The notes under the pieces were generated by a model. The model was not told where the DNA came from. It was given only the letters and a program-made list of their open reading frames with translations, and did no database searches. A DNA stretch of 64,000 nt. It comes from Hemiscyllium ocellatum (taxonomy: Eukaryota). The DNA lies in NCBI RefSeq assembly GCF_020745735.1, contig NC_083423.1, forward strand, positions 18,228,001 through 18,292,000, written 5' to 3'. Positions 1 through 64,000 of the stretch are shown here, piece after piece (the stretch's first letter is position 1; the number at the start of each line of letters is the position of its first letter). Position numbers and translations under genes: made by a program.

Positions 1-409
1 TGGAAGATGAGGCGTTCTTCCTCCAGGCGTCTGGTGGTGAGGGAGCGGCGGTGAAGGAGGCCCAGGACCTCCATGTCCTCAGCAGAGTGGGAGGGGGAGT
101 TGAAATGTTGGGCCACGGGGCGGTGTGGTTGATTGGTGCGGATATTTCGGAGATGTTCCCTAAAGCGTTCTGCTAGGAGGCGCCCAGTCTCCCCAATGTA
201 GAGGAGACCGCATCGGGAGCAACGGATACAATAAATGATATTAGTGGATGTGCAGGTAAAACTTTGATGGATGTGGAAGGCTCCTTTAGGGCCTTGGATA
301 GAGGTGAGGGAGGAGGTATGGGCACAGGTTTTACAATTCCTGCGGTGGCAGGGGAAAATGTCAGGATGGGAGGGTGGGTCGTAGGGGGGCATGGACCTGA
401 CCATCTCGT
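1..409 (-). mobile_element. Penelope-like element fragment (GIY-YIG region), inverted copy
   Basis: Reverse complement of part of the adjacent plus-strand copy (about 623-1030). Confidence 0.85.
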
Positions 410-1444
410 CCAGATCCCGCACCTCCGCCCTCAGACCACACTCCTCCAACCGTAACAAGGACGGAATGCCCCTGGTGCTCACCTTCCACCCTACCAACCT
501 TCGCATAAACCAAATCATCCGCGGACATTTCCGCCACCTCCAAAAACACCCAACCCCCAGGGATATATTTCCCTCCCCACCCCTTTCCACCTTCCGCAAA
601 GACCGTTCCCTTTGTGACTACCTGGTCAGGTCCATGCCCCCCTACGACCCACCCTCCCATCCTGGCACTTTCCCCTGCCACCACAAGAACTGTAAAACCT
701 GTGCCCATACCTCCTCCCTCACCTCTATCCAAGGCCCTTAAGGAGCCTTCCACATCCATCAAAGTTTTACCTGCACATCCACTAATATCATTTATTGTAT
801 CCGTTGCTCCCGATGCGGTCTCCTCTACATTGGGGAGACTGGGCGCCTCCTAGCAGAACGCTTTAGGGAACATCTCCGAGATACCCTCACCAATCAACCA
901 CACCGCCCCATGGCCCAACATTTCAACTCCCCCTCCCACTCTGCCAAGGACATAGAGGTCCTGGGCCTCCTTCACCGTCGCTCCCTCACCACCAGACGCC
1001 TGGAGGAAGAACGCCTCATCTTCCACCTCGGAACACTTCAACCCCAGGGCATCAATGTGGACTTCAACAGCTTCCTGATTTCCCCTTCCCCCACCTCATT
1101 CTACTTTCAAACTTCCAGCTCAGCACTGTCACCATGACTTGTCCGGATTGGTCCAACCTGCCTAGCTCGTTTTCCACCTATCCACTCCACCCTCTCCTCC
1201 CTGATCTATCACCTTCCTCTCCTCCCCCACTCACCCATTGTACTCTATGCTACTCTCTCCCCACCCCCACCCCCCTCTAGCTTATCTCTCCACGCTTCCA
1301 GCTCACTGCCTTTATTCCTGATGAAGGGCTTTTGCCCGAAACATCAATTTCGCTGCTCATTGGATGCTGCCTGAACTGCTGTGCTCTTCCAGCACCACTG
1401 ATCCAGAATCTGGTTTCCAGCATCTGCAGTCATTGTTTTTACCT
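406..1444 (+). mobile_element. Penelope-like element 3' part: linker, GIY-YIG endonuclease and 3' tail
   Basis: Translates to CHHKNCKTC...IIYCIRCSRCGLLYIGETGRLLAERFREH...AQHFNSPSH...RRLEEERLIFHLGTLQPQGINVDF, with stops. Tail carries CTGATGAAGGGCTTTTGCCCGAAAC. Confidence 0.9.
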
Positions 1445-2516
1445 CACGAGTGGAATGTTTGATCCCGATGGGTCCCCGAGGCCGACATCCTTTCCAAGGG
1501 ACATTTCCCTAGAGACGCCAAGGCAAGCCTCCTGCCAGTATCAGGCTGCCATTGGAGGGTCCGCAAGGCCACTTGCCCAGAATTGGAAAGTTAAAGGTGT
1601 TCTGTACAAGCCCACATTTTCATCACTTGTGCCCCTATTAGGACTCTGTGTACATTTCTAACCACTTTATCCTGCCACTTTCAATGCTTTATGCACATAC
1701 ACACGCAGGATCTTCCACTCCTGCACCCTCACTAAAATTGTATACTTTATTGTTTTACTATTAAATGAGTGTCTTTATGCGTTGTATAAGATGTTTGGTT
1801 CTAAAAGGGTTAATGCTGCAGAGTGCATTAAGCTCTAGCAAATATGATGATATCCGGAGGACAGAGATTGGGAAACAGCTCTGAATCTGGAAGAAGACAG
1901 ATCCAATCTCCTGGTAATTTTAGGAACCATGTCTATCATCCAATGTAACTTGTTTGTAAATTGCCAACATGTAATAAAATACATTGTTGAAGAAAAGAGT
2001 CTCTTCTATTTACCCTACCCAGTGGTTTTCCTCTCATCCCACTAGACAAAGCAGGTCCTATCATTCCTAAGTCTACCAGGCCAAGAATCCAGTGAGCACA
2101 TACAACACAATGAGCCATGGTGTATGATTCATCATACAACATGTTGCCAGCAGGGGGCAATACATCATGTTATAACATGGTGAGCGCTGTTGCAAATTTG
2201 AACAATACAAAGAGTAGATAGCACTCTGGATCCAGTGATGTCAGAAGAATGTGAGAGAGTAACTCGTGTAGATATCAGTAGCTGAAAGAGTTGAACTGTC
2301 ATCTGCAGAACAGAAAAATTCAACAAGGCAAAATCTAGTCAATGCTGAAAGCATTTCACTCTTGGTATGAAAAGTACAGCGGCAAGTGTATAATATATGT
2401 GAGAATAAGGCCATTCAGCCTATTGAGTCTGCTCTGCCATTCAATCATGGCTGATACTGCAACTATTCTACCTTCTACCGTAACCCAACCGCAAGCAGTG
2501 CGGAGGGAGGTCGGAG

Positions 2517-2631
2517 ATGGCAGCGGCCAGTGTGGAGTCTGATTCAGATTCTGACAGTGTGAAGGAGCAGTCACACCTCAAAGAGGCTACATGGAATGTC
2601 AGCAACACCAGTTCCCACAAAATAATAGGCA
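2517..2631 (+). pseudogene. Possible decayed first-exon fragment resembling the Custos (C12orf43) N-terminus
   Basis: MAAASVESDSDSDSVKEQSHLKEATW with Kozak GAGATGG and a donor-like CA|GTGAGC. Resemblance is from memory only; no downstream exons were found. Confidence 0.3.
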
Positions 2632-3052
2632 GTGAGCGCTATGTTTGTAAGATTTACCAAGTTTCATTCTTTGCTGAAATCAAAACAAATTTCTGGAGAG
2701 ATTGGCAGCATCAGGGGAGACAAAAATGAGTTTTCAACTGAATCTTTAACTCAGAATTCTCACCACAAATGCTACCAGTTTCTCCAGCAAGTTCTGTTTT
2801 TGTTTCAGATGTTTAGCATCACAGTTCTTTGTTTTACCCGTCTATTCTAAGTTCAATCTGTTCTATGCATTGCACTGGGAGAAATCAACTCAATTCCACT
2901 CTAGGGAATGAAAACAAAAAATGCTGAGCAGTTTTGATAGTATCCAAGAAGATAAGAACAGAGTTAACATTTCAGGTTAATTATGTTCTTCTGCATCATA
3001 GAAATTTTATTTCTGCGAAGGATTATGTTAGTGACAAGTGACCTAAGGAAGG

Positions 3053-3824
3053 TGTTAGGACGGACCCGTAGGGTCTCGTCTCCACGTGTTCTTTGGAAGG
3101 AGAGATCACACCGGCTAGAGTTTGGAGCAAAAACACCGTTTATTACAGAATCAAGACTGGCAAGCTATACAACGAATTCAAGAGCATGCAATTCGTTGGA
3201 GAAGGCGTTCTGTCTTCCTCTACGGACCTGGAGCAGTTATACTTCGCGCTTCCTCGAGTTCCCGGTCAGGTTCCCCTCGTTCGGTTCTCTCATTGGTCGG
3301 TTCACCTGTCTGTGAAGGGATTAGTGTCTCTATTGGCTGCCCCGAGATACCTGTCCAGCTCCTGCTGTGCTGAACAATGGGTAGACATCCTGGGTTCAGC
3401 AGTTTCCAATCTTGTAATTTAAAAGTTTATTGTTTGGAAGGGTTTCCTCATTGCTATGCGTCTGGCTGTCTGGGCGTTCACAATAGTTCTCCATAGTTGA
3501 ATATACAGGTATTATCATTTAACACAGGACCCGAATGAGTTTGACATCAGCGGAGGCATTAGCAAGTACTTTATCAATCAAGTGTAGTATTGGTGCGATT
3601 TACACTATCTGATAGTTACCGGTTTCCTTTATTAACAATGAGATTGTAACAGGATGATCTGAAACTGACGGACATGTTCTAATCCCCAAGGAATGTGGCC
3701 TGCAGTGGTTGGGTTTACTTTACATGGCTGTGTTTTAGCTGGTACCTGACAGTGTCTGCTTTAATAATGGTGCTCCCCTCCCTAGCCCCAATGTAGGTAC
3801 CTCGATAGCAGATTATCCCCAACA
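3053..3824 (-). mobile_element. Solo LTR, ERV/LTR-retrotransposon type
   Basis: TGTT...AACA termini and 4-bp TSD AAGG (3049-3052, 3825-3828). Minus-strand AATAAA near the left end, CCAAT motifs, and many retained CpGs. Confidence 0.85.
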
Positions 3825-4289
3825 AAGGCAATCCAATTTAAGACCACTGCAAAAACAAACTTATTGGTTTTAACTAAGTACAGAGCTAACAGGGAGGAGA
3901 GCAAAGTTGTAAGGTCAGGGGGAAGGAGGAATTAAATGATAATGCAATGCGCAAAGCAAAAGGAGATGATGGGACACAAGTAAAATAACAAATTACTTAT
4001 CTGCACTGAGTCATTGTTATTTGCAACAGTTGCAGTCTGAGAAAATAAAAATGCTAGTTATTATTTGAAATTGGGTGAATTCAATGTTGGACCTGGGAGG
4101 CTATAAAGAGCTTAATCAAAAAAGAAGAGATGTTCTGTTCACAATTGCAGAATTGTTACAGAACCATCAGAGGCCATTTGGCATATAATGTCAGCACTAG
4201 CAGTCTGAACAAGTATTTCCTTAGCTGACATTCTCCTGCATTCACCCTGTAACTTTGCATGTTCTTTTTTGGGGAAAATAATCTCTAAC

Positions 4290-4745
4290 TCCCTTTGCTG
4301 AAATTGGAAGGTTTGAGCTACAGGGAGAGGCTGAATACACTGGGTCTTTTTTTCCTGGAGTGTTAGAGGCTAAGGGGTGACCTTATAGAGGTTAATGAAA
4401 TCATGATGGGCATGGATACTGTGAATAGCCAAGGTCTTTTTTCCCAGGGTAGGTGAGTTTAAAACCAGACAGCATAGGTTTAAGGTGAGGGGAAAGATTT
4501 AAAAAGAGTCTGAGGGGCAACTTTTTCATGCAGAGGGTGGAGCGAGTTAGGGACAAGCTGCCAGTGGTGGTGGAGGCAGCTACAATTGCAACATTTAAAA
4601 GGCACTTGGATGTGTACATGAACAGCAAGAGTTTAGAAAGATATGTGCCAAATGCCAGCAAATGTGACGAGATCAGTTTAGGATATCTGGTCGGCATGAA
4701 TGAGTTGGACTGAAGCGTCTGTTTCCATGCTGTACAAATCTGACT
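4290..4745 (+). mobile_element. CR1/HER1 LINE 3' fragment
   Basis: ORF2 C-terminal motifs (RGDLIEV, FFMQRV, ATFKRHLD) plus 3' UTR. Confidence 0.85.
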
Positions 4746-4849
4746 CTGCTTTGAACTTGCCTCCACAACACACTTAGGCATTTCAGACCTTAACCACTTG
4801 TTTCACGAAAGAGTTTTTCCTATTGCTTTTGTTTCTTTTGCCAATTGCT

Positions 4850-5265
4850 TTAAACCTGTGATCTCTTGCTGTCAATCTTTTCACAAGTGGGAATTGTTTC
4901 TCTTTATAATATTTGCTCCATCCACACCCCTTATAATTTTGAATACCTCTTTCAGATCCCTTAGCTTTCCCTTTCCCAAGAAATACTGTAATAACATCAC
5001 CAATCTGGCTGCATAACTGAAGTCCCTCATCCTAGAGCCATTATCCTGAATATTTTCAGCACTCTCTAGTGCCTTCACATTTTCCTAAAGTGTGGCACCC
5101 AGTTTTGGACGTAGTGCTCCAGCTGAGCTTGAACAAATGCCCTATAGGCGTTCGCCATAATCTCATTGCTTTCATACTCTATGTCCCTATTAATAAAGCC
5201 TAGAAAGGATTCTGTATGCTTTACTAACTGCTCTGTTAACCTGAGCTTCCATTGTGCCTCTATAA
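4850..5265 (-). mobile_element. Degenerate CR1 LINE 3' fragment
   Basis: QLEHYVQNWVPHFRK and DLKEVFKIIRG motifs. Confidence 0.7.
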
Positions 5266-5527
5266 CACAGTTGGAGGTCAAGTCTGCAGTGATTGCCCAA
5301 AGTCAAAACCAGGATATATTGAGAAGGTGATGATGCACATATTGGGGGTCCACTGTGTTAAGTCTAAGTCTATGTGAAGTACAGTTGAAGATAGGTGGTC
5401 ACATGAGAACAACTCCTGGAATGCGTGAAACCAAACTTGACAACCCTGAATTATAGGAAACAGCGGTTATGTATCATTGACTTTTGTTTCAATGAAATTT
5501 CTCTCTCATTTTCTTTAAAGAAGCAAA

Positions 5528-6125
5528 CCAAAGGGTCATGTTGTGGCTGTCCAGGACATTGGTTAGTCCACTGTTGGAATATTGCATGCAATTCTGGTCT
5601 CCTTCCTATCGGAAAGATGTTGTGAAACTTGAAAGGGTTCAGAAAAGATTTATAAGGATGTTCCCAGGGTTGGAGGATTTGAGCTATAGGGAGAGACTGG
5701 ACAGACTGGCGCTGTTTTCCCTGGAGCATCAGAGGCTGAGGGGTGACCTTATAGAGGTTTACAAAATTATGAGGGGCATGGATAGGGTAAAGAGACAAAG
5801 TCTGGGGTAGGGGAGTCCAGAACTAGAGGATATAGGTTTAGGGTGAGAGGGGAAAGATATAAAAGAGACCTAAGGGGCAACTTTTTCACACAGAGGGTTG
5901 TATGTGTATGGAATGAGTTGCCAGAGGAAGTGATGAAGGCTGGTACAATGCAACATCTAAGAGGCATTTGGATGGGTATATGAATTGGAAGGGTTTGGAG
6001 GGATATGGGCTGGGTGGTGGCAGGTGGGACTAGATTGGGTTGGGATATCTGGTCAGTCTGGATGGGTTGGACCGAAGGGTCTGTTTCCATGTTTTACATC
6101 CCTATGACTCTATGACTCTATGATC
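5528..6125 (+). mobile_element. CR1/HER1 LINE 3' fragment
   Basis: LLEYCMQFWSPSYRKDVVKLERVQKRF..RGDLIEVYKIMRG, with a (CTATGA)n-type tail. Confidence 0.9.
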
Positions 6126-6929
6126 TCTATGAGTGCTGATGGTAGAGTTGGCAAAGTGTTTGGTTGGGCTGGAGGGTGCAGGATGGACACCTCCCCCATT
6201 CCCCAAATAAAATCCTTGCTGGAAGATTGTTGTGTTTTTCCAGCCCCATGCCTCTCGACTCTGATCTTCAGCATCTGTGGTCCTCACTTTCTCCTAGATG
6301 ACTTTTCCTGCCTGTATATCACTTGAGGTCCTTAAGTGGGCATTAATCAGCCTGATCACATTGCCGCTGGTATTCAATGATAGGTTGGCACTCATAAAGA
6401 CTCTGGTTGTGGGAGGGGGATAGAAATCTCTTATTCAAAGCCACTCACCCAGTAATGGGACGAGAATGCCCACTGAAAGTCAGAAACCCATTCTTTCCTC
6501 TGACCCTCTTCCCTATATTGGTGATCATCTCCCAAGATCTCCGGTGAAGGGCCAATGTCGTTCTGGCAGACTCCACCCCTGGTGACACTACTGCTGGTAA
6601 TGGAGAGCAGCCTGTTTCTGATTGGTCAGCAGTTCCCGGGGGTTGAGATTTCTGCATTACTGGGGAAAGCACAATAATTAGGTGCTCCTAGAGTTACGGT
6701 GGCAAGGTTATGATTATCAACTAGCATCTTAATTAACTCAGGATTTATACAGATCAAGTCATGTGGGTGAATAAATTTTGGTGTCTGATGTTGGACTCTC
6801 ACCACCCTCAGTAAACACCACCCATACAGTCATCACAGAAAAGGAACAAAACATTCTGCAACAAGTCCATAATCAAGTGTGTCAATCCATTCTCTGCTCC
6901 ATCCCCGAAGTTTGACTCAATTAAAGCAA

Positions 6930-7137
6930 AGAGAAAGTGAGGACTGCAGATGCTGGAGATCGGAGCTGAAAAATGTATTGCTGGAAAAGCGCATCAGGTC
7001 AGGCAGCATCCAAGGAGCAGGAGAGTCGACGTTTCGGGCATTCCTGAAGAAGGGCTCATGCCCAAAATGTCGACTCTCCTGCTCCTTGGATGCTGCCTGA
7101 CCTGCTGCACTTTTCCAGCAACATATTTTCAGCTCTC
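6930..7137. mobile_element. Penelope-derived short inverted-duplicated terminal unit
   Basis: Two head-to-head copies of the GGATGCTGCCTGACCTGCTG..TTTTCCAGCA tail around a degenerate hammerhead motif. Confidence 0.8.
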
Positions 7138-7454
7138 AGTTAAAGCAATAAAAGGAAATGAACATCAACAATAAGAATCTTTATGTGAGGCACATAAGGT
7201 TTTCAAACCAGAGATTCCAGAGGGTTCCATGGTGACTACAGATTTTTGTCGAAATTCAATATTCTGGACTTGAAGTAAAGCCTGTGCATTAATTTGCCCT
7301 TGTAAGAAGCTGGATCTGTACATATTGACTTTTTAAAGCATTCAATGATTTTCTAAGTGACTTTTTTTATGTTTCTTTAATAATAGATTCCTGACATTCC
7401 TGTTGACTGACATCAGGCTAACTGGCCTGTTTCCTCTCTCCTTACTTTCTTAAG

Positions 7455-9640
7455 ACTACAAGACACAGGAGCAGGGATTCGGCCAAACACCCCATTGTGT
7501 CTGCACTGCCATTCAATCCAGTTGATAGGTTTCTCATACCCATTCTCTTGCCTTGATCCCCTTAACAATCTCCTTCTTAAATATATTCAATGACCTGGCC
7601 TCCACAGCCTTCTGTGGCAATGAATTCCAAAGATTCACCATTCTCTGGCTGAAGAAATTTCTCCTCATCCTAATTTCTCCTGCTAATAGAAACATCTTCC
7701 CAACATCCAAGGCTTTCAGTATTCTGTAAGTTTCAATTAAATTCCCCCAATCCTTCTAAATTCCATCGAGTGTAGACCCAAATTCCTCAAATGTTCCTCT
7801 TATGTTAAGACTTTCATTCCTTGGATCATCCTCGTGAACTTCCTCTAGAACCATACCAGGGCCAGCACATCCTTTCTGAGATATGGGATCCAAAATTACT
7901 CACAATATTCTAAATGTGGTCTGACCAGAGTTTTACATAATCTCAGAAGTACATTTCTGCTTTTATATTCCAGTCCTCTCAAAAGAAATGCCAGCATTGT
8001 ATTTGCCTCCCTAACCATTGACTCAACCTGACAAATCTGTTAAAGTTTTTTGAGGAAGTTAACCTTCAGCGAATCATGGACTAGAAGTACCAGGTCCATT
8101 TGCACTTCAGATTTCTGACGTTTCTCCTCATGCATCTGTTCTCCCTACCAAAGTACATTACTTCACACTTTCCACATTGTACTCCATCTGCTACTTCATT
8201 ACCCACTCTTCAAACCTGTCAAAATCTTGCTGCAGTCTCCCCTCCTCCTCAATGTTACCTGTCCCTCTACCTGTATTTATATCATCTGCAAACTTAGCCA
8301 GAATACCCTCAGTTCCATCATCTAAATAATTAATGTATAAAGTGAAAAGTTGTGATCCCAACACTCGTCCTTGTGGAACACCACTAGTCACCGGCTGCCA
8401 TCCTGAGAAAGACCTTTTTATCCCCACTCTCTGCTTCCTGCCAGACACATTCTGATGAAGAGCTTATGCCTGAAATGTTGACTCTCCTGCTCCTCGGATG
8501 CTGCCTGCCCTGCTGTACTTTTCCAGTGCCAGATTTTTCAATTCTGATCTCCAGCAAGCGCAATCCTCGCTTTCTCCCACTTCGTGCCAGGCAGTCAATC
8601 TTCTATCCATGCTAGTAACTTGTCTCTAATACCAAGGGCTGTTATCTGACTCAGCAGCCTCCAGTGCAGCACCTTGTCAAAGGCCTTCTGGAAGTCAGGT
8701 AGATAGCATCCATTGCCTCTTATTGGTCTAACCTGCTCGATACATCCTCAAAGAATTCTAACAGATTTGTCAGGCATGACCTGTCCTTGATGAAACCATG
8801 CTGACTTTGCCCTTTTTTTACCATGCACTCCCATGTATTCAGAGCTCTCATCCTTCACAAAGGACTCCAAAATCTTACCAATGACCGAGGTCAGGCTAGT
8901 CAACATGTAATTCCCAGTCTTTTGCCTTGCTCCCTTCTTAAACAGGGGTGTTACGTTAGCGATTTTCCAGTCCTCAGGGACTCTCCTTGACTCCAGTGAT
9001 TCCTGAAAGCTCACCACTTAAGCTCCACTACCTCTCCAGCTACTGCCTTCAGAACTCCGGGGTGTCGTCCATCTCGTCCAAGTATTTATTCACTTCAGTT
9101 TTTCCAGTACCTTCTCCCTGGTGGTGGCCACCACATTCACCCCTGCCCCTGACTCTCTTGAAGTTTTAGGATGTTACTTGTGTCTTTCACTATGAAGACT
9201 GATGCAAAGTATTCGTTTAGTTACTCAGCCATCTCTTTGTTCCCCATTACTATTTCTCCAGCATCATTTTTCAGTGGCCCAATGTCCTCTTTTGCTCTTT
9301 ATATATCTAAAGAAACTCTTGTAGCTTACCTCATATTTAATCTTCCCTTCCTTACTTCTTTTTCAGTTGTTCTCTATCGGTTTTTGTAGACTTCCCATTC
9401 CCCTGGCCCCCTTCAGGCACTCTACCTGTATTCCTGATGAAGGGGTTTTGCCCGAAACGTCGATTTTACTGCTCCTCAGATGCTGCCTGAACTGCTGTGC
9501 TTTTCCAGCACCACTCTACTCCAGAATCTGGTTTCCAGCATCTGCAGTCATTGTTTTTACCTGGCTTCCTACTGCCCTTGGCCGCATTATATGCTTTTTC
9601 TTTTGCTTCTATGCTGTCCCTGACTGTTCTTGAATAATAC
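7455..9640 (-). mobile_element. CR1 LINE RT fragment with two nested Penelope tails (about 8451-8580 and 9400-9563)
   Basis: DWKIANVTPLFKKG, GVPQGRVLG and KFADD motifs, interrupted by CTGATGAAG..GAAAC tails. Confidence 0.85.
9430..9465 (+). ncRNA. Minimal type I hammerhead ribozyme motif (Penelope-associated)
   Basis: ATTC-CTGATGA-A-GGG..CCC-GAAA-CGTC-GATT; catalytic core and GUC site are intact. Confidence 0.6.
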
Positions 9641-12249
9641 AGGATGAGCAGAAATGTTCTCTAATTTGTCATGCTGAGTTAAAATATGGACTCTTACTGT
9701 TCAACTGATTTTAATACCTGAGACTTTTGTGGATTAAAATGGAGAAAAAAACACTGATTTAGGATAACCACAGCATTCGCCTGACAGGTCAAGCCAAATT
9801 CATTAACTGAACCTGAGATATGAAGTGGAGGTGCTGGCGTGGACAATGGCAGAAGTCGTACCACGTCAAGTTATAGTCCAACAGGTTTATTTGAAATCAC
9901 AAGCTTTCGGAGCACTGCTGGAACCTGTTGGGACTATAACCTGGTGTCGTGTGATTTCTGACTCAATCTGAGATAAACAAGGACAGTCTGAGGCAAGATT
10001 AGCATTTTATTAAAAGGCACTGAAACTCAGTTCAGCGTGAAGATCCCTTGTCTCTTTTTCATTTGATTCTGTATATTACCAACAGCATCACTAGGTGGCG
10101 GAACAACCACACGTTGGAATACAAATGTTTGGCACAACTCCTGAGCGTCAGTTCACTGAGGTCAACAGTGGAATTGGCTTGTGTGTGTGTGTGTGTGTGT
10201 GTAGTTTATTAAACGTGCAGCACACTGTTGTATTCTATCCCCTCCAAAGGTTACAGAATTTTTGGTGTATGAGACCTACAGGTATCCTAGCAATAGAACT
10301 GAGTAAAGTACTGCCAAAGCATCCGTGGAAGAATTGCCCATGAAACGAATTAGAGTCTGAGGCAGGATCAGAAAGAGCCCTTTAGTTCCTCACCTGTTTC
10401 CCCACTTTCTGATGCCGGACTTGGGAATATGCAAGTGGGTTGTATTTTAGGCAAACAATTATTGGGCAGGGCAGAGAAGGAAAAGAATTGAAAAATTCTC
10501 TCCATGCCTGTCCCCGTCAGCTTTGTGAAAAACAGTGCCTGGTGATAAAGCAAATTGGAGAAATATCAATTCACTGAGATCCCAAGGCTATTTACAGGTG
10601 AGGATTCTAGATATTTATTAATCAACCCTGAGCTCAGTTTAAAAATCTAACACCTTAAGGACTATAAGGTCTTTTAAAAAATACTGCACATTCTTGACTT
10701 TCCTTTTGTAACGAAGACACTCTCCTTTTTAAAGGAGTGTGTGGTTATTTGATGTTGTCTTTTATTGTTTTCCTCAGTGTTAATAAATAAAAAAAGCTTC
10801 TTGCTTTCACTCAAGAAAACCTTCTTAATTGAGAAAGCACAATGCTTTAATTTAAGTGTGATAGAGCTGCATGCTAAACGTTAAAAACTTGACTGACTAA
10901 AAGAGGGAATCTGACTCACCCCCGTTCACCTGGTAATAACAAGTTGAATATAGAGAATGTCAAAGCCATTGTTTCCTAGCCTTCAACTCTGTCTCTCTGA
11001 CAACTGCCTGGATTTGAACCAGATTTTCTGCAATGTTGGTGCTATATTTGTCTGAGAAGAAACTCTGACCATAAATTCATTGCTAAGACGACTTACTCCT
11101 GCCTCTGCAACTTAGCCAGATTCTACCAGGCCTCAGCTCGTTTGCTTTCAAAATTCTTATCCATCCCTTTAGTTTCTAAACTAATTGTCAGTCTACTACA
11201 GAAACCCATTCCTCTGGGAGTCCTGGGGATGGATCTTTCAATATGCCCACCACCCCCCTCCATTTATGAGGGGTGGGAGGAAGGGGCATATAAAATTGAT
11301 GAATAACCCAACAACTTCTGGTCTACCCTGAGCCTCTCCCTATAAAACAATAGATAGGATGGCATATTATTGACAGCCTACCTGGCATTTTGAGAATATA
11401 GTTAATGGATAATATCACTTATTAACAAGGCAATTAGCCCAAATATTATTCTGCCTATTTCATAACAGTGTATGGGAATGGGTGCACCATTTTTTGTAAC
11501 CCAACTAGTTAAAGGACAGGAAGGAGGTGATGTATATTCTGTGGGAAATGACCCGTCTGCATTGGGACTACCTTGTAATTCCTAAATATGTTCCTTCTGG
11601 ACCTCAACCCAAAAGCCTCCAATGTCCACATTGCCCAAACCCTTCCAACCTTAAAAACCCTGGACTTATGTCAATTGGACATCAATGCTCTTTCCTGTAG
11701 ATCTGTTTGCGGTCCTTGCAGCAGTTGTCACTGAGATCTAGCATTGCTGGAGTCACTAGAGTTACCTGCCAATCGGATTAACCAGCAGCTCTTCAAAGTA
11801 GGATATTCTCTCACTAAGGGTGGAAACCCCAACTTTACCTTCTTAAGGCTGCCAGCAATTTGTTATTGCTGGAGGGTGGGATTGTTGAGCATTGCACTGC
11901 AGCACCCACTTACCTGCCAAGTGGGTGAGCACTATGCCCTCCAGTAAAATTTAGCCCCTGGAGTAGAATAACTTCCTTCTGCAATATAAATTTTCTATGT
12001 TTCCGAAGAAACTGATTGTAATGCCCACTTCATCTGTGCCCTTAAAAGAAATTTGATATGGCGCCTTTCACGGTGCAGAATGTTCCTAAGCACTTTACAG
12101 CCCTGAAGACCACTCACTGCTATCACTCTGACAAGTGTCTTAATATCAAAATAAACAGTGGAAAGTTTGATTTACTATCCAATTGAAAGTAGCTCGTCAA
12201 CCTTTCTGATCAAGATGTGCATGAGAACAGTTGCATTGTGTACTAACAA

Positions 12250-12590
12250 CAAGACGCACTGCAGAAGATCACCAAAACTCCTTCGACAGCACTTTCCAAA
12301 CCCATGACCACTACTGCATAGAAGAGCAAGGGTAGCAGACACATGGGAATACCACGGCCTGTAAGTTCCACTCTAGGCTACTCACCGTTCTGACTTGGAA
12401 ATATGTTACTGTTTCTTAACTGGCTCTGGAAAATCCTGGAATTCTTTCCCTAATAGTATTGTGGGTCTATCTACAGCACATAGACTTCAGTGATTCAAGA
12501 ACACAGCTCACCACCATCTTCTGAAGGGCAACTATAGGGATAGGCAATAAATGCTGGTCAGCCAGTGATGCCCACAGGCATGAGTGATTA
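12250..12590 (+). mobile_element. L2-type LINE 3' end
   Basis: Ends in AATAAATGCTGG..GCCAGTGATGCCCACA, the L2-like tail; homologous to 49075-49470 and 32630-32890. Confidence 0.65.
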
Positions 12591-13357
12591 AAAAGAGAGC
12601 TTTCCTTTTGAGTTGAGAACCCGATATTGTTATTAAATGTGAATTTCTACCCATACTGTCAAGAACAGCAAACTTAAATTGATCTTTGTTGAATAGGCCA
12701 ATTATTGGCCAGAGGATGGCACTCTCAAGAAGCTGTTATGCTCCCAATACCACAAGGGGCCTGCAGCCTGATTGCTTGTTAATTAATGTAAGAAGGTACT
12801 TGCTGTTTGCTGCAGATAGTCGTTCTGCCACCAATGTGGGTTTCCTGAAAATGGTTTGGAGTTGGGACTGTGCCAGGAAACTGGCCAGTGGTGTGAAATG
12901 ATATCTCCTGCTTGGCTTAGTTTCTGTGCCCTCATCAGGCAAAACCCCTGTTTTAAATCTGCTATGTCAAAAATTTTAATCATACTTTTCAAATTTGCAA
13001 AAGAAACAGCTGAACATTAACCAACTAAAATGTAAATACAAGCTCTTCCTCCGGATGCCGTAAACAAATACACTGCATGTTGAGAACAAATTTGCTGACC
13101 ACATTCTGAATACAATGCATACGCACAAATATAGATGTAGTCATTTGGTCTTACAGAACTTGAGCCCTGCTGGAAAGAGATACATTTTGAACAAACTTTT
13201 TCTCTTGCACTCATCAGGACAATTCACAAGAATACCAATCTCAGAGGAAAAACCAATTGTGTGAAGAGAGTGCTGATTGGTTGGCAAGTAGACTCTGATT
13301 GGTAGAGGCATTGCCAAAGAGAATGCATGCTTTTGTAGGAAATACTTATATATATGT

Positions 13358-13667
13358 GGGCACAGTGGTTAGCACTGCTGCCTCACAGCGCCTGAGACCC
13401 GGGTTCAATTCCCGACTCAGGCGACTGACTGTGTGGAGTTTGCACGTTCTCCCCGTGTCTGCGTGGGTTTCCTCCGGGTGCTCCGGTTTCCTCCCACAGT
13501 CCAAAGATGTGCGGGTCAGGTGAATTGGCCACGGTAAATTGCCTGTAGTGTTAGGTAAGGGGTAAATGTAGGGGTATGGGTGGGTTGCGCTTCGGCGAGT
13601 CAGTGTGGACTTGTTGGGCCGAAGGGCCTGTTTCCACACTGTAAGTAATCTAATCTAATCTAATCTA
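13358..13667 (+). mobile_element. HE1-type V-SINE, full length
   Basis: tRNA-like head (CAGTGGTTAGCACTG, GGTTCAATTCC), V-domain GTGGAGTTTGCACGTTCTCCCCGTG, CR1-like tail and (TAATC)n. Confidence 0.92.
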
Positions 13668-13942
13668 AATATAATTTATATATATATATATATATATAGT
13701 ACATACATAGCATGAAAACACAGAACTGGTGGAGAAGGTACAAAAAAATACAACACACAAAAGCAAGTGGAGCATGTAGATAGCACATAATGTATCCCGA
13801 AAAGAGATGACATTACACAAAGCATAAAGGCATGTATACATTAATGTACAAATATAACACACAGCTAACTGTCCAACTTCAAGCTAGAATTTCAAGTGAA
13901 ATAAACTGAAAGAGTGATCATGATCAAATATTTTTAAATAAT

Positions 13943-13948
13943 TTTATT
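13943..13948 (-). promoter_or_regulatory. Candidate polyadenylation signal of the Ig receptor gene
   Basis: AATAAA on the minus strand about 330 nt downstream of the stop codon; positional inference only. Confidence 0.3.
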
Positions 13949-14277
13949 TGTTCAACTGATTTGTTTGTTGCTAGCTAGGCCAGCAGTTATTTGGAGGTTT
14001 GGAGCTGCCTTTTTGAACTGCTGCAGTCCTTCTGGTGGAGGTATGAATCTGAGTCAAACCTTGTGACTCTGAAGAAACAGCGATAGAGTTCTCAGTCAGG
14101 ATAGTGGAGGGAAACTTGGAATCGGTGTAAGGCTTTCCTGTTTCATCTTTGTATGCCAGGAGCAAAGCCTTTGCCTTATTTATGTTAAATTCTGGTCACT
14201 GTTATAACTGGTTTACTTTAAACAAGGTAGCCAATGATCCATGCCAGTACTTTTTGGGTGTCCTATTCACCAGAATT

Positions 14278-14388
14278 TCAGTGAAGCACTGAACTGTAGA
14301 CAATCTCCTCTTCCTTTTGTTTGAATGTCTGCTGCAAGTTTTCCAATTGCAGTTCTGCATAACATATATTATTCCTGCTGCTCTCCTC
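14278..14388 (-). CDS. Exon 6, terminal cytoplasmic exon with two ITIMs
   Basis: Acceptor ctttcccatttttcag|GAG, phase 0. Encodes EESSRNNICYAELQLENLQQTFKQKEEEIVYSSVLH*; ICYAEL and IVYSSV match (I/V/L/S)xYxx(L/V/I). Confidence 0.88.
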   Translation of the reverse strand, partial: EESSRNNICYAELQLENLQQTFKQKEEEIVYSSVLH

Positions 14389-17300
14389 CTGAAAAATGGG
14401 AAAGATATTAATTTGTATTTACATTTTCTGTTCTTAATTTTCTGAGCGTCTATCACTCATATCAACTGCACACTTTAAAAATCGGGACCTGTTACTCTTT
14501 TTATCTCAATTTATCTCTTACCTTTTGGACTTTGTTGCTCGTCACCTGAATTTCTCATAAAATAAACTGAGCCAAGCAGACAAAGGTGTGATTTCAATTT
14601 GTTAATTTTAAAAAATGGTTTGACATATTAACAATGATTTCAGTGAGCAAATGGCTTATATTGTAACAACTGTGACATTCAAAATTAATACCATCAAACT
14701 AATCTGGGTTAGGTCTTATCATATAGCTTCAGTTCCCAATTCGTCAGTCATTGCAAAGATCTATGACTAGAAATGTTCACATTCTTGCGACCTATATTAT
14801 TCTTTCATGTATTGATTGTGTTCTTTCAGTATCAGCTCCTGCCAGCAAACGCCTGGTGTCAGTTCCTTCTGGTCATTTGCTGAAACTTATTCCTATTGTT
14901 TTCCTGGTTGGGCTCCGATCCTCCACCCTCCTTAACTCATCAAAAACTTGGCTATCTGCCATTGGCTTGGGACAGCATAGTGGTACAATGGTTAATACTG
15001 CTGCCTCAAAGCACCAGGTTCAATTCCACCCTTGGGAGGCTGTGTAGAGTTTGCATATTCTCCCCGTGTCTGCTTGAGTTTCCTCTTGGTGTTCCAGTTC
15101 TCTCCCACAGTTCAAAGATGTGCAGCTTACCTGGGTTGGCCATGCTAAATTGCCCACAGTGTCCAGGGATGTTCAGGCTGTGTGGGTTAGTCATGGGAAC
15201 TGCAGAGTTACAGGGATTGAGTAGGGAGGTGGGTGGGTGGAGGTGGGCTGCTTTTTGGAGGGTTGGTGTGGACTCAATGAACTGAATATCCTGTTTCCAC
15301 AATGTAGGGATTGTATGAATCTATGCTGTGTTCTGCCAAGTCATTCTGCTTTATCTGGTCTGGTTGGATATGAACAAACTTTTGTTAAATATGTTTAATA
15401 GGTAGTTGCAGAAGAATCCTGAATAAGGCCAGGTTTTAGGACCCTAAATTATGTGTCCATATTGTAAAAATTAAATTTACATTTATGATGCTATCTTGTC
15501 TACAGCGCAATCTTCGATTACTTGCATGATTTCCTTTTCTTCCTTGAGTTCCTTTTCTTCCTATATAAAATAAAAATTATGACATAGAAGAATATAATTG
15601 TATGTAGTTAGGTGCATTGATGCTTAATCATATGTTTCTTTTCTTACTTTAATTGTACTCATTTTCTTGATTTGATTTCTTCACGTATAACAAAACAAAA
15701 ATGAGAAATATAAACAATATTAAAGCAGAAATGGCTCCGGACACCAGGCAAAAACCAAAGGGAAAGATTTACAATAAAGCACGTACAAATGTGCATGAGA
15801 AGAATATCTATTTGCTTAATATAATCAGTTAAATTTGGTTACAAATTGTGACAACAAAGGTTAATGTTAGCAAAAAGGAACCTGGAAAGAAATACATATG
15901 ATTTATTAATCTAATTCATAACAGAATGATGTAAACACAAATGAAAAGTGTTTTGAATTATTAGTTGAGGACCATTGCTAGTACAATTAACTCTGAAACA
16001 TTGAACATTTAATTGTGACATCTAAAAGTCTGATTTGTAATAAGCATTTCATTAAGAAAGTGGAGGGACAAGCCTGGGAGTCATTGGAGATGGAACACGC
16101 TGTGTCCATCAATGCTCTGGATGCCTTTAGGGAGAGGTGGGTACCACAGAGGATACAGTACTTTATTTCTGCCTCCAACTCCATTTTGATTTAATCCCCC
16201 CCTATCTCCTAACATCATCACCGTTCCCCCCTCCCTCCCATTTTAATGACAACATTGCCCTTAACAGTCTTTGCTTGTTAAAATTCAATTGGCCACATGG
16301 GTGTTTTCCTACTGTTGGAAAAAATGAATAATAAAGTATAAACACAATGGTGTCTTCTTACTATGACACTGGGGAAAAATTGTACACAGCCACAGTGGAT
16401 TTGGGGAAAAATATAAACATTAGTGCTGGCCCTCTTGGGTGCAGTGGTATTGTGGCAGTTTTTGAAAAACAAAAAAGAAATAATTGAGAAAGGAAGTGAA
16501 GGTGGTGAGTGGGTCTTGTAGTGCAGAGGTCTTGTTGCTACCCCTGGACTAGTACCTGGGTTCAAGTCCCACCAACTCCAGAGGTGGTGTAATAACATCT
16601 CTGAACAGCTTGTTTAGAAAAATAGGATAATTTTTTTTAAAGTGGAGGGGTCAGTCTTGTTGTGTGTGATTTTTAATTTTGTGGCACAGAAGTAGAGTCC
16701 CTGCCCCAATGTCATAATGGCCCAACAGACCCATTAAAATGTTTAGTTAAGAAAGTACAATTAGCACCTGTCTAGGTCAGCAGATTGTTATTAGATTAGA
16801 TTACTTACAGTGTGGAAACAGGCCCTTCGGCCCAACAAGTCCACACCGACCCACCGAAGCGCAACCCACCCATAACCCTACGTTTACCCCTTACCTAACA
16901 CTACGGGCAATTTAGCATGGCCAATTCACCTGACCCGCACATCTCTGGACTGTGGGAGGAAACCGGAGCACCCGGAGGAAACCCAAGCAGACACGGGGAG
17001 AACATGCAAACTCCACACAGTCACCTGAGTTGGGAATTGAACCCGGGTCTCAGGCGTTGTGAGGCAGCAGTGCTAACCACTGTGCCACCGTGCCGCCAAC
17101 TATTTGTCAATGAAAGGAAAGGAATGTTGGTGATTTTGCTGCTTGTGAAACTAACTGAAAGTAAAGAAAGAGTGACTTATTAAAGAAGTTGACTTTCGGG
17201 CCCTGTTTCACTGGTTGACTCAATGATCAGCCAGAAAGTCTCCCCTTGCACAAGCAACTGGATCATTGAAGCAAGTAGATTGTTTAACTGCAGTATCAAA

Positions 17301-20300
17301 AAAAATCTTGGGTCCTTAACCTCTTTCACAACCTGAGATTAGATTAGATTAGATTACTTACAGTGTGGAAACAGGCCCTTCGGCCCAACAAGTCCACACC
17401 GACCCGCCGAAGCGCAACCCACCCAGACCTATTCCCCTACATTTACCCCTTAAGATGCTTCTTATGTGCAGTATATCTTTCCACCTTGCAAAGAGGCTTT
17501 TTGTTTTGTAAAGACTGCTGGTGCACACCGTCCACCTCAACTCCTACATCAGCTGCACGGATACCTTGGCTTGAGAACCCCAGTCAAGAGCTCTCTTCAT
17601 GGGACACTCCCACTTTCCATCAGAGACCTGAAGGGTATTGAATACAGCAGTCCTGCATAACCACAGATTGCAGTGGTTCACGGACTAACAGCCTTAACGG
17701 TTTATTTTGTGGCACTGGGGAGTTAATGGACTACATTTATGTTGATTGTGGACTTTTGCACCCCTTCTTTAATTATTTGTGAAACATTTTGTTTTGGTTT
17801 TGATTACGCTTCTGATTTTTGGACACCTGGTATGGAGGAGTGTAGGCAGATTGGAGGGCTTTCTTGTGGGTCTGTTCTTGGGCTTGGCCGGGCTGGCTAT
17901 ACCATATTCAGGCAGCAGGCTATGGAGGGAGTCATCTCTGCTAACTGTCTGCTCTTCTTCTACAGTTACATTTATAGAGTCGTAGAGTCAGAGAGCCCTA
18001 CAGCATGAAGATAGGCCCTTTGGCCCAAACTGATCCATGCCGACCAAAATGTTCATCCACGCTAACTCCGTTTCCCTGCACTTGCTTCATATCCTTCTAA
18101 TCTCTTCCTATCCATGTATTTGTCTAAATGCCTTTTAAATGTTGTTAATGCACCCACCTCAACCACTTCTGCTGGCAGCTTATTCCATATGTGAACCAAC
18201 CTCAGTGTAAAAAAGTTGCCCCTCAGGGTCCCTTTTGTTTTTATTTCCCATCTAACCTTAAACTGATGCCCTCTAGTCCTTGAGTTCCCAATCCTGGGAA
18301 AAAGACGGAGTGCTTTCATGCCTGTCATGTTCTTGTCCATCTCTATAAGATCCATCCTCAGTCTCCTACGTTTTAAAGACAAAAGTTCTAGATTACTGGT
18401 GCTGGAAGAGCACAGCAGTCCAGGCAGCATCCAAAGTGCAGCGAAATCAACATTTTGGGCAAAAGCCCTTCATCAGGAATAAAGGCAGTGAGCCTGAAGC
18501 GTGGAGAGATAAGCTAGAGGAGGGTGGGGGTGGGGAGAAAGTAGCATAGAGTACAATGGGTGAGTGGGGGAGGGGATGAAGGTGAAAGGTCAGGGAGGAG
18601 AGGGTGGAGTGGATAGGTGGAAAAGGAGCTAGGCAGGTTGGACAAGTCCAAAAAGTCATGGGGACAGTGCTGAGCTGAAGGTTTGGAACTAGGGTGAAGT
18701 GGGGGAAGGGGAAATGAGGAAACTGTTGAAGTCCACATTGAGGCCCTGGAGTAGAAGTGTTCCGAGGCGGAAGATAAGGAGTTCTTCCTCCAGGCGTCTG
18801 GTGGTGAGGGAGCAGCGGTGAAGGAGGTCCAGGACCTCCATGTCCTCGGCAGAGTGGGAGGGGGAGTTAAAATGTTGGGCCACGAGGCGGTGTGGTTGAT
18901 TGGTGCATGTGTCCCGGAGATGTTCCCTAAAGCGCTCTGCTAGGAGGCGCCCAGTCTCCCCAGTGTAGAGGAGACCGCATCGGGAGCAACGGATACAATA
19001 AATGATATTAGTGGATGTGCAGGTAAAATTTTGATGGATGTGGAAGGCTCCTTTAGGGCCTTGGATGGAGGTGAGGGAGGAGGTATGGGCACAGGTTTTA
19101 CAGTTCCTGCAGTGGCAGGGGAAAGTGCCAGGATGGGAGGTGGGTTGTAGGGGAGCGTGGACCTGACCAGGTAGTCACGAAGGGAACGGTCTTTGCGGAA
19201 GGTGGAAAGGGGTGGGGAGGGAAATATATCCCAGGTGGTGGGGGGTTTTTGTAGGTGGTGGAAATGTCGGCTGATGATTTGGTTTATGTGAAGGTTTGTA
19301 GGGTGGAAGGTGAGCACCAGGGGCATTCTGTCCTTGTTATGGTTGGAGGGGTGGGGTCTGAGGGCGGAGGTGCGTTGTGGATGTGGACGAGATGCGTTGG
19401 AGGGCATCTTTAACCACATGGGAAGGGAAATTGCGGTCTCTAAAGAAGGAGGCCATCTGGTGTGTTCTATGGTGGAACTGGTCCTCCTGGGAGGACAAAA
19501 GTTCTAGCTTGTTCAACCTCTCCCTATAACTTGAATCCAGGCAACATCTTTGTAAATTTCTTCTGCACCCTTTCCAGTGTAATAACATCCTTCCTATAAC
19601 AAGGTGACCAAAACTGAACATAATACTCAAAGTGCGACCTCACCAATGTCCTGTATAACTGCAACATAACTCCCCAACTTCTATATTCAATGACCTGACT
19701 GATGAAGACCAGTGTGCCAAAAGCCTTCTTCACTGTACTGTCTACCTGTGACACCACTTTCAGAGAACTCCAAGAATCCTCTGTTCCAGCAGATCCCTTA
19801 AGGCCTTACCATTTACAGTGAAACTCCTACCTTGATTTGATTTTCCAAAATGCAAAAACTCCATTTGCCATTTCTCAGCCCACTTCCCCAGCTGATCAAG
19901 ATCCTGCTGCAATTTCTGATAACCTTCCTCACTGTCCACAATACCACCTATTTTAGTGTCATTAGCAAACTTACTAATCATGCTTTGTACATTCTCATGC
20001 AAATCATTGATATAGATAACAAACAGCAATGGGACCAGTACCAACCTTTGAGGCATTCCACTAGTCTCAGGCCTCCAGTCTGATAAACATCTTTCCATTA
20101 CCCTTTGCTTCCTACCATCAAGCCAATTTTGTATCCAGTTTGCCAGGTCATCTTGGATCCCATGTAATCTAACCTTCCAGAATAGTCTACCATGTGGATC
20201 ATAATCAAAGGCTTTACTGAAATCTATGTAGACTATGTCCACCACCCTATACTCCTCAACCTTCCTGGTCACCTGTGGCTAATGATAATGCAAAAATATC

Positions 20301-23300
20301 AGCCAAGGCCATCGCAATTTCTTCTCTAAGCTCTTGCAGCGTTCTTGGATATATTTGTGCCTGAGTGTCATTGGAGAAGGAGCATGTGATGTCTTTAGAG
20401 AGAGGTTAGCACTATTGGGGATATAGTACTTTATTTCCCCTTCCAACTCCATTTTGATTTAGTTCCTTCCTGTTCTCCCTAATCCTCCTTCCTCTCTCAT
20501 TTGGTGGTTTGTATTGTCCATGAGGGGCTTTGCTTGTAAATGCTCAATGAGTTGCATGGGTGTTTTTACAGGTGATGGTTGCTAGTTTAAAAGTAAGGCA
20601 AAACAAAAAGTCACAGTGATTCTAGTGGTAGGAAGATACTCCGTTATGTGTGATAACACTTCGGGGTAGAAAACAAAGTCTTATCCTCATTGTTTAGCAG
20701 ACCTGCCAACTTCAGTGTGCTTGTGACCTGCCCGTACAGGGAACCCCTAAACCACAAGCAGAAGAAGCATTGAATTGAACTTACATACTAATTCAGGGAG
20801 TTAGCGATACCACTGTCCAAACAGTTGCTGACTCAAAATACTTAAGTCAGAGAGATGTACAGCGACGGAAACAGACCCTTCAGTCCAACTCATCCATGCC
20901 GACTAGACTTTCCAACCTAATCTAGTCCCACTTGCCAGTACCTGGCCCATATCCCTCCAAATCCTTCCCATTCATATACACATCCAGATGCCTTTTAAAT
21001 GTTGCAAGTGCACCAGCCTCCATCACTTCCTCTGGCAGCTTATTCTATACAATCACCACCCTCTGCGTGAAAAAGGTGCCTCTTAGGTCTCTTTTATATC
21101 TTTCCCCTCTCACCCTAAACCTATGCCCTCTAGTTCTGGTTCTGGTCTCCCCCTCCCCAGGGAAAAGACTTTGTCTATATGTCCTATCCATGCCCCTCAT
21201 GATTTTATAAACCTCTAGAAGGTCACCCCTCAGCCTCCAAAACTCCAGGAGAAACAGGCTCAGCCTATTCAACCCCTCCCTAAAGCTCAAACCATCCAAC
21301 CCTGGCATCATCCTTATAAATCTTTTCTAAACCCTTTCAAGTTTCACAACATCCTTCTGATAGGAAGGAGACCAGAATTGCATGCAATATTCCAAAAGTG
21401 GTCTAACCAACGTCCTGTACAGCTGCAATATGACCTCCCAACACCTATAGTCAATACTCTGACCAATAAAGAAAAGCATAATTGCCAACTGTTAGTTTTA
21501 TTTAAATATTCTTATAATGGTCATGATAACCACGTTTAAACGAGCTCCTATTAATATTTTTCAAACAAAATATATGTGCTGCTTATGGACACATTGTAAT
21601 CTGGTTTTGTTACCTCCAGGTCCAAATAAGGATCATAGATGATAGCTTTATGCTCATGATCGGATATTATTAAATTAAATCATGTAAAATCTTGATGTAT
21701 TGGTGTTTAGCACAACTGGTACAGTCTTTATATCATGGGAAAGTAGCATAATACAGAGGTATTCCTTTCACATCAAGTATAAATCATAAATAGAATCGAA
21801 GTCAGTGATTTTTAAAAAGCTGTTTAGAATTAAACATTCAGAGAAATGTCAGATGAAGACAATAGCAATCATCATACATAATCTGTAATCGCAGCTATTA
21901 TTGTTCAAAATGAAAGTAACCCATGAGCAGTGGTATTTTTTTGACTGGAGAAATAATTCATGTCATGATCACTCCTTGATAAATATTTAATATGGCATAT
22001 AACAATAAGATCTTTAAAAAGTACACGAGGTGACCACGTTCCTAAATAAGTGATGAATGAATGAACATTGTACCCAATCAGTGAGACATCATTTACAAGT
22101 GGATTTAGAGACAGTGGCTTGGAATCAGAAAGGTGGAATCAAAATCAAATCCACATATAAGCTTAATTATGAACAGAGTTTGTCGAAAATCTGTTCTCTT
22201 AGAAAAAAGGCAATTGAGCAACTGGTACAATGCAAGACTTTGAACAACTAAATGGATTGCATATGGTGATTGTAATCAGTGATTTTGTACAAAAGACAGA
22301 GATACACCTAACCAGGGAGATGCAAAACTTGGAGTATATTATTAGTAATTATGATAATATTTTATATCTCCAGTCAATTGAGTGAATAAAATAAATCTAA
22401 TGGGATGCTGGTAGATAGCTGATTCCAGGGGAAGGGGGAGTAAGAATTGCGGTTGCACGATCAGTGTTTGAAAACAGATTAAGTTCCTCATGGAGTAAAC
22501 TGCAGTATTTTATTTGCTGGAGAACCACTTACCATGTATGTATTTGATGAGAAAAAGCACAAGAAAAATAGTACAAGCTATTCCACCACAAATGGAAAGT
22601 AAAATGAATGGCAGCATCCAAAGATGTCCATTATGATCTGTAAAATATGAGTGTGTATGAGTTATGCAGACAACCTGTTAAAACTCAAATTGAATACATT
22701 TAGATCAAGCAAAGAACTCAGATGCTGGGAGTCTGAAACAAACAGACAAATTGCTGGAGAAATTCAGCAAGTCTGGGAGTATCTATGGAGAGAAAACAGA
22801 GATAACATTTCAAGTCCAGTGACCCTTCTTCAGAACTGAGTCTGGAAACTGAAGGGGTTTGGTTAGATCAGTTGACTGGACAGCTGATTTAGGATACAGA
22901 GTAACACAAACAGCATTGGTTCAATTCCTGGTCCAGCTAAGGTTTCTATGAAGGACTCTCCTCTTCCCATCCAGGTTGCTTGAGGTATGCCGACCCTCAG
23001 ACTAAACCACCACCAATCATCTCTCTCTCATGAGAGAACAACCCTATGATCTAGTAGAATTATGGCAAATTTACCTTAGAGGTGTAAATATGATGAAGAA
23101 AGGCAAAGGCTTTTCAACCCCAGTATTGATCCCTGTGGCAAGTTCCCTTCTTAAAATTACTCCTTTACTCCACCTCTCTGTCTTCCGATAGTTTGCCAAT
23201 TCTCTATCCTTGGTAATATTCTGGCCCCAAAACTGTACGCCATCTATTTCACCCACAGCAAATGAAACAACTTTTCCACCACATATTAAAAGAAAAATAA

Positions 23301-26300
23301 CACAGATACACATTCTGAAGAGGTTGATAATGTTACATCTTACCTTCATCTCTTTGGTGTACATGAATGAGGATGGTGTGGTTTGTCCGGAATTGTGAAG
23401 CAGGATGCTGAATTATACAAGTGAATTCGTTTGAGTTATTGCAGTTTTCAGTGGAGATGTTCACAATGGCTATGTAGTTGTACATTCCATCAGGGTTGGA
23501 GATCTGGCTTTCATTGGTGAGCTGGTTGATGAGGCAGGTTGTATGAAACATCATTATGATTGGTTTTGGATAAAAATCGTGTGCTGAACAGTTGATTATA
23601 GCTGAAGGTGAAGAAACTGTTTCTTTAGAAGATATAAATAGCCGAAGAGAAGGAGGAGCTAGTTATAAAAAGGAGGGCAGAGAATAGATTAATAATAGAA
23701 TCAGATTAATATTGGCTCAATGTGCAATTGAACCATTCAGACTTCAAAGCTATTAAAACTATGTAAACAGATATCTTGAACAGATACCTAAATTTAAGGA
23801 AGGGATGTTTTTAGTAATAAATCACATGTTAAGTGGTACCAACTATTTACATATTTCCCTTTTTGCTCACTCTCCAGTTTTGTTTTAGTCTTTCACCAGA
23901 ATGGCAATTGCACTTCTCACATGAAATCTTTCCCTTCTTCCGGATTTTACGTTCCTCTTGGTCCATCCACTCTATTCCCATCCTATCTGCTTTGCTGGTT
24001 CAGATCTGTTAGACTTGTCATTATTTGTTACTATTTTCAGCCTGACCCCTATTCTAGCATCGGATGCGAATTGCTCAATTTTCTATTTGCTCACTCACTC
24101 ACAGTTCCACCAGGCTCTCCAGTCCCTGCCCCATTAACACTATGTTGTCCCTCCAATAACTCCCGGCGCCTCGCTGATTTGTCTTCTTCCCGTCTCTTAT
24201 CAGTTTTTGTCCATTCTTTCCTCCCATTGCCTGAATTGAATAAGCAAGGCATGCACCACTCACGAGAGCACTAACAATATCACCACCACCAACCGAATCA
24301 TGTCAGCTACATTGGATTCCCAACAATTCTGACTTGAGTGGATTCTTCCCAACCCTGTAGACACGGATTCAGGAAGTTCTCACGAAAGGGCGACTCCCCA
24401 GTTCATGTCGGATTAATTTAGCAGGAACGGTGTCAAATGGACACTGTGACTCGCACGGCATCGACTGGTACAACAGCAAATGCCCACTTGAAGTCAAGTT
24501 GGTGATGCCACTGGGGTGGTCCAAGGACTCCTCTCCTACTCTTATTAGAGCGTCAGATGGTTGAGGTTAGAAGAGTGCCTGGTAATTATTCAGTTCAACA
24601 AAGACTTAACACACTTGTTAAGAGCGCGACAGGCACAATGTGTAGAGTTCCCTGCAGATACTTTAATTTCATGGTTAATTATGAAATTTTATTGACACTA
24701 AGGAAAATCATTGCTGTTCTCCGCCCCTCTCCAATGTTTTGCAAAAGGAAATTAGCTTCTTTCAATGATATACCACGCTGAAAAGGTCAAACAAAACTCT
24801 GCGGCTGCAAGAAATTTGTTGAAGAATTATACTTAAAATGTTAACTTGTCCCTTCTTCTGCAGATGTGCTCACTGACATGCTGCCTGTTTCCAGTGTTTC
24901 CGAAAAGTTAATAGGCTTAACTCATAAATCAAGAAATGTCACTTAATTATTGTTAAGTGCAATGTTTACCGTGTGCTTTTTATTTTAAAGAGAGAATTGA
25001 GGTGAAACCTACGGCGGAATTGTCAACTTATATACAATTATTAAAAGAAAAAGGGCAGCGGCGTGTCATGGCTGTCTTTACAAAGCCGAGAACAAACTGA
25101 ATGCTACTAGGATGTGTATATTGGATGGATTGGCCATGCTACATTGCCCCGTAATGCCCAGGGAGGTGCAGGCTGGTTGGATTAGCCATGGGAAATGTGG
25201 AGTTACAGGGATTGAGTGGGTCTGGGTGGGATGATCTTCGGAGGGTCGGCGTGGACTCCCTGAAACCTGGACAGATTCTATGATTCTACGGCGGACTGTA
25301 GAATCACCAAACCAGAACCAAATTGAAGGGTTGGGAACTTCTAAACCTTCAAGAAGTCAACAAATCTTTGCTTCAATATTATATGCATGGAAGGAAAGTT
25401 GTGTTTTTTGATCAGTAATGGGAAAATTTGTTAATACTGTCAGAGTTTTCCTCATTATTTCATTTGCATTAATCCTGCTAACGAATTGGGAGAAGTATGA
25501 TCCACTTTAGAGTAGAATAAATGGAATTTGAACCTATATATTACGATTTGATGCTGATACAAGTCCGTATCCCAGCATTTTTATCCCAAAGATTGGTGAA
25601 TAATTGTCTCTCCTCCACTTCCCCACGACAAACGAGCAAATTATTGTGACGGAAATGTACAATAGCTTTCTAAGTTTGCACCGTTGGCGTTTATTTTTGT
25701 TACTTTCTTTCTTGACTCATTTTCCTAATATTATTTTCCCTTCATCATTTCTGAAAATGCATCCCCCGTTGCTGATGTACAGCGCCTGAGATTCTCTCCA
25801 GCACTTCTCCTGTGAATACTCTTCATGTTTGACCTTGGAAAGTCAAAGTCACAAAGCTGTTCTGGCGATGAGGATTCTTCCGCCTTCCATCATTGTTATT
25901 AATGGACATTTCCATCTGGAATTCTTACAATGCATTGAGAGAGAGAACCTTACAAACCCTGGCGTTCTGGGGTCAAGTGTAACAATTCTACCATCATGCT
26001 GGCTAACATTAGCTAACTGCACAGAGTGGCGATTAAACTTGAAGCGTCCCATCTTTATGACTTATTCATTGCTGCTAAAGTTTTCACCAGTATTCCAAGG
26101 CATATTAAGAATTCGATTGTAAAATAGTTACCTGTTACACTCAGCATCGTTCCTTTGCCAGTTCTTTTACCACTTGGCGGAGGCGCGGTCTGAAACATCT
26201 CACAGTGGTAGCGTCCTGTGTCACTGATTTGAACATCAGTAATCCTTAAGGTGAATGCTTTCTTATGGAAATTATGCATTGCAAAATATCGATAATGGGT

Positions 26301-27496
26301 CACTTGAGATACTCTGGTCGATAGGTTGGCAATGATCTTTGGAGGCGCTTGGTTATTATTGCGAAAACTCCACCATGCTTCGAATCTTTGTAGGTTAGGT
26401 ACTGAATGGAAACAATCTAACGAGATCAAGCCTCCCTTTTCGACGGAAAGATGCGCAAGCTGTTGTAAATCTCGCTGTCCATCTTGAGAAAAGTTAAATG
26501 TATGTATTATTAGCAATGAATGTGAATATATGAAAAGCCTGGGCTACAGTTATAGGGCTAGTTAACTCACTTAATCCCTTTGTTCAAATAGAGATTTTTT
26601 TTCTGTATTCACAGTAATGTGTCTTATGTTTCTTATGCAAAATATTAAATATATTTTCAATCTTGTTCGGCCATAATTTTGAAGATTCTCCGACAGGGGT
26701 TTAAAAATAAACCAGAGAAATTTAATACATTGTGTTAAAAAGTCAGAGACGGTCACAAAGTTCCTGAATGTGTGTGATTATAAGAACATCACTGGTAATG
26801 AAATATATGGGAAATGGTCAAATAAGCAGATCTATTTACAAAATAAACTTATGTAGAATAAAATAATATAGAATGGAGGATATTATTGTCTGTAACCACC
26901 TTACTAACTGAAAACATTATGTCATGTTACAACAAAAATGTTATAATGATACAAAACAACACTGTATGAAAAGTGAATTGAGGAACATCAACTCACGAGC
27001 GGCACATGAACAAGTGATTTAAACACCAGTGAATCAAATGGGTACAAAATTTGTTTTGGAAAGTTTAAGTACGTTTCCACAGATTTTAGTTACACTTATC
27101 AGCGTAGAGGCGGTTTGGTATGCTGCACAATTAAATCAAACAATGGCAATTAAAACCGGGTGGGAGTTCCTTTAGACATCAGTAAAAACAAAGTTTACAT
27201 ATATTTGTAAATATATTAAATGCAGCTGATATAGGCAAAATTGTAAAGTTCCTATTTTAGTTTGAAAAGCAGTGGTAACTACAAACTCAGTGGAGAAATA
27301 ATTAAATTATAGAGAATTGACTCATATCATGACTGGCAATGTTACTTTTCACGATAAATGTCACAGCTATAGTTTTCTGCAACTCTAACTTCAAGTTTAA
27401 TGCCCACCCAATTACAAACAGCGCTTCAGTTCGATAAGTACCTGTAAATGTTAACAGCAGCTGTAGAAAAGTGTAGAAAATTTTCATTTCGCACAT
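14278..27496 (-). CDS. Six-exon gene for a non-rearranging VJ-C1-TM-ITIM immunoglobulin-superfamily receptor (SIRP/PRARP/VJC1-like architecture), ~335-338 aa
   Basis: Exons 27442-27487 (or from ATG 27496), 26132-26482, 23344-23658, 22533-22637, 15481-15560 and 14278-14388 have GT/AG boundaries with phases 1,1,1,1,0. They join into 1008 nt (336 codons including stop) with no internal stop: signal peptide, V-set domain, C1-set domain, TM, basic juxtamembrane segment, two ITIMs. Confidence 0.85.
14975..15325 (+). mobile_element. HE1-type V-SINE, diverged, in intron 5 of the Ig receptor gene
   Basis: Same head, V-domain and tail as the copy at 13358. Confidence 0.8.
15481..15560 (-). CDS. Exon 5, basic juxtamembrane cytoplasmic exon
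   Basis: Acceptor tttttattttatatag|GA, donor AAT|GTAAAT, 80 nt. Converts phase 1 to 0 as required to join exon 6. Encodes GRKGTQGRKGNHASNRRLRCRQDSIIN. The donor is weaker than the others. Confidence 0.7.
16792..17097 (-). mobile_element. HE1-type V-SINE
   Basis: Reverse-complement copy beginning with the (GATTA)n tail. Confidence 0.9.
17336..17452 (-). mobile_element. 5'-truncated HE1 SINE / CR1 tail
   Basis: (GATTA)n followed by CAGTGTGGAAACAGGCCCTTCGGCCC. Confidence 0.8.
17985..20340 (-). mobile_element. CR1 LINE 3' part (RT C-terminus), split by a Penelope insertion
   Basis: YIDFSKAFD..HGRL, ISKFANDTKIG, RERLNKLELLS|LKRRRLRMDLIE. Confidence 0.88.
18392..19493 (-). mobile_element. Penelope-like GIY-YIG element fragment nested in CR1
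   Basis: Homologous to 406-1444; flanked by the 14-bp TSD GACAAAAGTTCTAG (18378-18391, 19494-19507). Confidence 0.92.
20845..21480 (-). mobile_element. CR1/HER1 LINE 3' fragment
   Basis: RLRGDLLEVYKIMRG..FFTQRVV and the 3' UTR. Confidence 0.88.
22533..22637 (-). CDS. Exon 4, transmembrane exon
   Basis: Acceptor atattttacag|AT, consensus donor CATG|GTAAGT, 105 nt, phase 1-1. Encodes DHNGHLWMLPFILLSICGGIACTIFLVLFLIKYIH, with no charged residue in the helix. Confidence 0.9.
23344..23658 (-). CDS. Exon 3, Ig C1-set domain
   Basis: Acceptor ctcctttttataactag|CT, donor GAAG|GTAAGA, 315 nt, phase 1-1. Encodes APPSLRLF..CSAHDFYPKPI..NPDGMYNY..FTCIIQHP with the C1 hallmarks FYP, NxDGxY and CxxxH. 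Confidence 0.92.
26132..26482 (-). CDS. Exon 2, VJ-type Ig V-set domain
   Basis: Acceptor ttttctcaag|AT, donor ACAG|GTAACT, 351 nt, phase 1-1. Encodes DGQRDLQQLAHLSVEKGGLISLDC..AWWSF..FTLRITDVQISDTGRYHCEMFQTAPPPSGKRTGKGTMLSVT with canonical Cys, Trp, DxGxYxC and the J-like GxGTxLxV motif. Confidence 0.95.
27442..27496 (-). CDS. Exon 1, leader peptide (MCE)MKIFYTFLQLLLTFT
   Basis: Hydrophobic leader ending ACAG|GTACTT (phase 1). From the second ATG it is 46 nt, the typical Ig-type leader exon size. Confidence 0.75.
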
Positions 27497-27593
27497 TGGT
27501 CAAGTTACTAGGCAGAGATCACCAGTCAAACTGACTGCATCATGTAAAAGCCTTAACAACGCTAACCCAGTTCAGTCTATTTCGTGAACAGCA

Positions 27594-27721
27594 TGTGGTA
27601 GCCAAAGGGTGTGGAACAATGGATGAAGGCACATGGACAAAACAGTAGGTGGCAGAGCATTGTGGGTGCAAATCCTGTACTGCTAGATCACTGGCTTATC
27701 GACAGCTGTGACTGCAGGAAG
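27594..27721. promoter_or_regulatory. Putative proximal promoter motifs (RUNX, GATA, E-box, ETS)
   Basis: TGTGGT 27594-27599, CTTATC 27695-27700, CAGCTG 27703-27708 and CAGGAAG 27715-27721, 100-225 bp upstream of the ATG. These are short motifs that can occur by chance. Confidence 0.3.
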
Positions 27722-27867
27722 AGTTCCATATATGAGATTTCTATGTTGTAATTAACCACCAGACCAATTTGACTTGGAATTTCATCATTACTGTGTAGAG
27801 ATTAAGCCTTCTGAAAATTCTAGAGTAGCTAAGCTGAAGCAATATTTTTTGAGGAAACTGCATAATT

Positions 27868-28172
27868 AGATTAGATTAGATTCGATTCTCTACAGTGTGG
27901 AAACAGGCCCTTTGGCCCAACGAGTCCACACCGACCCTCCAAAGAGTAACCCACCCAGACCCATTCCCCAACTAATGCACCTATCAATATGGACAAATTA
28001 GCATGGCCAATTCACCTGACCTGCACATCTTTGGACTGTGGGAGGAAGCCGGAGCAAACCCGCACAGATACGGGGAGAATGTGCAAACTCCACACAGATA
28101 GTCACCCGGGGCTTGATTCAAACCCTGATCCCTGGCGCTGTGAGGCAGCGGTACTAACCACTGAGCCAACGT
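27868..28172 (-). mobile_element. HE1-type V-SINE
   Basis: (GATTA)n tail, V-domain and tRNA head in reverse complement. Confidence 0.85.
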
Positions 28173-30399
28173 GCTGTCCTAGCAGTCACATATTTCTATG
28201 CAGTTTGTTAAATATAAATATAACAATTTAACATATCATTTCATGCAGAGTTTCCGAGGCTTTATCTCTACCAGTTTGTGGGTTGATCTATATGTGGTCT
28301 ATTTTCTTATGTATACAATTTTTCCTGTATTATATTTCTATAATCCCAATTCATCCATCCATTTATCTAGAAGTCAACGAGTTGCACTGTTAATTTGTAC
28401 ACCATGCAGCACCCAGATAATGTTAATTCATTCATCCAGTTATCTAACTGTAAGCTAGCAGCAGTACTTTATTTCTTTATTTTTTCATGGGGTGTGGATA
28501 TTACTGGCAAAGCCAACATTTCTTGCCCAATAAACCTTGAACTGTGTGCTTTGCTTAGCCATTTCAAAGGCAGATAGGAGTCATCCATGTTGCTGTAGGT
28601 TAGGAGTAACAAGTAGGTCAGGCCAGGTAAGGATGACAGATTTCCTTCACAAAAGGACTTTAGTGAACTAGATGGGTTTTTACAACATTTGAAAATAGTT
28701 TAGAATCACCATCCCTGACATTCAGTTCCAGACTTTATAATTGAATTTATATTTGATCTGTTGCTTTTGTGGGATTTGAACCCTTTTGCTTACCATGCCA
28801 TTTCACACAGTTGAACATCCAGGCTGCTTGCCTTGCTGGTCAGCAGTCCTCGTCAAGGGGGCATATATCTTGTTGTATGGCACTGTGCTGTGCCAATCTC
28901 ATACCTGTACAATATGCCAGCAGCCTATGTAGCAACACTCTGTATGTGCATCAAGCAGGCACCATATCTCAAACTGCAAGGGGAAAATCCCTCACCAAAG
29001 TCCATGGATGTCTCTGACAGTCAGGAGTCTCACAAAAGTGTCAAGGACAACCTTTGATGCCAATCTATCAGATAGGCCACAGTCAAGGTGGTTTTGGTCA
29101 GGGGCTCTGTGCCTCTGCCTCTGAAGTGGGTCATTGTCAGTCCTACGGCTCCTTACTGACCATTCGGGGAAAAGGGGAATGATAGGGCTAACATGGTCAG
29201 GAGATATCTAGATATCAACCAAAGGTTAATGCACTTCTCAAGTTGGACTGTTCAATTATGCCACTCAAGGCCCACAGAAAGTAAGAGGAAAGGGGGGATA
29301 AAGCAGGGGGCAGTGGGGGCAGACTGCTACCACAGGAAGGAGTTTTGAGAACTTTTCCTTGGAATTGGGGCAACAGACCAGAGGGAAAGGGTGGTGATAA
29401 CTGTGGAGGGGGCTAATAGTATTTGAAGTGACAACACAGTAAAGTTTGGATGAAAATGGGGTGCTGCAGGAAGGAGGGAGGTTTGTCCACAGTGAGGAAC
29501 TTCAATGAGGGTGGCAGCAATGTATGACCACATTTGGCATGGTCACCTCTTGTGCTAGGTGCTGGGGATGGTGGAGAGCTGCAGACCCATATAGACAGGT
29601 TGGGTGGGGTCCTGAGGAGATGTGAAGCCTATGGAGTTCACAGAAAAGCTACCAGGAAGGGATGTTTCAGGCTTCACTGAGTGGGGGTGTGTGTAGGAGC
29701 AGGCTTTCTGATGCAAGTAAATTCTGTCCCTAAGAGTGTTGTCCAATAATTTCCCTCCCACTGATATAAGGCTCACCAACCTATGATTTCCTGGATTATC
29801 CTTGTTACCCTCATAAGCAAAAGAATAATTCTCCAGTGTTCCTGGAACTCGTTTATAATGATTTGGCCGCAGTCATCCCCTCCCTTAATATCCTGGGATA
29901 GATCCAATCAGGTCTTGGGGACTTATCTGATTTCATGTTTTGCAAACACCTGTTTCCTCCTTAATTTTCACATGCTGTAGAATATCAATAACCCCCTCTC
30001 TAATTTTACCATCATCCATGTTCTTCTCCTTGGTGAAAACTGATTCAAAGTATTTATAAAAAACCTCACTCACTTTCTGTGATTCCATGCACAAGCTCTC
30101 TCCTTTCCCATGAGTGGATCCAGCCTTTCCTTAGCTTGCCCCTTGCTCCTAATATATGTATAAAATGTCTTCTGATTCTCCCTAATTCTCTCCTCCCTCT
30201 GACCTATCACCTTCTCCCTCATCTTCATTCACCAATCACTTTCCCAGCTATCTCCCCCCAACCCCACCCCCTCTCCCATTTATCTCTCAGTGGACCCACA
30301 AGCCTCATTCCTGATGAAGGGTTTATGCCCAAAACATTGATTTTCTTGCTCCTCGGATGCTGCCTGACCTGCTGTACATTTTCAGCACCACACTGTCGA

Positions 30400-32515
30400 C
30401 CTTGATATCAAACAGGAGGACACTTTATACATGTTTGGCCCCGTCTAGGCACATGAAAGATATGATTTTGCCAGAGTGGATAGGGAACAGATACTCTTAG
30501 ATACATCTGTACCAAAGCAGTAAGAGACATTCAAGAAGGCAATAGGGAGAATAGAGTGCTGACAGGTAAAGATAAAGGGTGGGATTGACAAATCCAACAA
30601 ATCCTGGATATAAAGCGACATACAGGATATGACAAAGACAAAAAAAGGACTCTTTTGGCAGATATGAAAAGCACAAAACAGTAGAAGCTCTAGAAGAGCA
30701 AAGGGATCTTAAAAAAGAAATTAGGAATACAAAAAGGGGGCATGAAAGGAAAATAGCAAGTAAAATAAAGGAGAATTCTAAGTTATTTTAAAGTACATTA
30801 AAGGTAAAAGGCTACCTAGAGATAACTAAAGAGTTGGGCCCATTATGGACTACATGGTAATCCATGTGTGGACGCAGAGGATGTAGGTAGGGTATTAAAT
30901 TAGTATTTTGTGTTGATGTTCACTAGTGAGAGTGATGATGTGGGTATTGAAATCAGGGAGAAGGACTGCAATGTGATGAAAGACATTACTCGACAGAGAG
31001 GTGGTTCTTAGTGATCTGCCAAGGATAAAAGTAGATAAATATCCAGGGCCAGATGAAATATATTCCAAGTAAGGGATAAAATAGCAGGGACATCAGCAAT
31101 ATTTTTTGGTTTGTCTCTGGCCACAGGAGAGGTGCCAGAGGACTAAAGGACAGACAATGCAATACCATTATTCAAGAAGGAAGAGGTAAATCAGGAAACT
31201 ACAGGTCAGTCAGTTTCACTTAGTGGTGGGGAAACTATTGGAAGCAATTCTGAAGGGCAGAATTAATCTGTACTTGGAGGCAGAAATTAATCAAGAACAA
31301 TCTGCATGGTTTTGTTAAAGGAAGGTTATGTCTGACCAACTTGACTAAATTTTTCAAAGAGGTGACCAGGTGTGTAGATGAGAGCAATGCATTTGATGTA
31401 GTCTATTTGGATTCCAGCAAAGTTAAGAGCCCATGGGATCCAAGGAAATTTGGCTAATTGAATCCAGAATTGCCTGAGTGGCAGGAAGCACAAGGTGATG
31501 GTCAGGAAATGTTTTTGTGACTGGAAGTCTGCATTCTGTGGGGCTTTGCAGGGATCACTGCTGCTTGTGGCACATATACATTTCTTAGACTTGAATGCAG
31601 GAGGCAAATCAGTAAATTCATGGATAATACAGAAGTTGGTGGAGTGGTAAACATTGAGAATAGCTTTAGATTATAAGAGGATATGGACAGGCTGGTCAGA
31701 TGGGCTGATCGATGGTAAATAGAATATAATCCATATAAGTGGAAGGTCATGTATTTCGGCAAGTTAGACAAGGGAGAACATGGTGAGTAGTAGGACCCTG
31801 GAAAGCACCAAGGGACCTTGGTGTGCGTGTCCACCAACACCTTTAAAGTAGGAGGACTGGCAGATAAAATGGTTAGGAAGGCATATGGAAGTTTTGCATT
31901 TAGTAGTTGAAGCAGAGAGTTTAAGAGCAGGGAGGTGCTTGAACTGCTGGGTATATTGAACTATGAAATGTTGGTTAGGCCATGGGTGGAATATTGTGTG
32001 CAGTTCTGGAATCAACATTATAGGATGGATGTAATTGCACTGGTGAGGGTGCAGAGGAGATTTACTAGGATGTTGCCTGGGCTGAAGAGTTTTAGTTATG
32101 AAGAGAGATTGGATAGACTGGAACAGAGAAGATTCATGGGGTCTTGACTGAGATGCATAAAATTAGGAGGGGCATAGGTAGGCTGGATAGAAAGAAGTCA
32201 TTCACCTTGGTGGAGGGATCAATAACCTGGGGCACAGATTTAAGATAAGGGACAGGAAGTTTAGAAGGGATGTAAGGAAAGATATTTTCACCCAGAAGGT
32301 GGTGGGAATCTAGAATTCACTGCCTGTATGGATGGTAAAGACAGAAATCCTCAAAACATTTAAGAAGTATTTGAATGTGCACTTTTGATGCCAAAGGTCT
32401 ATAAGGCTATAGGCTCAGTGCCAGAAAATTAGATTAGGAAAGTTAAGTGGTTGTCCTTAATCAGCTAAAACTTGATGGGCTGAATGGCCTTTTTCTGTGC
32501 TGTAAACCTCTATGA
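30400..32515 (+). mobile_element. Degenerate CR1 LINE ORF2 (linker, RT, C-terminus)
   Basis: Heavily mutated RT motifs; WVEYCVQFW..RVQRRFTRMLPG. Confidence 0.8.
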
Positions 32516-33890
32516 AATATCCTGAAGTTTTCATGTGGTGCAGGAAGTGCATGCAAGAGATTTCAACTGCCCATCCATTATCTATGAAGAAAGGGTGTCA
32601 ATTATCATAACATTACAATCCTTTTTTTACTCTTTTGTGGGAAGTCGGTGTAGCTGGGCTAACAAGCATTTATTGCCCGTCCCTGGTTGCCCTTGAGAAG
32701 TTGTTGGTGATCTGCCATCTTGAACCGCTTTAGTCCACCTGCTGTGGATTGACCCACAATGCATGAGGGAGGGAATTCCAGGACTTTGACCCAGCAACAG
32801 TGAAGGAACACTGATATATTTCAAAGTCAGGATGGTGAGTGGCTTGGAGGAGATCTTGCAGGTGGGGGTGTTCCCATGTTTCTGCTTTTGCTATGCATGC
32901 AAGAATGATACAATTGATTTCCTCCTTTTGCATGATGTAGGAGAAAAGAGAACAATTGAGTGATAACAGACAAGCAAAGTTGCAGATAGTTTCTAATCAA
33001 CATGTTTATATGATATAACATGTCTCTGGAGCAGGTGGAACTTGAATCCAGGCCTCTTTGCTCAGAGACAGGGATACTAACACTGTACTACAAAAGCCCT
33101 TCCAAATTAGATTGCTACATAAGATCAGTTCCTTTGAACCCTGGTCCAATTTCATTAGGGAGGGTTGTGGGATATATTGTAATTTGATCTGAATTAAACT
33201 ATAGGTCAAATCAGTCCTTATTATGTATTTACAATGCTCACTTCAAGTTTGCTGCACTTCTATCCCATGGCAAGGATACTATGAAAACCAACAGGACAAC
33301 CGTCCTCATACCCACCTCACAGGCCATTTTGCAACTTTGTCAGTATTAACTCTGTGAATTAGGGAACTGGGTGCAGCTGCTCTATTACATGCCCACAGAT
33401 TTCATTTTACGTCTCTACTTTGAGTTACTTCTCACATATTTCCTTTATCAACATCAACATCTTGCAATTATTAAGCAACTTTAATGCAGTCACTTGTTCC
33501 AACGCTCCTTCTTTAGTCAGCAGAATTTCCATTATGCAGATATGGAAATTCCACCCAAGAAAATGTTAACATTTATTTCTGTTTTTGGACAGGAACATTT
33601 TTCAGCAAAAGTAAATAGTCAATTGTTCTTTTCTTTTGACTATTATTTACATGTGCTTGCATTTTTATTCAATGAATAAATATTTTTAAACCAAAGAGAA
33701 AGAGAATGTCACACCAATGTATTCAGTTTGGCATTTGATATAATGTGTGAATACTATACATCCATCCTGCAGCAAAGCAATTTTAAAAGCATATTGAACC
33801 ATGTGCTAGTTCTTAACACTTAGTTGCTACAGGAAACAGGGGACTTATGCAGAATGACAATGGAATAAGACAGCAACAGATGTTTTAAAA

Positions 33891-33962
33891 ACCTTTTAAT
33901 GTGGTGTTACCATTATTACAGTACATATGTACTGTAATAATGGTAACACCACATTAAAAGGT
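33891..33962. repeat. Perfect 72-bp palindrome (36-bp arms, no spacer)
   Basis: ACCTTTTAATGTGGTGTTACCATTATTACAGTACAT is followed directly by its exact reverse complement. Confidence 0.97.
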
Positions 33963-33974
33963 ATGTACTGTAAT

Positions 33975-35075
33975 CCGGACAAGTGCGAGATGATACATTT
34001 TGGATGATGCAATTCCAGAATGAACTATACAGTAAATGGAAACGTTCTGGGGAAAATTAATGTACAGAGAGATCTGGGTGTTCAGATCCATTGTCTCATG
34101 AAGGCAGCAACACAGGTCAGTAGAGTGGTCAAGAAGGCATACGGCATGCTTTCCTTCATCAGACAGGGTATTGAGTACAAGAGTTGGCAGGTCATGTCAC
34201 AATTGTACAAGACTTTGGTTCGGCCACCTTTGGAATATTGCGTACGGTTCTGGTTGCCACATGACCAAAAAGATGTGGATGCTTTGGAGAAGGTGCAGAG
34301 GAAGTTCACCAGGATGTTGCCTGGTATGGAGGGTGTTAGCTATGACGAGAGGTTGAGTAGGCTAAGATTATTTTCATTGAAAAAAAGGTAGTTGAGGGGG
34401 GACCTGATTGAGGCCTACAAAATCATGAGCGGTGTAGACAGGGTGGATCGCAAGAAACTTTTTTCCCAGAGTGGAGGACTCAGTTACTAGGGGTCATGAG
34501 TTCAAAGTGAGAGGGGAAAACTTGAGGAAAATATCTGGGGCACAGTGGCTCAGTAGTTAGCACTGCTGCCTCACAGCGCCAGGGACCCAGGTTCAATTCC
34601 ACCCTTGGGTGACTGTCTGTGTGGAGTTTGCTCATTCTCCCTGTGTCTACGTGGATTTCCTCCGGGTGCTCCAGTTTCGTCCCACAGTCCAAAAATGTGC
34701 AGGATAGGTGAATTGGCCATGCTAAATTGCCCATAGAGTTAGGTGCATTAGTCAGGGGTAAACATGGGAACTGGGTCTGGGTGGGTTACTCTTCGGAAGG
34801 TCAGTGTGGACCTGTTGGGCCAAAGGGCCTGTTTCCACACTGTAGGGAATCTAATCTAATACTTTACGCAGAGGGTGGTGGGTGCCTGGAATACATTGCC
34901 AGTGGAGGTGGTGGGGCAGGAATGATAGCATCATTTAAGATGTATTGAGACAGATACATGAATGGAGCAAAGGAATACAGATCCTTAGGAAATAGATGGC
35001 AGATTTAGATCGAGGTTACGGACCGGTGTAGGCTTGGAGAGCCTAAGGGTCTGTTCCTGCGTTGTAATGTTCTTT
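33975..35075 (+). mobile_element. 5'-truncated CR1 LINE with a nested HE1 SINE (about 34535-34860)
   Basis: LEYCVRFW..KVQRKFTRMLPG; the SINE interrupts the coding end. Confidence 0.88.
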
Positions 35076-35099
35076 GTTCTACATTCTGGTACAGGTCTC

Positions 35100-38000
35100 T
35101 GACGGAGACACACACACATGGCATTGGGACTAAGATGTACTGTCTTAAACAAACGATGCACAGAGCATTGGGGTGCCATTGTGCAATACATTTAGTTTAC
35201 AGAGCACTTTTAGAGATGAGAACATAGTATTAGGATTTTACTGCAGTTGAGTGAAAGATGGACATGGTGTTACAATGCTGCTTCATATTTTAAACATTTG
35301 GAGCAGTTAATTTTTGAAAAGTTGTAAAAATTGATTTATTTCAAGTCTTGTGGAAATTTGCAGAGCTGTTTCTTTAAAAGAGTTTGTTGAATATTCACCA
35401 TGGACATTGGAGATTCTATTTATACAAGTCTTCTCAGAAATCTCATGACTGGTAATAACTACTTGCGTTGCTGCAGAACCAATGCTGGGGCTGTATCAAC
35501 AGTGACTAGGTTGGAGAAGTGTATTTTATCTGGATAGTTGGAGGGAAACCTGGAAAGAGCAAGCTGAGTTGGTGGAAAACTTGCTAAGAAAAATTTGCCC
35601 AGCTGATCTCTCATTTCTGAAAAGTGAACTCTCTTGTTGAGATCAACAAGCTAATAATTCTTTTGAAAGAGTAAAAAAGATCTCCATATTGTATTTCCCG
35701 AGCAAGCTATGTCTGCAAGACTTCAGAGACAATTGTGCAAGTTTAGTGAATTGGCCACATGTGCCAGGACATCAGGGCAATGGATGGTGGAACATCTTAC
35801 ACTTTATCTTTTTGCCTTCAAGAGTAATCCATTAGCATTTCTTCTCCCCCAGAAAGCCAATCAATGTCCACAGAGAAATCAGACTTTTTCTCTTTTCCTG
35901 CAAAGTTTGTGTGTTTTTCTGTGGGAGGTTTTGGCAGTAATTAGAAGGATATTTATACTTCTCTATCTCTGATTGTGTATGTTAACAAATTATTCCATCA
36001 TCATTGAATAAGTCTTGTTTTGATAACAAACCAATATTTGTATTTATTAACAAACTTGGATGATGGATCTTGTTGTTTAAACCCTGTTAATGATAGGATA
36101 TTAAATTGGTCATCTTGATAACTTGAACGGTATTTTATTTTATAAGTGACCCATTGAGTCACTTATTGAGGACAAGGGTGACAGTGCATTCCTTCACCCT
36201 CAGTTATAACTTAAGAGTGGAGGCTCACAGGGAGATACACATGAAAGACATCATTTAAATAGGTCAGGTACGTTTTGGCACCGCCCTTTTGGCGCTGATC
36301 ATTTGGCCGTGCCATTTTGGCTATAAACTGTTTTGGCGCTCATAACTTTGGTGCTGAGCTGTTTTGGCGCCAATTCAGAATTTTAAAAAAGTCTTGTTTG
36401 GTTAAAGAAGAGAGGATGACTAATGACCCGATGTAATTTCCTCAACTAGCAAGAGTTGATAGTCAAAGCTGTAATGACCCGCTGTAGATTCAAATCTTGT
36501 TTTGTAATCATTTTCTCATTTAACAATTGTTAATAGTCATCTACTGCCTTGATGATATTTAAGCCCTTCTGTCTTCACATTAGAAAGCTGTAATACAATT
36601 TTCTTTCTTTTTTCTTGTAGAGCCCATACCAGAAATGGCTGAAAACATTCTAAGCAAGAGAGACAAATCAAAATTTTCACACGATGGTTATCTATATGTA
36701 TTGGTGCCAAAACAGCTCAGTGCCAAAGCAATGAGCGCCAAAACAGTTTAGAGCCAAAACGACGGGGCCAAATGATCGGCGCCAAAAGGGCGGCGCCAAA
36801 TAGTCCCAATCCGCAATTAAATACAAGTGGGGTACTAATAATTATAAAAGGATAAAGGGAAATACATTGGTTTTCTTGTGCATTATTATATTAAAATAAT
36901 GTTCGCATTTGCTAAGGCTTTTCTGAGTAGGGAAAAGTTATGCCTGAATAACTTGCAAAGAACCACCATGTGTAGGCTATTTGAATTAGCTGGTAAGTTA
37001 GGGTTAGATTTACAATCATTCTTCAAGTTTAATGAACAACAATACTACCTTGATGTTGAGTCAATTAAGTTGATGACAACAGAGTTGAAGATTAACACTC
37101 GAACAGGAAAGAGAATTAGAAATGATAAAGCTTGAACTTGAAATAGAAGAAGAGGAAACAATATTTCAGAGAGAGGAAAAAGAAAAATGGAGAGCATTTA
37201 AGAAGTTAGAGCTGGAATTTAAAATGAAGGTAAAAATTCAAACAAAGAATACCAGCTTAAAAGTCTGGAGCTTAAAAAAATGGACATGGAACTGGAAGCA
37301 ACAAAGGATTTCTTATAGATGGCAGAGTTGTCCCTGATAGTCAGATAATATTCAATCATAGTTAAAGCATGATTTGGAGATGCCGGTGTTGGACTGGGGC
37401 GTGCAAAGTTAAAAATCACACAACACCAGGTTATAGTCCAACAGGTTTAATTGGAAGCACACTAGCTTTCTGGGCATCGCTCCTTCTTCAAGTGGTTGTG
37501 GAGGACACAATTGTAAGGTTACAGAATTTATAGCAAAAATTTATAGTGTGATGTAACTGAAATTATACATTGAAAACTACTTTGATTGTCTGTTGAGTCT
37601 TTCATCTGTTTGAATACCATGATAGTTTCACTTCTTTCATGTGTAAATCACAAAACCTGGGTGTACAACTTTAGCCATAATGAGAATGTAGGAGAATCCC
37701 CTTATATAAATCCACATCCTTATCACTTAGGTCTGGATAAACAGACCTAGGGTGAAAGCAGGCATCTAATACATTTTGGAATTATTTTTAATTGAACCCA
37801 ATCAAAAGAGCTGGAGATCTCTAGTAGTATAAGAAACCAAGCTTGTTGGTTCAGCTAGACTCCACATTGACCACAAAAAAGTCAATGCAGTAACAAATGT
37901 AGACTTGTAACCAAGTCCTTGCTTTGAAGACATATTGATAGAGTTGGCAGTGCCAAGTTTCTTAGCAAAATTTGTTAAAAGAGTTCAATCGGTTCAGATA

Positions 38001-38370
38001 TAACACAATAGTTCTGTTCTCGTGTGATCTCAAGTTATAAGAAAATCATGCAATAGCCAAACCATTTAGACTAATGGGGTCAGAGTTGCATTATAGCCAA
38101 TACACGTCAGGAAGGTTTACTTTCTTCAAATAACAGTCTAAGTACTTTGATCATGTTTAAGTCAATTCATGTTGAAGAAACACATGTTATGCAGAATTGA
38201 CTGTATTGGCAAGTTCCTGTAATGGTCAGAGATAAAGATATATCGATCTTTATGATAGCAGATGGTCTTTCTATGCCAAGGGATGCTGTTTGGACTAAAA
38301 TTGTTCTAACACCTTTCCATAGACTAATGAATCAAGAAGCAGCCAGTGTTCATAATTATGTAATTTATGT
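35100..38370 (+). mobile_element. Degenerate Gypsy LTR retrotransposon (LTR about 35100-36210, PBS-like site, gag and RT remnants)
   Basis: LTR-like end CAGTTATAAC followed by a PBS-like sequence; gag-like AKAFLSREKL..RLFELAGKLGL; RT remnant HKKVNAVT..IDRVGSAKFLSK. Confidence 0.7.
36262..36814 (+). mobile_element. Non-autonomous Mutator/MULE-like DNA transposon (internal deletion derivative)
   Basis: About 105-bp TIRs built from repeated TTTTGGCGC units. Near-identical 9-bp flanks ATTTAAATA/AATTAAATA. Internal splice acceptor, then MAENILSKRDKSKFSHDGYLYV (36635-36700), resembling a FLYWCH N-terminus. Confidence 0.75.
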
Positions 38371-38374
38371 TGAA

Positions 38375-38727
38375 GAATCATATAATCCCTACAGTGTGGA
38401 AGCAGGCCATTTGGCCTATTGAGTCCACAATCAGCACTCTGAAAAGCATCCTACCAGGATCCATCTCCCTATCCAATCCCCATAGCCCTGAATTTCCCAT
38501 GGCTTATTGACCTATCTTCTACATCTGTGGACATTATGAGCAATTTAGCATGGCCAATCCACCTAACCTGTTCATCTTTAGATTGTGAGAGGAAACTCAA
38601 GCACCGGGAGAAAACTCATGTAGACACGGGTAGAATGTGCAAATTCCACACAGACAGTCACCCAAGACTGGAATCAAACCTAGGCCTCTGGTGCTGTGAG
38701 GCAGTAATGCTAACCACTGAGCCACTG
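38375..38727 (-). mobile_element. Diverged HE1-type SINE
   Basis: Reverse-complement head, V-domain and tail. Confidence 0.8.
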
Positions 38728-39519
38728 TACCAGCCTTTGATAATGTACTGGTGTGCAGCAATATTTTGCAGGACGAATTAGATCAACTGAAAAGTTTGCT
38801 TAGGAACTTTCATTCAGCTGTGTTTGTGTTAAACCTAGCCAAAATTTGCAAGGCATGAGTAATCTACCCACAGCATACAGTAGGGCCGTAACAAATGCTG
38901 CCAAGAACAGCAAAACTACTAGTGTTAATGGATTTCCCTACATCTAAAATGAAAGTGAGATAATGAGTCATTTGGGATTATTTTACATCTTATTTATTTT
39001 TTATTTTATGTTATGACCCATGGAGTAATGAAACTAGAGTGACAATGCTATCTTCAAGCCTTAGTTGTAACAATGGCGATTGTTAAGAGTGTGAGGTATC
39101 AGTTTTGTTTTTGTCTTCAGGGCCATCACACACACACACACACACTATATGTCATAGGATATCCATGAAGGTGTTTCATCAGAAGATTTCATTCCTTCAA
39201 AGAATACACCAAAGGAAAGAGGATGGAGGTAATCAACTCGGTTGCAAGTGGATTTATATTACAAGCAATTATGAAGAAGTCACCTATGGAGAGGCAGATT
39301 ATATGCCTGCCATAGTAAAGTAGTCTGTGAAGCAGCAAGAGGTAGATATGAAGTTGAAATCACAGTAAGGTATGTGTAAATGAGCTAATATACGTGAATG
39401 TTAAATATGAGTCCTGAATGCAGTTGAGTCCTGCTTGATCTCTGAATTTTAGGTTGTAGTGTATTTAATAGTGCATTGAGCAATGAAAAGCACATAATAT
39501 GAGATGTGATCATCAGTTA

Positions 39520-40490
39520 AGATAGACAACAGTACCTCCTCCAAGATAATTCTCAACACTACCGTCCCGCAAGGATGTGTACTCAGTCCCCTACTGTACA
39601 CCCTGTGCACTCATGACTATGAGGCCAAATTTCATCCAAATGCTGCTGGTGATACCACTGTTGTAGGCTGGATAACAAACAATGATGAGACACAATATAG
39701 GAAGGAGGTAAAATGTTTGATGTTGTGGTGGAAAAATAACGATCTCTTTCTCAATGTCGGCAAAACAAAAGAGCTGATCAATGACTACTGGAAGAAAGGA
39801 GGGTGACACGCCCCTGTCTACATCAATGGAGCTGAAATGGAAAGGGTTGAGAGCATCAAAGTACTTGGGAATGATGATAACAAGCAATATGTCCTGGACC
39901 ACCCATGTAGATGTGACGGTCAAAAGGCAAAACAACACCTCTCTTCGTGAGGAGGCTAAGGAATCCAGCATATTCATAAGGACTCTCACCAAAATCTATA
40001 GACACACCACAGAAAGCATTCTACCTGGGTGCATCGTGGCTTGGTATGGCAACTGCTGTGCCCAGCATAGTAAAAAAATTATAGAAAGTTGTGAACACAG
40101 CTCAGATCATCATGCAAGCCAACCTCCCATCCATTGACTCCATCTATATTTCTTATTGTTGTGGAAAAGCAGCCAACATCATCATCATCAGAGATCCCTC
40201 TCACACCAGTTACAATGCCTTTCAACATCTTCCATCAAAAGAAGATACAAAAGATTAAACACACACACCAATAGGTTCAAGGACAGTCTCTTCCCTGTTG
40301 TTATTAGATTGCTGAGTGGACCTCTCAAGTTTCAAATCTAATTTTGATCTTGCTTTTGTACACCTCCTGTATGTCTGTATGTCTCGCTCTGTTCAAACAC
40401 CCTATGATCTGTGTTCCTGTATGTTATGACCTGCCTGTATTGTTCACAAAAAAAAACTTTACACTGTGCTTAGGTACATGCGACAATAAT
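39520..40490 (+). mobile_element. Rex1/Babar-like LINE 3' fragment
   Basis: PQGCVLSPLLY..THD, KTKELI and ESILPGCIVAWYGNC motifs. Confidence 0.7.
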
Positions 40491-43400
40491 AAATCCTTTC
40501 AAATAAAAACAACTGATGTGAAGATGACAATAATTGAATATGGTATAATAGTAGTCTTTGATTTTCATAACAGTCTGCAATGTGAATCAGAAGGTTGAGG
40601 TACTTCTCCAGAGGTCTGAACACATAATTTAAGCTGAAATGGAGTAATGAGGAAGAATGGTACATTTTCTTGGCATCATCAGTTCAATCAGTTAGATCAC
40701 AGAATCTTAGATCCCAACTGTAAAAGATCCCATGGCATTACTAAAAGAAAAGCAGAGGGTTTCTCACAGTATCTCGGTAAATATTAAAACATCATTTATC
40801 ATAATTCTAATGATGGAACTTTGCTGGACAATATTAGCTGCTGCTTTTCCCTCTAATACAACAACAGTCACAGTTTAGAGGTACTTTGATTAGATGCGAA
40901 TCAATTTGGGATATCTTGAAATTGTGAAAAATTCTATAAAGGTGCAAGTTACTTTTTTCTTTAATGCACATTTGAAGAAAATAAATTTAGTGAGTTCAGA
41001 AGACAACTATATATATTTTTAGAGAAAGTGTTTAAAGGATTAATGGAATGGTAAAGTCCCAAACCATGAGGGGAATTTATTAGGTAAAATTGTCTTCCCT
41101 GTTCCTAACATTGCCAATGCTCCTCACAAACATCTCATTATTTAAATAAGCACTGGGTTAATTAACAATTATTTGATGGAAGTATTCAGATTTTGCTAAG
41201 GGTTGCACTGAAATAGGAAATGCATCAAGAAATGTTTTTGTCACCTTGGTCTACCACAGTTGACAAACAATAAATGTTGCACTACAGGAAATCGTCTCAC
41301 CTAAGGTTGACAAAGTCTCAAGAAATATAGCTCATATCAGATGTGGAAATGTGTGTGCACTTGTAGGTGACCACAGAAGCACGACAGGAAGGATACTCAC
41401 CCACTTATCCAGCTACTGAACTGCAATGGTGTACGAACTGATCTCAATGGAAAGTTACAAAACAAGATACTTTTAAGAAGGTCATTATACCTGACAAGCA
41501 CATAAGCATGTAAAATAGAACAGATATCTAGCCCACTGCTTTCCTGTCAACCCCCGAGCTGCCCTCATAATACGGACAGTTTGTAAACATCAGCCAGTCA
41601 CCCACTCCTAGATCTATTAAGGACCTTAACTAGGTCAATGGGCTGTTTCTGCCACTACTATGTGAATACAGAACAATGGAGGCCTTGGAAAATGGGGGAA
41701 TTGCCCTGTGTATCCAGGTTGCCATACTCCACCCCTTTTCTCAAGATTCCCCAGACCTTCCCTAACCAAACTACCTGGCAGTCACCTATGCTTCTGGCAT
41801 CCATGATCTACTCTTCAGGACTGCTAGCAGATATGGCTCCACTCATTACTGGGTTCAGGTTCTGCTGGGCCTATTCAGCTATTGTCCAATCTCATTGTCC
41901 AGCAGCTCTCAAGGCAGTCTTCCTTTCCCTGAGGGACAAAGCTCTACCAGCTTGTTAAGGTCACACCCAAAGTATTATCACTGTGTGGTAGTCCTTTTCT
42001 CAAATCCATCAGCTAAGACCAACCCTTTGACCTGGGGGAGGTGGGGAGCAACATGTTCCACCCCTCCCATATAATTCATCCTGAGGGTCTCAAGTCCTTG
42101 GATTGCAAGATCCTTTACATAGACTGTATAGTTGTGCAATCTGAGAGTGAAGAGAAGTAAAATGTAGCAAGATTAGTTCAATGTACAGGAGAGGGATCTG
42201 CAGTTTTCTCTCTTCCTTATACATTAATATTTTTATAGACAAAGAAATACAAAATGGCCTTTTCAAAGATATTGTAATTAATAGATCTCCTGTTTCAGAC
42301 CAGTTCCCTTTAATAATGTGAATAGACATTGTCCAACTTGTAGCATCAGAAAGTAAATATCTACTGTGCAGCTTATACTGAAGTTCATTTATTGTGTCAA
42401 GCCTTCAGTGAAATTCATTCATATAACACCATGCTTAGTTGAACGGTGCAGGCCTACCTTGCTTCCCCAGGTTAATTCTCCATTAATAATCAGCTGTATC
42501 TTCTGTTTGTGTCAGGAAAACCGAGAATTGACACCGTCCTAAGTTATGTGGTTGATACAATGCTAGAATTGCAAATTTGAATAACACAGGTCTAGGCACT
42601 GCCTATCTTGTTAATTCCTGAAAGAAATGTAAAATCAAAAAATAAACTTTGCAATAGCATTATTTAAAAGGCCAGGCCCCTGAATACAGGTGAGTAACAA
42701 TTATGGAACTTCTATTGTCAAGTTCCCGAATGTAATTTGGAGTAGATATTTTGGTCCACTTCCCAGAGACTGTGGCTGCGTTCTTACAACATATAGCAAA
42801 GTTGACCAATCCACAGAAAGGCCACAATAGGTATGGATGCAAGAGTGATGGTGTCACTAGGTCTGTAGCAAGATGGAAGAAAAATTATGAAGCCACCCTC
42901 TACCAAGTTGGAGTTGGAATCGTCCATGTTTCTTGACAGTAATAGATTGTCCATCAGGTCAGTCAATGCATTCAGACCTCTGCTCATTCAGAACATGCCA
43001 CTCAGTTTTCAGCTGAGTCCTCAGCAGCAGTATTGTCTCCCAGATTGCATTTGTCAAGTGCTAGCAAATGAATAACCTTTACCACTGACTAGCTCATTGA
43101 TATGCTGTTCCCACTTCCATGCTAGCCTCTAAGAAAGAGTAATAGCAGTGTCTGATCTTATGGCTGCAAAGAATAGATCAAGTATCAGGTCCTTTTCATC
43201 ACTAGTGTTGCTCTTTTCCTTCCTCTTTTGGTTCTGAGATTGTGCAGGCAGCACATCTTGGATATCTGAAAGAAGAAATGTAGAAGGTGAATGTTGTTAG
43301 AAGGGAATGGGATTGGAGAAGGAAGCAAGAGGTCTGTGGTTGCACCATCAGCGTCTTGCTGAATACGCCAGACAGCAAAATGAGGGTATACTGGAGTTCT

Positions 43401-44929
43401 GAAGAGGAATAAGCAATGCCAATCACCTTAATGTTTCCTCCTGTAACTAGTCGCCTGATGAAGAGATCAAACAGACTCTGTAAGGCTCCTCCAGTTCTGC
43501 TCTGGGCCCTTTTATTGAGTATTGTCTTACTTTGTATGAGAGATCGCAGAATGTCCATGGTTAAAATGCACATTTTTGGAAAATATGCCAGACAAAGCTG
43601 AATGTCTTGAATTGTAAAGAGCCAGTGAGAGGTGGTATCAAGCAAGCAGCAACTATAAATGTGTAAGGATGAGGTGGACTATCTGGATGTTTGGAAAGAA
43701 ACTTGAATGTTAGGGAATAGCTAAGTAATGAGGCATAGAACATTGAGGATCATTAAATATATTGTGTTGCACAAGGTAGGAGATGTCATGTGAAAATGTA
43801 TTCACTGATCTTGACCAGTCAGAGGAATACATTGGATTATTGTGACATTGCTGCCAGGGCCTTCGGTTTGGATTTTGTGAGATTGTGTAGTCATATCTTT
43901 CAAGATGGCAATTTGATCAAGCTGTTAAAGTAAAAGCATATGGGACTGACTTGATTAATAGAGCACAGAGTGAAAGTGCAGAAAGTAATAGTAAATCTTT
44001 ACAAATGACTGGTTAGAACACGGCCGGGGCACTATTTTCCATTCTGGACAATGTCCCTTAGAAAGGATATCAAGCTAAAGTAGGCAAAGCACATTCAGCA
44101 CAAGATGTCAGGGATGAGAATTCAGTTATGTGGAGACTCAGGAAAAAGTGGGATTGTTTCCTTTGGTACAAAGGCAGTTATGGAAGGTTTAATAATGATA
44201 TTCAAATGATGAGGGGTTTTGGTTGATTGTGTAAGGAGAAACTTTTTTCCACTAACAGGGCATTGCTAATCTCAGCTCACAGCTTAAAGATAATTGGAAA
44301 CAGAAAAAGGAAATGACAAAGAGTTTATTTTAAACTTAAGTAACAATGATCGGGTATATCCTGCCTGAAAAGGTGGCAGAAGCACATAGTGTCTGCAGTG
44401 GAAGTATCTGCTTTGTGCCCATGATTTTCATTATTTGTGCAGCTTAGATTCTTTAAGTTTAATATTTTCTTTAACTTTTCATTAAGTTTGGATGCAATGT
44501 AGTTTATTCTGAAATTATGGTTTTATAACTAAGGAAAAGAAGGACCAATTGGCTATGATGGATAGGTAAAATGTATTAAAGATTTGACAGTAGTCTGACA
44601 ATAATTAGTATTTAAGGAAGTATCATATAGTCTGTACTCTACAACAAGTATTCGTCTACAATCCAAAATCTCAACAGGAGAGGATCAATTGAGGCTAACA
44701 AAAGAAGTTAAGCATTGTATTCGATCGTATGAAATGGCTTAAAATTGCCAGAAGGAAAAAGAAAGCCTAAGGATTGTAAGGTACTTGGAATTCAGAAAAA
44801 CATAACAAAAATATAGGAAGAAGACAATAGAAATGAAAGTTAGTGAGAAATGTAAGGGCGGAGTCTAGGTAGAAAGAAACAAAGACTAGTAAGGACAACT
44901 GTGTTTTCATTACAGGCAGAGACCATCCT

Positions 44930-47900
44930 CTATAAACAGGATGGTCTATACCTGAACCTGAGGGGCACCAGTATCCTTGGGGGGAGGTTTGCTAGTGCTC
45001 TTTGGTGGGGTTTAAACTAACTCTGCAGGGACATGGGATCCTAGACTGTGCAGGACCTGGAGTGTAGGGAGGTTAGGAACATGGCATCAATCTCGAAGGA
45101 GGGTGCCTATAAACAGGAAAGTGGCTTGAAGTGTGTATACTTCAATGCAAGAAGTATATGAAATAAGGAAGGTGAACTTGCAGCATGAGTTGGTACCTGG
45201 GATTTCGATGTTGTGGCTATTACGGAGACATGGGTAGAACAGGGACAGGATTGGCTGTTGCAGGTTCCAGGGTTTAAATGTTTTAGTAGGGTCAGAGGTG
45301 GGGGTAAAAGAGGGGGAGGTGAGGCATTGGTTGTCAAAGATAATATTACAGTGGTGGAAAGGACAATGGATGAAGACTCGCCATCTGAGGTAGTTTGGGC
45401 TGAGGTTAGAAATAGAAAAGGTGAGGTCACCCTGTTAGGAGTTTTCTACAGGCCTCCTAATAGTCCTAGAGGCATAGAAGAAAGGATTGCGAGAATGATT
45501 CAGGAGAAGAGTGAAAGTAATAGCGTGGTTGTTATGGGGGACTTTAACTTTCCAGATATTGACTGGGAAAGCTATAGCTCGAGTACGTTAGATGGGTCGG
45601 TGTTTATCAAATGTGTGCAGGAGGGTTTCCTGACACAATATGTAGACAGGCCAACAAGAGGTGAGGCCATTCTGGATTTAGTTCTGGGTAACGAACCAGG
45701 CCAGGTGTTAGAATTGGAGGTAGGTGAGCACTTTGGGGACAGTGACCACAATTCGGTGACTTTTACTCTAGTGATGGAGAGGGATAAGTGTGCACTGCAG
45801 GGCAAGAGTTATAGCTGGGGGCAGGGAAATTATGATGCGGTGAGGCATGACTTAGGATGCGTGGCTTGGAAAAGTAGGCTTCAAGGGAAGGGCGCAATCG
45901 ATATACGGAGCTTGTTCAAGGAGCAACTATTGAGTGTCCTTGATAAGTATGTACCTATCAGGCAGGGAGGAAAGGGTCGTGTGAGAGAGCTGTGGTTTAA
46001 TAAGGAATTGGAATCCCTTGTTAAAGGGAAGAGGGCGGCCTATGTAAAGATGAGGTGTGAAGGTTCAATTGGGGCGATTGAGAGTTATAAGGTAGCCAGG
46101 AAGGATCTAAAGAGAGATCTAAGAGCAGCAAAGAGGGGACATGAAAAGTCCTTGGTTGGTAGGATTAGGGAAAACCCAAAGGCTTTCTATAGATATGCCA
46201 GGAATACAAGATTGACTAGGGTAGGAATAGGTCCAGTTAAGGATAATAGTGGGAAGTTGCGTGTGGAGGCTGAAGAGATTGGGGAGACACTGAATGAATA
46301 TTTTACGTCAGTATTCACTTAGGAACAGGACATTGTCGCCGATGTGAATTTTGAGTCACAATTAATTAGAATGGATAGCTTTGAGGTATGTAGGGAGGAG
46401 GTGTTGGAAATTCTGGAAAGGGTGAAAATAGATAAGTCCCCTGGGCCTGATGGCATTTATCCTAGGATTCTCTGGGAAGCAAGGGAGGAGATTGCAGAGC
46501 CATTGGCCTTGATTTTTATGTCCTCGTTGTCTACAGGAATATGCCAGACGACTGGAGGATAGCAAATGTGGTTCCCTTGTTCAAGAAGGGGAGTAGGGAT
46601 AACCCTAGAAACTATAGGCCCGTGAGTCTCACTTCTGTTGTGGGAAAAGTCTTAGAGAGAATTGTAAGGGATAGGATTTATGAACATCTGGATAGGGATA
46701 ATCTGATCAAGGATAGTCAGCATGGTTTTGTGAAGGACAGGTCATGCCTCACAAACCTTATTGAATTCTTTGAGAAGGTGACTAAGGAAGTGGACGAGGG
46801 TAAAGCGGTAGATGTGGTATATATGGATTTTAGTAAGGCATTTGATAAGGTTCCCCATGGTAGGCTGTTGCAAAAAATACGGAGATATGGCATTGAGGGT
46901 GAGTTGGAGGTTTGGATTAGGAATTGGCTGGCTGGAAGAAGACAGAGGATAGTAGTTGATGGTAAAGGTTCATCTTGGAGTGCAGTTACTAACGGTGTTC
47001 CGCAAGGATCTGTTTTGGGACCATTGCTGTTTGTCATTTTTATAAATGACCTGGAGGAGGGGCTAGAAGATTGGGTAAGCAAGTTTGCGGATGATATGAA
47101 AGTCGGTGGAGTTGTTGACAGTGAGGAAGGATGTGGCAGGTTACAGCGGGATATAGATAAGCTGCAGAGCTGGGCAGAAAGGTGGCAAATGGAGTTCAAT
47201 GTAGGTAAGTGTGAAGTGATTCACTTTGGTAAGAGTAACAAGAAGATGGGGTACTGGGCTAATGGTCAGATACTTGGTAGTGTGGATGAGCAGAGGGATT
47301 TTGGTGTCCATGTACACAGATCTCTGAAAGTTGCCACCCAGATAAATAGTGCTATGAAGAAGGCATAGGGCGTATTGGCTTTTATTGGTAGAGGAATTGA
47401 GTTCCGGAGTCCTGAGGTCATGTTGCAGTTATATAAGACTCTGGTGCGGCTGCATCTGGAGTATTGTGTGCAGTTTTGGTCACCATACTATAGGAAGGAT
47501 GTGGAGGCACTGGAATGGTGCAGGGGAGGTTTACCAGGATATTGCCTGGTATGGTAGGAAGATCGTTTGAGGAAAGGCTGAGGCACTTGGGGCTGTTTTC
47601 ATTGGAGAAAAGAAGGTTTAGGGGTGACTTGATAGAGGTGTACAAGATGATTAGGGGTTTAGATATGGTTGACCATGAGAATCTTTTTCCACGTATGGAG
47701 TCAGCTATTACGAGGGGACATAGCTTTAAATTAAGGGGTGGTAGGAATAGGACAGATGTTAGGGGTAGATTCTTTACTCAGCGAGTCGTGAGTTCAAGGA
47801 ATGCCCTGCCAGTAGCAGTGCTGGACTCTCCCTCTTTATGGGCACTTAAACGGGCATTGGATAGGTATATGGAGGATAGTGTAAAAAGTGAGGTCTGCAG

Positions 47901-48105
47901 ATGCTGGAGATCAGAGCTGAAAATGTGTTGCTGGTTAAAGCACAGCAGGTTAGGTAGCATCCTAGGAACAGGAAATTCGACGTTTCGGGCCAGAGCCCTT
48001 CATCAGGAATCATGGGCTAGTGTAGGTTAGGTGGGCTTGGATCGGCGCAACATTGAGGGCCAAAGGGCCTGTACTGCGTTGTATTTTTCTATGTTCTATG
48101 TTCTA
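44930..48105 (+). mobile_element. CR1/HER1 LINE: ORF1 end, APE endonuclease and RT (inactivated by stops and a frameshift)
   Basis: DGLYLNLRGT (esterase C-terminus); AITETW, YRPPN, GDFNFP, SDHN (APE); RT DFSKAFDKVPH, GVPQGSVLGP, KFADD. Stops at 46320 and 47366, frameshift near 46540, (TTCTATG)n tail. Confidence 0.95.
47975..48010 (-). ncRNA. Minimal type I hammerhead ribozyme motif in a Penelope tail nested in the CR1 3' end
   Basis: Reverse complement reads ATTC-CTGATGA-A-GGGC-TCTG-GCCC-GAAA-CGTC-GAAT; helix I (AUUC/GAAU) and helix II are fully paired. Confidence 0.7.
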
Positions 48106-48199
48106 GACAGGAGAATTTATAATGCAACATAGGGAAATGTAGGAATGAAATCAAAGGTCTTGTGAAAATGAGAAACCGAAACCAAATTAGTATTAATAA

Positions 48200-49070
48200 A
48201 GAGGTAGTAATAAATAACATTAATTGGATTGAAGGTTAATTAATCCCTGGACCAAGTTACATCCACCCCAGAATTTTGACAGAGGTGGCTATCGAGATAG
48301 TGAATGCAATGGTGGTTACCTTCCAAAATTCCACAGATTCTTTAATCCAGATTGCAAAGTAGCAAATTTAACCCCACTACTTAAGGTAGGAGGGGGAAAG
48401 AAAATGGAGAACTATACATCTGTCAGTTTGATGTCAATGGTCTGAAAAATATTAGAATCTATGAAAAGGATAAGATGAATGAAAACTTAGAAAATAATGG
48501 TATGATTGGAAAAAGTCAACACAGAACTATGAAAGGAAAATCTTGCTTGACAATCCTGGAGATGATGGAGGATATTACTTGTAGAACAAACCAGAATAGA
48601 TGAATATAGTGTGTTTGGAACTTCAGAAGACTTTTGATAAGGTCCCACACAGGATATTAGTGGACAAAATTAGAACACATGGGATCAAAGGCAATATACA
48701 GATATGGATTATGAATTAGTTACCATTTAGAAAATACAGAGTAGAAATTGTGAGTGAAGTACTGCCAGGACCAGTGCTACATTCACAGCTGTTCATGAAC
48801 CATATAAGTGACTTGGATATTATGACCAAATATAATATTTTCAAATTTGCTGATGACACAAACTACATGGGAATGGAAGTTGTGAGCAGGATGCAATGAG
48901 GCTTCAACAAAACTTGGACAGGCTCAGCAAATTGGCAAGGGCATGGTACATTGAATGTATTTTGAACAAAGTTGACGTTATCCACTTTGATGTGAAAAAC
49001 TGATTTCTTAACAGTCGGAAGCTGGTAAGTGTTGCTGTCCAAAAAGACCTGGTGTTCATACTCATTGTAT
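48200..49070 (+). mobile_element. Old CR1 RT fragment
   Basis: Degenerate DFQKTFDKVPH and KFADDT motifs. Confidence 0.6.
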
Positions 49071-50964
49071 ACTTTGTGGGATGTGGGCATTGCTGACTGG
49101 CCAGCATTTAGTGCCCATCCTTAGTTAGACCATAAGACATAGGAGCGGAAGTAAGGCCATTCGGCCCATCGAGTCCACTCCGCCATTCAAGTTGCCCTGG
49201 AGAAAGTGGTGTGAGTTGCCTTCTTGAACTGCTGCAGTTCACCTACTGTGGATTGATTCACCATACCATTAGGGAGAGAATTCCAGGATTTTGACCCATT
49301 GACACTTAAGGAATGGCAATATATATCCAAGTCAGGATGGTGAGTGGTTTGGAGGAAAACTTGAAGGTGGTGGTCTTCCCATGTATCCACTGACCTTGTC
49401 CTTCTAGATGGAAGCGGTTGTTGGTTTAGAAGATCCTGTCTGAGGATTTTTGGTGAATTTCTGCAGTGTATCTTGTAGATAGTACACACTGCTGCTATTG
49501 AGTGTCAGTGGTGCAGGGAGTGGATGCCTGTGGATGTCTTGCCAATCAAGAGGGCTGCATTGTCCTGGATGATGGCAAGTGTCTTGAGCAGTCTTGGACA
49601 TGTACTCAAGGCAAGTGGGGAGTATTTCAACACTCTCCTGACCCATGCCTTGTGATGGTGGACAGGCTTTGGGGAATTAGGAGGTGAGTTACTCGCTGTA
49701 GTATTCCGAGCCTCTGCCCTGTACTTGTAGCCACTGAGTTTATGTGGTGAGTCCAGTTGAGCTTCTGGTCAATGATAACCCACATGGTGTTGATAGTGGA
49801 GGATTCAATGATGGTAATGCCATTGAATGTCAAAGGACGGTAGTTAGATTATCTCTTATCGGTGATGATTATTGCCTAACATTTATGTGGCACAAATGTT
49901 ACTTGCCACGATCAACCCAAGCCTGGACATTGTCCAGAACTTGTTGTATTTGAACATGGACTGCTTCAGTATCTGAGGAGTTGTGATCCCCACTTCTGAC
50001 ATTATGATGCAGGGAAGGTCATTGATAAAGCAGCTGAAGATGGTTTAGCCTAAAACACTACCCCAAGGAACTCCTGCAGAGATGACCTGGAGCTGAGATG
50101 ACTGACCTCCAACAACCATAACCATGTTCCTATGGGCCAGGTATGACTCCAACCACTGGAGAGTTTGTCCCCTGATATTCATTAACTCCAGTTTTTTCTA
50201 GGACTCCTTGATGCCACACTAGATCAAATGCAGCCTTGATATCAAGGGATGTCACTGTTACCTCACCTCTAGAATTCAGCTCTTTTGTCCATGCTTGAAC
50301 CAAGGCTGTAATGAGGTCAGGAGTTGAGTGGCCCTGGCAGAACCCAAACTTGGTGTCACTGAGCAGGTTATTGCTGAGCAGGTGCTGCTTGATAGCACTG
50401 TCAATGACACCTCCCGTCTCTTTACTGATGATCAAGAGTAGACTGATGGGGCAGTAATTGGCTGGGTTGGATTTGTCCAGCTTTTTATGGACAGGACATA
50501 TTTCGGCAATTTTCCACATTGTCAGGTAACTGTACTGGAACAACTTCACTTGGGGAATGGCAAGTTCTGGGGCACAAGTCTTTAATACTATTGCTACAAT
50601 GTTGTCAGGGCCCATAGCCTTTGCAGTATTCAGTGTCTCCAACTGTTTCTTGCTATCACATGGATTGAATTGGCTGAAGACTTGTATCTGTAATGCTGGG
50701 TCCACTCGAGGAAGCCAAGGTGGATCATCCACTCGGCACTTCAGGTTAAAGATTGCTGCAAAAGCTTCAGCCTTATTTTTTGCACTGAAGTGCTCAGCCC
50801 TTCCATCATTGAGAATTGGGATATTTGTGGAGTTTCCTCCTCCAGTGAGTTGTTTAATTGTCCACCACCATTCATAAATGGATTTGGCAGGACTGCAGAA
50901 CTTAGATCTAATCCATTAGTGCTGGGATTGTTTAGCTTTGTCTGTCACTATTATCCCCTCGAGA

Positions 50965-51945
50965 CTGATTACTAAACTTAGTGATCTCAACTAAGCCCCA
51001 CTCTCTGCAACTGGATTCTCAGTTTCCTGACCCACAGGCCACAATCAGTGAAGATTGGGGACAATATTTCATCCTCATTAACACTCAACACTGGAGCCCC
51101 CCAGGGTTGCGTACTAAGTCTCCTATTGTACTCACTGTATGCCCATGACTGCATTGCTAAATACCAGACTTATACCATTTACAAGTTTGCTGATGATATC
51201 ACCATAGTCAGTTGAATCTCAGATGGCAACGAAACAGACTACAGACAGGAGGTGGAAGACCTGGAAAAATGGAATGAGTAGCAATCAGTGTTCATAATTG
51301 TGTAATTTATTTTAAAGAACTGGAACGAGTGGAGAGTGTCAAACTCCTGGGAGTGGTCATCCATAACAAGTTTTCTTGGACTCTTCATGTGGATGCACTG
51401 GTTACAAAAGCTCAACAATGTCTCTTCTTCCTCAGGCAGCTGAGGAAATTGGGCATGATGGCAAATACTCTTGCCAACTTTTATAGATGCGCCATCGAGA
51501 GCATTCTGTCCAGATGTATCACTACCTGATATAACAACTGTACCAAGACTGGAGACAGTTACAGAGAGTGGTGGACTTGGCCCGACAATCACAAAGGCCA
51601 ACCTTCCATTTATAGAATCCATTTACAGGCCAGCTGTCAAGGAAAGGTTGCCAGCATTCTCAAAGATCCATCCCACCCTGGCAATGTTTTTCTACAACCT
51701 CTACCACTGGGGAGAAGAGTCAGAAGCCTGAACACATGTACCAGTCGGTTTCAAAACAATTTCTACCCTATAGTTCTAAGAATACTGAATGGACTCACAA
51801 ACTCGTTACATTTGCCTGTACCTTTGTTTTTGTTATTAGTTACTTATCTATGCTACTTAACTCTGTGATCTGCCTGTATTGCTCGCAAGACAAAACTTTT
51901 CACCGTTCCTCGGTACACGTGACAATAAATTCAATTCAATCCAAT
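50965..51945 (+). mobile_element. Rex1/Babar-like LINE 3' fragment nested in the L2-like LINE
   Basis: [26 protein letters not shown] and AQQCLFFLRQLRKLG motifs; (AATTC)n tail. Confidence 0.75.
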
Positions 51946-52447
51946 TCACTTGCTGCTCATGCTATTTGGCATGCAAGTAGTCCTGTTTGGTGGCTTCATC
52001 AGGTTGACACCTTATCTTCAGATATCCTGGTGCTGCTCCTGGCATGCCCTCCTGTACTGTTCATTGAACCAAGGTTGATCCCCTGGCCTTATCGTAATGA
52101 ATGAGTGGAGGATATGCCAGCCACAAAGTTGCAGATTGTGTTGCAGTACAATTCTGTTGCTGATGATGGCCTGCAGTACTTCATGGATGCCCAGTCTTGA
52201 GTTGCTGGATCTATTTGAAATCTGTCCCATTTAGCACGGTGATAGTGCCACACAACACGATGGAGGCTGTTCTCAATGTGAAGGCAGAACTTCATCTCCA
52301 CATAGATTGTTCAGTGATCAGTCCTACCAATACTGTCAAGTATAGATACAATTGCAGTTATCAGATTGGTGAGGATGAGATAAAATATGTTTTTCCCTCT
52401 TGTTGTTTCCCTCACCATCTGCTGCAGACCCAGTCTAATAGCTTTAG

Positions 52448-52584
52448 GTATGAAATTAATGGAGCATAGTGCTGTACAGCAACATGTCCTGATGAAGGGC
52501 TCTGGCCCGAAACGTCGAATTTCCTGTTCTTTGGATGCTGCCTGACCTGCTGTGCTTTAACCAGCAACACATTTTCAGCTCTTA
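52448..52584 (+). mobile_element. Short Penelope-tail insertion with a 13-bp TSD and an extra 5' templated segment
   Basis: TSD CTAATAGCTTTAG (52435-52447, 52585-52597); hammerhead core at 52489-52516. Confidence 0.85.
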
Positions 52585-53079
52585 CTAATAGCTTTAGAAC
52601 CCAAACATCTTGATTCGTAGTACTGCTGCCAAGCCACTCTTGGTGACGGACATTGCAATCCCCCAACCAGAGTACATTTTGTGCCCTTGCCATCCTCAGT
52701 TCAACAAGTGTTGATTCATCAGCTCAGGTAGGGTGGTACATGGTAATCAGCAGGAGGGTTCCTTGCCCATGTTTAACCTGAAGCCACAAGACTTCATGAG
52801 ATACAGAGTCAATGTTGAGGTGTTCCAGGGCAACTCCCTTTTTCCTGTATACCACTCTGCTGCCACCTCTGCCAAACAGTCCTGCTAGTGGGACAGGACA
52901 TACCCAGGGAGGGTGATGCATGAATGAATATCCTTTATTGTCATGTGCATTCAATATTTACAGTGAAAAGTGTGTGAAGTCGCTTGTACATGAGTGCCAT
53001 TCACATTAACTTAGAATAGAGAAAAAAATAACTTTAAGGGAATCCAGCTTTCTTTCTCCACTACGATAACATACCACCA

Positions 53080-53582
53080 CTAGAGTCCCTCTCTGGGCAT
53101 CCCAATTCCCACCATGTCACCATAAGAGTGTCCCACTCTGGGCTGCACCAGCTCACGCCATGTTGCCAAGCGAGAATCCCACTACGGGTTGCACCAGCCT
53201 ACATCATGTCACCAAAGAGTGTCCCACTCCAGACTGCACCAGTCCACACTATGTCACCAAGACAGTGTCCCGCTCCAGGCTGCACCAACCTACACCATAT
53301 TGCCAAGACAGTATCCCACTCCGGCTGCACCAGCCCACATATCTCGCCAATAGTGTCCCACTCTTGGCTGAACCAGCTCCTACACATCCCACCAATAGAG
53401 TGTCCCACTCTGGGCTGCACCAGCTCCTGCCTAGTCGCCAAGAGAGGATCCCACTCTGGAGAGTTCCCACCAAGCCTCCAAAACAGCCACTCCAGGCTTC
53501 CCAACCCACACCATGCCGCTGCAAAAGTGTCCTGCTCCAGGTTTCACCAGCCTATGCTGTGCCGCAGAGAATGTCCTGCTGG
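53080..53582. repeat. Diverged minisatellite, about 46-bp unit, about 11 copies
   Basis: Recurring AGTGTCCCACTC..GGCTGCACCAGC..CCATGT.GCCAAG with periods of 42-47 bp. Confidence 0.9.
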
Positions 53583-54156
53583 TAATGGTGGTGTCTGGGA
53601 CATTGACTGTAAGGTATGATTCCGTCAAGCTGTTGCAAGTCAACAGGGCTGTTTCTTCCATTGTCTTTTCCAGTGTCCTATCTTGATACCAGGTGATCTG
53701 TCTGGTTTCATTTCTTTGAGACTTTGTAATGAGTGGTGCAACTGAATGGCTTGTTGGGCTGTTTCAAAGGGTAATAAGAGTCAATCCCATTCCCGTGAGT
53801 CTGGAGTATAGAGCCCTGATAAAGGGTTTATGCCTGAAACATTGATTCTCCTGCTCCTCGGATGCTGCCTGACCTGCTGTGCTTTTCCAGTCTGGAGTCA
53901 CATGTTGGCCAGACCAGGTTAGGATGCCAGATTTCCTTCCCTGAAAGGCACTAGTGAACTACAAGGGTTTTTCCAAGAATGAGCAATGATTTCATGCTTT
54001 TAATTGAATTTGGATTCCACCACCACCTACTGTGACAGAATTTGAACCCGGGTCACCAGAACATTAGCTGAGTTTTCTGGATTAATAGTCTAGCATTAAT
54101 ACCATTGGGCCATCACCTCCCCTAAAAGTTAGCAAGCAGATGTAGCAAGCAATTAG

Positions 54157-54380
54157 CGCTGAAAATGTGTTGCTGGTTAAAGCGCAGCAGGTCAGGCAGC
54201 ATCCAAGGAACAGGAAATTCGACGTTTCGGGCAAAAGTCCTTCATCAGGAATGGATGAAGGGCTTTTGCCTGAAACATCGAATTTCCTGTTCCTTGGATG
54301 CTGCCTGACCTGCTGCGTTTTAACCAGCAACACATTTTTCAGCTCTGGTCTCCAGCATCTGCAGACCTCACTTTTTACTC
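54157..54380. mobile_element. Palindromic (head-to-head) Penelope-derived short element
   Basis: 15-bp TSD GTAGCAAGCAATTAG (54142-54156, 54381-54395); minus-strand hammerhead motif at 54217-54252. Confidence 0.9.
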
Positions 54381-55917
54381 GTAGCAAGCAATTAGGAAGG
54401 AAAATGCTATTTTGACCTTCAATGTGAAGGGATTTGAGCACAGAAAGAAAAATATCTTCCTGCAATTGTACAGAGCTTTGGTTAGACCAGACCTTGAGTA
54501 GTCTGGGGGAATGGGATTTTGGTCTCCTTATTTACAGAAAGATATACTTACCATTCAAGTACAATGAAGATTTGGTACACTCGTTCCTGGGATAGTGGGA
54601 CTGTCTTATGAGGAGAGATTGAGGAAATTGGAGCTATATTCAAAGAAGTGATGATCCAACTGAAACTTACAAATTTCTTACGATGTGAAACAGGGTGGAT
54701 ATAGATAGGATTGGTGTAATTTTCCCAGCTTTGAAACAATGTCAGCAATGATAAGACAGTTGAGAAGATACAGTGAGAATGAAATAAATAAGATTCTTGA
54801 TATCAAAAAAAAATCCAATTTTCCATTTGAGTTTTCAATGGCTAAATTAGATTCTTGCTCGTGAACAGTGAGAGGCTTATTTGCATACATTAACATCTCA
54901 TTACCTAATCAACACCAATATATCTAAAAAAAAGTTCCTGATTTGCATGTAAGTTGGTTTTCTCAGGTGTTGGAGATAAACTAAACTGTTGTAGTGTTAG
55001 GCTTATCTCCAACCCAGATTGTTAACAGTTAATCATTAAGGATTAATTGGATATGGCAATAAGTAATTTAAGGAAAATACATGAAAATCAGGCTGAATAG
55101 AAAGCAGCCTGTTTTGGTCGGCAATAATCTTGCCTTTGCTTGGCAACAGGCTATTTTGCAGTGACACCTGGATTTGGTTGTGATGACCAAGCAGAGGGGA
55201 ATGCATTGGAAAGTACTCTGGAATGGCAACACATGGGTCTGGGTGGGTTACTCTTTGGACAGTCGGTGTGGACTTGTTGGGCCGAAGGGCCTGTATCCAC
55301 ACTGTGGGGAATCCAATCTAATCTAATAAAACACAACACATAATATCAGACTCAGAATGGTATTAATACTGTGCATTTTTCCCAGCCTGGGGAGATCTTA
55401 TACCGTTGGACTGGGTGCATAGACCAGAGCCATGGAAACTGAGGTAGAGATTCATGTGCCAGCCATCACCCAGCTGTCCCTAACAGGCAGAAGGTAGTGA
55501 GACTCATTTGTTGAATATATCTAAGTGGTTTAAGCTGGCAGATTCACTTATTTATCTAAGTTAGATTAAGCTAATAAATTTGCTTTATTTCTAAGTATAC
55601 ATGTCATCTTGTATGCACATTGATCAGACCTTAAAGAACTGGTTAGGCACTTTCAGCCTACAATGTAATGTGCCAAATCTGGACTTGAGTCACAGAGGTC
55701 ATGTGATGGCTACAGTTCACCACTGTTTTCTCCAAACATCCACCTTGGCCAATCCTCCCCAACATCTCAGGGTACCCTGCATCTGCAGAGGCACCAGCCT
55801 CACCAGACTCCCCCAATGCAACTATTTGAAGGATTCATGCACAATGATTTGCTTACAGACACATTGACCTCCGATTCCAGAAGTTGCTGTCCTACACAGT
55901 GACATAAAACAAAATAC

Positions 55918-55948
55918 TACCTTTCGGAGTACTGCTCCTTCATCAGGT
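55918..55948 (-). ncRNA. Hammerhead-like motif from a second Penelope-derived family
   Basis: Reverse complement reads CTGATGA-A-GGAG-CAGTA-CTCC-GAAA-GGTA; degenerate relatives near 9900, 37460 and 56430. Confidence 0.45.
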
Positions 55949-55949
55949 A

Positions 55950-56250
55950 GATTAGATTAAATTAGGTTCCCTACAGTGTGGAAACAGGCCTTTCGGCCCA
56001 ACCAGTCCAGACCAACCCTCCGAAGAGTAATCCACCTAGACCAATGCAATTAACACTATGGGCAATTTAGCATAGGCAATTCACCTGGCCTGCACATCTT
56101 TGTACTGTGAAAGGAAACCAGAGCACCCAGAGGAAACCTACGCAGACACGGGGAGAATGTGCAAACTCCACGCAGACAGTCACCCAAGGCTGGAATCAAA
56201 CCTGGGACTGCGAGGCAGCAGTGCTAACCACTGAGCCATCATGCCATGAA
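55950..56250 (-). mobile_element. HE1-type V-SINE
   Basis: (GATTA)n tail, V-domain and tRNA head in reverse complement. Confidence 0.85.
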
Positions 56251-57022
56251 TCAGTTGTATGGCACTATGATCTTTTGCTCTAAATTCAGTTTCCTATGAT
56301 CCTGCCCCACTAGTTACCTAATTCCAAATACATCTGTTGGACTATCACCTGGTGTTGTATGATTTTTAACTTTGTCCACCCCCCCCCCCCCCCCAGTCCA
56401 ACACCAGCACCTCCACCTCCACATCATGGCCTTCTTCAGGTAGCTAGTGGGGCAGGATATAGGACACAGAATTTATAAGTAAAAGATCAAAGTGTCAAAT
56501 AACTGATGTGATGTATTAGAAAAACCTAGATGGCTGTTAAGTCTTTAATCACTTGGAATGGGGATGCAGGTTTTGATTAGCAGAATTATAATGTAAAATG
56601 TCAATGAGCTCCAAAGTGCAGTAGTGAATTGTTGAACTGCATTACAAATTAGTCTAAATGTCATAATGGAAATAAACCTGTTGGACTATAATCTGGTGTT
56701 GTGTGATTTTCAACACTGTCCACCCCAGTCCAACACTGGCACCTCCACATCATGGTTTTGAGCACAGACAGGCACCTATCTCTTATGTCAGAATAGGTTG
56801 CTTCTTAGGACTCTTAACTGGCTTTTTTAGCATTCACTCACTTTGTAGTTATATGGCTCACAACATCTCTGCTTTACCTTTTAGAAGGGACAGAAAGCCA
56901 GGCAGCTTGTTATGGCTTTTAGCAATGAACAAGCAAGGGTTGGTCATGTTGCTGTACAGCACTATGTTCCATTAATTTCACACCTACAAAATATGGCAGT
57001 AGCTTATGCAGCAAACACAGTA

Positions 57023-57183
57023 CAGAGGAACCTCGATTATCCAAACATCACGGGCAGGGAGTATTTAGTTTGGATAATAGAATGTTCAAATAGTTGAATG
57101 CTGGATAACACTGTTTAGCCAAGCATCGGGACCTTGCGACCTTGTTCGGATAATCCGAAATTTGGATAATCGAAGTTCCTCTG
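57023..57183. mobile_element. Tc1/mariner (Tigger/pogo-type) MITE
   Basis: TA-CAGAGGAACCTCGATTATCC...GGATAATCGAAGTTCCTCTG-TA: terminal inverted repeats with a TA TSD, 161 bp. Confidence 0.88.
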
Positions 57184-59689
57184 TACATGTGCATCAACTA
57201 AAATGCTACATCTGAAAGTCAAAGGTGGCCAATCTTCAGGCCACTTAAGCGGATTATGGTCAATCAAGGACCTGGAATGAATGCAAGTAGCAGGTATGGC
57301 CACAAGGGGATGACAGAGTATTCCTGATATGAAAGACTGAAAAAAAGATGAAAGAACTGCAGCTGCGTGAAATCAGAAACAAAAACAGAAATTGCTGAAA
57401 CAACTTGACAGATCAGTTCTGAAGAAGGGTCGCTGGACCTGAAATAACTGTCTATACTTAACATTTTGTGAGTAAATCTTCCCTGTTATTCAAAAACAAT
57501 AAAGGTTTCAATTGGTTACAACAGAAAATGTCATGCAGATAAATAACTGAAGTTGTAAGCTGTCCTCCATTGCTACTATAGTCATTCCTCCATATTTGCA
57601 AAGGTTCCATTCCTGAGAATCCTTGTGAATGATGAAATTCCCGAATGTTGAGCTTATTAAAATTGGCTAAAATAGTTAAAATTTCACAGATACATAATTT
57701 TTGCCCGTGGATGTTGATTTTTGTTGTTAATTATGTTTTAGCACGTATAGGTGATTTAGCTAAGGCAGAGGATTTACTGTAGATTTATTAAAAGGATATC
57801 TAAACCTAAAACAAACAAAGAAAATGCTGGAGAAACTCTGCAGGTCTGGCAGCATCTGTGGAGAGAAATAGAATTAAGGGTTTGAGTCTGGTATGATTCT
57901 TCTTCAGTGAAGTAGAGGCATACTGGATTGATCATTTCCCTGCAATAAAAATTGTAGATAAAATTGCAAGATGCTGTTAAAGTGTAATCTTGATACAATT
58001 CCAGTGTTCATGCAATGACAGACTTATCACTGCTATAATTAAATAAGTAAACACTGGCCTGACAGCATTAAACTTCAGTTTCTCATCTTTCTTACCATTA
58101 TTATAATTAGATAAAAGCAATTGATGTGGTTAATGCATAGATAAGAGTTACACGTTTCTTCAAGAACCTTGAGCTTGCTATTTATTTATCTCTTACAGTT
58201 TTTTGTTGCTTCTGAATACACCACCTGCTGAGTTGCACTAATTATGAACACCCCTAGTTTGCCCATTTCATTTTTGTCAGCTTTTTATCTTCTTAATATT
58301 TCTCGTTCTCTCTCTTTTTAATTAATTATGTTTAAGTGTAACTTATTTCTGTGTCTCTTGATTTCTTATTCCAGTTTTCTTATGTCCACATCTTCACACA
58401 TTTGTAATAAGAGTATATAATTATTGGAAGTACACATATGACCACTCGCAGTTGAAGAGAAGAAACCAATTAACGCTTCCCACAAAGATCCATTCTGAAG
58501 AAGAATTTATACTTTAAATCTTAAACTACTAAACCTTTTCAGATTCTGATGGACATAGTTTCTGTTTTTATTTGTCTTATTTCAGTTAATCATGTTACAC
58601 GCAGTGGGTTGATAAATGGCAAGTGCACTTACCCCAACACGTGTCAAATGAGACTACCTCCAACAAATATCAATCTAACCACCTGATATTCAATGGCATT
58701 ACCATTGCAGAATCCTGTTCAGTCTCAAAGCATGTCAAGGAGTAAGGAAGTATTGCTGCAAATGTACATGGATTTAATGAAACCACAACTGATGTACCTA
58801 TTATATGTTTTTTATTTCTCTACCTATGGAAAGTTTTGTTTACCTTAGAGGGGATGCAGTGTAGATTCACTAATTGATACCTAGAATGAAAGGGTTATCT
58901 GGTGAAAAGAGATTGAGTGGAATGGGGTTATATTCTAAGAAGGTTAGAATATTGAGAGGTGATTTGATTGAAACACTTAAGTGTCTGAGAGAGTTTGACA
59001 GGGTTGACGCTGAGAGATTGCATCCTCTGGTTTTCTAAAAGATGTTTCTTTTATTCATTCATGGGATGTGGGCACAGCTGGCTAGGTTGGCATTTATTGC
59101 TCATCCCTATCTGGCTTTGAGAAGGTGATAATGAACTACCTTCTTAAATCACTGCAGTCCTTGGAGTATATAGAATCCACTGAGCTGTTAGGAAGGGAGT
59201 TCTAGGATTCTGACCCAGTATCAGAGAAGGAATGGTGATACGGTTACAAGTCAAGATGGTATGTGATTTGGTGAGGAACTTGTGGGTAGTAATATTCTCA
59301 TGCTTCTGCTGTCTTATCCTTCTCAGTGGTAAAAGTAGCAGGGTTGGAAGGTGCTACCAAAGAGGCCTTGGTGTATTATTGGCCATACATCTTGTCAATT
59401 GTACATACTTTTGGCACTGAGAGTTAGTTGAGATGGGAGTAAAACGTGCAGGTAGACCATGTGCATATTTAAGGCTGAGATAGATTCTTGATTAGTTGGG
59501 GAATCAACAGTTATGGGAAAGGGCAGGAAAGTGGATGTGAGGAATGTTGGATCAGGCATAGAGTCATAGAAGTGTACAGCATAGAAACAGACCCTTTGGT
59601 CCAAATTGTCCATGCTGACCAGATATGCTAACCTAATCTAGTCCCCTTTGCCAGCACTTGGCCCCTATCTCACTAAGCCCTTCCTTGGC

Positions 59690-62600
59690 TCATGGTGAGG
59701 AGAGAGAGAGAGAGAACCTGCACAGTTACTGCCTTTGCTGTTTTTGAATTCATATGTCGCTGGACATCGGAATGCATCTGGGAAAATTAACAAATAGTGA
59801 ATTTCACAACTAATCTTGGAGGAACCGATTTGGGTGAAGTTCACAACACAGAATCAGATAAGTTAATTGTGGTTTTAAGTCTGTCCAAGAGAAAGGCTGT
59901 ATTAGTGAGTACAGTGGGTTCTTTCTTGATTATGTTTTTGTAGATAAGTCTCTTGATTAAACTTAAAATATAAACCATAGCTATTAATTCAACCTGGTGC
60001 AGTGTTTTGTTGAGGAATAAGACGATGTTATTTTCTGGGTCTGTAGATTGTGAAGGAGCAAAAATGGCCTTTGCAGTGATATGTACTTCTTGTCGGATGT
60101 GAGAGTTTAAAGAGAGTTTAAGGCTTACTGCGGATTATATCTACCATAAATGCTGTTATATCTACTATAATCTTATCAGATCAAGTGGATCAGTTGGAGA
60201 GACAGATAGAACTGATGAGGAATTTGCAACAACAACTGTATGTGATGGATGGTAGTTATAGGAAGGGAGGAAAGTCTCAGATACAGTCACATAGATGGGT
60301 TAACTCCAGGAAGAGTAAGAGAAGTCGGCACCTAGGGCAGGAGTCTTTTGTGGATATACCCATTTCAAATAGGTATGCTGTTTTGGAAAATGTGGTGGTT
60401 GTGGTAGTGGAGGCGGAGGGGGGGAGGTGATGGATTCTCAGGGGAACATAGCACGAACAGCCAAGTTTCTGATATTAAGATTAATGCAACGAGGAGTACA
60501 TCGGCTTCCAAGAGATCAATTATGTGAAGGGATTCTCTAGTCCGAGGTACAGGCAGACGTTTCTGTGGTCAGCAGAGAAAAAGCAGAATGGTGTATTGTT
60601 TCCCTGGTGCCAGGATCAAGGATGTCTCAGAGAGGGTGCAGAATGTTCTCACGGGGGAGAGGGGTCAGCAAGAGGTCATTGTCCACATTGGAACCACATT
60701 GGAAGGGGAAGGGTTGAGATTCTGAAGGGAGAGTACAGAGAGTTAGGCAGGAATTTAAAAAGGAGGTCCTCAAAGGTAGTAATATCTGGATTACTCCCGG
60801 TGCTATGAGCTAATGAGGGCAGGAATAGGAGGATAGAGCAAATGAATGCATGGCTGAGGAGCTGGTGTATGGGAGAAGGATTCACATTTTTGGATCATTG
60901 GAATTTCTTTTGGGGTAGAAGTGACCTGTACAAGGACGGATTGCACCTAAATTGGAAGGGGACTAATATACTGGCAGGGAAATTTGCTAGAACTGCTTGG
61001 GAGGATTTAAACTAGTAAGGTTGGTGGGTGGGTGGGGGGGGTGAAGGTTGGTGGGGGGTGTGTGGAGGTTGTTGGGACCCAGGGAGATAGTGGGGAAATA
61101 GATCAATCTGAGACTGGTACAGTTGAGATCAGAATTGAATCAAACAGTCAGGGCAGGCAGGGACAAGGTAGGATGAATAAATTAAACTGCATTTATTTCA
61201 ATGCAAGAGGCCTAACAGGGAAGGCAGGTGAACTCAGGGCATGGTTAGGAACATGGGACTGGGATATCATAGCAATTACAGAAACATGGCTCAGGAATGG
61301 GCAGGACTGGCAGCTTATAGTTCCAGGATACAAATGCTAAAGGAAGGATAGAAAGGGAGTCAAGAGAGGAGGGGGAGTGGCATTTTTGATAAGGGATAGC
61401 ATTACAGCTGTGCTGAGGGAGGATATTCCCGGAAATACATCTAGGAATGTTATTTGAGTGGAACTGAGAAATAAGAAAGGGATAATTACCTTATTGGGAT
61501 TGTATTATAGACCCCCTAATAGTCAGAGGGAAATTGAGAAACAAACTTGTGAGAAGATCTCAGCTATCTGTAAGAATGATAGGATCGTTATGGTAGGGGA
61601 TTTTAACTTTCCAAACATCGACTGGGACTGCCATAGTGTTAAAGGTTTAGATGGAGAGGAATTTCTTAAGTGCATACAAGAACATTTTCTGATTCAGTAT
61701 GTGGATGTAACTACTAGAGAAGGTGCAAAACATGACCTACTCTTGGGAAATAGGCAGGGCAGGTGTCTGAGGTGTCAGTGGGGGAGCACTTTGGGGCCAG
61801 CGACCATACTTCTATTTGTTTTAAAATCATGATGGAAAAGGACAGACCAGATCTAAAAGTTTAAGTTCTAAATTGGAGAAAGGCCAATTTTGACAGTGTT
61901 AGGCAAGAACTTTCGAAAGCTGATTGGAGGCAGATATTCGCAGGTAAAGGGATGGCTGGAAAATAGGAAGCCTTCAGAAATGAGATAACAAGAATCCAGA
62001 GAAAGTATATTCCTGTCAGGGTGAAAGGTAAGGCTGGTAGGTATAGGGAATGCTGGATGACTAAAGAAATTGAGGGTTTGGTTACGAAAAAGAAGGAAGC
62101 ATATGTCAGGTATAGACAGGATAGATCGAGTGTATCCTTAGAAGAATATTAAAGGAAGTAGGAGTGTACTTAAGAGGGAAATCAGGACGGCAAAAAGGGG
62201 ACATGAGACAGCTTTGGAAAATAGAATTAAGGAGGATCCAAAGAGTTTTTACAAATATATTAAGGACAAAAGGGTAACTAGGAAGAGAATAGGGCCCCTC
62301 AAAGATCAGCAAGGCGGCCTTTGTGTAGAGCCACAGAAAATGGGGGAGATACTAAATGAATATTTTGCATCAGTATTTACTGTGGAAAAGGATATGGAAG
62401 ATATAGAATGTAGGGAAATAGATAGTGACATTGTGCAAAATGTCCAGATTGCAGAGGAGGAAGTGCTGGATGTCTTGAAACAGTTAAAGGTGGATAAATC
62501 CCCAGGACTCGATCAAGTGTACCTGAGAACTCTGTGGGAAGCTAGAGAAGTGATTGTTGGGCCTCTTGCTGAGATATTTGTATCATCGATAGTCACAGGT

Positions 62601-64000
62601 GAGGTGCCGGAAGACTGGAGGTTGGCAAACGTGGTGCCACTGTTTAAGAAGGGTGGTAAAGACAAGCCAGGGAACTATAGACCAGTGAGCCTGACCACAG
62701 TGGTGAGCAAGTTGTTGGAGGGAATCCCGAGGGACAGGGTGTATATGAATTTGGAAAGGCAAGGACTGATTTGGGATAGTCAACATGGCTTTGTGTGTGG
62801 GAAATCATATCTCACAAACTTGATTGAGTTTTTGAAGAAGTAGCAAAGAAGATTGATGAGGGCAGAGCAGTAGATGTGATCTATATGGACTTCAGTAAGG
62901 CGTTCGACAAGGTTCCCCATGGGAGACTGATTAGTAAGGTTAGATCTCATGGAATAAAGGGAGAACTAGTCATTTGGATACAGAACTGGCTCAAAGGTAG
63001 AAGACAGAGTGTTGGTGGAGGGTTGTTTTTCAGACTGGAGGCCCGTGACCAGTGGAGTGCCACAAGGATCGGTGCTGGGTCCTCTACTTTTTGTCATTTA
63101 CATAAGAGGTACAGTTAGTAGGTGTGCAGAAGACACCAAAATTGGAGGTGTAGTGGATAAATTACAACAGGATCTGGATGAGATGGGCCAATGGGCTGAG
63201 AAGTGGCAGATGGAGTTCAATTCAGATAAATGTGAGGTGCTGCGTTTTGGGAAAGCAAATCTTAGCAGGACTAATACACTTAATGGTAATGTCCTAGGTA
63301 GTGTTGCTCAACAAAGAGACCTTGGCGTGCAGGTTCATAGCTCCTTGAAAGTGGAGTCGTAGGTAGATAGGATAGTGAAGAAGGCATTTGGTATGCGTTC
63401 CTTTATTGGTCAGAGTATTGAGTACAGGAGTTGGGAGGTCATGTTGCAGCTGTACAGGACATTGGTTAGGCCACTGTTGGAATACTGCGTGCAATTCTGG
63501 TCTCCTTCCTATCGGAAAGATGTTGTGAAACTTGAAAGGGTTCAGAAAAGATTTACAAGGATGTTGCCAGTGTTGGAGGATTTGAGCGATAGGGAGAGGC
63601 TGAACAGGCTGGGGTTGTTTTCCCTGGAGCTTCGGAGGCTGGGGGGTGACCTTATAGAGGTTTACAAAATTATGAGGGGCATGGATAGGACAAATAGACA
63701 AAGTCTTTTCCCTGGGATCAGGGAGTCCAGAACTAGAGAGCATAGGTTTAGGATGAGAGGGGAAAGGTATAAAAGAGTCCTAGGGGGAAACTTTTTCACG
63801 CAGAGGGTGTATGGAATGAGCTGCCAGAGGATATGGTGGAGGCTGGTACAATTGCAAGATTTAAGAGGTATTTGGATGGGTATATGAATAGGAAGGGTTT
63901 GGAGGGATATGAGCCGGGTGCTGGCAGGTGGGACTAGATTGGGTTGGGATATCTGGTCGGCATGGATAGGTTGGACCGAAGGGTGTGTTTCCATGCTGTA
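59690..64000 (+). mobile_element. Essentially full-length but inactivated CR1/HER1 LINE (5' UTR, ORF1 from 60064, ORF2 from 61173)
   Basis: ORF1 CxxC, coiled coil and SGNH esterase (DGLHLNWKGTNIL); ORF2 MNKLNCIYFNARGL, IAITETW, RT motifs. Multiple stops and frameshifts. The 5' boundary is approximate. Confidence 0.93.

What the first reader, a model, noticed from the sequence alone, without database searches (positions are those of the whole stretch)
14278..27496. Intact shark gene for a non-rearranging, antigen-receptor-like VJ-C1 inhibitory receptor
Seen in sequence: six phase-compatible exons give leader, V(J), C1, uncharged TM and a two-ITIM tail; V and J-like strands are fused in one exon with no RSS. 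Established knowledge: C1-set domains occur mainly in Ig, TCR, MHC, tapasin, SIRP and B7/BTN-type proteins, and germline VJ-C1 genes (PRARP/VJC1-type, SIRP) are discussed as relics of the pre-RAG antigen receptor. Inference: this is a cartilaginous-fish inhibitory checkpoint or self-recognition receptor with a single V-C1 ectodomain (SIRP-alpha has V-C1-C1). It may be unannotated or misannotated, since four of the six exons are not recovered in their coding frame by the ORF track.
Basis: partly seen in the sequence, partly recalled or inferred. Interest (0 to 1): 0.9.

Follow-up and report, generated by a model that had tools for sequence, protein, structure and literature searches.

The report
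Shark V-C1 inhibitory receptor gene
This is an intact six-exon shark gene for a cell-surface protein with one antibody-like variable domain, one antibody-like constant domain and an inhibitory signalling tail; it belongs to an old, conserved vertebrate family whose database entries carry only automatic names and for which I found no published study.

Summary
On the minus strand, 27496-14278, six GT-AG exons with compatible phases encode 338 aa:
- a leader;
- a V-set domain whose J-like G strand (GKGTMLSVT) lies in the same exon, with no RSS;
- one C1-set domain;
- an uncharged TM segment;
- a tail with two ITIMs (ICYAEL, IVYSSV).

The RefSeq whale-shark orthologue uses the same six exons, with the first five of identical length. 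The protein is about 94% identical to Chiloscyllium plagiosum 'immunoglobulin kappa light chain-like' X1. Apparent one-per-species orthologues occur in sharks and rays. Distant relatives (25-30% identity) occur in gar, axolotl, turtles and alligator.

All of these carry only automatic names (Ig kappa-like, SIRP-alpha-like, CEACAM1-like, uncharacterized). So the gene is not new to databases, but I found no paper describing it.

It fails the defining tests for several known families:
- SIRP, because it has one C1 domain;
- the CD28 family, because it has a C1 domain;
- UrIg;
- rearranging receptors.

PRARP membership could not be tested.

The V domain carries the CTLA-4/CD28X loop signature YxCx6PPPx5GxG. 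The most likely function is an inhibitory immunoreceptor that recruits SHP phosphatases; this is inferred, not shown. The 80-nt exon 5 could act as an ITIM on/off splice switch.

The scan has flagged other VJ-C1-ITIM genes elsewhere in this genome.

The parts
27442..27496 (-). Exon 1: start codon and signal peptide (MCEMKIFYTFLQLLLTFT + first base of next codon), ends in phase 1
   Evidence: sequence, GT donor; model; same 55-nt exon in the whale-shark RefSeq gene
26132..26482 (-). Exon 2: V-set domain with the J-like G strand fused in the same exon, phase 1-1
   Evidence: Pfam V-set E 6.2e-13. PDB phmmer best hits are Ig kappa VL and TCR V-alpha. No RSS.
26132..26210 (-). F strand, FG loop and G strand: YHCEMFQTAPPPSGKRTGKGTMLSVT. 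It matches the CTLA-4/CD28X signature YxCx6PPPx4/5GxG.
   Evidence: Sequence. The motif is quoted from PMC11599192. It is fully present in most family members with this region; the ray copy has PAP and some rows GxS, GxE or GxK.
23344..23658 (-). Exon 3: C1-set constant domain, phase 1-1. It has four Cys (canonical pair plus QTTC/ENC) and an FYP motif; the C-strand Trp is replaced by Phe.
   Evidence: Pfam C1-set E 2.5e-9. All 14 family C domains match C1-set. PDB hits are Ig CH domains, UrIg2 C domains and SIRP. The AF2 model shows a seven-strand domain with pLDDT above 90.
22533..22637 (-). Exon 4: short stalk and transmembrane segment, phase 1-1
   Evidence: The orthologue model has a helix at residues 244-276.
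22546..22623 (-). Hydrophobic TM core LWMLPFILLSICGGIACTIFLVLFLI, with no charged residue
   Evidence: Sequence
15481..15560 (-). Exon 5: 80-nt cytoplasmic exon (RKGTQGRKGNHASNRRLRCRQDSIIN), phase 1-0. Its inclusion sets the ITIM reading frame of exon 6.
   Evidence: tblastn of the catshark orthologue P0003. Splice candidates. The same 80-nt exon is in the whale-shark gene. C. plagiosum isoforms are.
14278..14388 (-). Exon 6: end of the cytoplasmic tail with both ITIMs and the TGA stop (14280-14278)
   Evidence: Conserved in shark, ray and gar homologues.
14350..14367 (-). ITIM 1: ICYAEL
   Evidence: Sequence. Fits (S/I/V/L)xYxx(I/V/L). Conserved as I[CY]Y[ATV][EQ]L in the elasmobranch orthologues with a full tail.
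14287..14304 (-). ITIM 2: IVYSSV, 21 residues after the first Tyr. It reads TVYSSV, an ITSM-type motif, in C. plagiosum.
   Evidence: Sequence..
15561..22532 (-). Intron 4 (7 kb), filled with a Penelope-like retroelement and SINE copies
   Evidence: Pfam GIY-YIG at 18692-19174 and RVT_1 at 19763-20278

Best explanation
**What it is.** The locus is an intact gene, apparently single-copy in each species, for a type I membrane protein of 338 aa. Its parts are a signal peptide, one V-set domain, one C1-set domain, a short stalk, an uncharged TM helix and a 62-residue tail with two ITIMs.

- The V domain's G strand is a germline J-like GxGTxLxV.
- Its FG loop carries a CTLA-4-type PPP motif.
- The two ITIM tyrosines lie 21 residues apart.

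**Family.** It is the bamboo-shark-lineage orthologue of an uncharacterised IgSF family. That family is present in sharks and rays, has a partial V-only match in a chimaera, and has distant relatives in gar, salamander, turtles and alligator.

**Most likely mechanism (inferred).**
1. The V domain, with the PPP-bearing FG loop on its CDR3-equivalent face, binds a cell-surface ligand.
2. Src-family kinases phosphorylate the two ITIM tyrosines.
3. The phosphotyrosines recruit the tandem SH2 domains of SHP-1/SHP-2, which dampens activation of the cell carrying the receptor.

**Possible splice switch.** Exon 5 is 80 nt, not a multiple of three. Skipping it shifts exon 6 into a frame that ends after five residues. 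Alternative splicing could therefore switch between an ITIM-bearing long form and a signalling-dead short form, as in CEACAM1-L/S.

**Shown:** gene structure, domain types, absence of RSS, conservation, and moderate purifying selection.

**Inferred:** expression, ligand binding, inhibitory signalling, and use of the splice switch.
For: - **Gene model.** The model has canonical splice sites and an open 338-aa frame.
- **Domains.** Pfam V-set and C1-set both score above their curated cut-offs. All 14 family C domains match C1-set.
- **Structure.** An AF2 model of the 94%-identical orthologue has a confident two-Ig-domain ectodomain (pLDDT mostly above 90) and a TM helix. Its best PDB matches over both domains are Fab chains and gamma-delta TCR chains. 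In Swiss-Prot models it matches SIRP-alpha, tapasin, B7-H6 and TCR-beta.
- **No rearrangement signals.** No RSS was found.
- **Orthologues.** They were found by exhaustive HMMER and profile searches and named by their sources.
- **Identity.** About 94% to C. plagiosum X1, 80% to whale shark, 57% to catshark, 47% to an electric ray, and 25-30% to gar, turtle and axolotl.
- **Exon structure.** The whale-shark RefSeq gene has the same six exons. Gar and turtle genes have the same layout.
- **Selection.** dN/dS against whale shark is 0.45 overall and 0.37 in V. Exons are 88% identical, introns about 78%.
- **Orthology.** In the V tree the family is one group (support 87/54; present in 86% of bootstrap trees), and the elasmobranch branch follows the species tree.
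- **Tail motifs.** Both ITIMs are conserved across the elasmobranch orthologues with a full tail, and gar has two ITIM-like motifs.
- **Splice forms.** C. plagiosum RefSeq isoforms X1-X4 include exactly the exon-5-skipped and alternative-donor short-tail forms.
Against: - No transcript evidence was obtainable for this genome or its relatives. Exact-product look-ups found only genome records. Expression therefore rests on RefSeq models that I could not inspect.
- No ligand, cell type or phosphatase binding is known for any family member.
- Tetrapod relatives mostly lack ITIMs. Only sea turtles keep one SLYTAV motif. Inhibitory signalling is therefore not a family-wide constant.
- dN/dS of 0.45 to 0.7 in the C1, TM and tail regions is only moderate constraint.
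- An ITIM-like sequence does not prove inhibitory function.
Confidence: 0.72

Rival explanations
1. [quoted passage not shown] 2019, J Immunol). As I recall, that is a non-rearranging VJ IgSF family with an ITIM, described in chicken with orthologues in bony fish, amphibians and reptiles. Under this reading the gene would be a new member of a named family, with the same proposed mechanism.
For: The paper is cited as a VJ gene family by PMC10751288 and PMC11599192. The taxon spread of the distant relatives found here (gar, axolotl, turtles, alligator; none in mammals) resembles what I recall of PRARP. The V with J-like strand plus C domain plus ITIM layout is similar.
Against: The paper and its sequences are not held, so no sequence comparison was possible. 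No source names any family member PRARP. PRARP was defined in chicken, yet neither the two word-filtered searches seeded with tetrapod members nor the named subset of the exhaustive V-domain search (about 30 of its 150 listed hits were named) showed an avian homologue. From memory, PRARP's C domain was called C2, whereas here C1-set outscores C2-set_2 by 37.8 to 24 bits.
Confidence: 0.22
2. It is a SIRP-family member, as the RefSeq names for catshark, electric ray and one bamboo-shark isoform suggest. That would make it a SIRP-alpha-like myeloid inhibitory receptor for a CD47-like ligand.
For: Automatic names read 'tyrosine-protein phosphatase non-receptor type substrate 1-like'. SIRP-alpha is the top Swiss-Prot structural match. 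SIRP-alpha and SIRP-gamma C1 domains appear among PDB sequence hits of the C-domain profile. Both proteins have a J-like V, C1-set domains and ITIMs.
Against: The ectodomain is V-C1, not V-C1-C1. In the V tree the one SIRP-like row kept (cobra) groups with the Ig light-chain V rows, not with this family. SIRP hits in the exhaustive search are weak (E about 1e-4 to 1e-9, with multi-domain sums). The PPP loop is not a SIRP feature. The tail has two tyrosine motifs where SIRP-alpha has four.
Confidence: 0.05
3. It works mainly as a B7-, nectin- or CD200-type counter-ligand: a V-C membrane protein displayed to a receptor on another cell. The ITIM tail would give only reverse signalling.
For: Pfam CD80-like C2-set_2 also passes its cut-off on the C domain (24 bits against 21), and 8 of 14 members hit it. 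B7-H6, CD276, ICOSL, PD-L2, CD80, CD200 and nectins are among the structural matches. A B7-like/NLR gene is reported close by (scan note s1-207340), and a V-set+NACHT gene flanks the gar orthologue.
Against: C1-set scores clearly higher than C2-set_2 in every member. To my knowledge B7 V domains lack the J-like GxG bulge and PPP loop, which are features of the receptor side (CTLA-4/CD28). Two conserved ITIMs with SH2-compatible spacing are typical of receptors.
Confidence: 0.1
4. It is a non-functional relic in this genome: a pseudogene or a gene that is never expressed.
For: No transcript data were available. One 7-kb intron is full of retroelements.
Against: The ORF is intact across six exons, and all splice sites are canonical. 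Orthologous ORFs are intact in at least 10 cartilaginous fishes. dN/dS is below 1, and exons are more conserved than introns.
Confidence: 0.03

Closest known systems
SIRP-alpha (PTPNS1/SHPS-1)
   Same: A non-rearranging V domain with a J-like G strand, C1-set constant domain(s), an uncharged TM and cytoplasmic ITIMs that recruit SHP-1/2. It is the top Swiss-Prot structural match, and RefSeq borrows its name for some orthologues.
   Different: SIRP-alpha has V-C1-C1 and four tail tyrosines. This protein has V-C1 and two. Its V domain has a PPP FG loop and does not group with the one SIRP-like V row kept in the tree.
CD28/CTLA-4 family, especially CTLA-4 and CD28X (PMC11599192)
   Same: The FG-loop signature YxCx6PPPx4/5GxG is present exactly. 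The gar copy's GIGNGT matches what I recall of CTLA-4's GIGNGT. PD-1 and CD28HL3 of that family carry ITIM/ITSM tails. A sawshark protein I read as CD28H-like by motif is a weak V-domain hit (P0129, E 1.9e-4).
   Different: The family is defined by a single extracellular V domain, and this protein has an added C1 domain. It has no YxxM, YxNx or EYEDM motif. CTLA-4 and CD28 are not among the top 60 PDB sequence hits of the V profile, so the likeness is confined to the FG loop and G strand.
UrIg / UrIg2 (shark non-rearranging VJ-C1 'antibodies'; PMC12227049; PDB 9dmx)
   Same: Elasmobranch genes that do not rearrange, with a single-exon VJ and C1-set domains. UrIg2 is the top PDB hit of the C-domain profile, although that score sums three domains of about 20-27 bits each.
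   Different: UrIg2 has nine C domains and, per the paper, is expressed in liver and gill rather than by lymphocytes. The paper mentions no ITIM. This gene has one C1 domain, two ITIMs and a PPP loop. The paper says UrIg genes are retained only in elasmobranchs, whereas this family has bony-vertebrate relatives.
PRARP (Fu et al. 2019)
   Same: From memory and from citing papers: a non-rearranging VJ IgSF receptor with an ITIM, absent from mammals.
   Different: It could not be compared, because its sequences and paper are not held. No avian relative of this family was found.
CEACAM1-L/S splice switch
   Same: A small cytoplasmic exon whose length is not a multiple of three decides whether the two-ITIM tail is read. 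Here that is the 80-nt exon 5. C. plagiosum isoforms X1 and X4 correspond to the long and short forms.
   Different: The ectodomains are unrelated (CEACAM1 has an N domain plus C2-type domains). This is an analogy of regulation only, and it is unverified by RNA.

Membership tests
Immunoglobulin superfamily, V-set + C1-set | Domains score above the curated Pfam thresholds for V-set and C1-set | tested here: met
   V-set 49.3 bits (cut-off 26) and C1-set 37.8 bits (cut-off 21). C1-set is matched in 14 of 14 family members.
Rearranging antigen receptors (IgL/TCR) | [quoted passage not shown] | tested here: not met
   The V and J-like parts are contiguous in exon 2. There is no canonical RSS in 64 kb and only weak off-target matches in a relaxed scan.
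Non-rearranging VJ-type V domains | Canonical J motif (F/W)GxGTxLxV at the end of the V exon | tested here: inconclusive
   TGKGTMLSV keeps GxGTxLxV but has Thr in place of Phe/Trp. In the family alignment T, L and V are invariant and the first Gly nearly so; the second Gly is S, E or K in four rows.
SIRP | Three-domain ectodomain V-C1-C1 | tested here: not met
   There is a single C1 exon between the V and TM exons.
SIRP | V domain groups with SIRP V domains | tested here: not met
   In the V tree the one SIRP-like row kept (cobra) groups with the Ig light-chain V rows, while this family forms its own group. Reference sampling was small.
CD28/CTLA-4 family (as defined in PMC11599192) | A single extracellular V domain and no other Ig domain | tested here: not met
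   A C1-set domain is present.
CD28/CTLA-4 family | CDR3-region signature YxCx6PPPx4/5GxG (CTLA-4/CD28X type) | tested here: met
   YHCEMFQTAPPPSGKRTGKG. It is fully present in most family members with this region; the ray copy has PAP and some rows lack the second Gly.
CD28/CTLA-4 family | Family-specific cytoplasmic motif (YxxM, YxNx or EYEDM) and conserved synteny | tested here: not met
   The tail has only two ITIMs. Synteny with pudp/sts/anos1 was not testable. The gar copy lies next to GTF3C6 and an NLR gene.
UrIg/UrIg2 | VJ followed by several C1 domains (nine in nurse-shark UrIg2); no ITIM is mentioned in the paper | tested here: not met
   This gene has one C1 domain and two ITIMs. 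UrIg2 features are from PMC12227049.
PRARP | Sequence orthology to chicken PRARPA/B | not testable with these tools
   The paper and its sequences are not held. No protein named PRARP and no avian hit appeared.
ITIM-bearing inhibitory immunoreceptors (functional class) | One or more (S/I/V/L)xYxx(I/V/L) motifs in the tail and a TM without a charged residue | tested here: met
   ICYAEL and IVYSSV lie 21 residues apart, and the TM is uncharged. The motifs are conserved in sharks, rays and gar.
ITIM-bearing inhibitory immunoreceptors (functional class) | Tyrosine phosphorylation, SHP-1/SHP-2/SHIP recruitment and inhibition of activation | not testable with these tools
   This needs biochemistry.

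The most novel reading that the evidence does not exclude
The family could be a surviving C1-bearing sister, or ancestral form, of the CD28/CTLA-4 receptors. That would make it a V-C1 chain with the CTLA-4-type PPP/GxG ligand-binding loop, linking antigen-receptor-like VJ-C1 chains to today's V-only co-stimulatory and co-inhibitory receptors. In sharks it would act as an ITIM checkpoint receptor for a B7-like ligand, possibly the B7-like/NLR gene reported nearby. A similar V-set+NACHT gene also flanks the gar copy.
Probability: 0.12. Interest if true: 0.85.

Novelty: new variant of a known kind. Interest (0 to 1): 0.5.

Why it matters
Non-rearranging genes that join a J-bearing V domain to a C1 domain are rare. 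They are the main material for reasoning about what the RAG transposon invaded roughly 500 million years ago.

The recent shark literature I could read treats UrIg and UrIg2 as the elasmobranch examples. This family adds a membrane-bound, ITIM-signalling V-C1 gene. It is conserved from sharks and rays to gar, salamander, turtles and alligator. No mammalian, avian or teleost member turned up in these searches.

Its FG loop carries the CTLA-4/CD28X signature. It therefore also bears on where the CD28 family came from. The paper that extended that family says it found no precursor.

In practice it gives a clean, apparently single-copy target for three things: shark checkpoint biology, a ligand hunt, and re-naming a set of misleading RefSeq entries.

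If it turns out to be PRARP, the value falls to extending that family to cartilaginous fish.

Tried and rejected
- **Alternative exon 5.** A 32-nt candidate at 14553-14522 had good splice scores. I rejected it because catshark and whale-shark proteins align to 15560-15481 instead.
- **Direct E4-E6 splice as the main form.** This gives a five-residue tail without ITIMs. I kept it only as a possible short isoform.
- **RSS.** No exact match. The three relaxed matches are weak and none lies inside the V exon.
- **Paralogues or other Ig exons in the window.** tblastn with eight family proteins found only the six exons. The rest of the window is LINE, Penelope and SINE debris.
- **Naming the family from databases.** Two profile searches and one single-sequence search returned only automatic or empty names, and no bird, mammal or teleost.
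- **PRARP and UrIg primary papers.** Not held. A search on the term 'PRARP' returned mostly unrelated acronyms.
- **Transcript evidence through exact-product look-ups.** Only genome records were found, and the C. plagiosum isoform was not on record.
- **Synteny.** The 10-kb flanks of the whale-shark and turtle genes held no neighbour. The gar neighbours (NLR, GTF3C6) have no tblastx match in this window. Positions outside the window cannot be queried.
- **Structure searches.** Foldseek against PDB and Swiss-Prot models matches every V-C type protein about equally and does not discriminate between families.
- **V-profile search of PDB for CTLA-4 or CD28.** Neither is in the top 60 hits, which are antibodies, pIgR and TCR.
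- **Apparent closeness to UrIg2.** Its top rank is a sum over three domains, so there is no special closeness.

Full report
**1. What is in the sequence**

The feature lies on the minus strand. Six-frame translation and the raw sequence around each candidate boundary give six exons with GT-AG introns. I assembled them.

| Exon | Coordinates | Length | Content |
|---|---|---|---|
| E1 | 27496-27442 | 55 nt | leader |
| E2 | 26482-26132 | 351 nt | V domain with J-like strand |
| E3 | 23658-23344 | 315 nt | C1 domain |
| E4 | 22637-22533 | 105 nt | stalk and TM |
| E5 | 15560-15481 | 80 nt | cytoplasmic |
| E6 | 14388-14278 | 111 nt | two ITIMs and TGA stop |

- The phases run 0-1, 1-1, 1-1, 1-1, 1-0, 0-stop.
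- The joined frame is 1017 nt (338 aa) with no internal stop.
My splice scan offered a 32-nt exon at 14553-14522 and an 80-nt exon at 15560-15481. Homologues decide for the 80-nt exon.

**2. Domains**

- Pfam gives V-set for exon 2 (E 6.2e-13) and C1-set for exon 3 (E 2.5e-9). Both are above the curated cut-offs. CD80-like C2-set_2 is a weaker second hit on exon 3.
- Against PDB sequences, the V exon is closest to Ig kappa VL and TCR V-alpha.
- The C exon is closest to Ig heavy-chain constant domains and to shark UrIg2.
- Exon 2 ends with GKGTMLSVT. This keeps the J core GxGTxLxV, but Thr replaces the usual Phe/Trp.
- Only 14 codons separate the F-strand cysteine from this motif, so there is no room for recombination signals.
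- The window holds no canonical RSS. A relaxed scan gives three weak matches, none within the V exon.
- The TM stretch has no charged residue.
- The tail holds ICYAEL and IVYSSV. Both fit the ITIM consensus, and their tyrosines are 21 residues apart.

**3. Homologues and the gene model**

An exhaustive HMMER search with the V exon and a profile search found full-length relatives.

| Species | Identity to this protein | Name given by the source |
|---|---|---|
| Chiloscyllium plagiosum (X1) | about 94% | immunoglobulin kappa light chain-like |
| Rhincodon typus | 80% | immunoglobulin kappa light chain-like |
| Stegostoma tigrinum | 78% over V-C1 | immunoglobulin kappa light chain-like |
| Scyliorhinus canicula | 57% | SIRP-alpha-like |
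| Scyliorhinus torazame | 63% | uncharacterized protein |
| Heterodontus, Pristiophorus, Heptranchias, Mustelus | 57-59% | uncharacterized / Ig kappa-like / CEACAM1-like / uncharacterized |
| Narcine, Hemitrygon (rays) | 45-47% | SIRP-alpha-like / uncharacterized |

A partial Callorhinchus entry also exists.

- The source species is therefore probably a hemiscylliid close to C. plagiosum.
- The whale-shark RefSeq protein maps onto its genome as the same six exons. The first five have identical lengths and the splice sites are conserved.
- Gar and turtle genes have the same layout.
- Against whale shark, the CDS is 88% identical, while the alignable introns are about 77-80%.
- dN/dS is 0.45 overall and 0.37 in V.
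- In a V-domain tree the family forms one group (support 87/54; present in 86% of bootstrap trees).
- The elasmobranch part of the tree follows the species tree: bamboo shark with whale shark, then catshark, then bullhead shark. Squalomorph sharks and rays sit as unresolved deeper branches.
- I read this as one orthologue per species under moderate purifying selection.

**4. Deeper relatives**

At 25-30% identity the same architecture appears in several bony vertebrates:
- spotted gar, with two ITIM-like motifs;
- axolotl, with a tandem (V-C1)x2 form;
- many turtles;
- alligator.

All of these entries are 'uncharacterized'. Family-wide conserved features are:
- the two V cysteines and the C-strand Trp;
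- the YxC...PPP...GxGTxLxV block, which is nearly conserved (the ray copy has PAP, and the second Gly varies in a few rows);
- in the C domain, an FYP motif and four cysteines;
- a Pfam C1-set match in all 14 C domains tested.

Most tetrapod tails have lost the ITIM tyrosines. No mammal, bird or teleost member appeared. Note that two of the searches were limited by the word filter.

**5. Structure**

An AlphaFold2 model of the C. plagiosum protein, built with the family alignment, gives two confident Ig domains (pLDDT mostly above 90).
- The first domain has the full V-type strand set.
- The second has seven strands, which fits C1.
- A TM helix and a disordered tail follow.
- Foldseek's best two-domain PDB matches are Fab heavy and light chains and gamma-delta TCR chains.
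- Among Swiss-Prot models it matches SIRP-alpha, tapasin, B7-H6, TCR-beta, Ig lambda, B7-H3, CD200R and others about equally.

This confirms a V-C ectodomain of the antigen-receptor, SIRP or B7 type. It cannot assign a family.

**6. Comparison with known families**

- **SIRP.** It shares the J-like V, C1-set domains and ITIMs. However, SIRP has two C1 domains and four tail tyrosines, and its V domain does not group with this family.
- **CD28/CTLA-4.** The paper that extended this family (PMC11599192) gives the CTLA-4/CD28X signature YxCx6PPPx4/5GxG.
  - The shark protein has exactly this (YHC, six residues, PPP, five residues, GKG). So do most of its relatives.
  - That family is defined by a single V domain and by other tail motifs. 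CTLA-4 and CD28 are not among the top 60 PDB sequence hits of the V profile.
  - The likeness is therefore local.
- **UrIg/UrIg2 (PMC12227049).** These are the published shark non-rearranging VJ-C1 genes. UrIg2 has nine C domains and is expressed in liver and gill, and the paper mentions no ITIM. UrIg2's top rank in the C-profile search is a sum over three domains of about 20-27 bits each.
- **PRARP (Fu et al. 2019).** It is cited as a VJ family. The paper and its sequences are not held, so membership is open. I put it at about one in five, mainly because no avian relative was found.

**7. Mechanism**

Shown:
- an intact, conserved gene for a type I V-C1 membrane protein;
- two conserved ITIMs and an uncharged TM;
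- no rearrangement signals.

Inferred from established ITIM biology (SIRP-alpha, PD-1, PECAM-1, KIR):
1. Ligand binding through the V domain brings the tail near Src-family kinases.
2. The two phosphotyrosines engage the tandem SH2 domains of SHP-1/SHP-2.
3. Activation is damped.

The PPP loop sits where CTLA-4 and CD28 contact B7. A B7-like ligand is therefore a reasonable guess, not a result.

A further inference concerns exon 5. It is 80 nt, so skipping it puts exon 6 into a frame that stops after five residues. C. plagiosum RefSeq isoforms X1 (long), X4 (exon-5 skip) and X3 (internal donor with frameshift) are exactly these forms. The pattern resembles the CEACAM1 long/short switch. I could not check RNA.

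**8. Surroundings**

- The rest of the window is repeat-rich. There is a LINE with endonuclease and RT at 45.2-48.0 kb, RT fragments at 50-51 kb and probably 60-64 kb, and a Penelope-like element inside intron 4.
- No second Ig gene is present.
- In gar, the orthologue lies head-to-head with a V-set+NACHT+LRR gene and next to GTF3C6.
- A scan note reports a B7-like/NLR junction 9.4 kb before this window. This may be a conserved neighbourhood, but I could not read that DNA. NLR genes are also numerous in fish.
- The scan has also flagged several other VJ-C1-ITIM genes on other pieces of this genome. I did not test whether they are related to this one.

**9. Verdict**

- The gene is not new to databases, because orthologues are modelled in many cartilaginous fishes.
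- It carries misleading names. As far as the held literature shows, it is undescribed.
- It does not meet the defining features of the SIRP, CD28 or UrIg families.
- I class it as a new variant of a known kind (non-rearranging V-C1 inhibitory IgSF receptors), of moderate interest.
- Interest would be higher if the CD28-family link or a checkpoint function were shown. It would be lower if the gene proves to be PRARP.

Noticed in passing
window 15481-15560 (exon 5) with 14278-14388 and 22533-22637: Exon 5 is 80 nt (3n+2). Skipping it reads exon 6 in another frame and ends the protein after GEQQE, with no ITIMs. RefSeq isoforms X1, X3 and X4 of the C. plagiosum orthologue are the long, alternative-donor and exon-skip forms. 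This suggests a CEACAM1-like long/short tail switch.
   Followed up: partly
L001:1-4205 (gar, minus strand) and, per scan note s1-207340, about 9.4 kb before this window's start: The gar orthologue lies head-to-head with a gene whose product hits V-set, NACHT, NLRC4_HD2 and LRR, and it lies next to GTF3C6. A first-stage note describes a B7-like/NLR junction just outside this window. This may be a conserved neighbourhood, or an Ig-NLR fusion gene worth its own look. The gar NLR region has no tblastx match inside this window.
   Followed up: partly
window 18692-20278 (minus strand), inside intron 4: A Penelope-like retroelement remnant. One ORF hits GIY-YIG (18692-19174) and another hits RVT_1 (19763-20278). 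Similar GIY-YIG-type ORF text recurs at window 1-1134.
   Followed up: partly
window 45189-48027 (+), 50133-50915 (-), 60100-63900 (+): LINE copies. One has an AP-endonuclease ORF (45189-46319) followed by an RT ORF (46466-47365). An RT fragment lies at 50133-50915. ORFs at 60-64 kb look RT-like by eye, but the one tested (62142-62840) hit no Pfam family. These copies explain the strong GC skew at 44-48 kb and 60-64 kb.
   Followed up: partly
window 13349-13654, 16899-17180, 27950-28228, 34483-34785, 38443-38778: A short interspersed repeat that translates to a recurring '...RRCEAAVLTTVP...' ORF-let in either orientation. It is probably a shark SINE family, with copies flanking the gene and inside intron 4.
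   Followed up: no
window 23344-23658 (C1 exon) and alignment A4: The family's C1 domain has two extra invariant cysteines (QTTC and ENC) besides the canonical pair. It also lacks the canonical C-strand Trp (MMF here). A second intradomain disulfide is likely and would be a family hallmark.
   Followed up: partly
protein P0001 (Stegostoma tigrinum XP_059510499.1): This RefSeq model replaces the TM exon with another short exon. It therefore reads exons 5 and 6 out of frame and ends without a TM or ITIMs. It is probably a mis-model or a minor isoform. The same alternative frames exist in this window.
   Followed up: partly
protein P0022 (Ambystoma mexicanum XP_069483859.1): The axolotl relative has the V-C1 unit duplicated in tandem, (V-C1)x2, before the TM, and it has a short tail without an ITIM.
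   Followed up: no
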